Notes: generated by a model from the sequence alone, not told the origin. A stretch of 64,000 nucleotides of DNA from Bacillota bacterium (GCA_017442735.1 JAFRZE010000072.1:185838-249837); one strand, 5' to 3'. Counted from the first letter of the stretch, positions 1 through 64,000 are shown. Numbers and translations are program-made.

Positions 1-198
1 GAAGATTTCTCCCCCACGAAAGAGGATGTAAATGTTCTGGAGGAGCGTCTGAAAGCCTGCGGCAAAAACTATGAGTTTTACCGCTATGACGGCGCCGGTC
101 ACGGCATCTGGTACTATGACAAGCCCATGTACCGTCAGGAACAGGCCATGGACAGCTTCAACAAAACCATTGCCTTCTTTGACAAACATCTGAAATGA
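1..198 (+). CDS. Dienelactone hydrolase family protein, C-terminal fragment (5' end outside window)
   Basis: Frame-1 translation EDFSPTKEDVNVLEERLKACGKNYEFYRYDGAGHGIWYYDKPMYRQEQAMDSFNKTIAFFDKHLK resembles the C-terminus of DLH-fold hydrolases (AGHGF motif). The stop TGA at 196-198 overlaps the ATG at 195 of the next gene (AAATGAG). Confidence 0.6.
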   Translation, partial: EDFSPTKEDVNVLEERLKACGKNYEFYRYDGAGHGIWYYDKPMYRQEQAMDSFNKTIAFFDKHLK

Positions 199-1448
199 GT
201 GCTCGTCCGTTTGTCGTCATGGCCAAGCCCATCGGCTCGGCCTGCAACATGCAGTGCGCTTACTGCTACTATCTTCACGCAGGAAATGAAAAGACCTCAT
301 CGCCCGTCATGAGTGATGAGGTCTTGGATTCGTTTATCAAAAAATATATCCTCTCCTGCCCGGGACCGGTCATTTCATTTACCTGGCACGGTGGTGAGCC
401 TACGCTTGCCGGCCTTCCCTTCTATGAAAAGGCTCTCGCTCTTCAGCAGAAATACCTGGCTGAACGCGAAGGCTGTGAGATCTGGAACAATCTTCAGACC
501 AACGGTCTCCTGCTTGATGATGAATGGTGTGCCTTCCTTGCGAAGCATCATTTTGACGTAGGGATCAGCATTGACGGGACCAAACTCTGTCATGACACCT
601 ATCGAAAGGATCCGCTCGGACAGGACACCTACGAAAAAACCGCTGCCGCGATCGATCGATTAAAAACCGTCGGCATCCGGCCGGATCTTCTCTGTACCGT
701 CAACCAGGTGACCGCTGTTCACGGAAAGGAAGTTTATCGGGCACTCAGAGACTTTGATACAGGCTGGATGCAGTTCATTCCGATCGTCGTCCATACAAAG
801 ACCGGTATCTCGCCGGAATCCGTCACGCCGGAAGCCTATGGCGAATTCCTGAAGGATGTCTTCGCCGAATGGTTTTTCCACGACCTGGGCCGCACGGAGG
901 TCCAGCTGTTCTCAGAAATGAGCCTTGCGCTGGCCGGGGAAAAGCCAAATCTCTGTATGCTCGGAAAAACCTGCGGCAATGTCCTGATCGTTGAAAAGGA
1001 TGGCGGCATCTACAGCTGTGATCATTTTGTAGATCCGCAGCATCGGATCGGCTCTGTCCTGACTGACGACTTTCAGGAAGTTCTCTCTTCTGATTTCCAG
1101 ACGGAATTCGGACTTTCCAAAGAAACAAAACTGACCGGCGAATGCCGAAGATGCCCTTATCTCTCCCTCTGCGGAGGCGCCTGTCCGAAAGACCGCTCCG
1201 CGAAGTCAAAAGATGGCGAGGACGGCCAGTATTTCCTCTGTCCGGGGCTTTATACCTTCTTTGACTATGCAGTCCCCCATTTGAAGCGCGCCATGCAGCT
1301 TTCTTCAGAAAAGAAAAACCCCTCCCAGATGATGGAGATCCTCATCCGGGAGGAACGAAAGAAATATCAGATGATCAGCCGCAACGACCCCTGTCCCTGC
1401 GGCTCCGGCCGAAAATACAAACAGTGCTGTCAAAGACGATTACCTTGA
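195..1448 (+). CDS. Anaerobic sulfatase-maturating enzyme (radical SAM/SPASM) with C-terminal SEC-C-like CPCGSGRKYKQCC tail
   Basis: CNMQCAYCYY is the CX3CX2C radical-SAM cluster motif. GGEPTL and SPASM cysteine clusters are present (CGNVLIV..YSCDHF; CRRCPYLSLCGGACP). Length 417 aa is typical of anSME/AslB. Confidence 0.85.
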   Translation: MSARPFVVMAKPIGSACNMQCAYCYYLHAGNEKTSSPVMSDEVLDSFIKKYILSCPGPVISFTWHGGEPTLAGLPFYEKALALQQKYLAEREGCEIWNNLQTNGLLLDDEWCAFLAKHHFDVGISIDGTKLCHDTYRKDPLGQDTYEKTAAAIDRLKTVGIRPDLLCTVNQVTAVHGKEVYRALRDFDTGWMQFIPIVVHTKTGISPESVTPEAYGEFLKDVFAEWFFHDLGRTEVQLFSEMSLALAGEKPNLCMLGKTCGNVLIVEKDGGIYSCDHFVDPQHRIGSVLTDDFQEVLSSDFQTEFGLSKETKLTGECRRCPYLSLCGGACPKDRSAKSKDGEDGQYFLCPGLYTFFDYAVPHLKRAMQLSSEKKNPSQMMEILIREERKKYQMISRNDPCPCGSGRKYKQCCQRRLP

Positions 1449-1497
1449 TGAACCGTCAACAAACTCCAGACTGCAGCAGAATCAGCTGCAGTCTTTT

Positions 1498-2145
1498 TCA
1501 TTTATTTCCGATCTCTCCATCACTTACAACAAGTCCGAGCGACGTCGCGTTGATCGCGAGTGCCAGCCGGTTTTTGTAACCGGATTTATCCATCAGGTTC
1601 TGAATATGCCGTTTGACGGTATTGACCGAAATGAACAGATGCTGCGCGATCTCCTCGTTCGTCGCGCCGGATGTCAGTTCCCGGAGCACATCCAGCTCCC
1701 GTTCCGTCAAATCCTGCCTGGTCACCTTACCAAACTGGACCATAGGCGCGTCGGAAGGATAAACCGACTCACCGGCCATCGTCCGGTCCATGATCTCGAT
1801 CAGCGGTTCCTCGCTGTATTCCTTGTACCAGAAGCTTTCGATCCCGGCAGCTTTCGCACGTTTTTCCCAGGTAGCTTCCGCCATGGATGTGACCAGGATG
1901 ATCTTGACCTTTGGAAATCTCTGTTTGATCTGTTCTGCCGCGGAAAGACCGTCCATTCCGTACCGCATCACGATGTCCATGATCACCAGATCCACCGGAT
2001 GCTGTTCCAGATAACTGATCGCGAGATCCGCCGCTGACAGCGAACGGACAAGTTCATACCTGAGCGATGTCTTGATATGCATCTCAAAGAATCCGCGCGC
2101 CACATTCTGGTCGTCCACAACGACAACTTTCACCTTTTCATTCAT
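1498..2145 (-). CDS. Two-component response regulator, NarL/FixJ (LuxR-type HTH) family
   Basis: Receiver domain (VVVVDDQ ... D57-like MDIVM ... KIILVTS) plus C-terminal LuxR HTH (ELTERELDVLRELTSGATNEEIAQHLFISVNTVKRHIQNLMDK). RBS GAAGAGGTG upstream. Confidence 0.9.
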   Translation of the reverse strand: MNEKVKVVVVDDQNVARGFFEMHIKTSLRYELVRSLSAADLAISYLEQHPVDLVIMDIVMRYGMDGLSAAEQIKQRFPKVKIILVTSMAEATWEKRAKAAGIESFWYKEYSEEPLIEIMDRTMAGESVYPSDAPMVQFGKVTRQDLTERELDVLRELTSGATNEEIAQHLFISVNTVKRHIQNLMDKSGYKNRLALAINATSLGLVVSDGEIGNK

Positions 2146-2167
2146 TCCAGCACCTCTTCACTCTCTA

Positions 2168-3448
2168 TCATTTCGGTCCGGGTATTGTCAGTTCCACCGC
2201 GAAAATCGGTTTTGTTTCCACCTGCATAACCGCTGACATATCCGAAGCCATCCTTCGAAGATTCAAAAGCCCGCCGCTTTCGCGGATCGGTTCCTCCGCG
2301 GGAAGTCCATTATTCTCCAGTCTTACTTTCCATCCGCCGGCAGTGTTTTCGAGCGGCATGATCGTCACATAAAGCAGGTCACCGTGCCCGTGTTTTGCTG
2401 TATTGGCCGCGCATTCACGAATCGCGTAGCCGATCAGCTTCCTCGCCCGCTCTTCCGATGGATAATTCCCCTGGGAAGAGATCCGAACGCCGATCGCCTG
2501 CGCGAGCCCTGCCGCTTCTTCGATCGGATCTTCCACCTCTTCTGCGTCTTCCGCTTCACGAAGAAGGAATTGGTTCGTCTGTCGGAGCATCTCCAGAAGC
2601 GCCGCTGCATCCACATTCTCCGGATGTTCCAGATAATACCGGGCCGTCAGAAGCGCATGTCCCACCTGATCATGGACGATCCGGCGCGCGTTCAGGATCT
2701 CTTCCGAACGGATCGTCTGCACCGCCAGCTGCTGATAGTTTTTCATACGATCCTGATATTCCCGGAGCTGATCATTTTTCGTCCGGATATCCTCGATTGC
2801 CTGATAACGTTCGGTAACGTCCGCAGCCAGCATCTGAACGAATTCCTGTTTTTCGATCGAAAGCAGATCCCGGCTGAACATGATCACATCATCATCTTCC
2901 TCCGAACGGATCAGCACATGTCCTTCGCTGATCTCTCCGGCCTTTGCTACACTGACCCAGAAACGACGTGCGTCGTTCAGTGTCTCGCCTGTCAGTTCCT
3001 CACAGAGATCATTCATCTGGACATTGCTCATCTGCACCGTTCCGTCGGGCTGGGCGATCAGGATCCCTGCCGGCAGCAGGTCGATCGTTTCCTTGATCGA
3101 CGCTTCTGTCAGATGAGAATGCAGATACTCCCTTGAATTCAGAAACGCCAGGAACAGATAAACAAACAGGATCACCACATAAACCAGATAGACAGCCCAT
3201 GGGATCCGATAGAGCAGATCTACCAGCTGATTTGGCTGCATATTGAACACATAAGACCGGTCCGACAGGATCGCCAGAACGAAGAATCCTGTGAGGAAAA
3301 GCACTACCATGGGCACGTACACCCTTTTCGTCCGATGGATCCGCAAACTGAGGATCATCAGATACAGCTGTCCGGTCAGATAGATCAAAAGCAGAAACTG
3401 GATGAGATGATGAAGCCATTCTCCCACATATACACCGATCGGGGTCAT
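2168..3448 (-). CDS. Sensor histidine kinase (4 TM, PAS-like, HisKA_3, HATPase_c)
   Basis: N-terminal hydrophobic helices; HisKA_3 H-box ERxRIVHDQVGHALL; N-box ECAANTAKHGHGD; G-boxes RLENNG and GGLLNLRR. The ATG overlaps the stop of the upstream gene (ATGA). Confidence 0.9.
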   Translation of the reverse strand: MTPIGVYVGEWLHHLIQFLLLIYLTGQLYLMILSLRIHRTKRVYVPMVVLFLTGFFVLAILSDRSYVFNMQPNQLVDLLYRIPWAVYLVYVVILFVYLFLAFLNSREYLHSHLTEASIKETIDLLPAGILIAQPDGTVQMSNVQMNDLCEELTGETLNDARRFWVSVAKAGEISEGHVLIRSEEDDDVIMFSRDLLSIEKQEFVQMLAADVTERYQAIEDIRTKNDQLREYQDRMKNYQQLAVQTIRSEEILNARRIVHDQVGHALLTARYYLEHPENVDAAALLEMLRQTNQFLLREAEDAEEVEDPIEEAAGLAQAIGVRISSQGNYPSEERARKLIGYAIRECAANTAKHGHGDLLYVTIMPLENTAGGWKVRLENNGLPAEEPIRESGGLLNLRRMASDMSAVMQVETKPIFAVELTIPGPK

Positions 3449-5109
3449 CTTATCACCTCCCCGATCAATCGAACGAAAAGGATCCCTTCTTCCAGCTTGA
3501 TATCGACCGGCACCCTGGCTTCCGGAATGGATATCTTCTCGTCCAGATCGCAGCTCATCCGGATCCCGACCGGAGAAACCGCGATCACAAGCTGTGTGAT
3601 CCGATCCCTCAGAATGTCCAGCGCCATGGAGAAAGTATCATACAGACGAAGCGCCATAAAACTGTTGATCATGCCGCCCGATGTATCTTCCGAAGGCTGT
3701 CCCGGGATACTTTCCCGGCAGTCCACCGTCGCTTCGATCCCCAGATAATGAAGATATCTGGCAGATTCTTCCAGTGCCAGTTCCAGTTCCCTGAGCGCTA
3801 TCTCACTCTCTTCCGCGGCCAGTAGAGTAAGATTTGTTTTTCGTTTGACAAACGCGTGATCGACTGCCAGATAGGCGATCTTTTTCCTGAGATCCGGATC
3901 ATTCGGCTCAAGGCATTCCAGTTCTTCCCGGATCTTTTGCTGATCCGGCACCAATTCCTCTGCCACGATCCCGTAAATACGGTTTCGAAGCTCGATCCGG
4001 TCCTGTTTTTCCCGGAGCCGCTGCTCCGCCTGGATCAGGTCATTCTCCGTTGCCAGCGTTTCATAGATCTCCTCCAGCTGAGACCTGAGACGGTTGACCT
4101 CACTGACGTCTTCGATCCAGAAAGCATAACCTGCCTGGATCTTCCTTCCCATCAGCCGGATATCCGGTGTCGGAAACACCGGTTGATCCAGCGACTGGAT
4201 CAATTGTTCTCGAGAGACCGAATACTGCCAGGCTGCCTGATAGCGCGGCACAAAGTCCTGATTCGTGATCATGGTCGGGAGGCTCATTCCCTCAAAGAAC
4301 AGGTCATATTGGCTGTTGTATGCAAAAAGCCGCAGCCGTATACAGTTTTCCCAGATCGCCATCATGCAGAAAACATGGGCTTCATAGGTCTGATACAGGA
4401 CAGGGATGCCGGCCTGTTTCAAATACGGCGGAGAAAGCTGAAGAAACGCATAGAGCAGCGGAAGGATCGCGAGCGACGCGATCGTTCGCCACGACCGGGT
4501 CGTCAGCGCGTATCGGAATGTGATCAGAAGTCCATACAGATAAAGGACGACCATCCCTCCATAGATGACATAAAATCCAAACCCGTATGTATAGGAATCC
4601 GATTTCGACGCCAGAAACTGTCCCACCGGTTTCCAGACCCAGTAAGTAAGATCATTGGTAAGGACCAGCAGGATCAGCGAAGCAAGTATGACGATCAGCA
4701 ATATCTGCTGGATCTTCCGTCGGCGGCTTCCCAGCGTCTCGACCGATGTCATCGCGAACATGCCGGGGATCACCAGGATCGGTATATAGCCAAGATACCA
4801 GAGCCACCGATCCAAAAGGTCCGAACTGTTATACCGATATTTGATGGTCCGGATCAGAATCAGCACTAGCATGCATCCCGCAGCAATAAAAGTATAGATC
4901 CGTGCCTTTGTCGGCAGCAGACGATACCTCACGGAAATCGTCCAGAACATGACAAGGCCGAGATAAATCAACGTATTGACCGTGAAGAGAAACGATGTCA
5001 CAAAATAGCTGTCGGTGATCCCTTCAAAAATATGGAGGATGCCTGCTAAAAGAAAAAGACAGACAAAAACCGTGGTATTCCGGGTCAGATCCTTTTCCTG
5101 GTGATCCAT
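3445..5109 (-). CDS. Polytopic membrane protein (about 10 TM) with C-terminal coiled-coil and degenerate histidine-kinase-like domain; candidate accessory sensor of the adjacent HK/RR
   Basis: 554 aa; about 300 N-terminal residues are hydrophobic helices. The C-terminal 250 aa lay out like the neighbouring HK (DHp-like VDHAFVKRKTNLTLL) but lack a clear N-box and G-boxes. Its stop overlaps the HK start. Confidence 0.6.
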   Translation of the reverse strand: MDHQEKDLTRNTTVFVCLFLLAGILHIFEGITDSYFVTSFLFTVNTLIYLGLVMFWTISVRYRLLPTKARIYTFIAAGCMLVLILIRTIKYRYNSSDLLDRWLWYLGYIPILVIPGMFAMTSVETLGSRRRKIQQILLIVILASLILLVLTNDLTYWVWKPVGQFLASKSDSYTYGFGFYVIYGGMVVLYLYGLLITFRYALTTRSWRTIASLAILPLLYAFLQLSPPYLKQAGIPVLYQTYEAHVFCMMAIWENCIRLRLFAYNSQYDLFFEGMSLPTMITNQDFVPRYQAAWQYSVSREQLIQSLDQPVFPTPDIRLMGRKIQAGYAFWIEDVSEVNRLRSQLEEIYETLATENDLIQAEQRLREKQDRIELRNRIYGIVAEELVPDQQKIREELECLEPNDPDLRKKIAYLAVDHAFVKRKTNLTLLAAEESEIALRELELALEESARYLHYLGIEATVDCRESIPGQPSEDTSGGMINSFMALRLYDTFSMALDILRDRITQLVIAVSPVGIRMSCDLDEKISIPEARVPVDIKLEEGILFVRLIGEVIR

Positions 5110-5149
5110 CTTTTTCCTCCTTTCCTGTCATCCTGTCGCTATCATAGCA

Positions 5150-5182
5150 TAAGAAAAAGGGACAAACAATTGTCCCTTTTGG
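5150..5182 (-). terminator. Rho-independent terminator downstream of Gfo/Idh/MocA gene
   Basis: Minus-strand RNA AAAAGGGACAAttgtttGTCCCTTTTTCTT: GC stem followed by a U-tract. Confidence 0.6.
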
Positions 5183-5205
5183 TGATCTTTGGTTTTTTCA
5201 GTTGT

Positions 5206-6339
5206 TTATTTCTCGAACTTGACAGTCTCGCCGGTCTCATAGGACTTGAAGCAGGCTTCCATGAGCCGCAGGACGCGAAGCGCGTGCTCCTGGGTAACGA
5301 TCTGTTCAGCTTCGCCGTTGCAGACTTCCGCGAAGTTCTTGTACAGTTCATTGTGGTCAAATTCCACTTTCGGAAGCGGAAGCTCTTCCACAGACTTTCC
5401 ACCCATACGGGGCGCCATGGTCTTGGTCAGACCTGCGCCGGCCAGGATCGGTGTGGTATCCTTCTCATCCCAGCTGTTCAGGCGGACCATCCGTCCCTGC
5501 AGTTTCCAGTTGAGGATCTCAGCGCTGCCCATGTCGCCGTAGATGCACCACAGCGGCTCGTTTACGAAGTGACAGGTGCCGACTTCCAGATTGACTCTCA
5601 GGCCACTTTCGAACGTGAGGGTGACCTGGATGCCGTCATCGCATTCCGGGTTGGTGATATAGGAAAGATCACAGTAGACTTTGGTGATCTTCTCACCTTT
5701 CATCATCGCGACGATACGATCGATAATATGTACGCCCCAGTCCATCATCATGCCGCCGCCGTACGCCTTGACTCCGCGCCAGTCTCCCGGGATGCCGCGG
5801 GAACCCATGACCTTGCATTTGATGTTGAATACGTTGCCGATCAGTTTCTCTTCATAGATCTTCTTAATGATCAGGTAATCCTCGTCCCACTCACGGTTCT
5901 GGCGGGGATAGAAGACCATACCTGTCTCTTTGGAAACAGCCATGACTTCCAGGAGTTCATTGGAATCGAGCATGACCGGTTTCTCACAAAGAACATGCTT
6001 GCCGGCACGCATTGCCTGGATCGCTTCTTCCTTGTGCAGATGGTTCGGGGTAGCGATCAGGATGGCGTCTACGGTAGGATCAGCCAGCATCGTTTCATAG
6101 TCCGGATAAACGTACATGCCAAATCCTCTGGCCCATTCCTGACGTGCGGGATCGATATCCACGATACCGGCAAGTTCCAGCATCTTGGAGATATCTGTCG
6201 TCGCGGGGCTGTCAAATCCCGGAACGTGTGCGTCCTTGACGAAATAGATCGCGTTGCCGGTCCCACTGAAGATCGCGACCGCGTGACCGCCGCCCATACC
6301 GCCACAGCCTACAATACCGATACGAATTTTTTTACCCAT
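5206..6339 (-). CDS. Gfo/Idh/MocA family NAD(P)-dependent oxidoreductase
   Basis: N-terminal Rossmann motif KIRIGIVGCGGMGGGHA, then ...EKPV.. motif. Start chosen at MGKK (RBS GGGAAG 8 nt upstream) rather than the upstream in-frame ATG at 6375. Confidence 0.85.
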   Translation of the reverse strand: MGKKIRIGIVGCGGMGGGHAVAIFSGTGNAIYFVKDAHVPGFDSPATTDISKMLELAGIVDIDPARQEWARGFGMYVYPDYETMLADPTVDAILIATPNHLHKEEAIQAMRAGKHVLCEKPVMLDSNELLEVMAVSKETGMVFYPRQNREWDEDYLIIKKIYEEKLIGNVFNIKCKVMGSRGIPGDWRGVKAYGGGMMMDWGVHIIDRIVAMMKGEKITKVYCDLSYITNPECDDGIQVTLTFESGLRVNLEVGTCHFVNEPLWCIYGDMGSAEILNWKLQGRMVRLNSWDEKDTTPILAGAGLTKTMAPRMGGKSVEELPLPKVEFDHNELYKNFAEVCNGEAEQIVTQEHALRVLRLMEACFKSYETGETVKFEK

Positions 6340-6464
6340 GATACTTCCCTTTCGAAAAGAAAATAATTGTTTCAACGGAAACTTATTAAAGATATTTTAA
6401 AAATGTCCCAAAGAGAATAATATCGTAAATCTGCCAAAAAGTCAACCCCTGTTCCTGCGCTTTT

Positions 6465-7640
6465 TTATAATTCCTGGTTTTCACGCTCTTTCAGGTATTC
6501 CATAGCGATCGCCGCGTGCAGCGCCGCGCCGACCTCCAGCCCCTCTTCCGCGGGAAGAAAATGATCCGAATGGAGAGGATATGGACTTTCGGCGCCAATG
6601 TGGTAGAAACAGCCGGCGCCGCACTCTTCCACAAAGAAACCGAAGTCTTCAGAGATCATCTTGGGTTCTTTGATCATCACGATATGATCTTTTCCCAGGA
6701 GTGAGACCGCTGTCTTTTCACACAGCTTTGTTTCCGGGTCCGTATTGACGATACCGCTGCCCGGCTGGTTCAAAACCAGTTCGATCCGGGTGCCCGCTTC
6801 ATCGGAGATCCGGGTCAGCTTCTCTTTCAACGCATCAAGCAGTTTCTGGCGGCTGTCCCGGCCAAGCGTACGAATGATCCCATGGAACTCGGCGTAATCC
6901 GCTACGATGTTCCGTACGGTACCCGCTCTGATCGCGCCTATGCTTAAGGCGCTCTTTTCCGGCAACAGGATCTCGGGCAGCTTCAGAAGTTCCGGGATCA
7001 TCTTGCAGGAAGCTTCGATCGCATCGATGCCGAGTTCCCTGGTCGCGCCATGCGCGCTCTTCCCGTGGACAAAAACATCCATCGAATCGGAAGCCGCATA
7101 AAACTTGCCGTAACGGATCCCGATCTGACCGGCCGGAATGGTAGGATCCACATGGGCGCCGAATACTGCGCTCACATTCTCCATGCACCCTTCCCTGATC
7201 ATTCTTTGGGCTCCGCCGTCCCCTTCCTCGTCCGGCTGGAAGAAAAAGCGGACGGTCCCCGGGAGATCTTCTTTATGTAAGGCCAGCAGTTTTGCCGCAC
7301 CAAGAAGCGCCGTCGTATGCACATCATGTCCGCAGGCGTGCATCATCCCCGGCACTTCAGACGAGAAATCACAGCCGGTCCGTTCCTGTACCGGCAGCGC
7401 GTCCATATCCGCGCGAAGCGCTACGACAGGACCGTCCTTGCTTCCGGCAAGTTCTCCGATGATGGCTGTCCCGAGCACACGTCTGGTCTTGATCCCAAGT
7501 TCCTGAAGATATTCCTCCACCAGGGCGGATGTCTTATATTCGCGGTTGCCGATCTCCGGGTGTCGGTGGATCGTCTTCCTGATTTCCTTCAGTTCTTCCG
7601 CAATGCCGGCTGCTTCTTCCTTCCAGTTGATCATACTCAT
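6465..7640 (-). CDS. dapL: M20-family amidohydrolase, probable N-acetyl-diaminopimelate deacetylase
   Basis: M20D/hippuricase-type motifs (HACGHD, GxxxxRADMDALP). Operon position immediately after dapH and lysA, with a 4-nt overlap with lysA. Confidence 0.7.
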   Translation of the reverse strand: MSMINWKEEAAGIAEELKEIRKTIHRHPEIGNREYKTSALVEEYLQELGIKTRRVLGTAIIGELAGSKDGPVVALRADMDALPVQERTGCDFSSEVPGMMHACGHDVHTTALLGAAKLLALHKEDLPGTVRFFFQPDEEGDGGAQRMIREGCMENVSAVFGAHVDPTIPAGQIGIRYGKFYAASDSMDVFVHGKSAHGATRELGIDAIEASCKMIPELLKLPEILLPEKSALSIGAIRAGTVRNIVADYAEFHGIIRTLGRDSRQKLLDALKEKLTRISDEAGTRIELVLNQPGSGIVNTDPETKLCEKTAVSLLGKDHIVMIKEPKMISEDFGFFVEECGAGCFYHIGAESPYPLHSDHFLPAEEGLEVGAALHAAIAMEYLKERENQEL

Positions 7641-8911
7641 TGTTTTTGCTGAAACTCCTGATCGATATCAAATGTCGCGAACAGATCCTTTATTTCTTCC
7701 GGCCGCCGGATCTGTTTCAGCTTCCTGTCTTTTTGCAGTAGATACTCTCCGCAGCGAGTCCTGCCGTTATAGTTGTAGCCCATCGACCGGCCGTGCGCTC
7801 CGGAATCACAGATCACCAGAAGATCGCCGATCTCCACTTTGGGCAGTTTGCGGTCTATGGCGAATTTATCGTTGTTCTCGCAAAGCTGTCCGACGACATC
7901 CACCACAGGATCCTCCTCTGACGGTGTTTTCCCGAGCACCCGGATCTCGTGATAGGCTCCGTACATGGCAGGCCGCATCATGTCACAGGCAGAAGCATCT
8001 ACCCCTACATATTCCTTATAGATATGTTTAAGACCGATGACCTTTGTCAGCAGATATCCGTGCGCCCCGGTGATGAAACGACCCAATTCCGTACAAAGAG
8101 TCGGCTCCATCCCGGCCGATTTCAGGATACGATCGTAGACCTCATGGACTTTTTCTCCGATCCGCAGAATATCCACAGGCTTTTCTTCCGGCCGGTAAGG
8201 AATACCGATCCCGCCGGAAAGGTCGATAAACGACACCGTGATCCCTGTCTTTTCACGGATCTCCAGCGCCAGAGGAAAGAGTTCCTCGCAAAGCTTGGGA
8301 TAATATGTCTCATCCAGCGAACAGCTCTGGAGAAACGCGTGAAGACCGAACTTTTTCACACCCAGTTCTCTCAGTTTCCGGTACGCTTCGAAAAGCTGTT
8401 CTTTCATCATCCCGTATTTGGAATCATACAAATGACCCATGATATCATTGCTCATCGCGAACCGTCCGGGGTTATAACGACAGCAGATCGTATCGGGAAA
8501 TGGCAGATCAGCGTCAATAAGCGCCTTTTCCAGATTCTCGACCTGGGTCAGATCATCGAGGTTGATGATCCCTCCAAGCTTTGCTGTGTGCACATATTCT
8601 TCCGGCTCTGTCTCGTTGGATGAAAAAACGATCCTATCCCCGACGATCCCTGATCGGCGGCTGAGTTCCAGTTCTGTGATAGAAGCGCAGTCCGTTCCGC
8701 ATCCGAGGCTTTTTAGAAGCCGAAGAATGCCCGGCACCGGTGCCGCCTTGACCGCGAAATACTCACAGAATCCTTTGTTCCAGGCAAAAGCCTGCTGCAC
8801 GCTTGCGACAGTTTCCCGGATGCCCTGTTCATCATAAATGAGCATGGGGGTAGGGTAAATCCCCGTAAAGGCTCTCGCCTCTTCTACACTAAAGGGCAGT
8901 TCTTTTCTCAT
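7637..8911 (-). CDS. lysA: PLP-dependent fold-III decarboxylase, probable diaminopimelate decarboxylase
   Basis: PLP-lysine motif YFAVKAAP; EPGR-like [14 protein letters not shown]; C-terminal CDSGAHG (CESGD-like). Flanked by dapH and dapL with 4-nt overlaps on both sides. Confidence 0.7.
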
Positions 8912-9606
8912 AATGTCCTCAGTGCCTCTTCCAGCGCGGTTTTCTGACTGGTCCCTTCATCTTTGATCTTGATCACTTTTGCAGGGCATCCGGCAACGAC
9001 CACATTCTCCGGCACATCCTTTGTCACGATCGCACCGGCAGCGACGACCGCGCCTTTTCCAACATGTACGCCTTCAATGACGACCGCGTTCGCACCGACA
9101 AGTACGTTATCCTCGATAATGACCGGCGTCGCGGAAGCGGGCTCGATCACACCGGCCAGCACGGCGCCGGCGCCGATATGACAGTTTTTCCCGACCGTTG
9201 CACGGCCGCCCAGCACAGCGCCCATATCGATCATAGTTCCCTCACCGATGACCGCGCCGATGTTGATCACAGCCCCCATCATAATGACGGCCTTACTTCC
9301 GATCGTGACCTGTTCGCGAATGATGGCGCCAGGTTCGATCCTCGCGTCGATATCTTTAAGATCCAGCATCGGGATCGCGCTGTTGCGGCGGTCATTCTCT
9401 ATAACCAGGTCCTCGATACGATCCTTGTTTTCCTCCAGGATCACGGACAGATCCTTCCAGTCTCCGAAGACGATCTTATCGCCTGTTCCGAATACTTTGG
9501 CCTTATCACCGAAATCGATCGGCTTTTTCTCTTTCAGATACAGTTTGACGGGTGTTTTCTTTTCTGCCTCGGCAATATAGCGGATAATTTCCTGTGCGTT
9601 CATCAT
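8908..9606 (-). CDS. dapH: Tetrahydrodipicolinate N-acetyltransferase (hexapeptide-repeat)
   Basis: 232 aa. Left-handed beta-helix hexapeptide repeats ([55 protein letters not shown]) match the DapH size and pattern. RBS AAGGATGGAG. Confidence 0.8.
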
Positions 9607-9654
9607 GATGCTCCATCCTTTAGTCCTTTAAAATGGTAAAATCCATGATAACAC

Positions 9655-9692
9655 AAATCGTCGGTAAATGCTACTGCACTTACCGACGATTT
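9655..9692 (-). terminator. Stem-loop / probable terminator between the oxidoreductase-fusion operon and dapH
   Basis: AATCGTCGGTAA-(12 nt loop)-TTACCGACGATT perfect 12-bp stem. U-rich tracts on both strands (TTTTTCC on plus, UGUGUUAU on minus). Confidence 0.5.
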
Positions 9693-9709
9693 TTCCTGTG
9701 TTTTCAGCC

Positions 9710-11335
9710 TTATTCCATTTCATAACTCACAAAGGCGAAGCGTTTGGAGTCTGCTGCCCAGGAGTTGACATTGATGCTGCCCTGCCCGCCGAAGAAGGAG
9801 AGGATGCGGTGCTGGTTGGATCCGTCCGATTCCATGAGCCACAGTTCGACCTGCATATCCGGCAGATGTTCCGCCGGGCTCAGGTGCCCTTTATGGTAAG
9901 CCAGGTAGACCGCTTTCTTTCCATCCGGTGAGATATGCGCGAACCAGTTGTTCTTTTCGTTCTTGGTGATCTGGGTCTGTTCGGAACCGTCTTTCTTCAT
10001 CCGCCAGATCTGCATCAGGCCGCTGTTAGTCGAATTGTACCAGATATACTCACCATCCGGTGAATACTCGGGACCATCGTTGAACCCGCCGCCGGTCAGA
10101 CGAACTTCTTCCTCACTGCCATCAGCCGCGATCGTATAGACATCCACCTCTCTCTTTCCGTTTATCTCACGGAAAGCGCAGTAGGCCAGCGTTTTTCCAT
10201 CCGGCGACCAGCCGTGAAGGAAGCTGGGAGACTTCGGGGTGATCTGTCTGGGAACACCTGTCTCGAACGGGATGATATATACATAAGAGCCCCAGCCGGT
10301 CTTCATGACCGGTGTGTTGCTGACCGCGATCGCACTCTCATCCGCCGCCAGGACATGATCGTTATTGCAGCGTACGCAGTCGCCAGTTTCGACCTTGCGG
10401 ATCTCTCCTGTCTGCATACTATAGGCGTAGATCAATCCTTCACTGTTGAATACCAGTTCATCGGTCTTTTTCAGCCAGTTGGGCGCTTCGATCACTTTGT
10501 CGAAAGAAGCCAGTACTTTCACTTCGCCGGTCTCGATATCCATGACGTTCAGGAAGCTTTTCTGGTTTCTGGTCGATCCGGCCATACCCATATTCTGGTA
10601 GACTTCCTGCATTTCCTCAAAGAGATCGCCGGAGAAAACATCCTGATCCACGATGTGCGGAAAGCCATACGCTCTTGCGAAGGCAAAGCAGGCTTTGATA
10701 TTAACGCCGCCTTTTCCGACTACAACCGCTTTCTTTTCATCAGAGAAATCTTTATAATGGACCGCCGCGACGCGGTACTGATTCCGCTTCAGAAGCGCGA
10801 CTTCATCCTCTCCCGCATAATGGACCCAACCCACATCGACCTGGGCATAAACTCTGCCCTGACAAAGATCCAGCAGATATTCATAAGCGCTTGTTCCGCC
10901 TATCTTCGTTTCGATATCGCCGGACTCGTTGTGGATGAGCAGTTTCGCGCCGACTTCTGCCAGAGCGTCCGCGACTGTCATATACTCGATCGATGCTTTC
11001 TGAAGTGAAAGGATACTCATATCCTGCGGTGTTTTGACCACGATAAACCGAATACCGTACTGCTTGCAGAAATCACGGATATAGTTTGCTCTTGCCGCGA
11101 GATTCTGCGCGAAGAAATGGACGGAAATGATATCCAGACCCATTTCTTTGATCTTCGGATAGAGCGACTCAAAAACATCGACCGGCCAGATCGCTTTCTC
11201 CAGGCCGGGAATCGGATCCAGCGCCACACAGGGCTCGATGAAATTATATCCCATCCCTGCGATCTTTTTCAGGGTCTCCTCGGTATTTAACGGGCTGTTG
11301 TAGCATACACCAAATAACTGTGCGCCAAGAATCAT
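9710..11335 (-). CDS. Fusion protein: xylose-isomerase-like TIM barrel (sugar phosphate isomerase/epimerase family) plus C-terminal TolB/PD40-type beta-propeller
   Basis: The N-terminal ~265 aa has the AP-endonuclease-2/xylose-isomerase-like barrel pattern. The C-terminal ~260 aa carries repeated WSPDGK / YSPDGE / ISPDGK blades typical of TolB-like propellers. RBS AAAGGAGAC; lies 19 nt downstream of the Gfo/Idh/MocA gene. Confidence 0.7.
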   Translation of the reverse strand: MILGAQLFGVCYNSPLNTEETLKKIAGMGYNFIEPCVALDPIPGLEKAIWPVDVFESLYPKIKEMGLDIISVHFFAQNLAARANYIRDFCKQYGIRFIVVKTPQDMSILSLQKASIEYMTVADALAEVGAKLLIHNESGDIETKIGGTSAYEYLLDLCQGRVYAQVDVGWVHYAGEDEVALLKRNQYRVAAVHYKDFSDEKKAVVVGKGGVNIKACFAFARAYGFPHIVDQDVFSGDLFEEMQEVYQNMGMAGSTRNQKSFLNVMDIETGEVKVLASFDKVIEAPNWLKKTDELVFNSEGLIYAYSMQTGEIRKVETGDCVRCNNDHVLAADESAIAVSNTPVMKTGWGSYVYIIPFETGVPRQITPKSPSFLHGWSPDGKTLAYCAFREINGKREVDVYTIAADGSEEEVRLTGGGFNDGPEYSPDGEYIWYNSTNSGLMQIWRMKKDGSEQTQITKNEKNNWFAHISPDGKKAVYLAYHKGHLSPAEHLPDMQVELWLMESDGSNQHRILSFFGGQGSINVNSWAADSKRFAFVSYEME

Positions 11336-11354
11336 CGCTTTGTCTCCTTTTTAT

Positions 11355-12557
11355 TTATCTGAAGGTCATTCCATGATCCGCCAGTGTCTTCATCAGGACT
11401 TCAGACGGTTTCACCTCGACCCATCGGCCTTCTTCCGCGCTCTTCAGACAGGCTTCCACAATGCGGACCACATAATCCGCTTCCGTGAAAGTCGCGTAGT
11501 TGACTTCCGCACCTCTCAGCGTCCGGTAAAACTCGCTGATCGTATTTTTCAGCGCGTCCGCCCATCCTACGGAATGGCCGGAAGAAAGCTGCGCGTAACG
11601 TACCGCGTCTCCGCTCACCATATCCGGACCCGCGAAGCGTACGATATTACCGATCTGACGATGATTGATATCCAGCTTATCCGCGTATTCCTGCTGCCAG
11701 GTCATAGAATAGTTGGAACCGTCCACATCGACCTGAAGGTCATTCTTATGACCTCCGGCGACCTGCGACAGGGTTACCTGACCTTTGGTACCGTCATCGA
11801 ATTCAACGATGACAAAAGCGGAGTCTTCAGAAGAAATGTCTACCAGCTCATACTCTTCCGGTGCGGCCGTCTCAAAGGTCCTGACCTGTTTCAGAGGCTT
11901 TTTGCGCTGTGGGATCACGGTCTGCATATCGCAGAATACCTTAACGATCTTATGGCCTGTGACATACTGTGCCGTATCGAACCAGTGGGAACCGATGTCC
12001 GCGATCGTCCGGGAAACGCCGCCCAGCGCGGGAACGACACGCCAGTTATAATCTGTATCATACATCATCCAGTCCTGCAGGTAGTGGCCGCGGACCGCGT
12101 AGACTTTACCGACAGGACCAATCGGATCATTGATCTCTCCGTGGATCCGCTCATGCATTTCGCGGACCATCGCGTTCTGCCGATAGTTAAAGTTTACACC
12201 AGCTTTGGTTCCCTTTTCAACTACCAATCGTGCCAATTCTTCTGTTTCCTTACTGTTCATGCCCAGAGGTTTTTCGCAGTAAGCATACGCACCAAATTCG
12301 ATGACATCTTTCGCGATCTGGAAATGCGTGTTGTTGGGGGTACAGATGTGGACGACATCCGGTTTTTCCTTTTCCAGCATTTCCTTATAGTCGGTATACC
12401 ACGCGGGGATCGCCTGCTCTTCCGCCAGTTTTTTCGCGGATGCCTCAAACATCTCAGAGATAGCTACGATCTGTGTCCCGGGGATTCGACGGATCGCTTC
12501 CATATGCTGCTTTCCGATAAACCCTCCACCAATAACGGCTACACGTAAAGTTTCCAT
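11355..12557 (-). CDS. Gfo/Idh/MocA family oxidoreductase
   Basis: METLRVAVIGGGFIGKQHMEAIRRIPG Rossmann N-terminus; CEKPLGMN motif. RBS GGAGGT. Confidence 0.85.
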   Translation of the reverse strand: METLRVAVIGGGFIGKQHMEAIRRIPGTQIVAISEMFEASAKKLAEEQAIPAWYTDYKEMLEKEKPDVVHICTPNNTHFQIAKDVIEFGAYAYCEKPLGMNSKETEELARLVVEKGTKAGVNFNYRQNAMVREMHERIHGEINDPIGPVGKVYAVRGHYLQDWMMYDTDYNWRVVPALGGVSRTIADIGSHWFDTAQYVTGHKIVKVFCDMQTVIPQRKKPLKQVRTFETAAPEEYELVDISSEDSAFVIVEFDDGTKGQVTLSQVAGGHKNDLQVDVDGSNYSMTWQQEYADKLDINHRQIGNIVRFAGPDMVSGDAVRYAQLSSGHSVGWADALKNTISEFYRTLRGAEVNYATFTEADYVVRIVEACLKSAEEGRWVEVKPSEVLMKTLADHGMTFR

Positions 12558-12696
12558 AATCAGACCTCCAGTATAAAGATTGAATGATTTTTGTTCGTTC
12601 TTTTGATTGTTATTCTATCATTTGGATATAGAAAGACTCTATCACATTTATTCGATTTATGTTATAATCGTCACATCAATTCAAAGGAGCATCTTC

Positions 12697-13422
12697 ATGC
12701 CAAATCTTGAAAAACAGCTTCGTTATATGGAATTTGTCCAGCGGGAAGCCGGAGCCCGGCATCAGACTGTAGAAGAAGATAACCAAATCTGGGATTATAT
12801 CAAAGCAGGCGACCTTCGATCAGTCGAATCCCTGCGTTCCAATTACGCCCGGCAGCTTGCCGGCACCGTCTCCAAGGATCCTCTTCGCAACGCGAAATAT
12901 CTCTTTGTCGCCACCTGTACCCTGGCGGGAAGAGCCGCGATGTCTGTCGGAATGGAATCGGAAAGATCCAATACCGCCAGTGACCTGTTTATCCAGCGGG
13001 CGGACATGATGGATGATATTGATCAGATCCGTCAGTTGGAAGAAGAAATGATCCGTTTCTATACGCTGGAAGTCGCCGCACTGGATAAAAAATCTGTCTT
13101 TTCTCTGATTATCAGCCGCGCGCTGGATTATATCTACATGCATCTTCATGAGCCGATCACTGTGGAAGACGTCGCGGACGCTGTCGGGATCAGTCGTGGT
13201 TACTTTTCTTCTCTTTTTAAACAGGAGATGGGAATGGGTGTAGCCCAGTATATTCTGAGCAAACGTATGGAAGCTGCCCGCAACATGCTTCGCCATTCGG
13301 ACATGTCCTACGCGGAGATCAGCCAGATTCTGGCCTTCAGCTCCCAAAGCCACTTTATTGCCGTTTTCAAAAAGGTCAACGGTTGTACGCCGAAAGAATA
13401 CCGCATGAGGGAAGCACAATGA
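12697..13422 (+). CDS. AraC/XylS family transcriptional regulator
   Basis: C-terminal dual HTH (VEDVADAVGISRGYFSSLFKQEMG ... YAEISQILAFSSQSHFIAVFKKVNGCTPKEYR). Start at MPNLEK with RBS AAAGGAG. Its stop overlaps the MATE start (ATGA). Confidence 0.85.
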   Translation: MPNLEKQLRYMEFVQREAGARHQTVEEDNQIWDYIKAGDLRSVESLRSNYARQLAGTVSKDPLRNAKYLFVATCTLAGRAAMSVGMESERSNTASDLFIQRADMMDDIDQIRQLEEEMIRFYTLEVAALDKKSVFSLIISRALDYIYMHLHEPITVEDVADAVGISRGYFSSLFKQEMGMGVAQYILSKRMEAARNMLRHSDMSYAEISQILAFSSQSHFIAVFKKVNGCTPKEYRMREAQ

Positions 13423-14828
13423 CCAATCTGAACAATCGATTCAACTGGAAAGACTTTTTAAAGCGGCTGGCCGTCATCGCTATTCCGGTGGCCCTGCAGA
13501 ATCTGCTCACTACCACCGCCAGTATGCTCGATACCATGATGGTCGCCCCGCTGGGCGAACTATCTGTCGGTGCGCTGGGACTGTGCGCGCAGTTTTCCTC
13601 TCTGATGTTTTCCTGTTACTGGGGCTTTGTCGGGGGCGGCGGTCTTTTCTTCGCGCAGTACTGGGGATCGAAGGAAGATGACGGAATCGAACGCTCCTAT
13701 GGCGTTACTCTGTGCTTTATGATGTTCGTGGCGGTCACCTTTGCCTCGCTGGCACTATTCGCGCCGGAACTCATGATGCGCCTTTATACCGATAAGGAAT
13801 CGATCCGCGTGATCGGCGTCAAATATCTCCGGATCGTCGGCTTTGCCTATATCTTCCAGGTCCTGTCGATGTGTATGAGCGTCCTGCTCCGCTCGACTGA
13901 AAGAGTACGGATCCCGCTTTATGCTTCCATCGCGTCTGTCGCGACCAATCTCTTTCTGAACTATGTGCTGATCTTCGGACGTTTAGGCTTTCCCGCATTG
14001 GGGATCCAGGGTGCGGCTATCGCGACCGTTGCCGCAGCCGTTGTGAACGCGGCTGTCATCTATATCATCTCTGCTGCAAAAAAATATCCGTACCTGTTCC
14101 GGATCCGCGGTCACTTCCGCTGGAACCGAGAGTTCATCGCTCTCTATCTGAAGAAATGCTTCCCAATCATCTGTAATGAATTACTGATCGGTATCGGCAA
14201 CATGGTGATCAATATCACCTTAGGCCGTCAGCCGGAATATGTCATAGCGGCAGTTTCTGTCTTCCGTACACTGGAAGGTCTGGTCATCGGTTTCTTTGCC
14301 GGATTCACGAACGCCGCTTCCATTCTTGTCGGCAAGCTTGTCGGCGCGGGCGAACTGGACACGGCCTACGAGCGGGCGAAACGGCTGGTCTATCTTTGCA
14401 GCAGTGTCATTTTCTGTGTTGGGCTGATCATATTTGCCCTGCACAAACCGATCCTCACGGCCATGAGTCTTTCCGGACCCTCCTACGAGGCCGGAACGAT
14501 CATTCTGGCCATCTATCTGTTCGTTTCCATCATCCGTATGGGTAACTGGATCCATAACGATACCTACCGTTCCGCCGGTGACGCCGTCTATGGAACCGTA
14601 CTGGAAATCGTTTTCATGTACGTCATGCTGATGCCGGCTGTCCTTTTATCCGGCTTCGTCTTCCACGCGCCGTACTGGGTCGTGTTCCTCTGCTGCTATA
14701 TCGATGAACCTATCCGGTATTTCCTGATGCAGCGGCACCTCTATTCCGGCAAGTGGATCAAGCCGGTCACAGATGTCGGCAAAGCCGCTCTGCCGGCTTT
14801 CATGGAAAAACGGAAACGCACCGCCTAG
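13419..14828 (+). CDS. MATE family efflux transporter
   Basis: 12-TM profile with NorM/MATE hallmarks at the N-terminus (NLLTTTASMLDTMMVAPLGELSVGALGL). Start at MTNL with RBS GAGGGAAG. Confidence 0.8.
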   Translation: MTNLNNRFNWKDFLKRLAVIAIPVALQNLLTTTASMLDTMMVAPLGELSVGALGLCAQFSSLMFSCYWGFVGGGGLFFAQYWGSKEDDGIERSYGVTLCFMMFVAVTFASLALFAPELMMRLYTDKESIRVIGVKYLRIVGFAYIFQVLSMCMSVLLRSTERVRIPLYASIASVATNLFLNYVLIFGRLGFPALGIQGAAIATVAAAVVNAAVIYIISAAKKYPYLFRIRGHFRWNREFIALYLKKCFPIICNELLIGIGNMVINITLGRQPEYVIAAVSVFRTLEGLVIGFFAGFTNAASILVGKLVGAGELDTAYERAKRLVYLCSSVIFCVGLIIFALHKPILTAMSLSGPSYEAGTIILAIYLFVSIIRMGNWIHNDTYRSAGDAVYGTVLEIVFMYVMLMPAVLLSGFVFHAPYWVVFLCCYIDEPIRYFLMQRHLYSGKWIKPVTDVGKAALPAFMEKRKRTA

Positions 14829-15788
14829 TCATCTTTCCCTGTATTCTTTAGGTGAACAGCCATATTGTTCCCGGAAAGTACGGTAAAAATAGCTGCTGTT
14901 TTCATATCCGATCAGTTCGATGATCCGGTCTACCGACAGAGCTGTGTTTCTCAGAAGGTAATCCGCCTGCTGTAATTTCCGGGTCTGAAGCAGTTCTTTA
15001 AAATTCTTTCCCAGCCGCCTTTTGATCAGGCGGCTGATATAATATGTAGGCTGATGAAGTATTTCGCTGATCTCGGCCAGCGTACCGGACTGGTAGTGAT
15101 GGTCAACGTAATCCAGCACGGAAAAGACCAGGCTCTGTTCTATCTGTGCCGGATCGCTACGGCTGATTGAATCTGCAAATCGGGACAGGTTCATAAGAAG
15201 AAGTCCCATAGATGTCTGGTTGATCGTATCCATCATGGGCGTATGACCAATCAAGGTCCAGAGCATATTTTCGATGAGGTTCTCCACCGGAATGATCCCT
15301 TTGGCCTTGATATAAAGGTAATCCGTGAGCTGGTTCTCACCGGAGAGCGTACTGATAAGGAAATCCCGCAGCAGGTTCTCCCGTTCGATCATGGAGATCG
15401 GTCGGTCGAAGAATTCCGGAAGGATCAGGAAATTAACCGCGATATCCTTTTCCCCGGCAGGCAGGATCTCATGCGAGGCCTGTTGGTTCAGGAACAACAG
15501 ATCGCCTTCTTCCAGCACGATCGTTGTCTTTTTGTTGATGATATGTGTGATGCTCCCGGCGCACATATAGACGAGTTCCACATAGTTATGCCGATGGCTC
15601 GGAAAATAGACAAACCGGGTATGCGGCCGGATCTCGATCAGCTTTCCCTTTTCCAGAAGCAGCCTTGAATCGATGACAAAGTCACGGCCTGTCGTATAGA
15701 GTTCCTGATGGATCTCGGTATCCCCGGCAAGGATCTCCCTCTCTTCCGGTGTGATCTCACTGAGCTTTTCCAGTAATTCCTCTCTCAT
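14829..15788 (-). CDS. AraC family regulator (cupin sensor + HTH), probable rhamnose regulator
   Basis: N-terminal cupin-like domain (HRHNYVELVYMCAGS), C-terminal AraC HTH (YSPKEYR). Transcribed divergently from rhaB. RBS GGGAGGA. Confidence 0.75.
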   Translation of the reverse strand: MREELLEKLSEITPEEREILAGDTEIHQELYTTGRDFVIDSRLLLEKGKLIEIRPHTRFVYFPSHRHNYVELVYMCAGSITHIINKKTTIVLEEGDLLFLNQQASHEILPAGEKDIAVNFLILPEFFDRPISMIERENLLRDFLISTLSGENQLTDYLYIKAKGIIPVENLIENMLWTLIGHTPMMDTINQTSMGLLLMNLSRFADSISRSDPAQIEQSLVFSVLDYVDHHYQSGTLAEISEILHQPTYYISRLIKRRLGKNFKELLQTRKLQQADYLLRNTALSVDRIIELIGYENSSYFYRTFREQYGCSPKEYRER

Positions 15789-15933
15789 AAGACATCCTCC
15801 CTGTTTCTGAAACCTACTATATCATACTCTGCCGGAAAGTGCAAATAAGGTCCCTCATCTTTCTTGATGAGGACCTTTCTTTTTCTCTCTTGGAGAAGTA
15901 CAATGACATCGACAAGTGTAAAGGAGGTCATTT

Positions 15934-17388
15934 ATGGCAAAATACTCTCTTGCAATCGATATCGGCGCGTCTTCCGGACGACATATCCTGGGCTGTGTCC
16001 AGGATGGAAAGCTCGTACTGGAAGAGGTTTTCCGCTTTGATAACCGTCAGGTCCACCGAAACGGGCATGACTGCTGGGACGTCCAGAACCTCTGGGACGG
16101 GATCCTCGGCGGTCTGAAGGCCTGCAGTGCTCTAGGAAAGATCCCTGAAACGATCGGGATCGATACCTGGGGCGTGGATTATGTATTACTGGATGAAAAT
16201 GATCAGATGATCGGTGACGCTGTCGCTTACCGGGATTCCAGGACAGAAGGAATGGACAAAGTCGTGGATAAAATCATCCCTGTACAGAAACTTTATGAAA
16301 AGACCGGTATCCAGAAACAGCTTTTCAACACGATCTATCAGCTCGTTGCCCTGAAAAAAGAATCTCCTGAGCAGCTTGAAAAAGCCGCTTATCTGCTGCT
16401 GATCCCCGATTATTTCAATTTTCTGCTGACAGGGGTGAAAAAGCAGGAATACACTATCGCTTCGACCAGCGGACTTGTGAATGCACGTACAAAAGAATGG
16501 GATCTGGATCTGATCGATTCCCTCGGGATTCCGACCCGGATTTTTGATCATCTGTCGATGCCGGGTGATGTCGTTGGACATCTTCTTCCGGAAATCCAAG
16601 AAAAGATCGGTTACGATGCGACGGTTTTACTTCCACCGACCCATGACACCGGTTCCGCCTATCTGGCCGTCCCGGCTAAGGATGACTACGCAGTCTATCT
16701 TTCCAGCGGTACATGGAGCCTGCTCGGTGTAGAAAACACGGAGCCGATCACGACAGAAGAAAGCCGTCTTCAGAACTTTACGAATGAAGGCGGAGCCTGG
16801 TATCGTTTCCGCTATCTGCAGAACATCATGGGTCTGTGGATGATCCAGTCCGTCAGACGTGAACTGAACGGTACGGCCTATGTCCAGGGGCGTGTATCCA
16901 AATATACGGATGGACGTAAATGGAGTTTTCCGGATCTGGTCGAAGCCGCTAAAGGCGCACAGAGTTTTCCGTCCGTCGTTGACGTCAATGAAGATCGGTT
17001 CCTGGCGCCAGAAAGCATGATCGACGCGATCAAAGATGCCTGCCGCGAGTCGGGTCAGCCTGTTCCGGAATCTGTTGGCGAGATCATGCAGACCATCTAC
17101 ACAAGTCTCTCCCGCTGCTACAAAGAAGCCATTGAAGGCCTTGAAAAGCTGACCGGAAAGCATTATACCAGCATCAATATTGTCGGCGGCGGCTGTCAGG
17201 ATATGTATCTCAATCAAATGACCGCAAACGCGACCGGCCTTATGGTCTACGCGGGACCGGTCGAAGGAACCGCGATCGGCAATCTGATCGTTCAGATGAT
17301 CCGGCAAGGTCAGATCAGAGATCTCGCCGAAGCCCGTCACATCATAAGAAACAGTTTTGATATCAAAATCGTGTCTAAGGAGGACTAA
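15934..17388 (+). CDS. rhaB: Rhamnulokinase
   Basis: FGGY kinase; AIDIGASSGRHILG ... GIDTWGVDYVLLD ... AYRDSRTEGM closely parallels E. coli RhaB motifs. RBS AAAGGAGGT. Confidence 0.85.
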   Translation: MAKYSLAIDIGASSGRHILGCVQDGKLVLEEVFRFDNRQVHRNGHDCWDVQNLWDGILGGLKACSALGKIPETIGIDTWGVDYVLLDENDQMIGDAVAYRDSRTEGMDKVVDKIIPVQKLYEKTGIQKQLFNTIYQLVALKKESPEQLEKAAYLLLIPDYFNFLLTGVKKQEYTIASTSGLVNARTKEWDLDLIDSLGIPTRIFDHLSMPGDVVGHLLPEIQEKIGYDATVLLPPTHDTGSAYLAVPAKDDYAVYLSSGTWSLLGVENTEPITTEESRLQNFTNEGGAWYRFRYLQNIMGLWMIQSVRRELNGTAYVQGRVSKYTDGRKWSFPDLVEAAKGAQSFPSVVDVNEDRFLAPESMIDAIKDACRESGQPVPESVGEIMQTIYTSLSRCYKEAIEGLEKLTGKHYTSINIVGGGCQDMYLNQMTANATGLMVYAGPVEGTAIGNLIVQMIRQGQIRDLAEARHIIRNSFDIKIVSKED

Positions 17389-17390
17389 AG

Positions 17391-18812
17391 ATGTTAGTTG
17401 AAACCAAAGCCAAAGTCGGCGTATTCGCGATCGCGCTCGGCGCTTATCTGCCCCAGTTTCCTTCGCTCGTACCTGAATTCGAAGGACAGTATGAAGCTTT
17501 CAAGAAGACCTTGCCGACAAGTGTGGAACTGATCGATGGCGGGATCGTCACCACCAAAGAAAAAGCCATGGAAGCCGGTGACAAGTTCCGCGCCGCGGAT
17601 GTGGACCTGGTTATCCTGCAGATGCTGACCTATGCTACTTCCTACAACATGCTGCCGGTCGTCCGTGATCTGGATGTGCCAGTCGTTATCGTGAACGTAC
17701 AGAAGAAGAAGGCGCCGGATTACGCGAATACCGATACCGCTACCTGGCTGGGCGAGCTTTACGCATGCGGTGCGGTCGGTGAGATGGTCGCGGATCTGGA
17801 ACGCGCTGGCAAACGTCACGCAGTCATCACCGGCGTCGTAGAAGGCGGAGATCCCGGTGTACAGGCCGAGATCGAAGACTGGTGTAAAGCCGCGCAGGTG
17901 CGCCGTCGTTTCCGTGACACGAACCTCGCTCAAATCGGCCGTCCCTACCCGGGCATGATGGATCTGTATATCGATGAGACAAATCTTTACCACCGCATGT
18001 GGCTCTATACCAAGCAGTTCGACTGGGAAAAGATGTGGGCGATCGCCGACAACATCACCGATGAGGAAGCGATCCGCGCCAAGGCGCAGGACATCCTGGA
18101 CACCTTCGAGATCGAAGGCGGCGGCACCATTGAGAAAGTCTGGGATATGGCAAAGTACGTGGTCGCTTTCGAGCAGTGGGTCAAAGATGAAAAACTTGGT
18201 TTCGTCGCTTCCCACTATGACGGATTCGCCCAGGGTATCGCCGGTAAGCTCGATTCCATGCTGATCCCCGCATTCTCCATGCTGATCAAGCAGGGGACCG
18301 CCTGTGCCGTGGAAGGCGATATCAAAGTCGCCATGGCCATGAGCATTCTCAAGACCATCTCCGGTATGGGACAGCTTTCCGAGATGTATTCCATTGATTT
18401 CAATGAAGATATCTGCATCATCGGCCATTCGGGATCCGGAGATGCCGACATTTCCAAAGCCAAAAAGCCTACCATGAAGATCGTGCCTGTTTTCCATGGC
18501 AAGACCGGCGGCGGCTACTTAACGCAGTTCTATCCGACATCCGGTCCGGTCACTTATCTGGGCATTACACAGGATAAGGACGGCCATTTCAAGTTTGTCG
18601 TGGCAGAAGGAATCAATGAAGATGGTCCGATCTTTACCTTCGGCGACACCAACATGCGTACCCGATTTACGATCGGCGCCCGCGAATTCGTGAACCGCTG
18701 GTCCGAAGCCGGCCCCACCCATCATATGGCTGCCGCTTCCGGCCGTCATATTGATACTATTTTGAAAGTCGCCAAGATCTTCAATGTCCCGGTAGATGTC
18801 ATTACCCGATAA
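17391..18812 (+). CDS. Sugar isomerase of the L-arabinose/L-fucose isomerase (AraA/FucI) family, candidate non-orthologous L-rhamnose isomerase
   Basis: 473 aa. N-terminal KVGVFAIALGAYLPQF and central CAVEGDIKVAMAMSILKTISG resemble AraA YEVWFVIGSQHLYG / [21 protein letters not shown]. No similarity to RhaA. Sits between rhaB and rhaD. Confidence 0.6.
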   Translation: MLVETKAKVGVFAIALGAYLPQFPSLVPEFEGQYEAFKKTLPTSVELIDGGIVTTKEKAMEAGDKFRAADVDLVILQMLTYATSYNMLPVVRDLDVPVVIVNVQKKKAPDYANTDTATWLGELYACGAVGEMVADLERAGKRHAVITGVVEGGDPGVQAEIEDWCKAAQVRRRFRDTNLAQIGRPYPGMMDLYIDETNLYHRMWLYTKQFDWEKMWAIADNITDEEAIRAKAQDILDTFEIEGGGTIEKVWDMAKYVVAFEQWVKDEKLGFVASHYDGFAQGIAGKLDSMLIPAFSMLIKQGTACAVEGDIKVAMAMSILKTISGMGQLSEMYSIDFNEDICIIGHSGSGDADISKAKKPTMKIVPVFHGKTGGGYLTQFYPTSGPVTYLGITQDKDGHFKFVVAEGINEDGPIFTFGDTNMRTRFTIGAREFVNRWSEAGPTHHMAAASGRHIDTILKVAKIFNVPVDVITR

Positions 18813-18829
18813 ATCAGGAGGAAACAGAG

Positions 18830-19660
18830 ATGAAAGTTTTAGATGCAGAATTTGTAAAAGGTTTTATTCAGATGGCGGAAGATGGCTGGCAAAAAGGCTG
18901 GCATGAAAGAAACGGCGGGAATCTTTCCTACCGGATCCGCCCCGAAGAGATCGAATCGGTCAAAGAAGAACTCGTTCCCGGCGAATGGATCAGCACGAAG
19001 ACTGAAGTTCCGCTGCTGGGCGGAGAGTATTTCCTGATCACCGGCACCGGCCGTTATTTCCAGAACGTCATCCGTAAACCCGCGGAATCCTTTGGTATTA
19101 TCGAGCTGGATGAGGCCGGCGCCAACTACCGTATCTGCTGGGGTCTGGAAAATGGAGGCCGTCCCACCAGTGAGATCCCTACCCACCTGATGAATCATGA
19201 AGTGAAGTTCCGCGTGACCGGCGGCGCGCATCGTGTCATCTATCACTGCCATCCCGTCAATACCATCGCACTGACCTTTGTTCTGCCGCTGACAGATGAA
19301 GCCTTCACCCGCGAGATCTGGGAAATGATGACGGAATGTCCGGTCATCTTCCCCACCGGGATCGGTGTGGTTCCGTGGATGGTTCCCGGCGGACGCGCGA
19401 TCGGCGTGGAGACCTCTAAACTGATGGAACAGTATGACGCCGCTATCTGGGCCCATCACGGCATGTTCTGCTCCGGCCCTGATTTCGATACGACCTTCGG
19501 TCTGATGCATACTGTCGAGAAGGCCGCGGAGACTCTGGTCAAAGTGATCTCCATGACCGGCGGAAAGAAACGTCAGACCATCACACCGCAGGACTTCCGC
19601 GATCTGGCTGTTGACTTCAACCTGACTCTGCCGGAGAAATTCCTGTTTGAAAAAGAGTAA
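18830..19660 (+). CDS. rhaD: Rhamnulose-1-phosphate aldolase (class II aldolase)
   Basis: 276 aa. WHERNGGNLSYRI, GTGRYFQNV and TSEIPTHLMNH match E. coli RhaD (WDERNGGNLTLRL, GSGKFFRNV, TSELPAHFLSH). Confidence 0.85.
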   Translation: MKVLDAEFVKGFIQMAEDGWQKGWHERNGGNLSYRIRPEEIESVKEELVPGEWISTKTEVPLLGGEYFLITGTGRYFQNVIRKPAESFGIIELDEAGANYRICWGLENGGRPTSEIPTHLMNHEVKFRVTGGAHRVIYHCHPVNTIALTFVLPLTDEAFTREIWEMMTECPVIFPTGIGVVPWMVPGGRAIGVETSKLMEQYDAAIWAHHGMFCSGPDFDTTFGLMHTVEKAAETLVKVISMTGGKKRQTITPQDFRDLAVDFNLTLPEKFLFEKE

Positions 19661-19684
19661 TCAATCATCTTCCAGAAAAACACA

Positions 19685-19722
19685 AAAGCGGGAGCTCTAT
19701 CATTGAACTCTCGCTTTTGTTA
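19685..19722 (+). terminator. Rho-independent terminator after rhaD
   Basis: AAAAGCGGGAG ... CTCTCGCTTTTGTT: stem plus U-tract. Confidence 0.7.
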
Positions 19723-19770
19723 TGCAAACATATATCCATGCAAATTAGCTTACATCAAAACATGTATGTT

Positions 19771-20256
19771 TTACGGTAATTCCACGTCTTTCCCGGCACT
19801 CAGATATCTCAGATGAAAACTGGTGGATGTGTCCTTGATATCATTATAGCCGATCGTCACACCGTACTTTTCCGACACATCCAGCGCTTTATCTCCAAAA
19901 CCATATACATAGTGATAATGCGGATGTGAATCTTCGACCAGTTTCGGTTTTCGCCCTGCTACCCACTTCTCATCCTGGAGATAATAAGCCTTTTCTTCTA
20001 CTTTTTTGATCGTGCTGCCCGAAGGCATGGCCTTTATTTTCTTTTTTTCGCCGGAACCTTTTATATAAGAATCTTCCCATACACCGTTTTGCAGCTTTCC
20101 TATAAAGGTTTCCACGACCTTTCCCTTTTTCATTACTGCGAACCAGAATACATTTTCTTTGCCGCCGATGACATGATCCACATCATTCTGATACGCCTGG
20201 TAAAATTCAAAACCCTGGTTTTCATCCACCAGTTGGATAAAGCGTTCCTCTGGCAT
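19771..20256 (-). CDS. Hypothetical cytoplasmic protein (161 aa)
   Basis: Good RBS GGGAGGA. No signal peptide. Lower local GC than its neighbours. Lies 11 nt downstream of the lipoprotein gene. Confidence 0.5.
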   Translation of the reverse strand: MPEERFIQLVDENQGFEFYQAYQNDVDHVIGGKENVFWFAVMKKGKVVETFIGKLQNGVWEDSYIKGSGEKKKIKAMPSGSTIKKVEEKAYYLQDEKWVAGRKPKLVEDSHPHYHYVYGFGDKALDVSEKYGVTIGYNDIKDTSTSFHLRYLSAGKDVELP

Positions 20257-20267
20257 GGTTTTCCTCC

Positions 20268-20891
20268 CTACTGTGCTTCCAGACCTTTCATGATCTGATT
20301 CAATTCTGAATCGGATTTTCCCTGAAGTTCGTCGGCTGCGTAAAATCTGGTCAAAAGTGTCGCGATAGCTTTTCCGTTATAGGTAAAAACTAAATCGTAG
20401 TAGCCTGGGTTCTGATCCTCTGGGTTGAGATAGAAGGGTGCGTAAGCATCTTCCTCATCTCCGGAGACTTCCGCATACGCCGCCAGACCTTTCATCTCCT
20501 CAGAAAATTTCATTTTCTCATACTGGCCTTGATCCTCGTTATGAACAAATACCCAGACACAAAGCTTGGATTTATCACCGGATACTTCGGGATATATTTC
20601 TACCCATTCATCCAGCTCAAAGATACAGCGAATTCCCTCCGTTGCTGCTTTCTTTTCGTTGAATTCTGTGCTTCCGGCAAGGTTCCCGCTGATCCGAAGA
20701 CTTTTCAGAACCGGTTCTTCCCCTTCTTTCAGCCCGATCAAATACAGCTTGCCGGGAAGACGAGCCTCTTCCGCCTGACTGCCAGTCGTTGTTTCTTCCG
20801 TAGTTTCCTTGGTTTCCTTTTTGCTGCAGGCCGTCAGGGTGATCAGCATGACGCCGATCAGCAGCCAGCAAATGGTTCGTTTCATAGACAT
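20268..20891 (-). CDS. Lipoprotein of unknown function
   Basis: Signal peptide plus lipobox LTAC-S. Thr/Glu-rich linker. Several in-frame ATGs at 20885-20897; RBS AAAGGAGGA. Confidence 0.6.
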   Translation of the reverse strand: MSMKRTICWLLIGVMLITLTACSKKETKETTEETTTGSQAEEARLPGKLYLIGLKEGEEPVLKSLRISGNLAGSTEFNEKKAATEGIRCIFELDEWVEIYPEVSGDKSKLCVWVFVHNEDQGQYEKMKFSEEMKGLAAYAEVSGDEEDAYAPFYLNPEDQNPGYYDLVFTYNGKAIATLLTRFYAADELQGKSDSELNQIMKGLEAQ

Positions 20892-20893
20892 CA

Positions 20894-21754
20894 TCATTCC
20901 TCCTTTGATGGGTCAAATTCTTCTTCTACACTATAATCAACGGTATCGGAAAAGTGCCACCATTCTCCCGAATATGGTTCAAATCCAGCATCGATCATGA
21001 CATCTTCCAGCAGAAGGGCATTGATCGTCTCAACTTCCGTGCAGTCGGAATAGTCACGATCTGCACGATATGAGAAATCATCAAACCCTGTCGGCATCTC
21101 CACTTCATTTCCGTCCAGCGTTATGATGGTCAGATCCACGGTGTTCCCACAACTGTGCAATGAGTACCCTGTGATGGGATTCGCGACATACCGCGGATCC
21201 GGGCAGACCTCCCAGAGAACATACTGCGCTGAAACCGGACGAAACGCGTCCCAGATCAGCAGCTTGTAGCCCAGCTCCTTCAAAGCTTCCTGCGCCTCAG
21301 CCAGTTTTTTCACCGTACCATAGCGAAGGTATGCTTCCGTGAAATCATAAATGACCGCGCCTGTAAAGTTCTGATCGGTCGCGTACATGAGCATCACTTC
21401 CACATCAGGGATATAGTCTTTCACCCTCACAAAATCTTCGTCATCCGGTTCCACTGCAGATTCTGCCGGTTCTTCCGATTCCTCTGTCGACTCTTCCGCA
21501 GGCTCACTCTGCGACGATCCTTCGCTGTCTTCCGCTTCACTGGCAGAGTCTGTCTTGATCTCTGGTACTTTCTTGCCCTCTCTGGCCTCTGATTCTTCTT
21601 CCTGTGCTTCAGAAACCTCAGAGATCATCTCTTCCACAGGCTGACTGCTTACCTCATCGAGTTCATCAGTTTTTTCTCGGCACCCTGATACCAGGAGCAG
21701 CAAGAATCCCGCTGTCATTCCTACCACAAGTAATCTGAAAAGCCATCTGCGCAT
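20894..21754 (-). CDS. Exported D-Ala-D-Ala dipeptidase-like M15 metallopeptidase (DdpX/VanX family) lipoprotein
   Basis: Signal peptide + LVSGC lipobox; Glu/Ser-rich linker. The catalytic domain IWDAFRPVSAQYVLWEVCPDPRYVANP...HSCGNTVDL...GEWWHF parallels E. coli DdpX (IYDAYRPQQAQAMLWQACPDPQYV ... HSRGTAIDL ... SEWWHF). Confidence 0.75.
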   Translation of the reverse strand: MRRWLFRLLVVGMTAGFLLLLVSGCREKTDELDEVSSQPVEEMISEVSEAQEEESEAREGKKVPEIKTDSASEAEDSEGSSQSEPAEESTEESEEPAESAVEPDDEDFVRVKDYIPDVEVMLMYATDQNFTGAVIYDFTEAYLRYGTVKKLAEAQEALKELGYKLLIWDAFRPVSAQYVLWEVCPDPRYVANPITGYSLHSCGNTVDLTIITLDGNEVEMPTGFDDFSYRADRDYSDCTEVETINALLLEDVMIDAGFEPYSGEWWHFSDTVDYSVEEEFDPSKEE

Positions 21755-23028
21755 CAGTTAAAAATCACCTCTGAGATCAACGTGTCGTCGAACTCGGTTC
21801 CCTTATAGACACTTTGTATGTAAATCGTCACACTTGAGGCGTAGTGCATTGGCTCGAAGGTAAGTACCTGAGATTTCATCACATCCTCGAACGGAACGAG
21901 CTCGCTGCTCACTCCATCCGGTCCGTCAAAAACGATCAGCAATTCCTTCGGGCGGGAATTTTCACCAAAGAGTTTCTCGCTCTTATGATATCCGGCATAG
22001 ATCTCTATCTTCTGGATATAATAACTGCCGTCAAACTCTACTTTCACCCATTCATTTTCTCCGTACCCATCCACGCCTTCACACCAGGCGTTTTCAAGCG
22101 TGCCGTCACAGATCATCGCGCCGGAATGATCGAGCCCGAGATTTGATTCGTCCAGTTCGGAAGAGGCTGTGATTTTCACGATCGACGGAGATACGATCTC
22201 AACAGGCACGGAGGATTCAGTTTCTGGTTCTGATTCTTCCACTGGTTCTGAAGGCTCCGGTTCAGAAGATTCTGATGTCTCCAAGGATTCCGCCTCTGAT
22301 ACTTCCACCGGCTCCGAGACCTCAGGCTCTGAGACCTCAGGCTGCGAGGACTCAGGCTTGGATTCTTCCACTGGCGGTGTCTCCTCTACAGTTTCAGGCT
22401 CCGATGTTCCCCCACTGATCAATGATTCTTCCTCACTGCGAAGCTTTTCTACCTGTTCATCGCGGATCCTGGATAATTCTTCCCTGGGAAGATTGGCAAA
22501 CAGTGAGTCATGCATCGAGTTGAACCTCTTGTTCTGCGGCATATATCCGCCGCACCGTTTGACCATCCTTTCATCCGTATCATACAGCATCAGATAGAGA
22601 GAATACCCATCGCAGACATCCATTTCCGGCTCCGGATCGAGCAGATAGAGTTCTTCCCGGTCGATCGCTTTTTCAATGTTCTGATATTGCTCATCCGTCA
22701 GAGTCACGGTAGCGATCAGACCCCAGTCTTCCGCGGAATAGTTCTCGACTTTTGTCGGCAAATAAACCAGCACGGTATGATCCGTACAAATGATCAGTTC
22801 CGCACTGAGACAGTCAAAGTATTCACCCCAGCTGCTTCCGCCGTAATAGGTACCCACCAGATACTTCGAAGAAAACTCGGGCACTTCGACTACTTCGCCT
22901 CCGCTGCTCTCTTCTTCCTTTTTTATATCTTTTCCTTTATCCCTGTCCTCGATGCCATCCGTTTTCATACATCCCGCGGAAAAGACCATCAGCAGGACGA
23001 GGAAAAGAATAAACCATGTCTTTTTCAT
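21754..23028 (-). CDS. Lipoprotein with acidic SE/PE-rich low-complexity linker and C-terminal beta-sandwich (discoidin/F5-8-like) domain
   Basis: Signal peptide, AGC lipobox, repeats PEVSEPEVSEPVEVSE. C-terminal GLDHSGAMICDGTLENAWCEGVDGYGENEWVKVEF is typical of galactose-binding-like domains. TGATG overlap with the downstream gene. Confidence 0.55.
   Translation of the reverse strand: MKKTWFILFLVLLMVFSAGCMKTDGIEDRDKGKDIKKEEESSGGEVVEVPEFSSKYLVGTYYGGSSWGEYFDCLSAELIICTDHTVLVYLPTKVENYSAEDWGLIATVTLTDEQYQNIEKAIDREELYLLDPEPEMDVCDGYSLYLMLYDTDERMVKRCGGYMPQNKRFNSMHDSLFANLPREELSRIRDEQVEKLRSEEESLISGGTSEPETVEETPPVEESKPESSQPEVSEPEVSEPVEVSEAESLETSESSEPEPSEPVEESEPETESSVPVEIVSPSIVKITASSELDESNLGLDHSGAMICDGTLENAWCEGVDGYGENEWVKVEFDGSYYIQKIEIYAGYHKSEKLFGENSRPKELLIVFDGPDGVSSELVPFEDVMKSQVLTFEPMHYASSVTIYIQSVYKGTEFDDTLISEVIFN
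22300..22365. repeat. Short tandem DNA repeat (about 15 bp unit, about 3 copies) encoding the acidic linker
   Basis: ctccgagacctcaggctctgagacctcaggctgcgaggactcaggc: imperfect tandem copies of gagacctcaggctct. Confidence 0.5.
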
Positions 23029-23041
23029 ACAACGTTACCTT

Positions 23042-24226
23042 TCAGATCGAGCTTAATAATACATATATCCAGTGTGCGACGATCCCCGCGGCCAGTCCTC
23101 CGATCGTGTGAGAAAAAATCGCTTTCCCGATCAGCTTTTTACAGTTCAGTGTGTCCATCATGGATGCATGTGTACTTAAATAGCCGCTCCAGCACATACA
23201 CATGGCTGTACAGACGGCGATATCACCCGGCTGGATCATGCCCTGATTCACAAGACTGGTCGTCAGACTCATCGAGGCGCCGGCGGCTCCCAGTGCAGTC
23301 ACCGGTATACCGATCGCCTCCGGTGAAGAGAATCCAAACAGTGGCTTCAGCAGGAAATCGACTTTTTCCGCCAGCATCGGCAACAGCCGAATCCCTTCGT
23401 AGGCACCGCCGGTATACGCTCCACTCGCGGACGGACCGTTGATCAGCATCATCACCAGAGTACAGATCACAAGGACGCCCGGTACGATGGAAACACCCAT
23501 CTTCACGCCGCTGTGCCCGCCTTCGAGGATCGCTCCCATGATCCGGCCTCCCAGACCTCCGTCCCGGATGGGCCGCATCTTTTCAGGAAAATCGGATTCC
23601 TCTTTTTCCGCCGCCGGTTCATCTGCCCGATCCCCGTAATATTTCCGGCAGAAAACAAGCATGATTCTGGTACTGATGATACTTCCGACAAACGCGCCAA
23701 AAAGGCCGACCAGTACCGGCATGCCAAGTCCGACGCCCATCGTGGGCGAAAGGCTGTACATATACGTACAGACGATCAGACCCATGCCGTAAGCGGTTCC
23801 CAGATTCGTCAGAGCCGGGAACTGATAATTCTTGAAGAAATGCTTGAAGTTCTTATCTTCTGTCAGTGCCAGGATCGCCGGATTATCAGAAAGAAATGTC
23901 GAAACCACACCAAGAGCAGCCGCACCGGGCAGACCAAAAACCGGTTTCATAAGCGGCTGCAGGAGGCGATTGACCAGCGAAACGAATCCGAATTCGGAAA
24001 GCAGCGCTGAGATCGCGCCCATGAGAACACAAATCGCAGTAATATAAAGGACCGTATCGATCAGCAGCCGATAAGCGGTATTCATGATCGTATTCAGTGT
24101 ATTGGCCAGTCCCATCTGACTGGCAAGTAGAACGAAAATACCAATAAATACGACCGGGAATATAAATGTCTCTGCACCAAGTTCTTTCTTATAAGATGTG
24201 CCCTTGATCCTGATCACTTCACGCAT
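23042..24226 (-). CDS. Nucleoside-recognition (Gate) domain membrane protein, YjiH/SpmA-like
   Basis: About 10 TM helices. Glycine-rich gate-like segments (GLPGAAALGVVSTFLSDNPA; GIPVTALGAAGASM). Confidence 0.5.
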   Translation of the reverse strand: MREVIRIKGTSYKKELGAETFIFPVVFIGIFVLLASQMGLANTLNTIMNTAYRLLIDTVLYITAICVLMGAISALLSEFGFVSLVNRLLQPLMKPVFGLPGAAALGVVSTFLSDNPAILALTEDKNFKHFFKNYQFPALTNLGTAYGMGLIVCTYMYSLSPTMGVGLGMPVLVGLFGAFVGSIISTRIMLVFCRKYYGDRADEPAAEKEESDFPEKMRPIRDGGLGGRIMGAILEGGHSGVKMGVSIVPGVLVICTLVMMLINGPSASGAYTGGAYEGIRLLPMLAEKVDFLLKPLFGFSSPEAIGIPVTALGAAGASMSLTTSLVNQGMIQPGDIAVCTAMCMCWSGYLSTHASMMDTLNCKKLIGKAIFSHTIGGLAAGIVAHWIYVLLSSI

Positions 24227-24329
24227 GTCAGCATCTCCAAAAAAGTAATAATCATTCCATCAGAAACAATTGTAAACCGAAATAGAAGAAAGTCAATGAA
24301 AAAGTCAGAATTCTCGGTATTCCGTCCGG

Positions 24330-24358
24330 TTGATTTTGCTTTGCCACTTCGATATAAT
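24330..24358 (+). promoter_or_regulatory. Near-consensus sigma-A promoter TTGATT-17-TATAAT driving the ABC exporter operon
   Basis: TTGATT at 24330-24335, 17-nt spacer, TATAAT at 24353-24358, about 30 nt upstream of the ATG at 24390. Confidence 0.65.
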
Positions 24359-24389
24359 CAAAGAACCATTTGCTCTAAAAGGATTTGAA

Positions 24390-26126
24390 ATGAAACGATT
24401 AACGACTTATATTCGCCCGTATAAAAAAGAATGCGTGATCGCGCCGCTTCTGAAATGTATGGAAGCGCTGGTCGACCTGTTCGTCCCGCTGTGTATGGCG
24501 GACCTGGTCGATATCGGAATCCATGATAACAACGTGCCTTACATCTGGCGGATCGGGCTCATTCTGTTCGGCCTTGCACTTCTGGGGCTTGCGTTTTCCG
24601 TCATCGCCCAGTGGTTCGCGGCCAAGGCCGCTACCGGCTTCGCGGCCGGACTTCGCCGGGATACCTTCCATCATATCCAGACATTCTCCTTCTCGAGTAC
24701 GGATCAGATCGGCACAGACACTCTGATCACCCGTCTTACTTCCGATATCAATCAGACGCAGACCGGTATCAACATGGGGCTTCGTCTGCTCCTTCGTTCT
24801 CCGTTTATCGTCTTCGGTGCGATGATCATGGCATTCCGGGTCGACGTACCGTCCGCCTGGATCTTCGCTGTCACGATCCCCGTCCTGGCGATCATTGTTT
24901 ACGGGATCATGTGGATCACGATCCCGCTGTACAAAAAGGTACAGTCACAACTGGACAGCGTCGTCTCCTCCACCCGTGAGAATCTGACCGGTGTGCGTGT
25001 CATCCGTGCGTTCCGACTGCAGGAACAGGAACGAAATAGCTTTGAAGAAAAAACTGATCTTTTGACGATCGCTTCGGAAAAAGTCGGTCGTTTCTCCGCG
25101 CTGACCAATCCGCTCACCTACGTGATCATCAACCTGGCGACCGCCTATCTGATCTATCAAGGCGCCTTGCGTGTCAACATAGGTTCTCTGACGCAGGGAC
25201 AGGTCATCGCGCTCTTAAATTACATGGCGCAGATCCTGGTCGAACTGGTCAAGCTGGCGAATCTGATCGTTACTCTTACCAAAGCCGTCGCAAGTGCCGG
25301 CCGTGTGGAAGCGATCCTGTTGACGGAAAGTGACATGAGAGATGGAACGAAAGACTTTCCGGAAGATACGACGGTTCGGTTTGACCATGTTTCTTTCACT
25401 TATAAAGCAGCCAGTGAAGAATCCCTGACAGATATCTCCTTCTGCGCGAATCCCGGGGAAACGATCGGTATCATTGGCGGTACCGGCAGCGGTAAAACTA
25501 CGCTCGTCAATCTGATCCCAAGGTTCTATGACGCTAGCGGCGGGCAGATCACGATCGGCGGTAAAGATATCCGGGAGCTCAGGCTTTCCGGTATCCGTTC
25601 CTCCATTGCGGATGTGCTTCAGAAAGCGCTTCTTTTCCGCGGTACGATTCGCGATAATATGCATTTCGGCCTTCCCGGCGCTTCCGATGAAGAGATCTGG
25701 GATGCGCTTAAGGCCGCGCAGGCCGCGGAGTTCGTTTTAACAAAGCCTGCTCTTCTTGACGCGCCCATCGAGCAGGGAGGCCGCAATCTCTCCGGCGGTC
25801 AGCGCCAGCGTCTGACGATCGCCCGCGCGCTGGTTCGTAAACCGAAGATCCTGATCCTTGATGATTCCGCGTCAGCGCTTGACTTTGCTACGGACGCGGC
25901 ACTGCGTCACGCGATCAAAGAACTGCCTGATCATCCTACGACGTTCATTGTTTCTCAAAGGGTCTCTTCCATCATGTACGCGGATCAGATCCTTGTACTC
26001 GATCGCGGTGCCCTGGCCGGAAAGGGAAGGCATGAAGAACTGCTGCGCACCTGCCATATCTACCGCGAGATCTATGAGACACAGATCCGGAAAGAATCGG
26101 AAGGAAAGGAGGTGACCAGGTCATGA
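24390..26126 (+). CDS. ABC exporter ATP-binding/permease subunit (type I exporter; degenerate Walker-B half)
   Basis: 6-TM domain plus NBD. Walker A GGTGSGKTT, signature LSGGQRQR, Walker B ILILDDSAS with the catalytic Glu replaced by Asp. Start at MKRL with RBS AAAGGAT. Confidence 0.85.
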   Translation: MKRLTTYIRPYKKECVIAPLLKCMEALVDLFVPLCMADLVDIGIHDNNVPYIWRIGLILFGLALLGLAFSVIAQWFAAKAATGFAAGLRRDTFHHIQTFSFSSTDQIGTDTLITRLTSDINQTQTGINMGLRLLLRSPFIVFGAMIMAFRVDVPSAWIFAVTIPVLAIIVYGIMWITIPLYKKVQSQLDSVVSSTRENLTGVRVIRAFRLQEQERNSFEEKTDLLTIASEKVGRFSALTNPLTYVIINLATAYLIYQGALRVNIGSLTQGQVIALLNYMAQILVELVKLANLIVTLTKAVASAGRVEAILLTESDMRDGTKDFPEDTTVRFDHVSFTYKAASEESLTDISFCANPGETIGIIGGTGSGKTTLVNLIPRFYDASGGQITIGGKDIRELRLSGIRSSIADVLQKALLFRGTIRDNMHFGLPGASDEEIWDALKAAQAAEFVLTKPALLDAPIEQGGRNLSGGQRQRLTIARALVRKPKILILDDSASALDFATDAALRHAIKELPDHPTTFIVSQRVSSIMYADQILVLDRGALAGKGRHEELLRTCHIYREIYETQIRKESEGKEVTRS

Positions 26127-27871
26127 AAAAAGCAGGCAATGAAAAACAGATCATGAAAAAAGTCCTGAAGTACGTGCACAGGCATCTGCCGCTGGTCATC
26201 ATCTCGATTCTCTTTTCCGCTTTTGTTGTCGCGTTAACGCTTTACCTGCCTATCCTGCAGGGCCGTGCCATTGATAAGATCATCGGAAAGGGACAGGTCG
26301 ATCTACAAGGTCTTGTCCGGATCCTGCTCATTATGGGCGGGACGGCCCTTGTCACAGGGCTTTTGCAGTGGCTGCAGAATATCATCAATAACCGAGTCAC
26401 CTTCCGTGTAGTCAAAAGCCTTCGGGACGACGCGTTCCGAAAGATCGAGACCCTTCCCCTTTCCTATCTGGACGCGCATCCTTCCGGCGATATCGTCAGC
26501 CGGGTGATCGCGGATGCCGATCAGTTCTCTGACGGACTGCTGATGGGCTTCACTCAGCTGTTTTCCGGCGTCCTGATGATCCTGGGAACGCTTGTCTTCA
26601 TGTTCTCCATCAGCTGGCAGGTCGCGGTCCTGGTCGTGGTCCTGACTCCGGTTTCTCTCTTTGTCGCCAAGTATATCGCGGAGCATACGTATCAGCATTT
26701 CAGGAAGCAGAGCGAGATCCGCGGAAAACAGACCGCGCTCATCGATGAGATGGTCGGTGGTCAGAAGGTCGTGCAGGCCTACGGGCAGGAAGAGAGCGTT
26801 CAGGCCAGGTTTGACGAGATCAACGAAGACCTTCAGAAAAGCTCTCTCAAGGCGGTGTTTTTCAGCTCCCTGACGAATCCGGTCACACGTTTCGTCAACT
26901 CGCTCGTCTATGCCGCTTCCGGTACGCTCGGCGCGTTCATGGTGCTTCGGGGTCATATCAGTGTCGGCCAGTTTTCCGCTGTTTTGTCCTATGCCAATCA
27001 GTATTCCAAACCATTCAACGAGATCAGCAGCGTGGTCACGGAACTGCAGAACGCGATCGCCTGTGCCGGAAGGCTTCTTGATCTGATCGAACTGGAAAGC
27101 GAAAAGGCGGATCCTTCTCCCGCAAAAGAGATCGAAGACTTCACAGGCAAGGTCGATATCGATCATGTGGACTTTTCCTATGTTCCGGAGTGTCCGCTTA
27201 TCCAGGATTTCAATCTTCATGTTCAGCCTGGTCAGAAGGTGGCGATCGTCGGGCCTACCGGCTGCGGAAAAACAACTCTGATCAATCTGCTGATGCGCTT
27301 TTATGATGTCAAATCCGGCGATATTGCCATTGAAGATACCAGTATCTATGACATGACACGCGACAATCTTCGCCGCGGATTCGGTATGGTGCTCCAGGAC
27401 ACCTGGATCAAAGAAGCTTCTGCCCGGGAGAACATCGCGATGGGCCGGCCCGATGCCACGGATGAGGAGATCATTGCGGCGGCCAAGGCAGCCCATGCGG
27501 ATTCCTTTATCCGCCGTCTGCCGCACGGATATGATACGATCCTGCACGATGGCTCCGACCTCAGTCAGGGACAAAGGCAGCTTCTTTGTATTGCCCGCGT
27601 TATGCTGGCGCTGCCGCCGATGCTGATCCTGGATGAGGCCACCAGTTCTATCGATACTCGTACGGAAATGCAGATCCAGCAAAGTTTCGACGCGCTGACC
27701 AAAGGCCGTACCAGCTTTGTCGTCGCGCACCGACTCTCCACGATCCGGACCGCCGATGTGATCCTGGTCATGAGAGATGGGAATATCGTCGAGACCGGCA
27801 CCCATCAGTCGCTTCTTGAAAAGGGCGGTTTCTATGCCAATCTGTATAACAGCCAGTTTGCCAGGAGTTGA
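26123..27871 (+). CDS. ABC exporter ATP-binding/permease subunit (partner; degenerate signature motif)
   Basis: Walker A GPTGCGKTT, Walker B LILDEATS, signature LSQGQRQL (Gly to Gln). ATGA overlap with the upstream subunit. Confidence 0.85.
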   Translation: MKKAGNEKQIMKKVLKYVHRHLPLVIISILFSAFVVALTLYLPILQGRAIDKIIGKGQVDLQGLVRILLIMGGTALVTGLLQWLQNIINNRVTFRVVKSLRDDAFRKIETLPLSYLDAHPSGDIVSRVIADADQFSDGLLMGFTQLFSGVLMILGTLVFMFSISWQVAVLVVVLTPVSLFVAKYIAEHTYQHFRKQSEIRGKQTALIDEMVGGQKVVQAYGQEESVQARFDEINEDLQKSSLKAVFFSSLTNPVTRFVNSLVYAASGTLGAFMVLRGHISVGQFSAVLSYANQYSKPFNEISSVVTELQNAIACAGRLLDLIELESEKADPSPAKEIEDFTGKVDIDHVDFSYVPECPLIQDFNLHVQPGQKVAIVGPTGCGKTTLINLLMRFYDVKSGDIAIEDTSIYDMTRDNLRRGFGMVLQDTWIKEASARENIAMGRPDATDEEIIAAAKAAHADSFIRRLPHGYDTILHDGSDLSQGQRQLLCIARVMLALPPMLILDEATSSIDTRTEMQIQQSFDALTKGRTSFVVAHRLSTIRTADVILVMRDGNIVETGTHQSLLEKGGFYANLYNSQFARS

Positions 27872-27956
27872 TTTTTGGAGGAACTCACAAGCGAATTTTC
27901 TCCCCGGATGTGATAAACTATGAAGGTAATTTTATCCCCACAATAGAGGAGGAACT

Positions 27957-29219
27957 ATGTTCGATTTTCAGGAAATTGTGAAGGTTGATCCGGAGATCGC
28001 CGAACTCATTCAAAAAGAAGAACAGCGTCAGGAAGACCGCGTGGAACTGATCGCTTCAGAAAATTTCGTTTCCAAAGCCGTTATGGCTGCCATGGGCTCT
28101 CCTTTGACCAATAAATATGCCGAAGGTTATCCCGGCAAACGTTATTATGGCGGATGCGACTATGTCGATCAGGTCGAGACATTGGCTATCGAGCGTGCCA
28201 AAGAACTCTTTGGAGCCAAGTTTGTCAATGTTCAGCCGCATTCCGGCTCTCAGGCCAACTTTGCGGTTTATCAGGCCTTTTTAAAGCCTGGTGATACGAT
28301 CCTTGGCATGAGCCTGGCCGCGGGCGGTCATCTGACCCATGGCGCGTCAGTCAATGTTTCTGGTCGTTCCTACAACGCGGTCGCTTACGGCGTGGATAAG
28401 GAAACCGGATGCATCGATTACGATGAAGTCCGCCGGATCGCTCATGAGTGCAAGCCTCAGATCATCGTCGCCGGAGCCAGCGCGTATTCCCGCACGATCG
28501 ATTTTGCCGAGTTCCGTAAGATCGCGGACGAAGTCGGCGCCATGTTCATGGTAGATATGGCTCATATCGCCGGCCTGGTAGCGGCAGGCTATCATCCGAA
28601 TCCCCTGCCCTATGCCGATGTCGTCACCACCACAACTCACAAGACCCTGCGCGGCCCGAGAGGCGGCATGATCCTCACCAATAACGAGGAATACGCGAAA
28701 GCGATCGACAAGTCGATCTTCCCCGGCACCCAAGGTGGTCCTCTTTGCCATGTGATCGCCGCCAAAGCTGTTTGTTTCAAGGAAGCGCTGGATCCTTCCT
28801 TTAAGAAATATCAGAAGCAGATCATCCGCAATGCCTCTGCTCTGTCTGCCGGACTGAAAGAACGCGGATTTGACATCGTTTCCGGCGGCACCGACAATCA
28901 CGTCATGCTGGTCGACCTTCGTCCGAAGGGCATCACCGGTAAACGTGCCGAGAAACGCCTTGAGCGTGTATTCATTACCTGCAATAAGAATGCCATCCCC
29001 TTCGATCCCGAAAAACCGACCGTCACTTCCGGTATCCGTCTGGGAACACCGGCTGTCACGACTCGCGGAATGAAAGAGGCGGACATGAACATCATCGCGG
29101 AAGTCATCGACAACGTCCTCTCCGCCAACGCGGACGACAAAGAAACCTTCGCGAAGATCCTCGAAGACAATCGAGAAATCATCAAAGGTTTGTTAGAGAG
29201 ATATCCCTTATATCGTTAA
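27957..29219 (+). CDS. glyA: Serine hydroxymethyltransferase
   Basis: [36 protein letters not shown] and PLP-lysine region [14 protein letters not shown] are canonical SHMT motifs. RBS GAGGAGGAA. Confidence 0.95.
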
Positions 29220-29251
29220 TCGTTAGCAGAAAATCTGGAGATATACATAGA

Positions 29252-29330
29252 AAAAGGCCCCATTGGGTGTCTTCTCAGCGAGTTCGCGAAGTGTGCCGAG
29301 CCTGAGAAGGCGCCCATGGGGCCTTTTGCT
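29252..29330. terminator. Long imperfect hairpin, bidirectional terminator between glyA and the convergent TPM gene
   Basis: AAAAGGCCCCATTGGGTGTCTTCTCAG ... CCTGAGAAGGCGCCCATGGGGCCTTTT: stem of about 25 bp flanked by A-runs and T-runs. Confidence 0.7.
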
Positions 29331-29343
29331 TTATGGATTTCTT

Positions 29344-30147
29344 TTAGATTTTCCCTGATGTGCCGCCGTGGACTCCACCACCGCCACCACCGGATGGTCT
29401 GGTCGTTGTCGGACGGTTAGGGTTCTGTTGCTGCTGTTGTCTGGGTACTCTTGTGATCTGCGAATACAGATACTGCTCTCTGGCGTCTACGACCTGCAGG
29501 CTGTTCGAACGCACATAATTCTTGGCTCCCTGTTGCTGATGAACGGATGTCAGCGCCGCTTTCTGGCCGCCGGTCCCGATCCATCCGGCGATGGCGCCTA
29601 CAGCCGCTGCGATAGGAGCCCAGATGGGATTGTGTTTTTTCTCCGTCGGTTCAGCTTGTTGTCCAGCATGCTGCAGATAATAATCCGCGCCTGAGCCGAA
29701 GGTCGAAATAGCATTCACATAATCCTGGCTCTTCAGATACGGAGCGACCTGTGAGATCAGTTCATTGCATTCATAGTCAGAGAACACGCTGTAAGCGTAA
29801 CCGCCTGTCGAAAACGCGTATTCGCTTTCATCGATCGCAAACAGAAGGACAATACCATTATTCGTTGAGCCAAACCCGACATTCGCATCGAAATATGCAT
29901 CCGCGGCATTCGCGGCTGACTCACCGTTCAGTGACTGCTTCAGTACGAAGACCACGTCACACTGATTGTTTTTACTGTACTCGGCCAGTTTGGAGTTCAG
30001 TTCCTGAATCTGATCCTGACTGAGAGAGCCGGATTCATCGACCACATAGACAGAAGCAGCGGAAGAACTCATCGCGCCAAAAATCGATACGCTTAAGATC
30101 AGCGCGACCAGCAGGGCAAGGATAGAACGAACATTCAATCTTTTCAT
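29344..30147 (-). CDS. TPM-domain (TLP18.3/Psb32/MOLO-1) protein with C-terminal TM helix and Gly/Gln-rich tail (YdjH/YgcG-like)
   Basis: Signal/anchor MKRLNVRSILALLVALILSV; TPM core (VYVVDESGSLSQDQIQELNSKLAEYSKNNQCDVVFVL...NNGIVLLFAIDESEYAFSTGGY); TM IWAPIAAAVGAIAGWIG; GGGGGG tail. RBS AAGGAGGG lies inside the end of the upstream gene. Confidence 0.75.
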   Translation of the reverse strand: MKRLNVRSILALLVALILSVSIFGAMSSSAASVYVVDESGSLSQDQIQELNSKLAEYSKNNQCDVVFVLKQSLNGESAANAADAYFDANVGFGSTNNGIVLLFAIDESEYAFSTGGYAYSVFSDYECNELISQVAPYLKSQDYVNAISTFGSGADYYLQHAGQQAEPTEKKHNPIWAPIAAAVGAIAGWIGTGGQKAALTSVHQQQGAKNYVRSNSLQVVDAREQYLYSQITRVPRQQQQQNPNRPTTTRPSGGGGGGVHGGTSGKI

Positions 30148-30160
30148 CTTTCATCCCTCC

Positions 30161-31252
30161 TTACAGCAGCTGGAAGAGCCAGGAGGCTCCATATACGAAC
30201 GCCGCCGCGATGCCCGCGATCAGGCCCCACTTTTTCCAGTAGAGTTTCTTATCCATGGGCAGATCACCGACAAATTTACCGGTCTGTCCATTCATGGCAA
30301 AGGTATATTTATTGTTTTCCCATGTCGTATTCAGAAGCCAAACCGGATACAGCACATATTTCGCTACGCCGTTCATCAGCTGGATGCTCGAATACTCATT
30401 CGCGACAGAAGCATAGCCCTGTCCCTGCACCGTCTGGTCAAAGGCCTGCTGCGTGGACTGTTTGATCCGCTCATTCGCGCGATTCACGGTCGTCTCTTTA
30501 TCGACATCGTACTTGTCCGCCAGATATCCGGCAAGATACGCTGTCTGGAAAGGAACGGCTTCCTGAAAATTGAAGGGTTCGATGGATTCCATCAAGGTGT
30601 CATCCAGCTTGGAGGATCCGTCGACCGGTACATGATCGAATCCCAGATATCCGCCGCGGATGACCTGGAAATAACCGGTCTCCGTATAGACCCACTGAGG
30701 ATCGGACCAGGTACGGACTCTGGTCGCCTTGTAGCGCATCTTCGCGCTGGCGTCAGCGTTGAACACCCAGTACGGGACATAGAGTCCTTTGATCTCGTCG
30801 ATATGGTTCTCGTCCTTGAAAACGGCGGGAAGCAGTTTTTTCGTCGCAAGATGTTTCTTTAGCGCGTTTTTAGCCGCCTGCTTGTCGAGTTTGAACGGAA
30901 TGATATAGTCCGGTTTCAGATGACCGCTGAAGTTGCCCATCATCATAACGGGGTTCCCGCAATACGGGCAGCTGGTAGCCGCTGTGTTCGCGTCGCCGAC
31001 GATCTCACCGCCGCATGACTTGCATACATATACGCGAAGTCCGGAAGCTTCACCTTCGGTCCATTCAGATCCGGGTTCACTCTGCCATTCCATACTGTCC
31101 GGAGAATCCGTCGCGAGCTCCTGGTCGTACGCCTGCAGCGTCTGAAGATCGAACTCGGTGTCACAGTAGGGACATTTCATTTTCTGAAGTGTACTGTTCC
31201 ATTCGATCGCGCCGCCGCAGCAAGGACATTTATATTGAAGTAGTCCTGCCAT
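30161..31252 (-). CDS. Double zinc-ribbon protein with C-terminal TM helix (YdjG-like)
   Basis: CPCCGG..CPYC and CKSCGG..CPYCGN ribbons; C-terminal helix WGLIAGIAAAFVYGASWLF. RBS AAGGAGAC. Confidence 0.6.
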   Translation of the reverse strand: MAGLLQYKCPCCGGAIEWNSTLQKMKCPYCDTEFDLQTLQAYDQELATDSPDSMEWQSEPGSEWTEGEASGLRVYVCKSCGGEIVGDANTAATSCPYCGNPVMMMGNFSGHLKPDYIIPFKLDKQAAKNALKKHLATKKLLPAVFKDENHIDEIKGLYVPYWVFNADASAKMRYKATRVRTWSDPQWVYTETGYFQVIRGGYLGFDHVPVDGSSKLDDTLMESIEPFNFQEAVPFQTAYLAGYLADKYDVDKETTVNRANERIKQSTQQAFDQTVQGQGYASVANEYSSIQLMNGVAKYVLYPVWLLNTTWENNKYTFAMNGQTGKFVGDLPMDKKLYWKKWGLIAGIAAAFVYGASWLFQLL

Positions 31253-31290
31253 AGATTGCTGTCTCCTTATCCAATCTTTCTAATAAAGAA

Positions 31291-31320
31291 GGACCGGGCT
31301 GCCTAAGCAGCCTGGTCCTC
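31291..31320 (-). terminator. Intercistronic stem-loop between the SPFH and zinc-ribbon genes (attenuator or partial terminator)
   Basis: AGGACCGGGCTGCctaaGCAGCCTGGTCCT 13-bp stem; on the minus strand it is followed by UCUUUAUU. Confidence 0.45.
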
Positions 31321-31336
31321 ACTGGTTTCTGAATGA

Positions 31337-32665
31337 TCAGCCTAACTTAGCTCCGCATTCCGGGCAGAATTTGCCGAGAACTCCATCAGCCGGGGTATAT
31401 CCGCAGTTCGGGCAGCTGGCCACCGGTTTCGCCTTACCGCAGTTCATACAGAACTTGCCGGTATTCTGGGTGCCACAGTCCGGGCAGGTCCAGGTACCCG
31501 CGGGAGCGGGCTGCGGTTTGCCGCAGTTCATGCAGAACTTGCCGGTATTCTGAGTGCCGCACTCGCAGGTCCATCCGCTGGCGGGAGCGCCCATCGGGGC
31601 TGCGCCGGGAGCCGGCTGAGCGGCCTGCTGCTGATACTGAGGCTGCTGTTGCTGACCCATCGCGTAAAGATTCTGCGCGTTCATGCCGCCCATACCGCCG
31701 GCATTCATTGCCATACCCATGCCAAGGAATCCGGTCATAGCGCCAGCGGAGTTGCCGGCAGCGGCCTTCATCGCGTCGGCCTGAGCACCGACCAGCGTAG
31801 CGCCTGCCATGGTAGGATCTTTCAGCATCGCGGTTCTCTGCGCCTGTTTGATCAGTTCCTGATCTTCCTCAGGCAGCGTGACGGAACCAAGCGCGACAGA
31901 AACGACCTGCAGACCGCGAAGGTTGCCCCATTTCTCGGACAGCTCGCTGTTCAGAGCGGCTTCGAGTTCGGTGTTGTGGGTGACGATCTGGTTCGGACGA
32001 AGTTCCAGCTCAGAAAGTCTTCCGAAGGAAGGCTGCAGAGCGCTGACGAATTCGGGTTTCAGCTGAGTATCGATCTTGTCACGGGTATATTCCTGGGTGA
32101 CATTGCCGCAGACGTTGGTGTAGAAAAGCAGCGGGTTCGCGATCCGGTAGCTGTAAACACCGGAGCAGCGGACGGAAACATCGATATCCAGTCCGATCTT
32201 GGAATCGACGACACGGAAAGGAATGGGATTCGGGGTGCCGAATTTGTTGTTGATGATCTCTTTGGTGTTGAAGTAGTAAACTCTCTGATCTTTTCCGGTG
32301 TCACCGCCGTAGGTGAAACGTTTGCCGATCTCTTTGAAGGTCTGTTTAATGGATTCTCCGAGAGAACCTGCGAAGATGCTGGGCTCCAGAGAGGTATCAT
32401 ACGTGAACTGACCGGGCTCCGCACAAACTTCCACGATCTTGCCGTTTTCAACGATGATCATACACTGACCGTCATTGACCACGATACCGGAACCGTTGGA
32501 AATAACGTTATCAGAACCTTTGGTGTTGGAGGAACGGTTGCCGATTCTCTTCTGGCCCTTGGTAACGAGAACATTCTCGTCCATGGAATCACAGTAGAAG
32601 AACTCTTTCCACTGATCGGCAAGAACGCCGCCGACAGAACCGACAAGTGCAGAAATAAGACCCAT
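31337..32665 (-). CDS. SPFH/band-7 domain protein with Gly/Met/Gln-rich linker and three C-terminal zinc ribbons (YdjI-like)
   Basis: Layout parallels B. subtilis YdjI as recalled: SPFH core, then a low-complexity MGMAMNAGGMGGMNAQ region, then CxxCG...CxxCG ribbons (CECGTQNTGKFCMNCGK x2, CPNCG...CPECG). RBS AAAGGAG. Confidence 0.7.
   Translation of the reverse strand: MGLISALVGSVGGVLADQWKEFFYCDSMDENVLVTKGQKRIGNRSSNTKGSDNVISNGSGIVVNDGQCMIIVENGKIVEVCAEPGQFTYDTSLEPSIFAGSLGESIKQTFKEIGKRFTYGGDTGKDQRVYYFNTKEIINNKFGTPNPIPFRVVDSKIGLDIDVSVRCSGVYSYRIANPLLFYTNVCGNVTQEYTRDKIDTQLKPEFVSALQPSFGRLSELELRPNQIVTHNTELEAALNSELSEKWGNLRGLQVVSVALGSVTLPEEDQELIKQAQRTAMLKDPTMAGATLVGAQADAMKAAAGNSAGAMTGFLGMGMAMNAGGMGGMNAQNLYAMGQQQQPQYQQQAAQPAPGAAPMGAPASGWTCECGTQNTGKFCMNCGKPQPAPAGTWTCPDCGTQNTGKFCMNCGKAKPVASCPNCGYTPADGVLGKFCPECGAKLG
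31433..31570. repeat. Direct repeat of about 58 bp, two copies with an 80-bp period, encoding a duplicated zinc-ribbon unit
   Basis: cgcagttcatacagaacttgccggtattctgggtgcc... recurs as cgcagttcatgcagaacttgccggtattctgagtgcc... The encoded peptide GTQNTGKFCMNCGK is duplicated. Confidence 0.7.
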
Positions 32666-32774
32666 AGTGAATCTCCTTTCAAAACATAGAAATTGTGGTG
32701 ATTCAAATATAGCATCTTCCCTTAGTCAAGTCAAGAAAAACCGCCTCATACAAAAGAGTGATATTTTGCTTATA

Positions 32775-32804
32775 TTGACAGAAAGAAAACGGCTATGCTA
32801 CAAT
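32775..32804 (+). promoter_or_regulatory. Sigma-A-type promoter TTGACA-18-TACAAT upstream of gpmI
   Basis: TTGACA at 32775-32780, 18-nt spacer, TACAAT at 32799-32804; about 55 nt leader to the ATG at 32863. Confidence 0.55.
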
Positions 32805-32862
32805 TGAGGTTGCAATATCGTTCTATGTTATTCCATTATTATATTCACGGAGGATACAAATC

Positions 32863-34437
32863 ATGAGCAAACCCATCGTACTGGTCGTCATGGATGGTGT
32901 CGGCGAGACTCCCGAGACCCTTGGCAACATGGTGCTCCGGGCCAATACCCCTACCCTGGACTGGTTCAAGGCAAACTGCCCCTGGCAGACGATCAAGGCA
33001 CACGGCGGCGCTGTCGGTCTGCCGACCGATGACGATATGGGAAACAGCGAAGTCGGACATAACGCTCTTGGCTGCGGCCAGATCTACTCCCAAGGCGCGA
33101 AACTGGTCAATGAATCCATCGAATCCGGTTCCATTTATCAGAGTGAGACCTGGAAAGACCTGGTAGGCTCTGTGGTCGAAAAAGGTACCGCACTTCACTT
33201 CATCGGCCTTCTGTCCGATGGCAACGTTCATTCGAACATCAGTCATCTTTTCGCCATGCTGAAAGAAGCCAAAGCGGAAGGAGTCAAACGTGCCAGAGTC
33301 CATATTCTTCTGGATGGTCGTGACGTTCCCGCCACCAGCGCGCCCGAATACATTAAGAAACTCGAAAACGTCCTTTCCGAACTTAATGACGATTCCTTTG
33401 ACGGGAAGATCGCTTCCGGCGGCGGCCGTATGTGCATCACTATGGACCGCTATCAGGCGAACTGGCCAATGGTCGAAGCCGGCTGGAACATCCATGTGCA
33501 TGGCGAAGGTCGTCAGTTCCCGTCTGCTCTTGAAGCGGTAGAGACCCTTCGCGCAGAAACCGGCGCCATCGATCAGGATCTTCCGGCTTTCGTTATCGCC
33601 AAGGACGGAAAACCCGTTGGCGCAATGCAGGACGGCGACAGCGTGATCCTCTACAATTTCCGCGGCGACCGCGCTCTGGAGCTTTCCATGGCCTTCGACG
33701 GCGATGCTTCCTTTGACAAATTTGACCGTGGCGTCATCCCGGCTGTCAAATATGCCGGCATGCTGGAATACGATGGTGATCTTCATATTCCGCACAATTA
33801 TCTGGTCAATCCGCCGCAGATCCGCGAGACACTGACCGAGCTTCTCGTCGCTCACGGTGTCAAGGAATATGCTGTTTCCGAGACCCAGAAATACGGCCAT
33901 GTCACGTACTTCTGGAACGGCAACCGCTCCGGCAAGGTTTCCGAAGAACTGGAAGACTACTGCGAGATCCCGAGCGATGTCCGCTCCTTCGATGAGTGCC
34001 CCTGGATGAAAGCGACCGAGATCGCTGATAAAGTGATCGAAGCTATCCAGAGCCACCAGTACGGCTTTATCCGCTGCAATTTCCCGAACGGCGATATGGT
34101 CGGCCATACCGGAAGTCTGGATGCTACCGAGATCGCTGTGGAAAGTGTCGATCTGCAACTGGCCCGCATCAAGAAAGTCGTCGATGAAGAAAACTGCATC
34201 CTGATCATCACCGCAGACCATGGCAACTCCGATCAGATGCTGGAGAAAAACAAGAAAGGCAAAGTGGAAGTTCGTACCGCACATAGTCTGAACCCTGTTC
34301 CGTTCATCATTTATGATAAAGATGAACGTCATGAGATGAAAGAAGGCGCTTTCGGACTCGCGAACGTGGCGCCTACCGTCGTCGGACTGATGGGGATCAA
34401 ACCCTATGACAGCTGGGTTGAAAGTATGCTGAAATAA
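32863..34437 (+). CDS. gpmI: 2,3-bisphosphoglycerate-independent phosphoglycerate mutase
   Basis: VVMDGVGE...GNSEVGHNALG (catalytic Ser region) ... ITADHGN are iPGM hallmarks. 524 aa. RBS GGAGGA. Confidence 0.95.
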   Translation: MSKPIVLVVMDGVGETPETLGNMVLRANTPTLDWFKANCPWQTIKAHGGAVGLPTDDDMGNSEVGHNALGCGQIYSQGAKLVNESIESGSIYQSETWKDLVGSVVEKGTALHFIGLLSDGNVHSNISHLFAMLKEAKAEGVKRARVHILLDGRDVPATSAPEYIKKLENVLSELNDDSFDGKIASGGGRMCITMDRYQANWPMVEAGWNIHVHGEGRQFPSALEAVETLRAETGAIDQDLPAFVIAKDGKPVGAMQDGDSVILYNFRGDRALELSMAFDGDASFDKFDRGVIPAVKYAGMLEYDGDLHIPHNYLVNPPQIRETLTELLVAHGVKEYAVSETQKYGHVTYFWNGNRSGKVSEELEDYCEIPSDVRSFDECPWMKATEIADKVIEAIQSHQYGFIRCNFPNGDMVGHTGSLDATEIAVESVDLQLARIKKVVDEENCILIITADHGNSDQMLEKNKKGKVEVRTAHSLNPVPFIIYDKDERHEMKEGAFGLANVAPTVVGLMGIKPYDSWVESMLK

Positions 34438-34492
34438 GTTCAGACAGAACGAAAGAAGATCCAGGCCTATATCGCGAAGCATCAGACAAAGA

Positions 34493-34532
34493 AAGGACTC
34501 GTGAGAAATCATTCCCACGAGTCCTTTTTCGT
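34493..34532. terminator. Rho-independent terminator between convergent gpmI and GH43 genes
   Basis: AAAGGACTCGTG-(loop)-CACGAGTCCTTTTTC. Confidence 0.75.
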
Positions 34533-34558
34533 TGTTGTTGGATGTCTGGCATCCTGTT

Positions 34559-36481
34559 CTATTCGCATCTTTGCACGATTCCGTGTGTGATACCCGCTTC
34601 GTTGAAGGTATCGACCCGGACAAAGTATTCCTGACCGGCGATCAGCGCGCCGATCTTCTGGACACCGCTCTGTGCTCTTAGTTTCCCTGCCATGACCATA
34701 TGGCTCAGGTACAGTTTATCTTCCGAGATGCCAAAAAGGATATTGTATCCGGTGACATTCTCCTCTTCCGGAAGCTTGATGACCACAGCCATGTCGATCT
34801 CATCAAGCCGGCGAAGAACGTATTCCGCTCGCTTAGGTTTTTCCACCGGGTCCTCTTCCTGCAGGCCGAATACCCGAAGTCCGGAAACTGCAGGATTCTG
34901 GCCGTATGGGACCCGCATATTGTAAAGACGCAGGTAACGGATCTTGAGTCCCTCTTCCCGGACGATCAGGTCGTGGGAAAGATCGGTCGTCGCACAGCTT
35001 TTATCCTCAATGATCTCAAAGGTCTCTCCGTCCACGGAACCGGCCAGTGTCCACTGGGTCTGCTGCAAGTGTTCATCGATATAGCGTGGCTGATCCCCGG
35101 TGCTCATCTTGCCCGGGACAGGAATATCCAGCTTTCCGTCCGCGAAATTGATCTGGATCGCTCGGACGTCCATGATCTTCCCAAGATCCAGTTTCAGCCA
35201 TTCATCCCTGCTGTTTCCTGATGCCTGCCACCAGGTGCGGACATCTTCATCTGCCGCCTTCTGCGGATCGGAACCTTCCATATAAGAAGAAGCAGTCATC
35301 TCTTTTTTGTAGCTGAGCAGCATCCATTCCGGATCCTGCCAGAGTTCTTCGTCTGAGAGCGCTTTAGAAGCTCGTCCTTCCGGAAGGCGCTGCGGCCAGT
35401 CACCGTACCTGGTATCGCAGACAAGGTCACCGTCTTTCGTATATCCGCCTCTCCATAATCCGACACGGCGCTCGAACATATGATGCATGCTGATCCGCAT
35501 CGTAGAGATATGCCACAGGCGATCATTCCTGTCTTCCATCGTCGATCCATGACCGGCCCCAGTCAGGAATCCGCCCGGTTTATAGCTGAAAGGATTGCTT
35601 GGTGCCAGTTCGAACGGGCCCATCGGATTGTCTGAAACATAGACCGCGTCCGCATAGGTGTTGTACTGGGTGCCGGGGCAGGCATACTGCAGATAATACT
35701 TTCCTTCATGCTTGTTCATCCAGGCGCCTTCTATATAAGGCTTGTCCGCGAACATCCCTTTGATCAGCGGCTGCAGCTTTTGGGGCAATAAAGCCGCCGG
35801 GATCTTCTGCTTCTTTAAAAAGGCCTGGTATTTCTCCTCGATCTCTTCGTCCGAAGCCGGCAGATGTGCGTGGTCATCTCCGACCCGTTCAAATCCTTTA
35901 TGGAAAGGATCTCCTTCGATCACGGCTTTATAATTTCCCATCGGGTTAGAAAGCGTCGCGCCGTAGGGCTTCATCGTGAAGGGATCCAGTTCCACACCAT
36001 AGATCGGGGTCATGTTGGAACAGCCCCAGTAGAAGTAAAGCCGTCCGTCGTCATCCTGGAACAGGTTGGGATCCCAGTATGGAAATGTGCCCGGAATCTT
36101 TTCATATGGTCCGTTCAGGATATCCTGTGTGCGGTAACGGTCGCATTTTTCATTTCGCCGGGACGCGCAGAAATAGACCCACTCCTCTGTTTTCCAGTTG
36201 TCGTTCTCATCCCTGGTCGGCGCCTTGATCACCCGCACGTCCGGCGCATAATCATACAGCGGCATATCCGCAGGAAGCGGATAACTTTCCCAGGTCACCA
36301 GATCGTCGGATACCCAGACAGACAAATTCATCGAAGCAAAGACATAATAACGGTCCTTGTAACAGATCATGGACGGATCCGCCGCTTCACGGTTGATGGT
36401 CAAGGCGCCCCCATTCCGCCTGTCCTTGTTGAACTGGTAATGGTAATTGATGTTGACTGGATTACAATAATATTTCGCCAT
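34559..36481 (-). CDS. Glycoside hydrolase family 43-like beta-propeller enzyme with C-terminal F5/8-type C (CBM32-like) domain
   Basis: N-terminal CNPVNINY...EAADPSMICYKDRYYVFAS (GH43 catalytic Asp region). C-terminal DVRTWWQASGNSRDEWLKLDLG discoidin motif. RBS AAGGAGGAT, 15 nt after the GH78 stop. Confidence 0.7.
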   Translation of the reverse strand: MAKYYCNPVNINYHYQFNKDRRNGGALTINREAADPSMICYKDRYYVFASMNLSVWVSDDLVTWESYPLPADMPLYDYAPDVRVIKAPTRDENDNWKTEEWVYFCASRRNEKCDRYRTQDILNGPYEKIPGTFPYWDPNLFQDDDGRLYFYWGCSNMTPIYGVELDPFTMKPYGATLSNPMGNYKAVIEGDPFHKGFERVGDDHAHLPASDEEIEEKYQAFLKKQKIPAALLPQKLQPLIKGMFADKPYIEGAWMNKHEGKYYLQYACPGTQYNTYADAVYVSDNPMGPFELAPSNPFSYKPGGFLTGAGHGSTMEDRNDRLWHISTMRISMHHMFERRVGLWRGGYTKDGDLVCDTRYGDWPQRLPEGRASKALSDEELWQDPEWMLLSYKKEMTASSYMEGSDPQKAADEDVRTWWQASGNSRDEWLKLDLGKIMDVRAIQINFADGKLDIPVPGKMSTGDQPRYIDEHLQQTQWTLAGSVDGETFEIIEDKSCATTDLSHDLIVREEGLKIRYLRLYNMRVPYGQNPAVSGLRVFGLQEEDPVEKPKRAEYVLRRLDEIDMAVVIKLPEEENVTGYNILFGISEDKLYLSHMVMAGKLRAQSGVQKIGALIAGQEYFVRVDTFNEAGITHGIVQRCE

Positions 36482-36496
36482 GCTGATCCTCCTTAC

Positions 36497-38806
36497 TTAC
36501 AGATCATAACTGCCTGCTTCCAGGCTGAACTTCTGTCCGTCCGGAAGAAAAACTTTTGCCAGGAGCCCTTCCGGGATCTCTATATGATATACTGCCTTCT
36601 TTTCTGTCCCGAAGGCAACTTTTTTATACTGCCAGCCGGATACGATCCTGCCTTTGGGCGAATGATATGTGGCCTTGGCATATCCGAGCGACGGGTCCGG
36701 ATGCGGCCGAATCTCTAGTTCATCATGCCGGTAGCGGATGCCGCAGACGCCTTTGATCAGCCATCCGCTGATAGCGCCGTAGCTGTAATGATTGAGCGAA
36801 TCATGGACCGTCCCGTCTTCCCGGATCCCGTCCCAGGTCTCCCAGATCGTGGTCGCTCCTTTTTCTACCGCGTAAAGCCAGCTCGGACATTCTTCCTGCA
36901 GAAGAAGACGGTAGGCCGTATCCGTATAGCCATGATCCGCCAGAACTTCCGTCAGGAAAGGAGTGGAAAGGAATCCTGTATTCAGATGATATCCGTTTTC
37001 CCTGACCTTTTCATCCAGGTCCGCGGCAGCCTGTCTTTCTTCCACAGCGTTCAGCAGACGGAAAGCGATCGGGCGGACATATTCACACTGTCGCTTACTC
37101 ACGATATGTCCATCCCTAAGTACCAGGTTCCGGTAAGCATTCCTGACCTTATAGCCAAGGTTCGTATACCGCTCTGCATCCTTCTCTTCCCCGAGGATCT
37201 CGGCGATCTTCCCAAGAAGAAGCGCGGAATGCGCGTAATAGGCGGTCGCGACTTCCGGCTGCCCGTGAAGCGAAGCCTGTTTCATGGTCTCCATGACATT
37301 CGCGCCCGGTTCGCTCCATTCACCATAGTCCATTCCTGTATCGATGATATATTTCCGGTAGGGATCTCTGCGGACCAACTCTTTGACGCGGGTCTTCTTT
37401 GCCCGTCTTTCCAGGAAGTCCACCCACTTTTTCATCATTTCATAGTTGTCACGCAGGACTTTTTCATCGCCGTAGACCTCATAGATCGCCCACGGTACCA
37501 GGATGGAAGCGTCTCCCCATCCTACGGAGGCGGAGAACATTTCACTGATCATCCCGGGCTTCCCGTTGATCGGAGCGATATAGGCCATCTTTCCGTCTTG
37601 ATGTTGGCAGAGTCGTACGTTCGCGAGCCACTTCTCCCAGACCTTCCGGCTGTTCATCAGGATCAAACCGGTCGGGGCAAATACACCCGCATCGCCGGTC
37701 CAGCCGGCCCGTTCACGGGTGGGACAGTCCGTAGGAATATCACAGAAGTTGCCTTTCATGCTCCAGATGCTGTTCTTAAACAGCCGGTTCACTTTCGGCT
37801 CGCCGCATTCAAAGAAAGCCGTCTGTTCCATATCCGAATAGACCGCGACCGCTTCTACCCGAATGTTTTCCAGTGACAGATCAGACTCGATCTTCGCGTA
37901 CCGGAAGCCGAACATGGAAAAACGCGGCTGATATACCTGGTCGCCGTCCTTGCAGATATATTCGATCTTCTGCGCGATCCCGCCGGATTTGTTCCGTTCT
38001 CCGGGCTGAAAATTCAGATTTGTGAAGTTACCGTTCTCATCCAGCGTTTCCCCATGGATCAGCGTAACGCGTTCCCCTGCCTTCGCTCCGGTGATGCGAA
38101 GCCTCGTGAATCCAGCCAGGTTCTGTCTGAAATCATAGACATATGACCCGTCCTTTGTCTTGAACAGATATCCTCCCATGATCTCCTTTTCCCGGACAGG
38201 GAGTGTATCCGTCCGGACTAGGGTATCGTATCCGAATCCGGCCTGTTTCAGGCCTTTTGCCGGCTTTGGCGCCTGTGTCAGAACGCTGGCCTTATGCCAC
38301 TTTCTGATCTCTTCTTTCCCGGCGTCATAGGTCTCGCCCAGTTCCAGGTCCGTCAGCAGGATCGGGCCGTCCATCGATCCTTCCCACGACTCATCAGTCA
38401 GACAGATCAGCGCATTTTCCGCATACATCTCCGCCAGCAGGGAAAGATCGGATCCAAAGAGATTCCTGGTCCCGTCGATTCCGTTGCATCCCCGGTACCA
38501 TCCGTCTCCGAGGATCACTTTCATCTCATTTTCACCGGCTTTCAGCAGATGCTGCACCTCATAGACCTGGTACTGCAGACGCTTGTCATATTCATCACAG
38601 CCAGGTGTAAGAACATCTTCGCTGATCTTCTGACCGTTCAGATAAGCTTCATAAAGGCCATGGGCCGTAATAAACAGTTCCGCTTTTTCCGGCACGACCT
38701 CTACCCTAAACTCTTTGCGCAGAAATCCGGCCCCTGGCCTTTGTTCAGGATCGGCCGCCTTTTCTTCCGGCGTGATCCATCGTGCTCTCCACTGATGCTT
38801 GTCCAT
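36497..38806 (-). CDS. alpha-L-rhamnosidase (GH78)
   Basis: ARWITPEE N-terminus, HGLYEAYLNGQKI, six-hairpin catalytic domain motifs; 769 aa, typical size for a bacterial GH78. Confidence 0.8.
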   Translation of the reverse strand: MDKHQWRARWITPEEKAADPEQRPGAGFLRKEFRVEVVPEKAELFITAHGLYEAYLNGQKISEDVLTPGCDEYDKRLQYQVYEVQHLLKAGENEMKVILGDGWYRGCNGIDGTRNLFGSDLSLLAEMYAENALICLTDESWEGSMDGPILLTDLELGETYDAGKEEIRKWHKASVLTQAPKPAKGLKQAGFGYDTLVRTDTLPVREKEIMGGYLFKTKDGSYVYDFRQNLAGFTRLRITGAKAGERVTLIHGETLDENGNFTNLNFQPGERNKSGGIAQKIEYICKDGDQVYQPRFSMFGFRYAKIESDLSLENIRVEAVAVYSDMEQTAFFECGEPKVNRLFKNSIWSMKGNFCDIPTDCPTRERAGWTGDAGVFAPTGLILMNSRKVWEKWLANVRLCQHQDGKMAYIAPINGKPGMISEMFSASVGWGDASILVPWAIYEVYGDEKVLRDNYEMMKKWVDFLERRAKKTRVKELVRRDPYRKYIIDTGMDYGEWSEPGANVMETMKQASLHGQPEVATAYYAHSALLLGKIAEILGEEKDAERYTNLGYKVRNAYRNLVLRDGHIVSKRQCEYVRPIAFRLLNAVEERQAAADLDEKVRENGYHLNTGFLSTPFLTEVLADHGYTDTAYRLLLQEECPSWLYAVEKGATTIWETWDGIREDGTVHDSLNHYSYGAISGWLIKGVCGIRYRHDELEIRPHPDPSLGYAKATYHSPKGRIVSGWQYKKVAFGTEKKAVYHIEIPEGLLAKVFLPDGQKFSLEAGSYDL

Positions 38807-38808
38807 CT

Positions 38809-39657
38809 TCAGATCCTTTCATTCAGCCACTGCCCGCTGATTTCCATACTTTTCAGCGGAGACTTTTCGATCCAGTTTCTGTGTGTCTCCAGGACAGCCG
38901 CCTGTACATCAAGGCTCTTTGCCATCTCCAGAAGCTTCTCCAGCGGCATATTGCCACAACCCAGCTCGACGGAATCTGACTTGATGATCGGCGTCATGAC
39001 CTGCCCGCTGATCCGGCTGCCGCGATCCGTTACATGCCAGAGTGTTACTCGTTTTCCGACTTTTTCCATCAGCCGGACGACATCTATCCCTGCTTCGGCC
39101 GGCCAGTAGGTATCCAGTTCAAAACTAACAAGATCCGGATCCGTATTCGCCAGGATATAGTCATAGGCGGTAAGGTCCTGCCCTTTGATCTTCAGAAACT
39201 CCACATTATGATTGTGATACAGAAGGCTGATTCCCTCTTCCAGAAGCGCTTTGCCGACTGTATTCAGATCATCACAGAGCCCTTGGAGCGTGGTTTCACT
39301 GGTATAATCAAATCGGTACATGCCTGTGATCACGATCCATTCCGTTCCGAAGGATTTCGCTTCTTCCGCCGCTTTCTTCGGGTCTCGTTTCAAAGATCCC
39401 AGATCATAGTGAAGGCTGATCACACTAAGACCTGCTTCGTTTACCAGTTTTTTCCAGTCATAATTCCCGCCCTTACCGGTCGGCATACCGGCCAGTTTTG
39501 TCAGGACACGTACCAGAAAGGAAGTCGGATGGATCTGAAAGCTGTTCAGTTCGATCCCGTCATATCCGGCCGCTTTGATCTTCTTTAATGTCTCTAACGC
39601 AGTCTGCTCGGAACCTGTCACGGTCCCGAGCATGATCTGTTGGATTCCTTTTTTCAT
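38809..39657 (-). CDS. Xylose-isomerase-like TIM-barrel protein (sugar phosphate isomerase/epimerase family) embedded in the glycosidase operon
   Basis: 282 aa; GYDGIELNSF and HNHNVEF metal-site-like motifs. Translationally coupled to GH2 upstream (ATGA) and to GH78 downstream (2-nt gap). Confidence 0.7.
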   Translation of the reverse strand: MKKGIQQIMLGTVTGSEQTALETLKKIKAAGYDGIELNSFQIHPTSFLVRVLTKLAGMPTGKGGNYDWKKLVNEAGLSVISLHYDLGSLKRDPKKAAEEAKSFGTEWIVITGMYRFDYTSETTLQGLCDDLNTVGKALLEEGISLLYHNHNVEFLKIKGQDLTAYDYILANTDPDLVSFELDTYWPAEAGIDVVRLMEKVGKRVTLWHVTDRGSRISGQVMTPIIKSDSVELGCGNMPLEKLLEMAKSLDVQAAVLETHRNWIEKSPLKSMEISGQWLNERI

Positions 39658-41867
39658 TTTTTGATTCCCTGCAGAACTCTGTTGAGTCCTTTGATACTTT
39701 CCTCATCCGCGCCGGCCTGTTTGAGCAGGCTGAGCATGGTCATACGTGCCAGCATACGCTGCAGCGCCGGATTATCCTTCACACTGTCCGCGACATCTCC
39801 GCGGGAAGCCGATGATTTTGCCATCATAGCTTCCACGACTGCTCCGGCCTGCGGATGTGCCCGCAGTTCTCCGAGAGTATCCTGCACGGAGAAGGCTTCC
39901 GGATCAAAATCCGCGTCGAACCAGTTCACGACCTGTGAAGACTTATTGTAGATATAATCGGGATTCGGTTCAGAGGCTTTCCGTACGGTGATTTCATCAG
40001 ACAGATCTTTGCTGACTGCTTTGATCGTATGTTCGCCAAAGATCGGTACGGTAAACTCGAAGACTTTGCTTCCGCTCTTCTTTTCGAATAGTTTTCCGTC
40101 CACATAGAGTGCCACTTCCGACTGATTGGAATAGACCTTGATTTTCGTTTCATTTTCCGCACGGTCCGTATAGCGGCTTCCGCACAGGTGGACGAACGGC
40201 TCGGTCCTGTTCCAGTAGGCTTTATACAGGTAGAAAGCATCCTTCCGGATCTTCCGGTCAAAGGTCACCAGACCTTTCTGGTTCTCGCCGTGCTTGCCAC
40301 CCTCATCCCGTCCGTCAGCCGCGAAGTCGAACATGTTCCAGACATGGGTCGCCCACAGCCACGGCCTCTCTTCGATCATTCGCAGGATATGCTCATGGTA
40401 GACACATTCATATTCTTCCGTGTAATCGCCGCGTTCCGGGCGGGAGGAATGGAAGGCAACATTCGTATCGGCGCCATATTCCGAAAAGCCGATCGCGCGG
40501 TCCGGATATTTCGCGTGGTACTCATCAAAGAACTCGTCATTCTGATCAAGTTCCCCGAGATACCAGCCGAAGTACAGATTGTAGCTGTTCACATCCGGAA
40601 TCTCCAGGATGGGACTGTCGATCTCCAGCATAAACACGTTTGCCATCGTGGTGGGCCGGGTCGGATCCAGACGGTGGCAAAGATCATTCAGCATCCGGTG
40701 GTTATCGAGCAGTTCTTCATTTACGCTGCTGGCAGCCGTGATCTCGTTCGAAAGACCCCAGACCGCGATCGACGGATGGTTGTAGTTCTGTACGATCAGC
40801 TCTTCCATCTGAGAAAGTGTATTCTCGGTGCCGCCGGACATATGCATGGTGATGTACGGGATCTCCGCCCATACGACCATACCCGTCTCATCGCACAGAT
40901 CGTAGAACTCCTGCGCATGCTGGTAGTGGGCCAGACGGATCGTATTCGCTCCGACTTCCCGGATCAGGGCCATGTCTTCCTGATGCTCTTTCAGGCTGAG
41001 TGCGTTGCCGAGTCCCTTACGGTCCTGATGACGGCTCACCCCACGCAGCGGATAGGCTCTTCCATTCAGGAAAAAGCCTTCGCTGTTGATCTCGTAGCTG
41101 CGGCAGCCATAACGGGATGCGATCTCATCGCCGGAGCTTAATGTGACTTTCATCGTGTAAAGATACGGATCTTCGATCCCATCCCACAGGTGGACCGGAT
41201 CCAGATGGAACTGGGCTGTGGCAAAGCCGTCCCCTACCCGGATCGTCTCGCTCTGGCCGGCAGTCTCAAAGGTCGCGTATACGGTCTCATCGCCCTTGTT
41301 TTCCACGTACGCAGTCACCATCACATCACAGGTCTGCTTTTCCAGATCCACTCTGGGTGTGATCCGAAGGCCGCTGGTCCCCATATAGCCCAGTGCAAAA
41401 TGCACGGCCGGGACCTTGATCAGCCGGACGCTCCGGTAGATGCCTCCATAAAAGGTGAAGTCCGCCTTCTGGGGATAGACTGTCTGGTTATCTTCGTTGG
41501 ACACAGCTACCGAAAGCATATGCGCCGCTCCGTCCGCGAAACGGGTCATGTCCGCACGGAACCGGCTGTAACCGCCTTCATGGCGCAGGATCTTCTCTCC
41601 GTCTAAATATAGGTCGCAGCTCATCGCCACGCCGTCGAACTCGAGATAAACTCTGCCGCCTTCTTCCGCAGGCGCCAGGTCTTCCGCGGTCAGTTCACGC
41701 ACGTACCAGCAGATGCCGCGGTAGTAATCATTGCCGCCGTCCTGTCCGTCGACAGCGTTCCAGGTATGCGGAAGGTCCACCGGCTGGGCCTCAATCACTG
41801 CTTCTTTAATCGAAGCGGCGGTCTTTTCAAACCGCCACCCCTGATTCAGATCAAAAATTTTACGCAT
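39654..41867 (-). CDS. Glycoside hydrolase family 2 (beta-galactosidase/beta-glucuronidase-like)
   Basis: Sugar-binding N-terminus DLPHTWN, acid/base WGLSNEI, nucleophile GFSEYGAD; 737 aa. Overlaps the transporter gene by 8 nt. Confidence 0.75.
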   Translation of the reverse strand: MRKIFDLNQGWRFEKTAASIKEAVIEAQPVDLPHTWNAVDGQDGGNDYYRGICWYVRELTAEDLAPAEEGGRVYLEFDGVAMSCDLYLDGEKILRHEGGYSRFRADMTRFADGAAHMLSVAVSNEDNQTVYPQKADFTFYGGIYRSVRLIKVPAVHFALGYMGTSGLRITPRVDLEKQTCDVMVTAYVENKGDETVYATFETAGQSETIRVGDGFATAQFHLDPVHLWDGIEDPYLYTMKVTLSSGDEIASRYGCRSYEINSEGFFLNGRAYPLRGVSRHQDRKGLGNALSLKEHQEDMALIREVGANTIRLAHYQHAQEFYDLCDETGMVVWAEIPYITMHMSGGTENTLSQMEELIVQNYNHPSIAVWGLSNEITAASSVNEELLDNHRMLNDLCHRLDPTRPTTMANVFMLEIDSPILEIPDVNSYNLYFGWYLGELDQNDEFFDEYHAKYPDRAIGFSEYGADTNVAFHSSRPERGDYTEEYECVYHEHILRMIEERPWLWATHVWNMFDFAADGRDEGGKHGENQKGLVTFDRKIRKDAFYLYKAYWNRTEPFVHLCGSRYTDRAENETKIKVYSNQSEVALYVDGKLFEKKSGSKVFEFTVPIFGEHTIKAVSKDLSDEITVRKASEPNPDYIYNKSSQVVNWFDADFDPEAFSVQDTLGELRAHPQAGAVVEAMMAKSSASRGDVADSVKDNPALQRMLARMTMLSLLKQAGADEESIKGLNRVLQGIKK

Positions 41868-43386
41868 TCGCTTCTGCCTCTTTCAATTCCTTCTTTTTCT
41901 CTTCGATCCGTTTCTGGACTTCGACCATTTCCGCCTTATCCAGTTTGCAGCTTCTCATGGCCCACAGGGTGCAGATCCATCCAAGGATCGCCAGGCCGTA
42001 GCGCAGGAACATGGATACCCAGAAAATGCTTCCGGTCGGGGTGTCGCCAGGCTGAGGCAGGGTCTCGGTATAACCGATCAAAGCTACACAGCCGGTCGCG
42101 ATCAGCGCGGAGAAAGAAGAAACGATCTTGTCTACCAGTGAATAGGTGCCGGATACGACAGCCGGGATATACTTGCCGGAACGATCCAGTTCGTAGTCGA
42201 TGACATCAGCCATGAAAGCAGCGCCCGCCGTGGTGCCGGCCATCATGAATCCGTTGCCGACCAGCGTCAGCAGGATGTACAGGATCATAGTGATTCCAAA
42301 ACTTGCAATGGTATGAGTGCCGACAGTATACCATACGACCGCAAAGAACGCAATCATGGCAAGATTGGCGAAGATACAGTTCCTGGCCCAGGTCACGATG
42401 GATTCCTTGTTGCCGTGTTTACCGCAGTAGCGCGCACCGATGATGGCAAAGATGATGGAAGGCAGCATACCGCCCACAGAAAGGTAGGTTGCGATGGTCA
42501 TATTGCCGATCAGGATACCGGAAAGCATGGTGCCCACGATGGCGGCGCCGCCGGCCTGCTGGGCGATCTTGTCGGAAGAAGCCGCGATGATGTAGGACTG
42601 CAGGGGTTTGTTCTTGGAAAGGACGTTCCACATATCCTTGAATTTCAGGCGCTCGTTTGCTTTATTGGTGCCCTTGAAGTTTTCCGGTTTATCATACTGG
42701 GAAACACCGATGCAGCAGAGGATCACGCCCAGAAGGGAAACGACCACGGTCACTGTCGCGGCAGCCGTCAGATAGGCCTGGGAGTAGTTCACGGAGTAGC
42801 CGCCGGCTTCCGTCATGACGATCTGTCCATATTTGGGCAGAAGGACCGTATTCAGGATGATCGTAAAGGCCATGGGAACGATATAGTTAAAGACTGTATT
42901 CCATACGCCGACGGTAGGACGCTGTTTGGGGTCATTAGTGATCAGCGGGCCGATCGTCTGCGCTGTCATATTGACGATCGTATAACCGATGACGTACAGC
43001 ATGTAGGTAGCCAGGAACATCCCGATCCCAAATCCTTTGCTGGCAGCCCAGGAGAACATCAGCATGATGCCAAGCGACTGGACAGCCCAGCCAAGAAGCA
43101 TCAGAGGACGGATCTTTCCAAAGCGGGTATTCACCCGGTCATACAGGAATGCAAGCAGCGGGTCAGTGATCGCGTCAAAGACACGGGTAAAGGTCAGCAG
43201 ACCTCCGACGATCAGGGTGGAAATGCCAAAGCCGATGCTGGCAGCGTAGGAAGCCTGGCCGATCAGCGTGTAGATCGCCATACCGTTCAGGGCATTCATC
43301 GCAACGAGGATGATCTGCCAGAGTTTCGCGCGGCGGTATTCAACACCGTCGATCTGGGACTGAGTAAGTTTGGGTTCTTTCGCCAT
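41860..43386 (-). CDS. MFS transporter, glycoside-pentoside-hexuronide (GPH):cation symporter family
   Basis: 12 TM helices. Long hydrophilic C-terminal coiled segment, as in some GPH members. RBS GAGGAGAAAA. Confidence 0.75.
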   Translation of the reverse strand: MAKEPKLTQSQIDGVEYRRAKLWQIILVAMNALNGMAIYTLIGQASYAASIGFGISTLIVGGLLTFTRVFDAITDPLLAFLYDRVNTRFGKIRPLMLLGWAVQSLGIMLMFSWAASKGFGIGMFLATYMLYVIGYTIVNMTAQTIGPLITNDPKQRPTVGVWNTVFNYIVPMAFTIILNTVLLPKYGQIVMTEAGGYSVNYSQAYLTAAATVTVVVSLLGVILCCIGVSQYDKPENFKGTNKANERLKFKDMWNVLSKNKPLQSYIIAASSDKIAQQAGGAAIVGTMLSGILIGNMTIATYLSVGGMLPSIIFAIIGARYCGKHGNKESIVTWARNCIFANLAMIAFFAVVWYTVGTHTIASFGITMILYILLTLVGNGFMMAGTTAGAAFMADVIDYELDRSGKYIPAVVSGTYSLVDKIVSSFSALIATGCVALIGYTETLPQPGDTPTGSIFWVSMFLRYGLAILGWICTLWAMRSCKLDKAEMVEVQKRIEEKKKELKEAEANA

Positions 43387-43507
43387 GATGTTTTCTCCTC
43401 TTAAAATAGATCACATGAGTAGTAACGGTTTTATTGAGTCCATTATAAAACGTCCTTCTTTTCTATTCGTCCTGTAATTCGCTTTTTTATCCATTTTTTT
43501 CATGCGC

Positions 43508-43536
43508 TTTACAATCATAAGGAATTCGCGTATAAT
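43508..43536 (+). promoter_or_regulatory. Promoter TTTACA-17-TATAAT for the AraC regulator, in a divergent control region
   Basis: TTTACA at 43508-43513, 17-nt spacer, TATAAT at 43531-43536; the ATG is at 43567. Confidence 0.55.
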
Positions 43537-43566
43537 ATCTTTAATAACAGGACAAGGAGAATTGTC

Positions 43567-44796
43567 ATGACAGACCGGGTAAAACTCTTTTTCGAGATGG
43601 TCCGCTGCATCTATCCCATCCATTTCTGGGAATACGATGCAGACCTTTCTCTGCAGACTGCCGATTCCCAGGCGGAACAGTTCGGATCCGATATCATCCG
43701 GCTTCTTTCTATTTCTGATGTACTTAAGCAGCAGTTATTGTCTCAAAAGCGTTGTCCATTTCTACTCGAAACCGGGTACGGGGTTTTATTTCTTTGCGAG
43801 GTCTCCTATGAAGGATCAACCCCGGAAGGCCTGTATCTGTTCGGTGGTTTATATACGGGAAGCACTTCCAACCTGATGATACAACAGAGACTGGCGAACG
43901 CGCCCATCATGGGACGGCTTCGGCAGGAAGTCCTGACCGCGATGCAGCAGCTTCCGATCATTCCAACTTCCACCCTGCTCCAATACGCGGTCATGCTGCA
44001 CTACGCTCTTACCGGAGAAACGATCTCGACTGCTGACATCCTGTCAGTCAGCAGCATGGATGAATCTGCTTTTCCTGATCCAGCTTCTTCATCCCATTTT
44101 CAGGATACCCGCGGCACAGATTCCCATTTTGGCGTATGGGAGTCGGAAAAAGCGCTCCTCCGGATGATCCGAGAGGGAAATCGGGATTATCGAAAAGCTC
44201 TGTCCCGATCCATGAGCCTCAGCTCCGGTGTCCGGGCCGATACAGGTGATCCTGTCCGGCATTCGAAGAATAACAGTCTCACTTTACTGACCCTGGTCGT
44301 ACGCGCAGCGATCGAAGGAGGCTTAAGTCCCGAGATCGCCTATTCCCTGAACGACCACTATGCTGCCATGATCGAGCACGCTCGTTCCATCTCCGCGGTC
44401 ACGATGCTTTCCGGGCAGCTGCTGGATGATTTCATAGAAAGAGTCCATGACGTCCGGGACCGTTCCGGTACCTCCTCCAGCATCCAGAATGCCTGTCACT
44501 ATATCGACACCCATCTTTCCGAACCGCTCACCATCCATGACCTGGCTTCCCAGGCCGGTTATGCCGACTACTATTTCTCCCAGAAATTCAAAAATGAGAC
44601 AGGGCAGACCGTCAGCGAATACCTTTGTGACAAGCGGATCGAAAAAGCGATGGAACTGCTTCGCGATCCGGCAATCGACCTTTCTGACGTCCAGGAAATG
44701 GTAGGGTTCCAGAGCCGAAGCCGTTTCTATGATCTCTTCAAGCAAAAGACGGGGCTTTCGCCCGCTCAGTACCGCGCAAGACCTGTACTGTTTTGA
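43567..44796 (+). CDS. AraC family transcriptional regulator, probable regulator of the divergent glycosidase operon
   Basis: C-terminal AraC HTH (LTIHDLASQAGYADYYFSQKFKNETGQTVSEY...SRFYDLFKQKTGLSPAQYR) with a roughly 300-aa N-terminal sensor domain. RBS AAGGAGAA. Confidence 0.8.
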   Translation: MTDRVKLFFEMVRCIYPIHFWEYDADLSLQTADSQAEQFGSDIIRLLSISDVLKQQLLSQKRCPFLLETGYGVLFLCEVSYEGSTPEGLYLFGGLYTGSTSNLMIQQRLANAPIMGRLRQEVLTAMQQLPIIPTSTLLQYAVMLHYALTGETISTADILSVSSMDESAFPDPASSSHFQDTRGTDSHFGVWESEKALLRMIREGNRDYRKALSRSMSLSSGVRADTGDPVRHSKNNSLTLLTLVVRAAIEGGLSPEIAYSLNDHYAAMIEHARSISAVTMLSGQLLDDFIERVHDVRDRSGTSSSIQNACHYIDTHLSEPLTIHDLASQAGYADYYFSQKFKNETGQTVSEYLCDKRIEKAMELLRDPAIDLSDVQEMVGFQSRSRFYDLFKQKTGLSPAQYRARPVLF

Positions 44797-44870
44797 TTGC
44801 AAAAACCATTCCTGCGTGATACAATCAATTCTAATATTAGTTATACGTGACAGAAAGGATCCTCCGGATC

Positions 44871-45494
44871 ATGGCAAAACTGTATTTCAAATTTGGAGCG
44901 ATGGGCTCATCCAAGACAGCTCAGGCGCTGATGACCAAATTCAATTATGAAGAAAAAGGCAAAAGCGTCCTGCTGATCAAGCCTGCGACCGACACCCGTG
45001 ACGATACCGTGGATGAAAGCGGCAATATCCATACGGTCGTTCGTTCGAGGATCGGTCTTTTCCAGGAAGCCCTTGCTGTAGGCCCGTCTGTTGATATCCG
45101 CGAGTTCTATCATCGGCAAAATGAACAGGATCATCTGGACGTAGTCATCTGCGACGAGTGTCAGTTTCTGACGCCCGAGCAGGTCAGCCAGATGAAGGAT
45201 CTCGCCGATCTGGACGATGTACCGGTGCTCTGCTTCGGGCTTCGCGCGGATTTCCAGACAAAACTTTTTCCCGGATCCAAGCGGTTATTTGAGATCGCGG
45301 ATTCCATTACGGAAATCAAATCGGTCTGCCGCTGCGGAAGAAAAGCGACTGTCAACGCCCGTTTCGACGATAACGGACAGATCATCGTCGAAGGCGCGCA
45401 GGTCGTTCTTGGCGGCAATGACCGCTATGAAGGTCTGTGCTACAACTGCTATCGTAAACTGATCCGTGAAAGCGGACAAAAACTTATTTATTAA
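44871..45494 (+). CDS. tdk: Thymidine kinase
   Basis: P-loop [15 protein letters not shown]-terminal zinc ribbon CRCGRKA...CYNCY. Start at MAKLYF (RBS GAAAGGA) rather than the upstream GTG. Confidence 0.9.
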
Positions 45495-45508
45495 TATCCA
45501 AGGAGGTC

Positions 45509-46180
45509 ATGATGGAACTGAAAGAGATTCTCTCAAAAGTCGACCATACCCTGCTCTCCCAATCCGCGACCTGGGATGATATCCGGGCAATCGTCGACGA
45601 CGGCATCAAGTATGAAACGGCTTCGGTCTGTATCCCTGCATCCTATGTGAAACAGGCAGCCGAATACGCGAACGGACGTGTCAAGATCTGCACGGTCATC
45701 GGATTCCCGAACGGCTATTCCACCACGCCTGTCAAGGTATTTGAGGCGGCAGACGCTATTCGGAACGGAGCTGACGAAGTCGATATGGTCATCAATATCG
45801 GCTGGCTGAAAGACAAACGCTATGAAGATCTCCTGAATGAGATCCGTGATATCAAAGCCGCCTGTGAAGATCATATCCTGAAGGTCATTATCGAGACCTG
45901 CCTGCTGACGGAAGAAGAAAAGATCAAAATGTGCGAGATCGTCTCCGCTTCCGGCGCAGACTATATCAAAACTTCCACCGGATTCTCCACCGCCGGCGCG
46001 ACCAAGGAAGATGTCGCCCTGTTCGCGAAATACGTCGCTCCGCATGTGAAGATCAAAGCGGCCGGCGGCATCAGTTCGCTGCAGGATGCGGAAGACTTCG
46101 TCAATCTGGGTGCTTCCCGCCTTGGGACCAGCCGCATCGTGAAGATCGTCAAGGGTCTGGATACCGGATCCGGATATTAA
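45509..46180 (+). CDS. deoC: Deoxyribose-phosphate aldolase
   Basis: VDHTLLS, Schiff-base lysine region YIKTSTGF; 223 aa. RBS AAGGAGGT. Confidence 0.9.
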
Positions 46181-46199
46181 TGAGGAGGTAATCAATTCC

Positions 46200-46964
46200 A
46201 TGGCTAATCTTTATCCTACTCCCCACATCAACGCAAAACCGGAAGACTTTGCCAGAACTGTCCTGATGCCGGGCGACCCGCTCCGCGCCAAGTTTATTGC
46301 CGAGACTTTCCTGGAGAACCCGGTCCTTGTGAATAATGTCCGCGGCGTCAACGGCTATACCGGCACCTTTGAAGGCGCCCGCGTGACTGTCATGGCCAGC
46401 GGAATGGGCATTCCTTCGATCGGCATCTATTCCTATGAACTTTTCAATTTCTTCGGTGTGGAAAATATCATCCGCATCGGTTCTGCCGGCGCGCTGGACC
46501 TGGGCATCCATGTCCGTGACCTGGTCTTCGGTATGGGCGCCTGCACAAACAGCAACTATGCCCACCAGTTCCACCTGCCCGGCGCCTTTGCCCCGATCTG
46601 TGATTTCGACCTCCTGAAGACTTCCACCAGGATCGCGGAAGAACTCGGACTTCGCTTCCATGTGGGTAACCTGCTTTCTGCCGATACCTTCTACGGCGAC
46701 GATCTTGGCATCCCTGAGGCCATGCAGGCCAATGCCGCCTGGGCCAAGATGGGTGTCATGGCAGCTGAGATGGAAGCTGCGGGCCTTTATATGAATGCAG
46801 CCCGCGCGAACAAACCCGACGCACCTCGCCGCGCGCTCGCGATCTGCACCATCTCCGACCACATCCTGACCGGAGAAGCCACGACTGCGGAAGAACGCCA
46901 GAACACTTTCACCGATATGATGAAAGTCGCTCTGCGTACCGCCAAGGAGTTTGACCATGAGTAA
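46200..46964 (+). CDS. deoD: Purine nucleoside phosphorylase (DeoD-type, PNP/UDP family 1)
   Basis: TPHINA...VLMPGDPLRAKFIAETFLE...VNNVRG...GMGIPS closely follows the E. coli DeoD pattern. Confidence 0.9.
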   Translation: MANLYPTPHINAKPEDFARTVLMPGDPLRAKFIAETFLENPVLVNNVRGVNGYTGTFEGARVTVMASGMGIPSIGIYSYELFNFFGVENIIRIGSAGALDLGIHVRDLVFGMGACTNSNYAHQFHLPGAFAPICDFDLLKTSTRIAEELGLRFHVGNLLSADTFYGDDLGIPEAMQANAAWAKMGVMAAEMEAAGLYMNAARANKPDAPRRALAICTISDHILTGEATTAEERQNTFTDMMKVALRTAKEFDHE

Positions 46965-48114
46965 ACGCGTCTTTCTGATCGTTCTCGATTCCTGCGGGAT
47001 CGGTGAAGAGCCGGATGCCGCCATGTTCGGGGATGCCGATTGCAATACCATGCTTTCCATCTCCAAGGATCCGGCTTACCGCAATGAAAACACCCGCGCT
47101 ATTGGCCTTGCCAATATCGACGGCCAGGAATACCTCGGCCCGGTCGATGATCCGATCGGCGCCTACGGAAGGCTTAGGGAAGCTTCCATGGGCAAAGATA
47201 CGACGATCGGCCACTGGGAGATCGCCGGCGTGATCTCCGAGCAGCCTATGCCTACCTATCCGAACGGTTTCCCGGAAGAAGTCCTGAAACCTTTCCGCCA
47301 GGCTACCGGCCGCGGGGTCATCTGCAATCTGCCCTATTCAGGAACAGACGCGATCCGCGACTATGGTGAGGAGCATATGAAGACCGGCGATCTGATCGTC
47401 TATACTTCTGCCGACTCTGTCTTCCAGATCGCAGCCAATGAAGCCCTGGTCCCTCCGGAACTTCTGTATGAGTATTGCCGCATGGCCCGAAACATCCTTA
47501 CCGGCCCTCACGCGGTAGGCCGTGTCATCGCCCGCCCGTTCATCGGCACCTGCAAGGAGGATTTCAAGCGGACAGCGAACCGCCACGACTTCTCCCTGGA
47601 GCCCACCGGCGAAACGATGCTCGATGCTATCAAGGCTGCCGGGCAGACAGTCTACGCGATCGGAAAGATCAATGATATCTATGCCGGCCGCGGCGTAACG
47701 GAATATGTCTATACCCACAGCAACACCGAAGGCATGGAAAAAACGATGGAAGCACTTAGTAAGGATTTCGAAGGCCTGTGCTTCACCAACCTGGTCGACT
47801 TCGACATGCTCTACGGCCACCGCCGCGATATCACCGGATACGCGAAAGCTTACGCGGAATTTGACAGCTGGCTGGGCGAATTCATGAAGAAGATGGGACC
47901 GGAAGATATCGTGATGATCACAGCCGATCACGGCTGTGATCCGGGTGATCAGCACCATACGGATCACACGAGGGAATATATCCCTTACCTGGCTTACGGC
48001 AAAGCCCTCGAGCCGAAAAACTACGGGACTCAGCCGACCTTCGCGGCGATCGCGGCTACGATCACAGACTACCTTGGCGTGCCGTATACCTGCAAAGGCA
48101 AAGTCCTGAAATAG
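46951..48114 (+). CDS. deoB: Phosphopentomutase
   Basis: KRVFLIVLDSCGIGE N-terminus, metal-site TADHGCDP. Overlaps deoD by 14 nt. Confidence 0.9.
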   Translation: MTMSKRVFLIVLDSCGIGEEPDAAMFGDADCNTMLSISKDPAYRNENTRAIGLANIDGQEYLGPVDDPIGAYGRLREASMGKDTTIGHWEIAGVISEQPMPTYPNGFPEEVLKPFRQATGRGVICNLPYSGTDAIRDYGEEHMKTGDLIVYTSADSVFQIAANEALVPPELLYEYCRMARNILTGPHAVGRVIARPFIGTCKEDFKRTANRHDFSLEPTGETMLDAIKAAGQTVYAIGKINDIYAGRGVTEYVYTHSNTEGMEKTMEALSKDFEGLCFTNLVDFDMLYGHRRDITGYAKAYAEFDSWLGEFMKKMGPEDIVMITADHGCDPGDQHHTDHTREYIPYLAYGKALEPKNYGTQPTFAAIAATITDYLGVPYTCKGKVLK

Positions 48115-48134
48115 AAACGGAGGGGAGAATCACC

Positions 48135-48569
48135 ATGACGAACGAACAGCTCTGTCAGGAAGCTCTTCAGGCCATGAAGAAAGCTTATGCTCCCTATTCC
48201 GGCTACAAGGTAGGGGCAGCGCTTCTTTTGGCGGACGGGAAAGTCTATACCGGATGCAACATCGAAAACTCCTCATTTACTCCGACCATCTGCGCGGAAC
48301 GTACCGCTTTTTTCAAAGCCGTCAGCGAACGAAAAGAAGAGTCTCTGCCGGAATTTGTCCGGATCGCGGTATGCGGAGGTGAAGGTGGGAAGATCACCGG
48401 CGCTTTTCCTCCCTGCGGTGTGTGCCGGCAGGTCATGAGCGAATTCTGTACAGACAGTTTTGAGATTCTGATGATCACGTCGGCCGATCCCGTGCAGTAT
48501 GAAACATGCCTGCTGCCTGACCTTCTGCCATTTCGTTTTTCACCGGATTATCTTGAAAACAAGGGTTGA
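48135..48569 (+). CDS. cdd: Cytidine deaminase
   Basis: Zinc motif CAER...PCGVCRQ; 144 aa, the homotetrameric type. Confidence 0.9.
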   Translation: MTNEQLCQEALQAMKKAYAPYSGYKVGAALLLADGKVYTGCNIENSSFTPTICAERTAFFKAVSERKEESLPEFVRIAVCGGEGGKITGAFPPCGVCRQVMSEFCTDSFEILMITSADPVQYETCLLPDLLPFRFSPDYLENKG

Positions 48570-48594
48570 TTCTTCGACAGTTTTCTATTAAAAT
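48566..48594 (+). promoter_or_regulatory. Internal promoter TTGATT-17-TAAAAT upstream of bmpA
   Basis: TTGATT at 48566-48571 overlaps the cdd stop. 17-nt spacer, TAAAAT at 48589-48594; the ATG is at 48661. Confidence 0.5.
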
Positions 48595-48660
48595 ATAGTG
48601 GATATAGAGCGACTCACCCTCGCTTTAATCAAATACTACTCTTATAAGGAGAGAAAACAC

Positions 48661-49773
48661 ATGAAAAAGATTCTTGCTCTGATGCTCAGCCTGGCTCTGT
48701 GTGTGATGGTCCTGGCTGGATGCTCCGGCGCTGGTGCTGGCGGCGACGCTGCCAACATGAAAGTTGCCATGGTTACCGACTACGGTGACATCACCGACCA
48801 GTCCTTCAACCAGACCACTTATGAAGCCTGTAAGGCTTGGGCAGAAGCGAACAAAGTTGATTTCAACTATTTTAAACCTGCTTCTGACTCAAATGAAGAT
48901 CGTGTTTCCATGATCGAGAAGGCTGTTGACGAAGGTTATACCGTTATCGTTATGCCCGGTTACGCGTTCGGTCCCGCCATCGAAAAGACCGCCGGTGAAT
49001 ATCCGGATGTCACCTTCATCGCGCTGGACGTTTCCGCCGGTGACTTCTCCGCTGACTACAAGATTCCTGCAAACCTGTATTCTGCAGTTTATCAGGAAGA
49101 GCTCTGCGGTTATATGGCTGGCTACGCTGCTGTTAAGCTTGGCTACACCAAGCTCGGCTTCCTTGGCGGTATGGCTGTTCCCGCTGTTGTTCGTTATGGC
49201 TACGGATTTGTTCAGGGCGCGGACGCTGCAGCTGCTGAACTCGGCGCTGATGTCGAACTCAACTATGCATACGGCAACCAGTTCTATGGTGATGCGGATA
49301 TCACCGCTGCCATGGATACCTGGTATGCGGCCGGCACCCAGGTCGTTTTCGCCTGCGGCGGCGGTATCTATACCTCCGCGGCTGAAGCTGCTCAGAAAGT
49401 CGGCGGCAAGGTGATCGGCGTTGACGTCGACCAGGCTGCTACGATCGATGGTCTCTATGGTGCAGGCATGACCATTACCTCCGCTATGAAAGGTCTTGGC
49501 GCTACTGTCAACACCATGCTGACTGCTGTCAAGGAAGGCAAGTTCGAAGGCGGAAAGATCGATACCCTCGGTCTTGTTTCCGATACACCCGCTGAGAACT
49601 ATGTCCAGCTGGCTCCTTCTACCCAGTTCGGCGCAGGCTTTACCGAGGATGACTACAATGCACTCGTTAAAGCGATGAATGCCGGAACGATCAAAGTCAG
49701 CAACGACATCTCCATCAGTGCTGCTGATAATGCCAAAGTCCTGAAAGTCAACGATCAGGGCAACATCAAATAA
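48661..49773 (+). CDS. BMP-family (Med/PnrA-like) nucleoside-binding lipoprotein of an ABC importer
   Basis: Signal peptide + LAGCSG lipobox; MVTDYGDITDQSFNQ; 370 aa. RBS AAGGAGAG. Confidence 0.85.
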   Translation: MKKILALMLSLALCVMVLAGCSGAGAGGDAANMKVAMVTDYGDITDQSFNQTTYEACKAWAEANKVDFNYFKPASDSNEDRVSMIEKAVDEGYTVIVMPGYAFGPAIEKTAGEYPDVTFIALDVSAGDFSADYKIPANLYSAVYQEELCGYMAGYAAVKLGYTKLGFLGGMAVPAVVRYGYGFVQGADAAAAELGADVELNYAYGNQFYGDADITAAMDTWYAAGTQVVFACGGGIYTSAAEAAQKVGGKVIGVDVDQAATIDGLYGAGMTITSAMKGLGATVNTMLTAVKEGKFEGGKIDTLGLVSDTPAENYVQLAPSTQFGAGFTEDDYNALVKAMNAGTIKVSNDISISAADNAKVLKVNDQGNIK

Positions 49774-49796
49774 TTATACTCTATTCATGTCTATGA

Positions 49797-49827
49797 AAGG
49801 AGAGAGCCAGGCGCTCTCTCCTTTTCC
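49797..49827 (+). terminator. Intra-operon hairpin/attenuator between the binding-protein gene and the ATPase gene
   Basis: AAAGGAGAGAGCcaggcGCTCTCTCCTTTTCC: 12-bp stem plus a short U-tract. Confidence 0.6.
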
Positions 49828-49860
49828 AATCATTCCATAGAGAGAAGGGAGGAACCACCC

Positions 49861-51429
49861 ATGTCGGCAGAAAACACGGCACAGGTCCAGCAGGAACCTT
49901 ATGCCATAGAAATGCTGCATATTACCAAACGGTTCCCGGGAATCATCGCGAATGACGATATTTCTCTTCAGCTGAGAAAAGGTGAGATCCACGCGCTGCT
50001 CGGAGAGAACGGCGCCGGAAAATCCACCCTTATGTCCGTTCTGTTCGGACTGTATCAGCCGGAGGAAGGCGAGATCCGAAAAAACGGTCAGAAAGTTGAG
50101 ATCCACGATCCCAACGACGCCAACGATCTGGGGATCGGCATGGTGCACCAGCACTTCAAACTGGTCGAGTGCTTTTCTGTTCTGGATAACATCATTCTAG
50201 GTGTCGAACCCACCAATAAAATGGGTATCCTGCAAAAAGCGGAAGCCAGAGAAAAGGTCATTGCTCTATCTGAAAAATACGGTCTGAGCGTCAATCCTGA
50301 CGCGATCATCGAAGATATCACGGTAGGCATGCAGCAGAGAACTGAAATCCTTAAAATGCTCTACCGCGACAACGAGATCCTGATTTTCGACGAACCGACG
50401 GCTGTTCTGACACCCCAGGAAATCGAAGAACTCATGCAGATCATGAAAAATCTCGCGGCTGAAGGCAAATCGATCCTTTTCATCTCCCACAAACTGAATG
50501 AGATTATGTCGGTCGCGGATCGCTGCTCTGTCCTTCGCAAAGGAAAATACATCGGTACCGTCAATATTGCTGACACCACCGCTGAAGGTCTGTCCGCCAT
50601 GATGGTCGGCCGAAACGTAAACTTCCATGTGGAAAAAGGTCCGGCACATCCGACCGATGTCGTTTTGGAAGTTAAGAATATGTCTGTCGCGTCCAAAACC
50701 CATCCTTCCGATGCGGTCAAAAATGTTTCCTTTAAAGTCCGGAAAGGTGAGATCGTGTGTATTGCCGGTATCGACGGCAATGGTCAGACGGAACTCGTCT
50801 ACGGTCTGTCCGGTCTGGAACCGGTCAAGAGCGGCAGCATTTTCCTGAATGGAACCGATATCACTCAAATGTCGATCCGCAAGAGAAGTACCAGCGGAAT
50901 GTCGCATATACCCGAAGACCGTCATAAACACGGTCTTGTCCTCGACTATACACTGGAAGACAACATCGTCCTGCAGCGTTATTTCGAGCCGGAGTTTACT
51001 TCGAAAACCGGTCTTCTCCGTCGTGACAATATCCGCGCGTATGCCGAAAAGATCATTGAACAGTATGACGTACGTTCCGGACAGGGCCCGATCACGATCG
51101 CCCGTTCCATGTCCGGCGGAAACCAGCAGAAAGCCATCGTCGGCCGTGAGATTGACAAGAACCCGGATCTTCTGATCGCAGTCCAGCCCACCCGTGGTCT
51201 GGATGTCGGCGCCATCGAAGGTATCCACAAAGAACTGGTAAATCTGCGTGACGCGGATAAAGCTGTCCTGCTCGTCTCGCTCGAACTGGATGAGGTCATG
51301 GATGTTTCTGACCGTATCCTGGTCATGTATGAAGGTGAGATTGTCGGCGAAGTCGATCCGAAGAATACCACCGTCGAAGAACTGGGTCTTTATATGGCCG
51401 GCGCCAAGAGAGATGAGGTGAAAGCATGA
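49861..51429 (+). CDS. ABC transporter ATP-binding protein with duplicated NBDs (nucleoside/sugar importer type)
   Basis: Two Walker A motifs (GENGAGKST; GIDGNGQTE) and two signature-like motifs; 522 aa. Confidence 0.85.
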   Translation: MSAENTAQVQQEPYAIEMLHITKRFPGIIANDDISLQLRKGEIHALLGENGAGKSTLMSVLFGLYQPEEGEIRKNGQKVEIHDPNDANDLGIGMVHQHFKLVECFSVLDNIILGVEPTNKMGILQKAEAREKVIALSEKYGLSVNPDAIIEDITVGMQQRTEILKMLYRDNEILIFDEPTAVLTPQEIEELMQIMKNLAAEGKSILFISHKLNEIMSVADRCSVLRKGKYIGTVNIADTTAEGLSAMMVGRNVNFHVEKGPAHPTDVVLEVKNMSVASKTHPSDAVKNVSFKVRKGEIVCIAGIDGNGQTELVYGLSGLEPVKSGSIFLNGTDITQMSIRKRSTSGMSHIPEDRHKHGLVLDYTLEDNIVLQRYFEPEFTSKTGLLRRDNIRAYAEKIIEQYDVRSGQGPITIARSMSGGNQQKAIVGREIDKNPDLLIAVQPTRGLDVGAIEGIHKELVNLRDADKAVLLVSLELDEVMDVSDRILVMYEGEIVGEVDPKNTTVEELGLYMAGAKRDEVKA

Positions 51430-52634
51430 GTAAACCTAAAGAGAAGAAAAGCCTGTTCCAGAACGACGGCTTTCAGGCGCTGCTTGCTTCCCTGATCTGT
51501 ATCGTTCTAGGAATGCTGATCGGCTTCATCGTTCTTCTGTTCATTAATCCCAGCGGTGCCGGTGCTGCCATCGGCGCTGTCATCAAAAACTTCCTGAACT
51601 ATTCAAGAGCTTCTCTGCAGATCAAAAACTTCGGCAACACACTGGTCAAAATGGCTCCCCTGCTGATGTGCTCGCTGTCCGTCCTGTTCTGCTACAAAGT
51701 CGGACTGTTCAACATCGGCGTAGCCGGTCAGTATGTCGTCGGCGCCTGCATCAGCATTTATGCCGCACTGGCCTGGGGCCTTCCCTGGTGGTTGTGTTTG
51801 ATCCTCGCGATCATTGTTGGTGCACTCGACGGCGCTATTGTAGGCCTTTTGAAAGCTTACTGCAATGTCAACGAAGTTATCTCCGGCATCATGCTCAACT
51901 GGATCGGCCTATATACTACGAACATGATCCTGACCACGGTCAAGGAATCCACCAGTCCTTATACGTTGGATCTGCGTTTGTATGCTCCCAAGTCCGTGCT
52001 TCCTAATATTGGTTTTTCCAAACTGTTTTCCGGCAATGAATACATGTCCATCGCGATCCCGCTGGCTATCATCATCGCGATCGCGATCAAGATCATTCTG
52101 GATAAAACGAAATTCGGATATGAACTCAAGGCGACCGGTTTCAACAAAAACGCCGCCAAATACGCCGGTATGGCAGAAAAACAGAACATCATCATCACAC
52201 TCGCGATCGGTGGTGCGCTGGCTGCCTGCGGTGGTGCTTTCCTGTATCTGACCGATTATGAGCTTTGGGAATGCACTTCCTCCTCCGTGCCCGGCATGGG
52301 CTTCAACGGTATTGCGGCAGCTTTCCTGGGCGGTCTGAATCCTGTCGGTACGATTTTTGCGTCCTACTTTATTCAGCACATTACTTCCGGCGGTGCATAC
52401 GTTGACAAGTCTCTGTATTCCTCTCAGATCTCCGATCTGATTTCCGCTCTGATCATTTATCTGTGCGGCTTCGTAGGCTTTATGAAGCTGGCGATGAAAA
52501 AGTACAGCGCAGCCAAAGCTGCCAAATCCGGCCAGATCGAAAATGTGAACGCGGAACCGGAACCTGCTGTTTCCAAAGAGGAGGATCCTCCAACGAACAG
52601 TGAAGCAAAACCAGAGGAAGGAGGTAACGAATAA
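51426..52634 (+). CDS. ABC transporter permease (BMP-system, NupP-like)
   Basis: Polytopic membrane protein. ATGA overlap with the ATPase. The C-terminal hydrophilic tail of roughly 40 aa is unusual. Confidence 0.8.
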   Translation: MSKPKEKKSLFQNDGFQALLASLICIVLGMLIGFIVLLFINPSGAGAAIGAVIKNFLNYSRASLQIKNFGNTLVKMAPLLMCSLSVLFCYKVGLFNIGVAGQYVVGACISIYAALAWGLPWWLCLILAIIVGALDGAIVGLLKAYCNVNEVISGIMLNWIGLYTTNMILTTVKESTSPYTLDLRLYAPKSVLPNIGFSKLFSGNEYMSIAIPLAIIIAIAIKIILDKTKFGYELKATGFNKNAAKYAGMAEKQNIIITLAIGGALAACGGAFLYLTDYELWECTSSSVPGMGFNGIAAAFLGGLNPVGTIFASYFIQHITSGGAYVDKSLYSSQISDLISALIIYLCGFVGFMKLAMKKYSAAKAAKSGQIENVNAEPEPAVSKEEDPPTNSEAKPEEGGNE

Positions 52635-53578
52635 TGTTATTACTTCTTCAGTATACACTGATATTCTCATCTGTACTTACGCTGGTTGCTTTAGGTGGCT
52701 GCTATTCGGAACACTCCGGTGTTATTAACCTGGGTCTGGAAGGTATTATGGTCATCGGTGCCCTTGGCGGCGCGCTGGTCATGCGTTTCCTCCCCACGGG
52801 TACGCCTGGTATCCTGGTCGTTCTCCTGACGATCGCCGGTGCTGTCGTATTCGGTGTTGCCTACTCCGCTCTGCTGGCCGTTGCCTGTATCAACTTTAAA
52901 GCGGACCAGACGATCGTCGGAACAGCACTGAATATACTGGGTACAGCTTTAGCAACTGTTCTTGTAAAAGCGATCAACATGAAACTTTCCGGCGGCGACG
53001 ACGTTTCATCGACCATTCAGTATGTCAACGCGAAACAGAGCTTTATTGCATATCTGGGCTCCTTCCAGTTCAACTGGTTCATGGTCATCGCGATCATCGC
53101 ACTGGTCATCGCTTATGTTGTCCTCTATAAGACCAAATTCGGTCTTCGGATGATGGCTTGCGGCGAACATCCACAGGCAGCTGCTTCTGTCGGTATCAAC
53201 GTCTATAAGATGCGCTGGTCCGGTGTTCTGATCTCCGGTATTTTCGGTTCTCTCGGCGGTATCTGCTACATTCTGGCAGGTGTTTCCGAGTGGAAGTTCG
53301 AAAACGGTGTTGCCGGTTTCGGTTTCCTCGCCCTGGCTGTTATGATCTTCGGTCAGTGGAAACCTACAAGGATCGCACTGGCAGCTTTGCTTTTTGGTTT
53401 GTTCCGTGCCCTGTCGAATGTCTATATAGGTATCGATTTCCTGGCAGCGCTGAACATTCCCAGTACGGTCTATAATATGTTCCCGTACATCATTTCTCTG
53501 GTTGTTCTGGCCTTTACATCCAAGAATTCCAAGGCTCCCAAGGCCGAGGGTATCCCGTACGATCCCGGCCAGAGATAA
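52634..53578 (+). CDS. ABC transporter permease (BMP-system, NupQ-like)
   Basis: Polytopic membrane protein. Its start overlaps the upstream stop (TAATG). Confidence 0.8.
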   Translation: MLLLLQYTLIFSSVLTLVALGGCYSEHSGVINLGLEGIMVIGALGGALVMRFLPTGTPGILVVLLTIAGAVVFGVAYSALLAVACINFKADQTIVGTALNILGTALATVLVKAINMKLSGGDDVSSTIQYVNAKQSFIAYLGSFQFNWFMVIAIIALVIAYVVLYKTKFGLRMMACGEHPQAAASVGINVYKMRWSGVLISGIFGSLGGICYILAGVSEWKFENGVAGFGFLALAVMIFGQWKPTRIALAALLFGLFRALSNVYIGIDFLAALNIPSTVYNMFPYIISLVVLAFTSKNSKAPKAEGIPYDPGQR

Positions 53579-53593
53579 AATCTGTTTTGAAGA

Positions 53594-53630
53594 AAAGAGC
53601 CGCTTCTTTCGGGACGCGGCTCTTTCTTAT
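53594..53630 (+). terminator. Rho-independent terminator after the ABC importer genes
   Basis: AAAGAGCCGC-(loop)-GCGGCTCTTTCTTAT: perfect 10-bp stem. Confidence 0.75.
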
Positions 53631-53653
53631 CCCTATGACGGAGGTGATCTTCT

Positions 53654-54955
53654 GTGAGAATGTATGATATTATCGAGAAGAAGCGGAATGGCTATCCTCT
53701 TTCGGAAGAAGAGATCCGCTTTTTCATCCAGGGTTATACGGACGGGACTATTCCTGATTATCAGGCTTCCGCGCTCTGTATGGCCATCTATTTTCGTGGC
53801 ATGGACGATAAGGAGATCTCCATTCTGACCGATGCCATGGCACATTCCGGCGATACCGTAGATCTGTCCCGTTTTGGCAACCTGTCCGCGGACAAACACT
53901 CTACAGGCGGCGTCGGGGATAAAACTTCCCTGATCGTTATCCCTGTCGTGGCTTCCCTTGGCGCCAAACTCGCCAAGATGAGCGGCCGCGGCCTCGGTCA
54001 TACCGGTGGTACCGTCGATAAGCTCGAATCCATCCCCGGCTATGAAACAGCCATGGATGGCGATACATTCATGCGTCAGGTCGAAGAAGTAGGTCTGGCG
54101 ATCGTAGGCCAGTCCGGCAACCTTACGCCTGCGGACAAAAAACTTTACGCACTGCGTGATGTGACGGCTACGGTGGATTCGATCCCACTGATCACTTCCA
54201 GTATTATGTCCAAGAAACTGGCAGCCGGCGCGCATAATATCGTCCTGGATGTCAAAGTAGGGTCCGGCGCGTTCATGAAAACACCACAGCAGGCAAGAGA
54301 ACTGGCTGTTAAGATGGTCACGATCGGTAAACTGTGCGGAAGAAATATGGCAGCCGTCCTCTCCAACATGGATGTTCCGCTCGGAACCCACATCGGCAAT
54401 GCGCTGGAAGTCAAAGAGGCACTCGGTGTTCTGCGAGGAGAGATTCATAATGACCTTCGGGAAGTCTGTGAAGTCCTTGCTTCCAATCTGATCGCGATGG
54501 TTTTGGATATTCCTCTGGAAGATGCCGAAGTTCGTGTGAAAGAGGCGATCGACTCCGGCGCTGCTTATCAGAAAATGCGTGAATGGATCGAAGCTCAGGG
54601 CGGTGATGTTCGTTATATTGATGATCCTTCTCTCTTCCCGAACTCAAAGATCTGCTATCAGGTCCTTTCTCCCAGAGATGGCTATATCGAAGCCATGGAT
54701 GCGGAAGCTATCGGCCTTGCCAGCGTCATGCTGGGCGCCGGACGTGAAAGGAAGGAAGATCCGATCGATTACGCGGCCGGTATCGTCCTTTGCAAGAAGG
54801 TCGGTGATTATGTCCGAGGCGGCGAACGCCTCTGCCTGTTCTATACCGATCGTGAAAACGCGCCTGACTCCGCTGAGAAGAAGTATCTTTCTGCGCTGAC
54901 CTTCGGGGATGAAAAACCGCTCGAAAAACCTTTGATCTACGAGGTGATCCATTGA
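53654..54955 (+). CDS. pdp: Pyrimidine-nucleoside (thymidine) phosphorylase
   Basis: MYDIIEKKRNG..LS.EEI.FF N-terminus, SGRGLGHTGGT, KHSTGGVGD motifs. Confidence 0.9.
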   Translation: MRMYDIIEKKRNGYPLSEEEIRFFIQGYTDGTIPDYQASALCMAIYFRGMDDKEISILTDAMAHSGDTVDLSRFGNLSADKHSTGGVGDKTSLIVIPVVASLGAKLAKMSGRGLGHTGGTVDKLESIPGYETAMDGDTFMRQVEEVGLAIVGQSGNLTPADKKLYALRDVTATVDSIPLITSSIMSKKLAAGAHNIVLDVKVGSGAFMKTPQQARELAVKMVTIGKLCGRNMAAVLSNMDVPLGTHIGNALEVKEALGVLRGEIHNDLREVCEVLASNLIAMVLDIPLEDAEVRVKEAIDSGAAYQKMREWIEAQGGDVRYIDDPSLFPNSKICYQVLSPRDGYIEAMDAEAIGLASVMLGAGRERKEDPIDYAAGIVLCKKVGDYVRGGERLCLFYTDRENAPDSAEKKYLSALTFGDEKPLEKPLIYEVIH

Positions 54956-55569
54956 TGGAAAACACACTGATTATCGGGATCGCTGGTGGTTCCGGCTCCG
55001 GCAAAAGCACGATCACCGAAATTTTGAAAAAGAAATTCGGTGAAGACGTCACGGTGATCAATCATGACAATTACTATAAAGCGCAGCATGACAAATCCTA
55101 TGAAGAGCGGACAAAGCAAAACTATGACGCGCCGGATGCTTTCGACACAGATCTTCTGGCGGAACATCTAGAGCTTTTAAGACAGGGATTTGCCATCGAC
55201 TGTCCGGTCTACGACTACACGCAGCATGACCGCAGCGACAAGACCATCCGGATCGAGCCGTCCAAGGTGCTGATTATTGACGGCATCCTGGTTCTTGCCG
55301 AGCCTAAGCTTCGCGACTTTATGGATATCAAGATCTTCGTCGATACAGACGCGGATATACGGATCCTCCGCCGGATCCAGCGTGATGTCAATGAACGGGG
55401 CCGTACCCTCGACTCTGTTATTTCCCAATATCTTTCGACAGTCAAACCCATGCATGAAATGTATGTGGAACCGTCGAAAAAATACGCGGATATCATCATC
55501 CCTGTAGGCGGTCATAATCTGGTCGCCATGGAAATGATCGAAAACCGTGTCCGCTCTCATATTTTCTAA
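54952..55569 (+). CDS. udk: Uridine kinase
   Basis: P-loop IGIAGGSGSGKST, DGIL, RRIQRD. ATGA overlap with pdp. Confidence 0.9.
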   Translation: MMENTLIIGIAGGSGSGKSTITEILKKKFGEDVTVINHDNYYKAQHDKSYEERTKQNYDAPDAFDTDLLAEHLELLRQGFAIDCPVYDYTQHDRSDKTIRIEPSKVLIIDGILVLAEPKLRDFMDIKIFVDTDADIRILRRIQRDVNERGRTLDSVISQYLSTVKPMHEMYVEPSKKYADIIIPVGGHNLVAMEMIENRVRSHIF

Positions 55570-55590
55570 GAATCAAGGAGTCCTTATCCT

Positions 55591-57600
55591 ATGAGATGTC
55601 CATATTGTGGTAATGATGTACCGGATGAGTTCAGATTCTGCAGTCGATGCGGCAATCAGCTTCCGCCTCCCATGATCGTCGATCCCGAACCGCCCAAAAA
55701 GAAAAAGACCGGTCTGATCATCGGTCTTTCCATTGGCGGTGTCATTCTGATCGCCGCGATCGTCCTGGCCGTCCTTTCACTTACCGGAAAGATCGATCTT
55801 TTCAGTTTTCTGCAGAAAGCTCCTGAGATCGAAACCGTCCGGGTCAATCTGAACAATTACCTTTCTGCCGATTTCAGCGGTTTTGATGGTCAGGGAACCT
55901 GCGCTGTCACATTTGATGAGGAATCTTTTGTGAAAGATTTCGCAGGGAAAATCGTCAATACCGAAGAATTTCTGGAAGAATGGAAGGCCAATAAATCGAA
56001 GGATGCTGAAGAAAGCAAGGCGCCGGAGGATAAATGGGTCAAAGCACTTCTCAAGGAGATTTCTTTTGACGCGTCTCCGCTGACGGATCTGAAGAATTCC
56101 GATACCGTAACGATCACCTGGAATTGTAAACCGAAAGAGCTAGAAGAAAAATACAATATTCGTCTAGTCTCCTCCGATACGGTCTTTACCGTCGAGGGAC
56201 TGAGCTCTATCATCGCGATCGATCCCTTTGAAAAAGTTGTCGTTACTTTTGAAGGTATTTCTCCCAATGTAACGGCTTCCTTCGATCTTTCCGGTGTCGA
56301 TGAGGCCTTGAAGAAAACTGTCTATCACCCGGACAAAACAGCCAACCTCAAAAACGGTGATATCATCACCGTCACGATCGAAGACTACGATGAAGAAGCG
56401 ATGAAAGCTGCCTATGGCAAGATCCTTTCCACGACCACCAAGGAGTATGTTGTCGATGTCCCCTCTTCCTATGTCGCGGACGCTTCCGAACTTGCCGGTC
56501 TGGATTATTCCGCTCTGGACATTGCCGCTGAAACATATTTTAACGATTATCGTGAAGACATTGCACTGACGAATTTCACTGTGGACTCTTTTACACGTAC
56601 CAGTTCTTATCTGATGACCTATGCGGGAGATCCTACCTACATTTCTTCCATTTCAGTGAACAATGTACTGCTTGTATTCTATGAAGTGATCCTGTCAACA
56701 GAGCATACGCCTTATGTTCATTCGGATTATCAGGGTACTTATTCTGCCGGTTCTTTGACATATCGGTATCGCTTGTATTACCCCGTATATATCAATAATC
56801 TGACTGTGACCAATGGCAGTCTGGATGTTCCGGTCGAATCCATCTCCAGTTATACCAATCCAGACACTTTCTTCTCTATAGGATATGTCTGCACCGGTAC
56901 CGAAAACGAAGATATCCTTCTGCAATGCATCACCGGACCCAACCCGAACTATCGAACTATCGATCTCGCGACAGGAGAGGTCCTTGAGGCTACTTCCACC
57001 GATGCCTATGACTTCTCCATGCCAGACGATGTCGATTACTATTCAACCCTTCCTACGATCCCGCCGGATGCCGCCGCCATCACACTTCCTTCTGTAAACA
57101 CAGCTCTTCCGGATTCCACGTACTTCTCTGCGGGTACCGCGGATCTGGCTTTCCATGGTTATACGATCACCTATCCGACAGTTGCATTGACTCTCCCGGC
57201 GGAAGTCTTCACCAACACGGATGTCGATGTGATGTATTATTGGGATGATATGGTGCTCTTTGGCATATCGTATGTCAGTTTCGATCTGGCTACGATCGCG
57301 GACAGACACTCAGAGATCCGTGATTGGGCGATCGATTCCCTTGTTGGCGGTGATGGCATATCGTTTGATATCTATCAATACCAGGAAGTTACCAATCCGA
57401 ATGGTGTCCGTATGGATATCGCGCGGGTAAAGGTCCAGGGTAATTCCAATTACCCTGAAGAAGGTGGTACCTTTGCCTTCATCTATGATGACAGTAACAA
57501 GTCTCTCGTCGTCGTATACATCGCTGTTATGAGTCCCTCTGATGATACGTTGGAATATTCCGCTGACTTCGCGGCCATCCTGAATTCCATAAAGAAATAA
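55591..57600 (+). CDS. Zinc-ribbon-anchored single-pass membrane protein with large extracellular domain (YvbJ-like architecture)
   Basis: N-terminal CPYCGN..CSRCGN ribbon, Pro/Lys linker, TM helix LIIGLSIGGVILIAAIVLAVLSL, then about 600 aa extracytoplasmic region. Confidence 0.6.
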   Translation: MRCPYCGNDVPDEFRFCSRCGNQLPPPMIVDPEPPKKKKTGLIIGLSIGGVILIAAIVLAVLSLTGKIDLFSFLQKAPEIETVRVNLNNYLSADFSGFDGQGTCAVTFDEESFVKDFAGKIVNTEEFLEEWKANKSKDAEESKAPEDKWVKALLKEISFDASPLTDLKNSDTVTITWNCKPKELEEKYNIRLVSSDTVFTVEGLSSIIAIDPFEKVVVTFEGISPNVTASFDLSGVDEALKKTVYHPDKTANLKNGDIITVTIEDYDEEAMKAAYGKILSTTTKEYVVDVPSSYVADASELAGLDYSALDIAAETYFNDYREDIALTNFTVDSFTRTSSYLMTYAGDPTYISSISVNNVLLVFYEVILSTEHTPYVHSDYQGTYSAGSLTYRYRLYYPVYINNLTVTNGSLDVPVESISSYTNPDTFFSIGYVCTGTENEDILLQCITGPNPNYRTIDLATGEVLEATSTDAYDFSMPDDVDYYSTLPTIPPDAAAITLPSVNTALPDSTYFSAGTADLAFHGYTITYPTVALTLPAEVFTNTDVDVMYYWDDMVLFGISYVSFDLATIADRHSEIRDWAIDSLVGGDGISFDIYQYQEVTNPNGVRMDIARVKVQGNSNYPEEGGTFAFIYDDSNKSLVVVYIAVMSPSDDTLEYSADFAAILNSIKK

Positions 57601-57628
57601 TCATTCTTTATCAGCAGCGCACCCAAGC

Positions 57629-57666
57629 AAAACGGACGATCCGTTATGGACCGTCCGTTTTTTGTC
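57629..57666. terminator. Terminator hairpin between convergent genes
   Basis: AAAACGGACGatccgttatggacCGTCCGTTTTTTG. Confidence 0.7.
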
Positions 57667-57671
57667 TTCTT

Positions 57672-59558
57672 TTATAGATTCTTTCTTTCTTCCTCAATGA
57701 TCCTGGCCGCGAGATTCCCGGAGAGGGATTCCTCCCCGACGGATGAAGGATCCGCGTATTCATCGAAAACGGATTGCTTTTCCATGAGGATTTCCCGGAT
57801 CTTCTCATCGACCGTGTCCTTTGCGTACAGTCTGAAAACAAGTACTTTCTGCACCTGTCCCATCCGATAAGCGCGGGAGATCGCCTGCGTTTCAAGAGAC
57901 GGCTTTATTTGTGGTTCACAGAAAATAACGACACTGGCACTTTGAATATTCAGCCCCATCCCTCCGGAGATGACCTGACAGGGCAGCACATAGGGAATGG
58001 ACTGATCTTCTCCATCCGGTGAGTTCTTTGGGTCTTCTTCCGGGAACGTACCGGCCGCGAAGGCATCCAGAATAGCCTGTCGTTTTGCCGGCGGTACCGA
58101 TCCGTTGATGGGTTCCATTGCAAAGTTCCCGAGGATCTCCCTGACTTTCTCCAGTGTATTTCGAAAGAATGAGAATACGATGACCTTTCGCTTATTGGCT
58201 CCTGCCTCTTCCACGATTTCCCTGAGTCGCAGCGCTTTCACCGACTCTTTCGGATCCTTTTGTTCCCAGGATACCTGTCGCATAGACATGAAATTGCCGG
58301 CCATGACGGATTTTCGGTAATCGTTTCGCTCCTCTTTCGTAAGTTCGACCCAGGCATCTTCCTCGATCAGATCCGGCAGCTCCGTGAGTACATCGTCCCT
58401 TGTACGTCTCAGATAAACCGGAGCAGCTTTCTCGGAAAACTGTGTCGCCTTATCATAAGCGGCCATCTTTCTGAGCTCATCGGCAAATTCCGGCCGGATC
58501 AGCTCGACGAGCTGGCACATTTCATCCACTCTGTTTTCCAGCGGTGTTCCGGTCATCATCAGCGCGTATTCCGCTCGTTTCAGTATCCTCCCCGCCAGTA
58601 TGGTACGCGTTGCCGCCGGGTTCTTGATATAATGCGCTTCATCGATCACGCAGAGATCAAGCAGTTTCTCCGGCTGTGCTTCTTCCGGAGAGACTTCTTC
58701 GATATGCCACAGGGCTGACAGTTTTCCCAGTGACTCGAAATTCGTGACGCCGATCCCGCCTTTTTCCATCCATGGAGCGATATCCTGCTGCATATCCTGA
58801 CCATGAAAGATATACGCAGGGATCTGACAGAACTTTTCCGCTTCCCGCTGCCAGTTGATCAGAACGCTGGCGGGACAGATGACAAGAAACTTATTCCGTC
58901 CCCGGGCGTAAAGGTGTGCGATCAGTCCCAGTGCCTGGATGGTCTTGCCAAGACCCATTTCGTCTCCGAGAAGTGAACGCTTTTCATAAATACTGTACTG
59001 TATGCCGAAAAGCTGGTAGCTTCTGGGCGTTCCTGTAAAATAGCGAAGATCCGCCGGCGTCTCAAGGACGGCCTTTACGATCTCCGCCGGCAGATCGACC
59101 TGCGTCTGCCTTTCATTCTGATAAGGATCGTACTGTTCGATCAGCGCATAGTATTCTGCTCCGTGGATCAGAAAATCATTCCACGCTTCCTCTGTGGTTC
59201 CCTGCTTTCCACTGCGTTCAGAATATAGCGCCTGGATCAATCTGGTATCGAGCGGCGGTCTTCCTTCCGGATCGAGACGGATCGGAACTTCTTTTTTTGC
59301 CTCCGCGATATAGGCTCTGGCCGCGGCTTTGACCTGCCGAACCGTATCGGCTCCCACACCGGGAAGACGCTCCATGGAACGGGGACTGTAGTTATAGGCT
59401 TTTCCTACAGTCGTTATACCGGCGTTTTGTAATGTTGAAAGCCGAAGATTGGGGTTGGCGATCTTCAGCTTTTCGATATTCACTTCATCCAGATAACGGA
59501 CGGCCGCTTCATCCAGCCAGTGATGAAGTGCCGGGGTTATTCCGTATTTATCTGCCAT
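57672..59558 (-). CDS. SNF2-family DNA/RNA helicase (SNF2_N + helicase C-terminal domains)
   Basis: Motif I LGDEMGLGKTIQ, DEAH-like VIDEAHYIKN, motif VI QAISRAYRMGQ. Start reassigned to MADKYG at 59558, which shares one base with the esterase stop (TGATG). Confidence 0.8.
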   Translation of the reverse strand: MADKYGITPALHHWLDEAAVRYLDEVNIEKLKIANPNLRLSTLQNAGITTVGKAYNYSPRSMERLPGVGADTVRQVKAAARAYIAEAKKEVPIRLDPEGRPPLDTRLIQALYSERSGKQGTTEEAWNDFLIHGAEYYALIEQYDPYQNERQTQVDLPAEIVKAVLETPADLRYFTGTPRSYQLFGIQYSIYEKRSLLGDEMGLGKTIQALGLIAHLYARGRNKFLVICPASVLINWQREAEKFCQIPAYIFHGQDMQQDIAPWMEKGGIGVTNFESLGKLSALWHIEEVSPEEAQPEKLLDLCVIDEAHYIKNPAATRTILAGRILKRAEYALMMTGTPLENRVDEMCQLVELIRPEFADELRKMAAYDKATQFSEKAAPVYLRRTRDDVLTELPDLIEEDAWVELTKEERNDYRKSVMAGNFMSMRQVSWEQKDPKESVKALRLREIVEEAGANKRKVIVFSFFRNTLEKVREILGNFAMEPINGSVPPAKRQAILDAFAAGTFPEEDPKNSPDGEDQSIPYVLPCQVISGGMGLNIQSASVVIFCEPQIKPSLETQAISRAYRMGQVQKVLVFRLYAKDTVDEKIREILMEKQSVFDEYADPSSVGEESLSGNLAARIIEEERKNL

Positions 59559-60868
59559 CAGACGTTCAGCTCCTGTACATACGGATCTTCCTTTGTACAG
59601 GGTTTCCACTCCGGAAGATCATCCGCGTTCGGATCACCGGTTTTCATAAAGTTCGTCCAGTATTCCATGATCCGGTCTCTGAGCTGATAATCTCCCTCTT
59701 CCCACGGACGCCAGCATCTGTCCAGAGTATCCATTGTATACCAGAGTTCAGAGGAATGCCAGGCACCCTGATCGTCTCCCGGAAGGTCACGAGTGAACCA
59801 GTAGACAAATGCCGGCTTTCTTCCGATCTCTTCCAGCTTCTGGCTAAACAGCATACTGCCTTTATAGAGCATCGCTTCTCGTTTGTCCTGCATATCGGGC
59901 ATGGCACCGATATCGTCTTTCGTGCTGCCCACCATATACGGAACATCCGCAAATTTCCCTTCATCCATCAGCTGATAATAGCCTTCCGGAAGGACATATC
60001 CGTCGATGATCGGTGCCATGGGAAGCAGCATCCGCCCTTCTTCTTCCCGGATCCGTGCATACATTCTCTGTTCTGTCTCAAGGATCACATCCGCGGGGAT
60101 TTTTCTCATCTCTTCCAGATTGGCGACTCCCAGCATTTCCTGCAGCATCAGGCCATATTTTTCCTGATCCTTCATATACGCGTCCCCGTGCAGGCCGATT
60201 CCGTAGGATCCACCGCTCTGCAGGATCGCGCGGGCGATCTTTCCTTTTGTCAGTGGACTGGAGACGAGGGTCTGAACGCTCATCGCGCCGGCACTTTGCC
60301 CGAAGATCGTGATATTCTCAGGATCTCCGCCGAAAGCTTCGATGTTTTCATAGATCCAGTCAAGCGCCGCGATCTGATCGAGTATTCCGTAGTTCCCTGA
60401 GACACCTGCTTCTTTCGTCAGTTCCGGATGTGCCATAAACCCCAGAACACCCATCCGGTACTCGACGCTTACCAGGATCACACCCCGCTCGGCATAGCCC
60501 GCACCGTCAAACTCTTTTTCTGTACCCCAGCCATGTCCGAAGCCACCGCCGTGGATCCACATAGCGACCGCTGCTTTCTTCGCTTCTTTAGGCGCCCAGA
60601 TATGCAGGAACAGACAATCTTCGCTGGTAGGCGGATTGAAGGAAGGATCATCATAAAAATCCTTATCCCACGGAGGGACCGATCCTTCTGTCTGGACTGC
60701 TTTATTCCGGACAGAAATGGCCTCATATACATTCTCCCATGGTTCATTTTTCACAGGTGCTTTCCACCGAAGGTCTCCGACCGGCGCTTTCGCAAAGGGA
60801 ATCCCCAGATATTTGATATAACTGCCCTGATCGATCCCTTCGATCAGACCGTACTTCGTTTTGACCAT
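59558..60868 (-). CDS. Carboxylesterase type B (para-nitrobenzyl esterase family)
   Basis: FLGIPFAKAP...WIHGGGF...GQSAGA (nucleophile elbow GxSxG). Start at MVKTKYG with RBS GGGGAGGA. Confidence 0.8.
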   Translation of the reverse strand: MVKTKYGLIEGIDQGSYIKYLGIPFAKAPVGDLRWKAPVKNEPWENVYEAISVRNKAVQTEGSVPPWDKDFYDDPSFNPPTSEDCLFLHIWAPKEAKKAAVAMWIHGGGFGHGWGTEKEFDGAGYAERGVILVSVEYRMGVLGFMAHPELTKEAGVSGNYGILDQIAALDWIYENIEAFGGDPENITIFGQSAGAMSVQTLVSSPLTKGKIARAILQSGGSYGIGLHGDAYMKDQEKYGLMLQEMLGVANLEEMRKIPADVILETEQRMYARIREEEGRMLLPMAPIIDGYVLPEGYYQLMDEGKFADVPYMVGSTKDDIGAMPDMQDKREAMLYKGSMLFSQKLEEIGRKPAFVYWFTRDLPGDDQGAWHSSELWYTMDTLDRCWRPWEEGDYQLRDRIMEYWTNFMKTGDPNADDLPEWKPCTKEDPYVQELNV

Positions 60869-60882
60869 ATTCTGATCCTCCC

Positions 60883-62379
60883 CTAATAGTATTCCTTGAT
60901 TCGGTGATACCATATCCTGTCCGGATCACCGGTTTCATTCATCCAGTTTCCAAGCTTGTCCATCAGTTCTTTCTTTTTGTCCTGACAAGCCGGATCATAA
61001 CATCGGTTCTGAAGCTGCCAGGGATCTTCTTCAAGATCATACAGTTCTCCCCGTTCTGATTCATTGAAGGTAAACCAGTATTTACCATCCGTGACCATTC
61101 TTTGCCTTGTATGATAGAAATGGTCGTGGAATTCTCCATAGATCTCCTGATGTCCCACTTCTCCGGTCCCATCGATCACTGGCAGAAGGCTGGTTCCGTC
61201 TACTGGTTTGGGCGGTCTGATGCCGGCGATATCAAGGATCGTCGGCATCACTTCATGCAGGTAGACCATTCCGTCATTTGTTCTTCCCGTATCTCCCAGT
61301 CGATTATTCGCTGGTTTGATGATCATCGGAACGCGGTAGATCTCCTGAAACGCGAAACAGCCTTTCTCGATCAGCTTATGAGCGCCGAGGCAGTCACCGT
61401 GATCCGCTCCATAGATGATGACAGTATCCTCATACAGACCGAGCTCCTTCAGCCTGTCGACGATCAGACCCACCATATCATCGATGAACGTACAGTGTCC
61501 GAAGTATTTGGCGCTGATATCCGCCATGCCTTCCCACCCGTAAGGTCCGTTGCCCCACATTTTCTCGGACAGATAATATCCGTAAGGCTTATCCTCAAAG
61601 GTCTCCCGATAGCTTGGATGTTCCGGGATATCCTTCGGATCATACATACTGAAGTATGGTTCCGGGACGATGGATGGAGAATGCGGACCCCAGAAGTTTG
61701 CCCAGATGAAGAAAGGCTTATCGGATGACGCAGCCTCGTCCAGCTGATGGATGGCTTCCTGCGCGACAAAGTACTCGATCGTACTCTCGATGGGTCCTTC
61801 ATGTTTACAGTACATCTCCTGGATCTGCAGGGCCGGGTTGGCTCCGAGAAATCCGTGAGACACATCGATCCCCTCGTAGCCTTTTTCTTTCAGGTATTCT
61901 TCATAATAGTTCGGCTGATTATCCGGCGGCTGGTCGAAGATCAGGGACGGGAATACGCGGCTGCCGGGGAACCCGTAACCCATGAAGGCTTTTCCGTGAA
62001 ATCCACAGTCTTCCGGTGTTCTTCCCGGAGAGACATGCCACTTGCCCGAATAGCCACAGTAATACCCGGCATCCCTCATAAGCTCGGAAAGCAGGGGTGT
62101 TCCTTCTTTGATATCTGTAAAATTGTCGATCACACCATGCTTATGCGGAAACAGCCCGGTCATGACGCTGGCCCTTGAAGGCGCGCAGATCGCCGAACAG
62201 GTATAGGCGTTTCTCATCACCAGGCCTTCCGCTGCCAGCTGATCGATATGCGGGGTACGGCAGATATCTGCCTGATGGCTAAGTCCGTACCCCGGCATAC
62301 CGGCCTGACGGATCGCTCCGATCGTATCCGGCCGCTGCTGATCGGAAAGGATCAGCAGGACGTTTTTTCGTTTTGACAT
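60883..62379 (-). CDS. Cys-type sulfatase (arylsulfatase family)
   Basis: Signature CAPSRASVMTG (C-x-P-S-R-x-x-x-x-T-G); N-terminal LLILSDQQRPD. Start at MSKRK with RBS AGGTGG 8 nt upstream. Confidence 0.85.
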   Translation of the reverse strand: MSKRKNVLLILSDQQRPDTIGAIRQAGMPGYGLSHQADICRTPHIDQLAAEGLVMRNAYTCSAICAPSRASVMTGLFPHKHGVIDNFTDIKEGTPLLSELMRDAGYYCGYSGKWHVSPGRTPEDCGFHGKAFMGYGFPGSRVFPSLIFDQPPDNQPNYYEEYLKEKGYEGIDVSHGFLGANPALQIQEMYCKHEGPIESTIEYFVAQEAIHQLDEAASSDKPFFIWANFWGPHSPSIVPEPYFSMYDPKDIPEHPSYRETFEDKPYGYYLSEKMWGNGPYGWEGMADISAKYFGHCTFIDDMVGLIVDRLKELGLYEDTVIIYGADHGDCLGAHKLIEKGCFAFQEIYRVPMIIKPANNRLGDTGRTNDGMVYLHEVMPTILDIAGIRPPKPVDGTSLLPVIDGTGEVGHQEIYGEFHDHFYHTRQRMVTDGKYWFTFNESERGELYDLEEDPWQLQNRCYDPACQDKKKELMDKLGNWMNETGDPDRIWYHRIKEYY

Positions 62380-62391
62380 AGTCATTACCAC

Positions 62392-64000
62392 CTAGAACTT
62401 TCTTCTGGATGTTGAACTGACTCGACCCGAACTGGATGTTGAATGGCTGGAATAAGTGCTTCTCGACGAACTGCCGGACGAACTGCGGCTGTTGTCTGAA
62501 CTGCTTTCCCTTGGTTCAATGTACTTACGTTCCACTCTGACTCCAAGTAGTGTATCCAGTTTGTCCCGAACCTGAAAACTGCGCTGGACCAGAAATGCGT
62601 CCAACGAGAGCGTTTCTTTGACAGTCCGGTTCTTCGCTTTCGCGCGGGAAGTCGTGACTGAAGCAACGATCAGTCCACCGATCGAACAGAGGATCAACCA
62701 GAAAATGCGGGTGCCCCAGGAATGAGGAACAAAACCAAATCTCAGAAATCTCCCAAGAAAGCTTAAATACCGATTGACATTGTAATCATAATCTCCACTG
62801 CCCAGGTTCAGCAAGGTGACAGATTCCAGTTGCTTTTCCGCATTTTTCGAAATCGTTTTGGCTCTGGATGTACCTGTCGCTTTCCCGTATCCTCTCACCT
62901 GGATATTATACATAGAGGATTCATCCACAAAGATCCCGATCAGGATCCCGCTGTGGTCTTCACCGAAACCGTACCCGCAGGCTTCCCAGAAGGTATCCAG
63001 ATAGCGGTTGACTCTTTCTTCCCCCGGATCCATATCCGAAGGATAATCTTCGTAAAGACCCTGGGACGGTTTCAGACTGTATGCCTTGTCACTGAGATAC
63101 ACGACGATATCCGTATCATACTTTTCAGCAAGCCGTGCGATCTCCTTTTCGATCCTCTCAGCATCCGCATCGCGGATGCCGTCTATATCGTCAAAAAGCT
63201 TGTCGCTGCGGTAAGCTTCCATATTTTCCCCGGACCTGTAGGCTCTGTACCAGTCCGGAATATCCACGCTGCCGTATTTCAGCAAATTCTCAACACCGTC
63301 AGCCCACTCGGAGAAAGCACCGTAGTAATCTTTATTTACCAGATGATCATACAGAATATCATCCAATCTGGAAGACATGGAATCATTGAATACTGTTCTT
63401 GTCAGGCCAAAAGAGGCAGATACCATTTCCCGGTTATCCGGATCCATGTTGATGAACAGGACCAGCCCGTCGAACTCCGGTCCGATACCATATCCTTTGT
63501 AGACATAGAAATCTTTCGTGAACTCTTCATTATCCATTCCATAGGATGTTACATCCGTATAGATGACGACATCCTGATTCGTTTCTTCGCGAATATCGGC
63601 AAGTCGGGCCTTGATTTCTGTCTCCTCTGCCGGTGTAAGCAGACCCGCCAGATCGATTAGTCTCGGTTCGTTTTCATCATTATGGAAATCAACGAAAGCA
63701 GAAGGATCCGTCACATACCAGGATGGCAGTGCCTGACCGTCGACGATCTGCAGTGTGGCTGGTTCTGAACCTTTCAGAGAAACAAACGTCGTATCGAACG
63801 AAGCCAGATAGCTTTTTGTCTCATTTGCCGGAACACTTTCGGACGACTTGACTATTTCATGGGCACCGGAAAGGAAAGCCGAGACCGCGCCTTCATATCC
63901 TGAGTCATGATAGCCCTGTCTTACAGCTGCTATCAGTTGATCTACATCTTCCTTAAGGAAAATCTCCCAGGCTCTTCCATAAAGTCGGATCGTCAGATTC
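62392..64000 (-). CDS. Multi-TPM-domain membrane protein with Ser-rich C-terminal tail (5' end beyond window)
   Basis: At least two TPM-like units (LTPAEETEIKARLADIREETNQDVVIYT...; DADAERIEKEIARLAEKYDTDIVVYL...). TM helix IFWLILCSIGGLIVASV; SSSGSSSRSTYSSHSTSSSG tail. The reading frame stays open to position 64000. Confidence 0.7.
   Translation of the reverse strand, partial: NLTIRLYGRAWEIFLKEDVDQLIAAVRQGYHDSGYEGAVSAFLSGAHEIVKSSESVPANETKSYLASFDTTFVSLKGSEPATLQIVDGQALPSWYVTDPSAFVDFHNDENEPRLIDLAGLLTPAEETEIKARLADIREETNQDVVIYTDVTSYGMDNEEFTKDFYVYKGYGIGPEFDGLVLFINMDPDNREMVSASFGLTRTVFNDSMSSRLDDILYDHLVNKDYYGAFSEWADGVENLLKYGSVDIPDWYRAYRSGENMEAYRSDKLFDDIDGIRDADAERIEKEIARLAEKYDTDIVVYLSDKAYSLKPSQGLYEDYPSDMDPGEERVNRYLDTFWEACGYGFGEDHSGILIGIFVDESSMYNIQVRGYGKATGTSRAKTISKNAEKQLESVTLLNLGSGDYDYNVNRYLSFLGRFLRFGFVPHSWGTRIFWLILCSIGGLIVASVTTSRAKAKNRTVKETLSLDAFLVQRSFQVRDKLDTLLGVRVERKYIEPRESSSDNSRSSSGSSSRSTYSSHSTSSSGRVSSTSRRKF

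Follow-up and report, generated by a model that had tools for sequence, protein, structure and literature searches.

A tightly spaced TPM–sulfatase–carboxylesterase–Snf2 gene string in a rumen Bacillota bacterium: probably an accreted run of unrelated genes rather than a four-gene functional operon

Considering that bacterial genes lying end to end on one strand are often read as parts of one functional unit, a string of four such genes with dissimilar predicted products raises the question of whether their close spacing reflects a shared role or simply the way the genome is packed. The genes in question lie at one end of a 64,000-nucleotide stretch of DNA (hereafter the window) from an uncultured rumen Bacillota bacterium with a compact, approximately 95% coding genome. 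An initial annotation described them as a heterogeneous four-gene operon on a single transcript, in which a sulfatase and an esterase fitted a decorated-glycoside theme and the coupled helicase was either an accident of operon fusion or a regulatory, RapA-like link. All four open reading frames are on the minus strand and encode, in order of reading, a protein with three TPM stretches (3xTPM), a Cys-type sulfatase, a type-B carboxylesterase and a Snf2-family ATPase. The features of the locus are as follows:

62392..64000, minus strand: 3' 1.6 kb of the 3xTPM gene (open frame, Pfam TPM_phosphatase), the rest lying beyond the window end
60883..62379, minus strand: S1 sulfatase of the formylglycine (Cys) type, 498 aa, predicted cytoplasmic (Pfam Sulfatase and SGSH_C)
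59558..60868, minus strand: short type-B carboxylesterase, 436 aa, predicted cytoplasmic (Pfam COesterase)
57672..59558, minus strand: Snf2-family ATPase of the dsDNA-translocase type, 628 aa (Pfam SNF2-rel_dom and Helicase_C)
59556..59574, minus strand: esterase/Snf2 junction (AGGAG 59574-59570, TGA 59560-59558, ATG 59558-59556)
57629..57661, no strand assigned: hairpin terminator between the convergent genes for Snf2 and a 669-aa zinc-ribbon protein (folding against shuffles)

Reading of the sequence confirmed these frames together with the annotated gaps of 12, 14 and -1 nt and the TGATG coupling site. The TPM stop codon (TAG, 62394-62392) is followed after 12 nt by the sulfatase ATG at 62379, which has an AGGTGG Shine-Dalgarno sequence 8 nt upstream. 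The sulfatase stop codon (TAG, 60885-60883) is separated by 14 nt from the esterase ATG at 60868, preceded by GGGGAGG, and the esterase TGA shares one base with the Snf2 ATG, giving TGATG and a gap of -1 nt. This ATG is preferred over an upstream GTG at 59609 because homologs begin at the same Met (alignment A1). Across the window, 28 of 38 same-strand neighbor pairs are no more than 25 nt apart, with a median gap of 13 nt; 15 overlap, and overlaps of 4 nt and 1 nt are the commonest junction type. The spacing of the string is therefore the norm of this genome and not a special signal. GC content is even across the region.

The string also proved to be longer than four genes. On a metagenome scaffold (L001), which is identical to the window over the whole overlap compared and encodes a Snf2 protein with 100% identity to that of the window, the order is amidohydrolase, ThiF, zinc-ribbon, 3xTPM, sulfatase, carboxylesterase, Snf2 ATPase and terminator. 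The gaps from the amidohydrolase to the sulfatase measure 26, 23, 13 and 12 nt; there is no upstream boundary at the TPM gene, as the tight spacing runs three genes further. At the other end, the strong terminator after Snf2 has a stem of 14 bp (-24.2 kcal/mol; z = -3.5 relative to shuffles). It is probably bidirectional, since an A-run and a U-run flank it on opposite sides, and it was missed by a consensus terminator scan because of its short T-run. The same scan of the minus strand found no convincing internal terminator between the genes, only one weak 5-bp stem; the extended locus gave no regulatory-RNA match to Rfam, and a repeat search returned only short chance matches. Several sigma-70-like sites scoring 9/12 lie within minus-strand coding sequence, such as one with a TG extension at 61021-60994, about 125 nt upstream of the esterase; minus-strand promoter-like sites as a whole are not enriched (11 against a shuffled expectation of 7.0 +/- 2.8). 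Judging from these scans, co-transcription of the string is plausible, there being no room for intergenic promoters. To this extent the implication of a single transcript holds up, whereas its limitation to four genes does not.

Gene order in relatives was compared over five lineages of one clade (the window, L010, L009, L004 and L008), whose branching order was taken from a tree ranked by percent identity. The four-gene order is kept only where the Snf2 protein is at least 84% identical (L009 and L010). In L004, with Snf2 about 66-67% identical, the genes are separated by spacers of 191, 145 and 396 nt, which hold promoter-like sites scoring 10/12 and a terminator-like hairpin, and an extra gene for a 269-aa protein is present. 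In L008 (Snf2 58% identical), the sulfatase and 269-aa genes are inverted and a GFO/IDH/MocA gene has been inserted; the contig carries neither a zinc-ribbon nor a TPM gene, and 333 nt of spacer precede the esterase-Snf2 pair. L004 and L008 encode orthologous 269-aa proteins (46% identity), which match nothing in Pfam or PHROG and are without a counterpart in the window. The synteny check proposed alongside the initial annotation hence speaks against a four-gene unit, with three of the four genes dispersed in relatives by promoter-sized spacers, an extra gene, inversion or loss. The stop/start overlap of the esterase and Snf2 genes is present in all five lineages, as TGATG in the window and L010 and as ATGA in L009, L004 and L008, and the upstream GGAG is likewise kept in 5/5, including the rearranged L008.

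Outside the clade, an esterase gene directly upstream of Snf2 was found in none of 79 other species with a Snf2 homolog; these loci yielded a single esterase match, 6.5 kb away, two weak TPM-like matches 4-5 kb downstream, and no other conserved neighbor of Snf2. Homologs of the two hydrolases were followed in three contexts each, none of which held the four-gene neighbors: esterase homologs 61-62% identical adjoin MatE/GH42, HIT or GH2 genes, and sulfatase homologs 63-75% identical stand alone or behind a radical-SAM gene. By gene order, only two sub-units persist, namely the zinc-ribbon/TPM pair and the esterase-Snf2 overlap.

The predicted products point in different directions. The partial TPM protein of the window, whose frame is open to the window end (base 64000), matches Pfam TPM_phosphatase with E = 1.4e-22 and contains two TPM stretches; the complete protein (659 aa, L001 6498-8477) contains three according to Pfam, in line with the label of a multi-TPM protein. 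It has a hydrophobic signal-like N-terminal segment (aa 4-31), a transmembrane segment (aa 552-575) and a Ser-rich tail, and is on these features a secreted, membrane-anchored and extracytoplasmic protein. The zinc-ribbon gene lies 13 nt upstream, and the pair is retained in L004 and L009. As initially noted, the window holds a second TPM gene (29344-30147); the zinc-ribbon protein preceding it is 34% identical (E = 7e-80) to the partner of 3xTPM, and this other pair adjoins a Band_7_1 gene, while no PspA or Band_7 gene adjoins the 3xTPM copy in the L001 neighborhood. By its domain content, the zinc-ribbon/TPM pair is a ydjG/ydjH-like pair, with a paralogous pair elsewhere in the window; YdjH is here taken to be a TPM protein.

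The sulfatase (Pfam Sulfatase PF00884, E = 2.1e-42, 145.9 bits, plus SGSH_C) has a CAPSR sequence that aligns with the CSPSR formylglycine motif of the solved S1 sulfatase 6PT4 and is kept in L008, which bears out the initial naming of a Cys-sulfatase. No transmembrane or signal segment was predicted in it. It falls below every NCBIfam equivalog cut-off, the best arylsulfatase model (PRK13759) giving 245 against 481 bits, and its best PDB relatives are a mixture of carrageenan, choline and aryl sulfatases and phosphonate monoester hydrolases. The enzyme that matures it is probably an anaerobic sulfatase maturase whose gene lies 57 kb away (TIGR03942, window 195-1448, 409.1 bits against a cut-off of 349.45). 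The esterase matches Pfam COesterase PF00135 (E = 1.9e-95, 321.2 bits), and among solved structures it is closest to bacterial carboxylesterases and p-nitrobenzyl esterase. Ser192 of the GQSAG motif, Asp319 and His371 are invariant across 12 family members (alignment A2) and line up with the catalytic positions of 8WDM; at its C-terminus, the protein is of normal length for the family (A2). Both the sulfatase and the short esterase belong to widespread, well-conserved families of gut Clostridia.

The Snf2 protein has both lobes of the ATPase core well above the Pfam gathering scores (SNF2-rel_dom PF00176, E = 1.2e-34, 120.2 against 24.9 bits; Helicase_C PF00271, 46.7 against 23.5 bits), and three stretches are invariant in A1: Walker A GLGKT, DEAH and QAISRAYRMGQ of the motif VI region. 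Among solved structures, it matches the SsoRad54 core 1Z63 best by sequence, and its AlphaFold model (mean pLDDT 77) matches the ISWI, INO80 and Chd1 motors, the 50 fold matches listed being generic Snf2 motors only. An N-terminal HHH_5 match is weak and below cut-off (E = 0.0038); an RNAP alpha-CTD-like model passes its cut-off in one relative (P0042). The wider family is bacterial, comprises proteins of about 715 aa and has no conserved gene neighbors; literature searches found nothing on it, and the window protein is without the first ~37 residues of this family (A1). The proposed regulatory link rested on RapA (HepA) of Escherichia coli, an RNA-polymerase-recycling Swi2/Snf2 ATPase (PMC10334767). 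This assignment was rejected, as NCBIfam NF003426 gives 42.7 bits where its cut-off is 576 and covers lobe 1 only (residues 192-339); a RapA structure is absent from the best 60 of 74 sequence matches and from the 50 fold matches listed.

Several other identities were also considered for this protein. Its core matches the PADLOC sub-models for DpdE and DrmD with E values of about 1e-113 to 1e-115, but these matches concern the generic ATPase core only. DISARM DrmD was rejected with NCBIfam scores of 74 against 610 and 67 against 950 bits and with metabolic genes as neighbors, and DpdE with 54 against 500 bits; assignments to ZorD and to pilus-regulating Snf2 proteins likewise failed NCBIfam cut-offs. 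Since no drmA/B/C or dpd partner genes were found at the locus or in the 79 related loci, a defence-island reading was rejected. Some plasmids and a few phage records carry relatives of the protein, all of these being distant (no more than 44% identity); given these distant matches, the even GC content and the housekeeping nucleoside-salvage neighbors, an origin from a mobile element or prophage was rejected as well.

On this evidence, the string is likely to be the 3' end of a longer, accreted and probably co-transcribed run of unrelated genes, produced by ordinary genome packing, and the reading of the four genes as a functional operon is not supported. In its full form, the latter would have the four genes strip glycosides or glycans of sulfate and acyl decorations and would have Snf2 tied to them as a RapA-like transcription factor. 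Tight spacing, the lack of detected internal terminators, and the presence of a rhamnosidase/GH2/GH43 cluster and an anaerobic sulfatase maturase within the same 64 kb all agree with it. However, the order is broken at 66% and 58% helicase identity, so that synteny largely refutes it; in addition, the string is not bounded at four genes, RapA membership fails, and the TPM protein is extracytoplasmic, in contrast to the two hydrolases, which are without signal peptides. Between the string and the glycosidase cluster (34.5-43.4 kb) are 15 kb, including an opposite-strand block of nucleoside-salvage genes. With the cluster elsewhere and the homologs of both hydrolases in unrelated contexts, the decorated-glycoside theme is weak, and such an operon appears extremely unlikely. 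It is also unlikely, though less so, that there is no operon at all and that each gene or module has its own promoter buried in upstream coding sequence, the spacing being mere compaction. The internal sigma-70-like sites and the separate promoter-sized spacers of the relatives would suit this arrangement, but such sites do not exceed the shuffled expectation, nothing resembling a terminator separates the minus-strand genes apart from the weak stem, and the 1-nt overlap makes separate transcription of Snf2 less likely.

The esterase and Snf2 genes could alternatively form a real two-gene module, such as a DNA translocase under the control of the esterase or a pair with a defence-like role, whose translational coupling was selected to fix the protein ratio. 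The overlap and GGAG conserved in every lineage examined, the strong PADLOC matches and the plasmid and phage relatives of the helicase argue for it. Against it stand the absence of the pairing in the 79 other helicase species and the three esterase-family contexts, the low curated scores for DrmD and DpdE without defence partner genes nearby, and the abundance of equally short overlaps in the window; moreover, the esterase shows no modification relative to its housekeeping-like family, which is approximately 60% identical across Clostridia. Such a module is quite unlikely, and the stricter claim that the coupled pair is a functional two-protein unit, with the rest of the string incidental, is very unlikely. 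If it were true, an esterase acting on small molecules or deacylating proteins might gate a DNA translocase, or the pair might represent a new kind of defence or DNA-surveillance module.

In the accretion reading, which we prefer, the run would have been assembled from independent modules pushed together by evolution: amidohydrolase-ThiF, the zinc-ribbon/TPM envelope pair, a solitary sulfatase and the esterase-Snf2 pair. The window lineage would have lost the 269-aa gene (a parsimony inference over the five lineages of one clade) together with the promoter-sized spacers, leaving the modules welded 12-14 nt apart. Transcription probably runs through the genes, as the scans suggest, to give one or a few long transcripts; at the TGATG, Snf2 translation probably starts either through termination-reinitiation or with the use of its own AGGAG. 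No common pathway would be expected among one extracytoplasmic protein, two small-molecule hydrolases and one DNA translocase. The esterase-Snf2 overlap would be an older fusion specific to the clade, at which Snf2 probably lost its own 5' end and promoter, given its missing N-terminal residues, and after which it would have depended on the esterase transcript. Of the options initially put forward for the helicase, the comparative evidence thus favors the operon-fusion accident. Retention of the overlap in 5/5 lineages despite upstream rearrangement could reflect selection for co-expression, beyond the mere difficulty of separating overlapping genes.

This locus carries a caution for annotation: as compact Bacillota genomes by default have gaps of 10-15 nt and overlaps of the TGATG or ATGA type, such junctions are no proof of shared function. 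Synteny at graded distances tells real modules, such as zinc-ribbon/TPM and perhaps esterase-Snf2, from accreted strings. Furthermore, the large stand-alone bacterial Snf2 family found here, with proteins of ~715 aa and an HHH N-terminus, is open to mis-calling as a defence gene through its strong PADLOC matches to DrmD and DpdE.

Parts of the string can be compared with known systems. In Bacillus subtilis, pspA-ydjGHI is an envelope-stress operon (PMC8581546, PMC9239133). The zinc-ribbon/TPM pair shares with it the order of two membrane proteins, one with a TFIIB-type zinc ribbon and, directly after it, one with a TPM domain, and the second copy in the window also has the neighboring Band_7_1 (SPFH) gene; the sulfatase-side copy differs in its three TPM domains and in lacking a PspA or SPFH (YdjI) gene next to it. 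Like clostridial Cys-type sulfatases with anaerobic maturation, the sulfatase has a CxPxR motif and a radical-SAM/SPASM maturase encoded in the same genome, but unlike them it remains below every equivalog cut-off. The esterase has the GxSxG serine, acid residue and histidine of B. subtilis PnbA but is about 55 aa shorter, and its aligned acid is Asp, not Glu.

RapA possesses N-terminal domains of its own; the window Snf2 protein has the same two-lobe ATPase core with a weak helix-hairpin-helix domain in its N-terminal region. SsoRad54 of Sulfolobus and the eukaryotic ISWI, INO80 and Chd1 motors, all dsDNA translocases, are its best sequence or fold matches across both ATPase lobes, although identity is only 19-25% and the window protein is without chromatin-targeting domains. 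With the defence helicases DrmD and DpdE it shares strong sub-model matches over the ATPase core, while the curated scores lie far under cut-off and the partner genes are missing. The closest likeness of the whole locus is to the strings of unrelated genes in compact Bacillota, where stop/start overlaps of the ATGA and TGATG types allow translational coupling. As in those strings, gaps are no more than about 25 nt or are replaced by short overlaps (4-nt ATGA, 1-nt TGATG), Shine-Dalgarno sequences lie inside the upstream gene, one final terminator closes the run, and order is kept among close relatives only. Nothing essential sets the locus apart from them, except that its esterase-Snf2 junction has outlived the rearrangement around it.

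The four genes are ORFs arranged in tandem on the minus strand, with the following junctions read from the sequence:

62394-62392, minus strand: stop codon (TAG) of the TPM gene
62379, minus strand: sulfatase start (ATG), separated by 12 nt from the TPM gene; AGGTGG lies 8 nt before it
60885-60883, minus strand: sulfatase stop codon (TAG)
60868, minus strand: esterase start (ATG) after a 14-nt gap, preceded by GGGGAGG
59560-59558, minus strand: esterase stop codon (TGA)
59558-59556, minus strand: Snf2 start (ATG), overlapping the esterase stop as TGATG, with AGGAG 11 nt upstream

Pfam matches of the four products (TPM; Sulfatase and SGSH_C; COesterase; SNF2-rel_dom and Helicase_C), together with these junctions, confirm that the initial annotation described identities, spacing and the TGATG overlap accurately. 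The indicated Snf2 start is favored because the same methionine begins its homologs. Downstream of the helicase gene, a 14-bp hairpin (57629-57661, -24.2 kcal/mol, z = -3.5) separates it from a convergent gene (55591-57600, plus strand) whose 669-aa product combines a zinc ribbon at its N-terminus with a single TM segment and a large domain lacking any family match; since this gene occurs in the related loci L009 and L010 but not in L004, it is regarded as variable. The four-gene observation is real, yet what it describes is ordinary: a string of unrelated genes accreted in a compact genome, probably with read-through transcription, that holds one envelope pair of known type and one clade-specific overlapping pair (esterase-Snf2).

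Spacing in this genome carries little information. Within the window, coding density is ~95%, 28 of the 38 same-strand neighbor pairs are separated by ≤25 nt (median gap 13 nt; 15 pairs overlap), and equally ill-matched tight neighbors are found elsewhere, such as uridine kinase followed after 21 nt by the 669-aa zinc-ribbon protein. Co-transcription of the four genes is plausible, because promoter-like and terminator-like matches within the cluster occur only at background level. Nor does the proposed unit stop at these four genes. The TPM gene runs off the window with its frame open at base 64000, the window end, which corresponds to position 6869 of L001, a rumen metagenome scaffold that carries the same esterase and is identical to the window over all overlap compared. 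The full TPM protein on L001 has 659 aa, with a signal-like segment at the N-terminus, three TPM domains, a single TM segment and a tail rich in Ser, and tight same-strand spacing runs three genes further upstream:

Upstream of the TPM gene, same strand, 13-nt gap: 352-aa zinc-ribbon membrane protein
Upstream of the zinc-ribbon gene, same strand, 23-nt gap: ThiF
Upstream of ThiF, same strand, 26-nt gap: amidohydrolase
L001 3471-3510: 12-18 bp hairpin, after the glycogen-synthase-like gene and before the seven-gene string
L001 1743-1771, plus strand, outside the window: perfect sigma-70 consensus promoter (TTGACA-17-TATAAT) upstream of the GT5 gene

The first larger gap is an 87-nt spacer with a hairpin upstream of the amidohydrolase, beyond which lies the GT5 glycogen-synthase-like gene behind its perfect promoter. 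If spacing is taken as the criterion, the operon comprises at least seven genes.

Four loci of relatives in the same clade, ordered by Snf2 identity, show how the string varies:

L010 (96%): window order from the sulfatase onwards; the contig begins within the sulfatase gene
L009 (84%): order as in the window
L004 (about 67%): the sulfatase follows the zinc-ribbon/TPM pair after 191 nt; an additional 269-aa gene (7488-8297, plus strand) comes 145 nt after the sulfatase, and esterase-Snf2 another 396 nt on
L008 (GCA_017634575.1; 58%): sulfatase and 269-aa gene (6272-7081, minus strand) inverted, an oxidoreductase inserted, esterase-Snf2 behind a 333-nt spacer

The zinc-ribbon/TPM pair was not found in the L008 arrangement, and the L004 spacers contain promoter-like sites scoring 10/12 and a terminator-like hairpin. 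With these spacers, the inversion and the missing pair, the proposal of a single four-gene unit is refuted, on the terms set in the initial annotation, for three of the four genes. The 269-aa proteins, located between sulfatase and esterase in these relatives, are orthologs (46% identity) without a counterpart in the window; by parsimony, the 14-nt sulfatase-esterase junction would have arisen by deletion in the window's lineage. They have no Pfam or PHROG match; by eye, the C-terminal half (…HPDF…ILEHFGK…) resembles a putative PD-(D/E)xK nuclease motif. Two sub-units survive across relatives, the zinc-ribbon/TPM pair and the esterase-Snf2 overlap.

This overlap is present in all five lineages, the window included (TGATG in two, ATGA in three, with GGAG upstream in each). 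A scan for Snf2 homologs that sampled each species by a single genome yielded 80 loci, in none of which besides L010 does an esterase lie directly upstream of the helicase; the best identity among the others is 49% or less. Beyond that, the surroundings of these helicases gave just three hits, an esterase at a distance of 6.5 kb and a pair of weak TPM-like matches located 4-5 kb downstream, and clustering of all flanking ORFs found no conserved neighbor of any kind. The pair is clade-specific, and it is quite improbable that it forms a functional module; its persistence may reflect selection or the difficulty of separating the two genes.

The Snf2 protein (57672-59558, minus strand) belongs to a large family of stand-alone bacterial ATPases (~715 aa; Clostridia and Actinomycetota, some on plasmids) whose N-terminus is an alpha-CTD-like helix-hairpin-helix and whose gene neighborhoods show no conservation. 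It retains a complete set of ATPase motifs and a weak helix-hairpin-helix domain at its N-terminus, and its nearest solved relatives are SsoRad54 and eukaryotic remodeler motors (predicted model pLDDT 77). Contrary to the RapA-like link suggested earlier, it is not RapA (42.7 bits vs a model cut-off of 576). Compared with the wider family, the first ~37 residues and ~75 internal residues are missing, and the N-terminal loss would fit a fusion event that removed the helicase's own 5' end. An acidic, proline-rich insertion in ATPase lobe 2 (58010-58075, minus strand; residues ~503-523; …GTFPEEDPKNSPDGEDQSIPY…) is clade-specific, absent from the wider family, and of low confidence in the predicted model. 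DrmD and DpdE identities were rejected on curated models; the PADLOC DpdE and DrmD sub-models strongly match the Snf2 core of this family (E ~1e-113 to 1e-115), which could give false defense-system calls.

The sulfatase, probably an active enzyme, has the CAPSR formylglycine motif; it lacks a signal peptide and falls under every equivalog cut-off. A radical-SAM/SPASM enzyme at 195-1448 (plus strand; TIGR03942, 409 bits vs 349 cut-off), 57 kb from this only sulfatase of the window, is a bona fide anaerobic sulfatase maturase; unusually, its C-terminus carries a SEC-C motif (Pfam E = 2.2e-10). Relatives of the sulfatase (~482 aa; 63-75% identity in Romboutsia, Lachnospiraceae and others) stand alone or behind a radical-SAM gene. 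The esterase has an intact Ser192, Asp319 and His371 and a C-terminus of normal family length; its family (~435 aa) is widespread, at roughly 60% identity across Clostridia, and the relatives examined adjoin MatE/GH42, HIT or GH2 genes. Elsewhere in the window, a glycoside-utilization cluster (34559-44796: GH43 with F5/8-C, GH78 alpha-L-rhamnosidase, xylose-isomerase-like TIM-barrel protein, GH2 and MFS_2 transporter), with a divergent AraC regulator, is separated from the sulfatase and esterase by a nucleoside-salvage block (tdk, deoC, PNP, phosphopentomutase, Bmp ABC transporter, pyrimidine-nucleoside phosphorylase and uridine kinase). Four sizeable ORFs (426, 554, 209 and 592 aa; 2168-5109, 20268-20897 and 32845-34623, all minus strand) match no Pfam family at E ≤ 1e-6.

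The envelope pair has a paralogous counterpart within the window:

31337-32665, minus strand: Band_7_1/SPFH gene
30161-31252, minus strand: 363-aa zinc-ribbon membrane protein, after the Band_7_1 gene and directly before the TPM gene
29344-30147, minus strand: TPM protein, the window's other TPM gene

The zinc-ribbon protein upstream of the triple-TPM gene shares 34% full-length identity with that at 30161-31252 (E = 7e-80). From this paralogous layout it follows that the real partner of the TPM gene is the upstream zinc-ribbon gene, not the sulfatase. The window module (29344-32665) is laid out like ydjG-ydjH-ydjI of B. subtilis (PMC8581546, PMC9239133).
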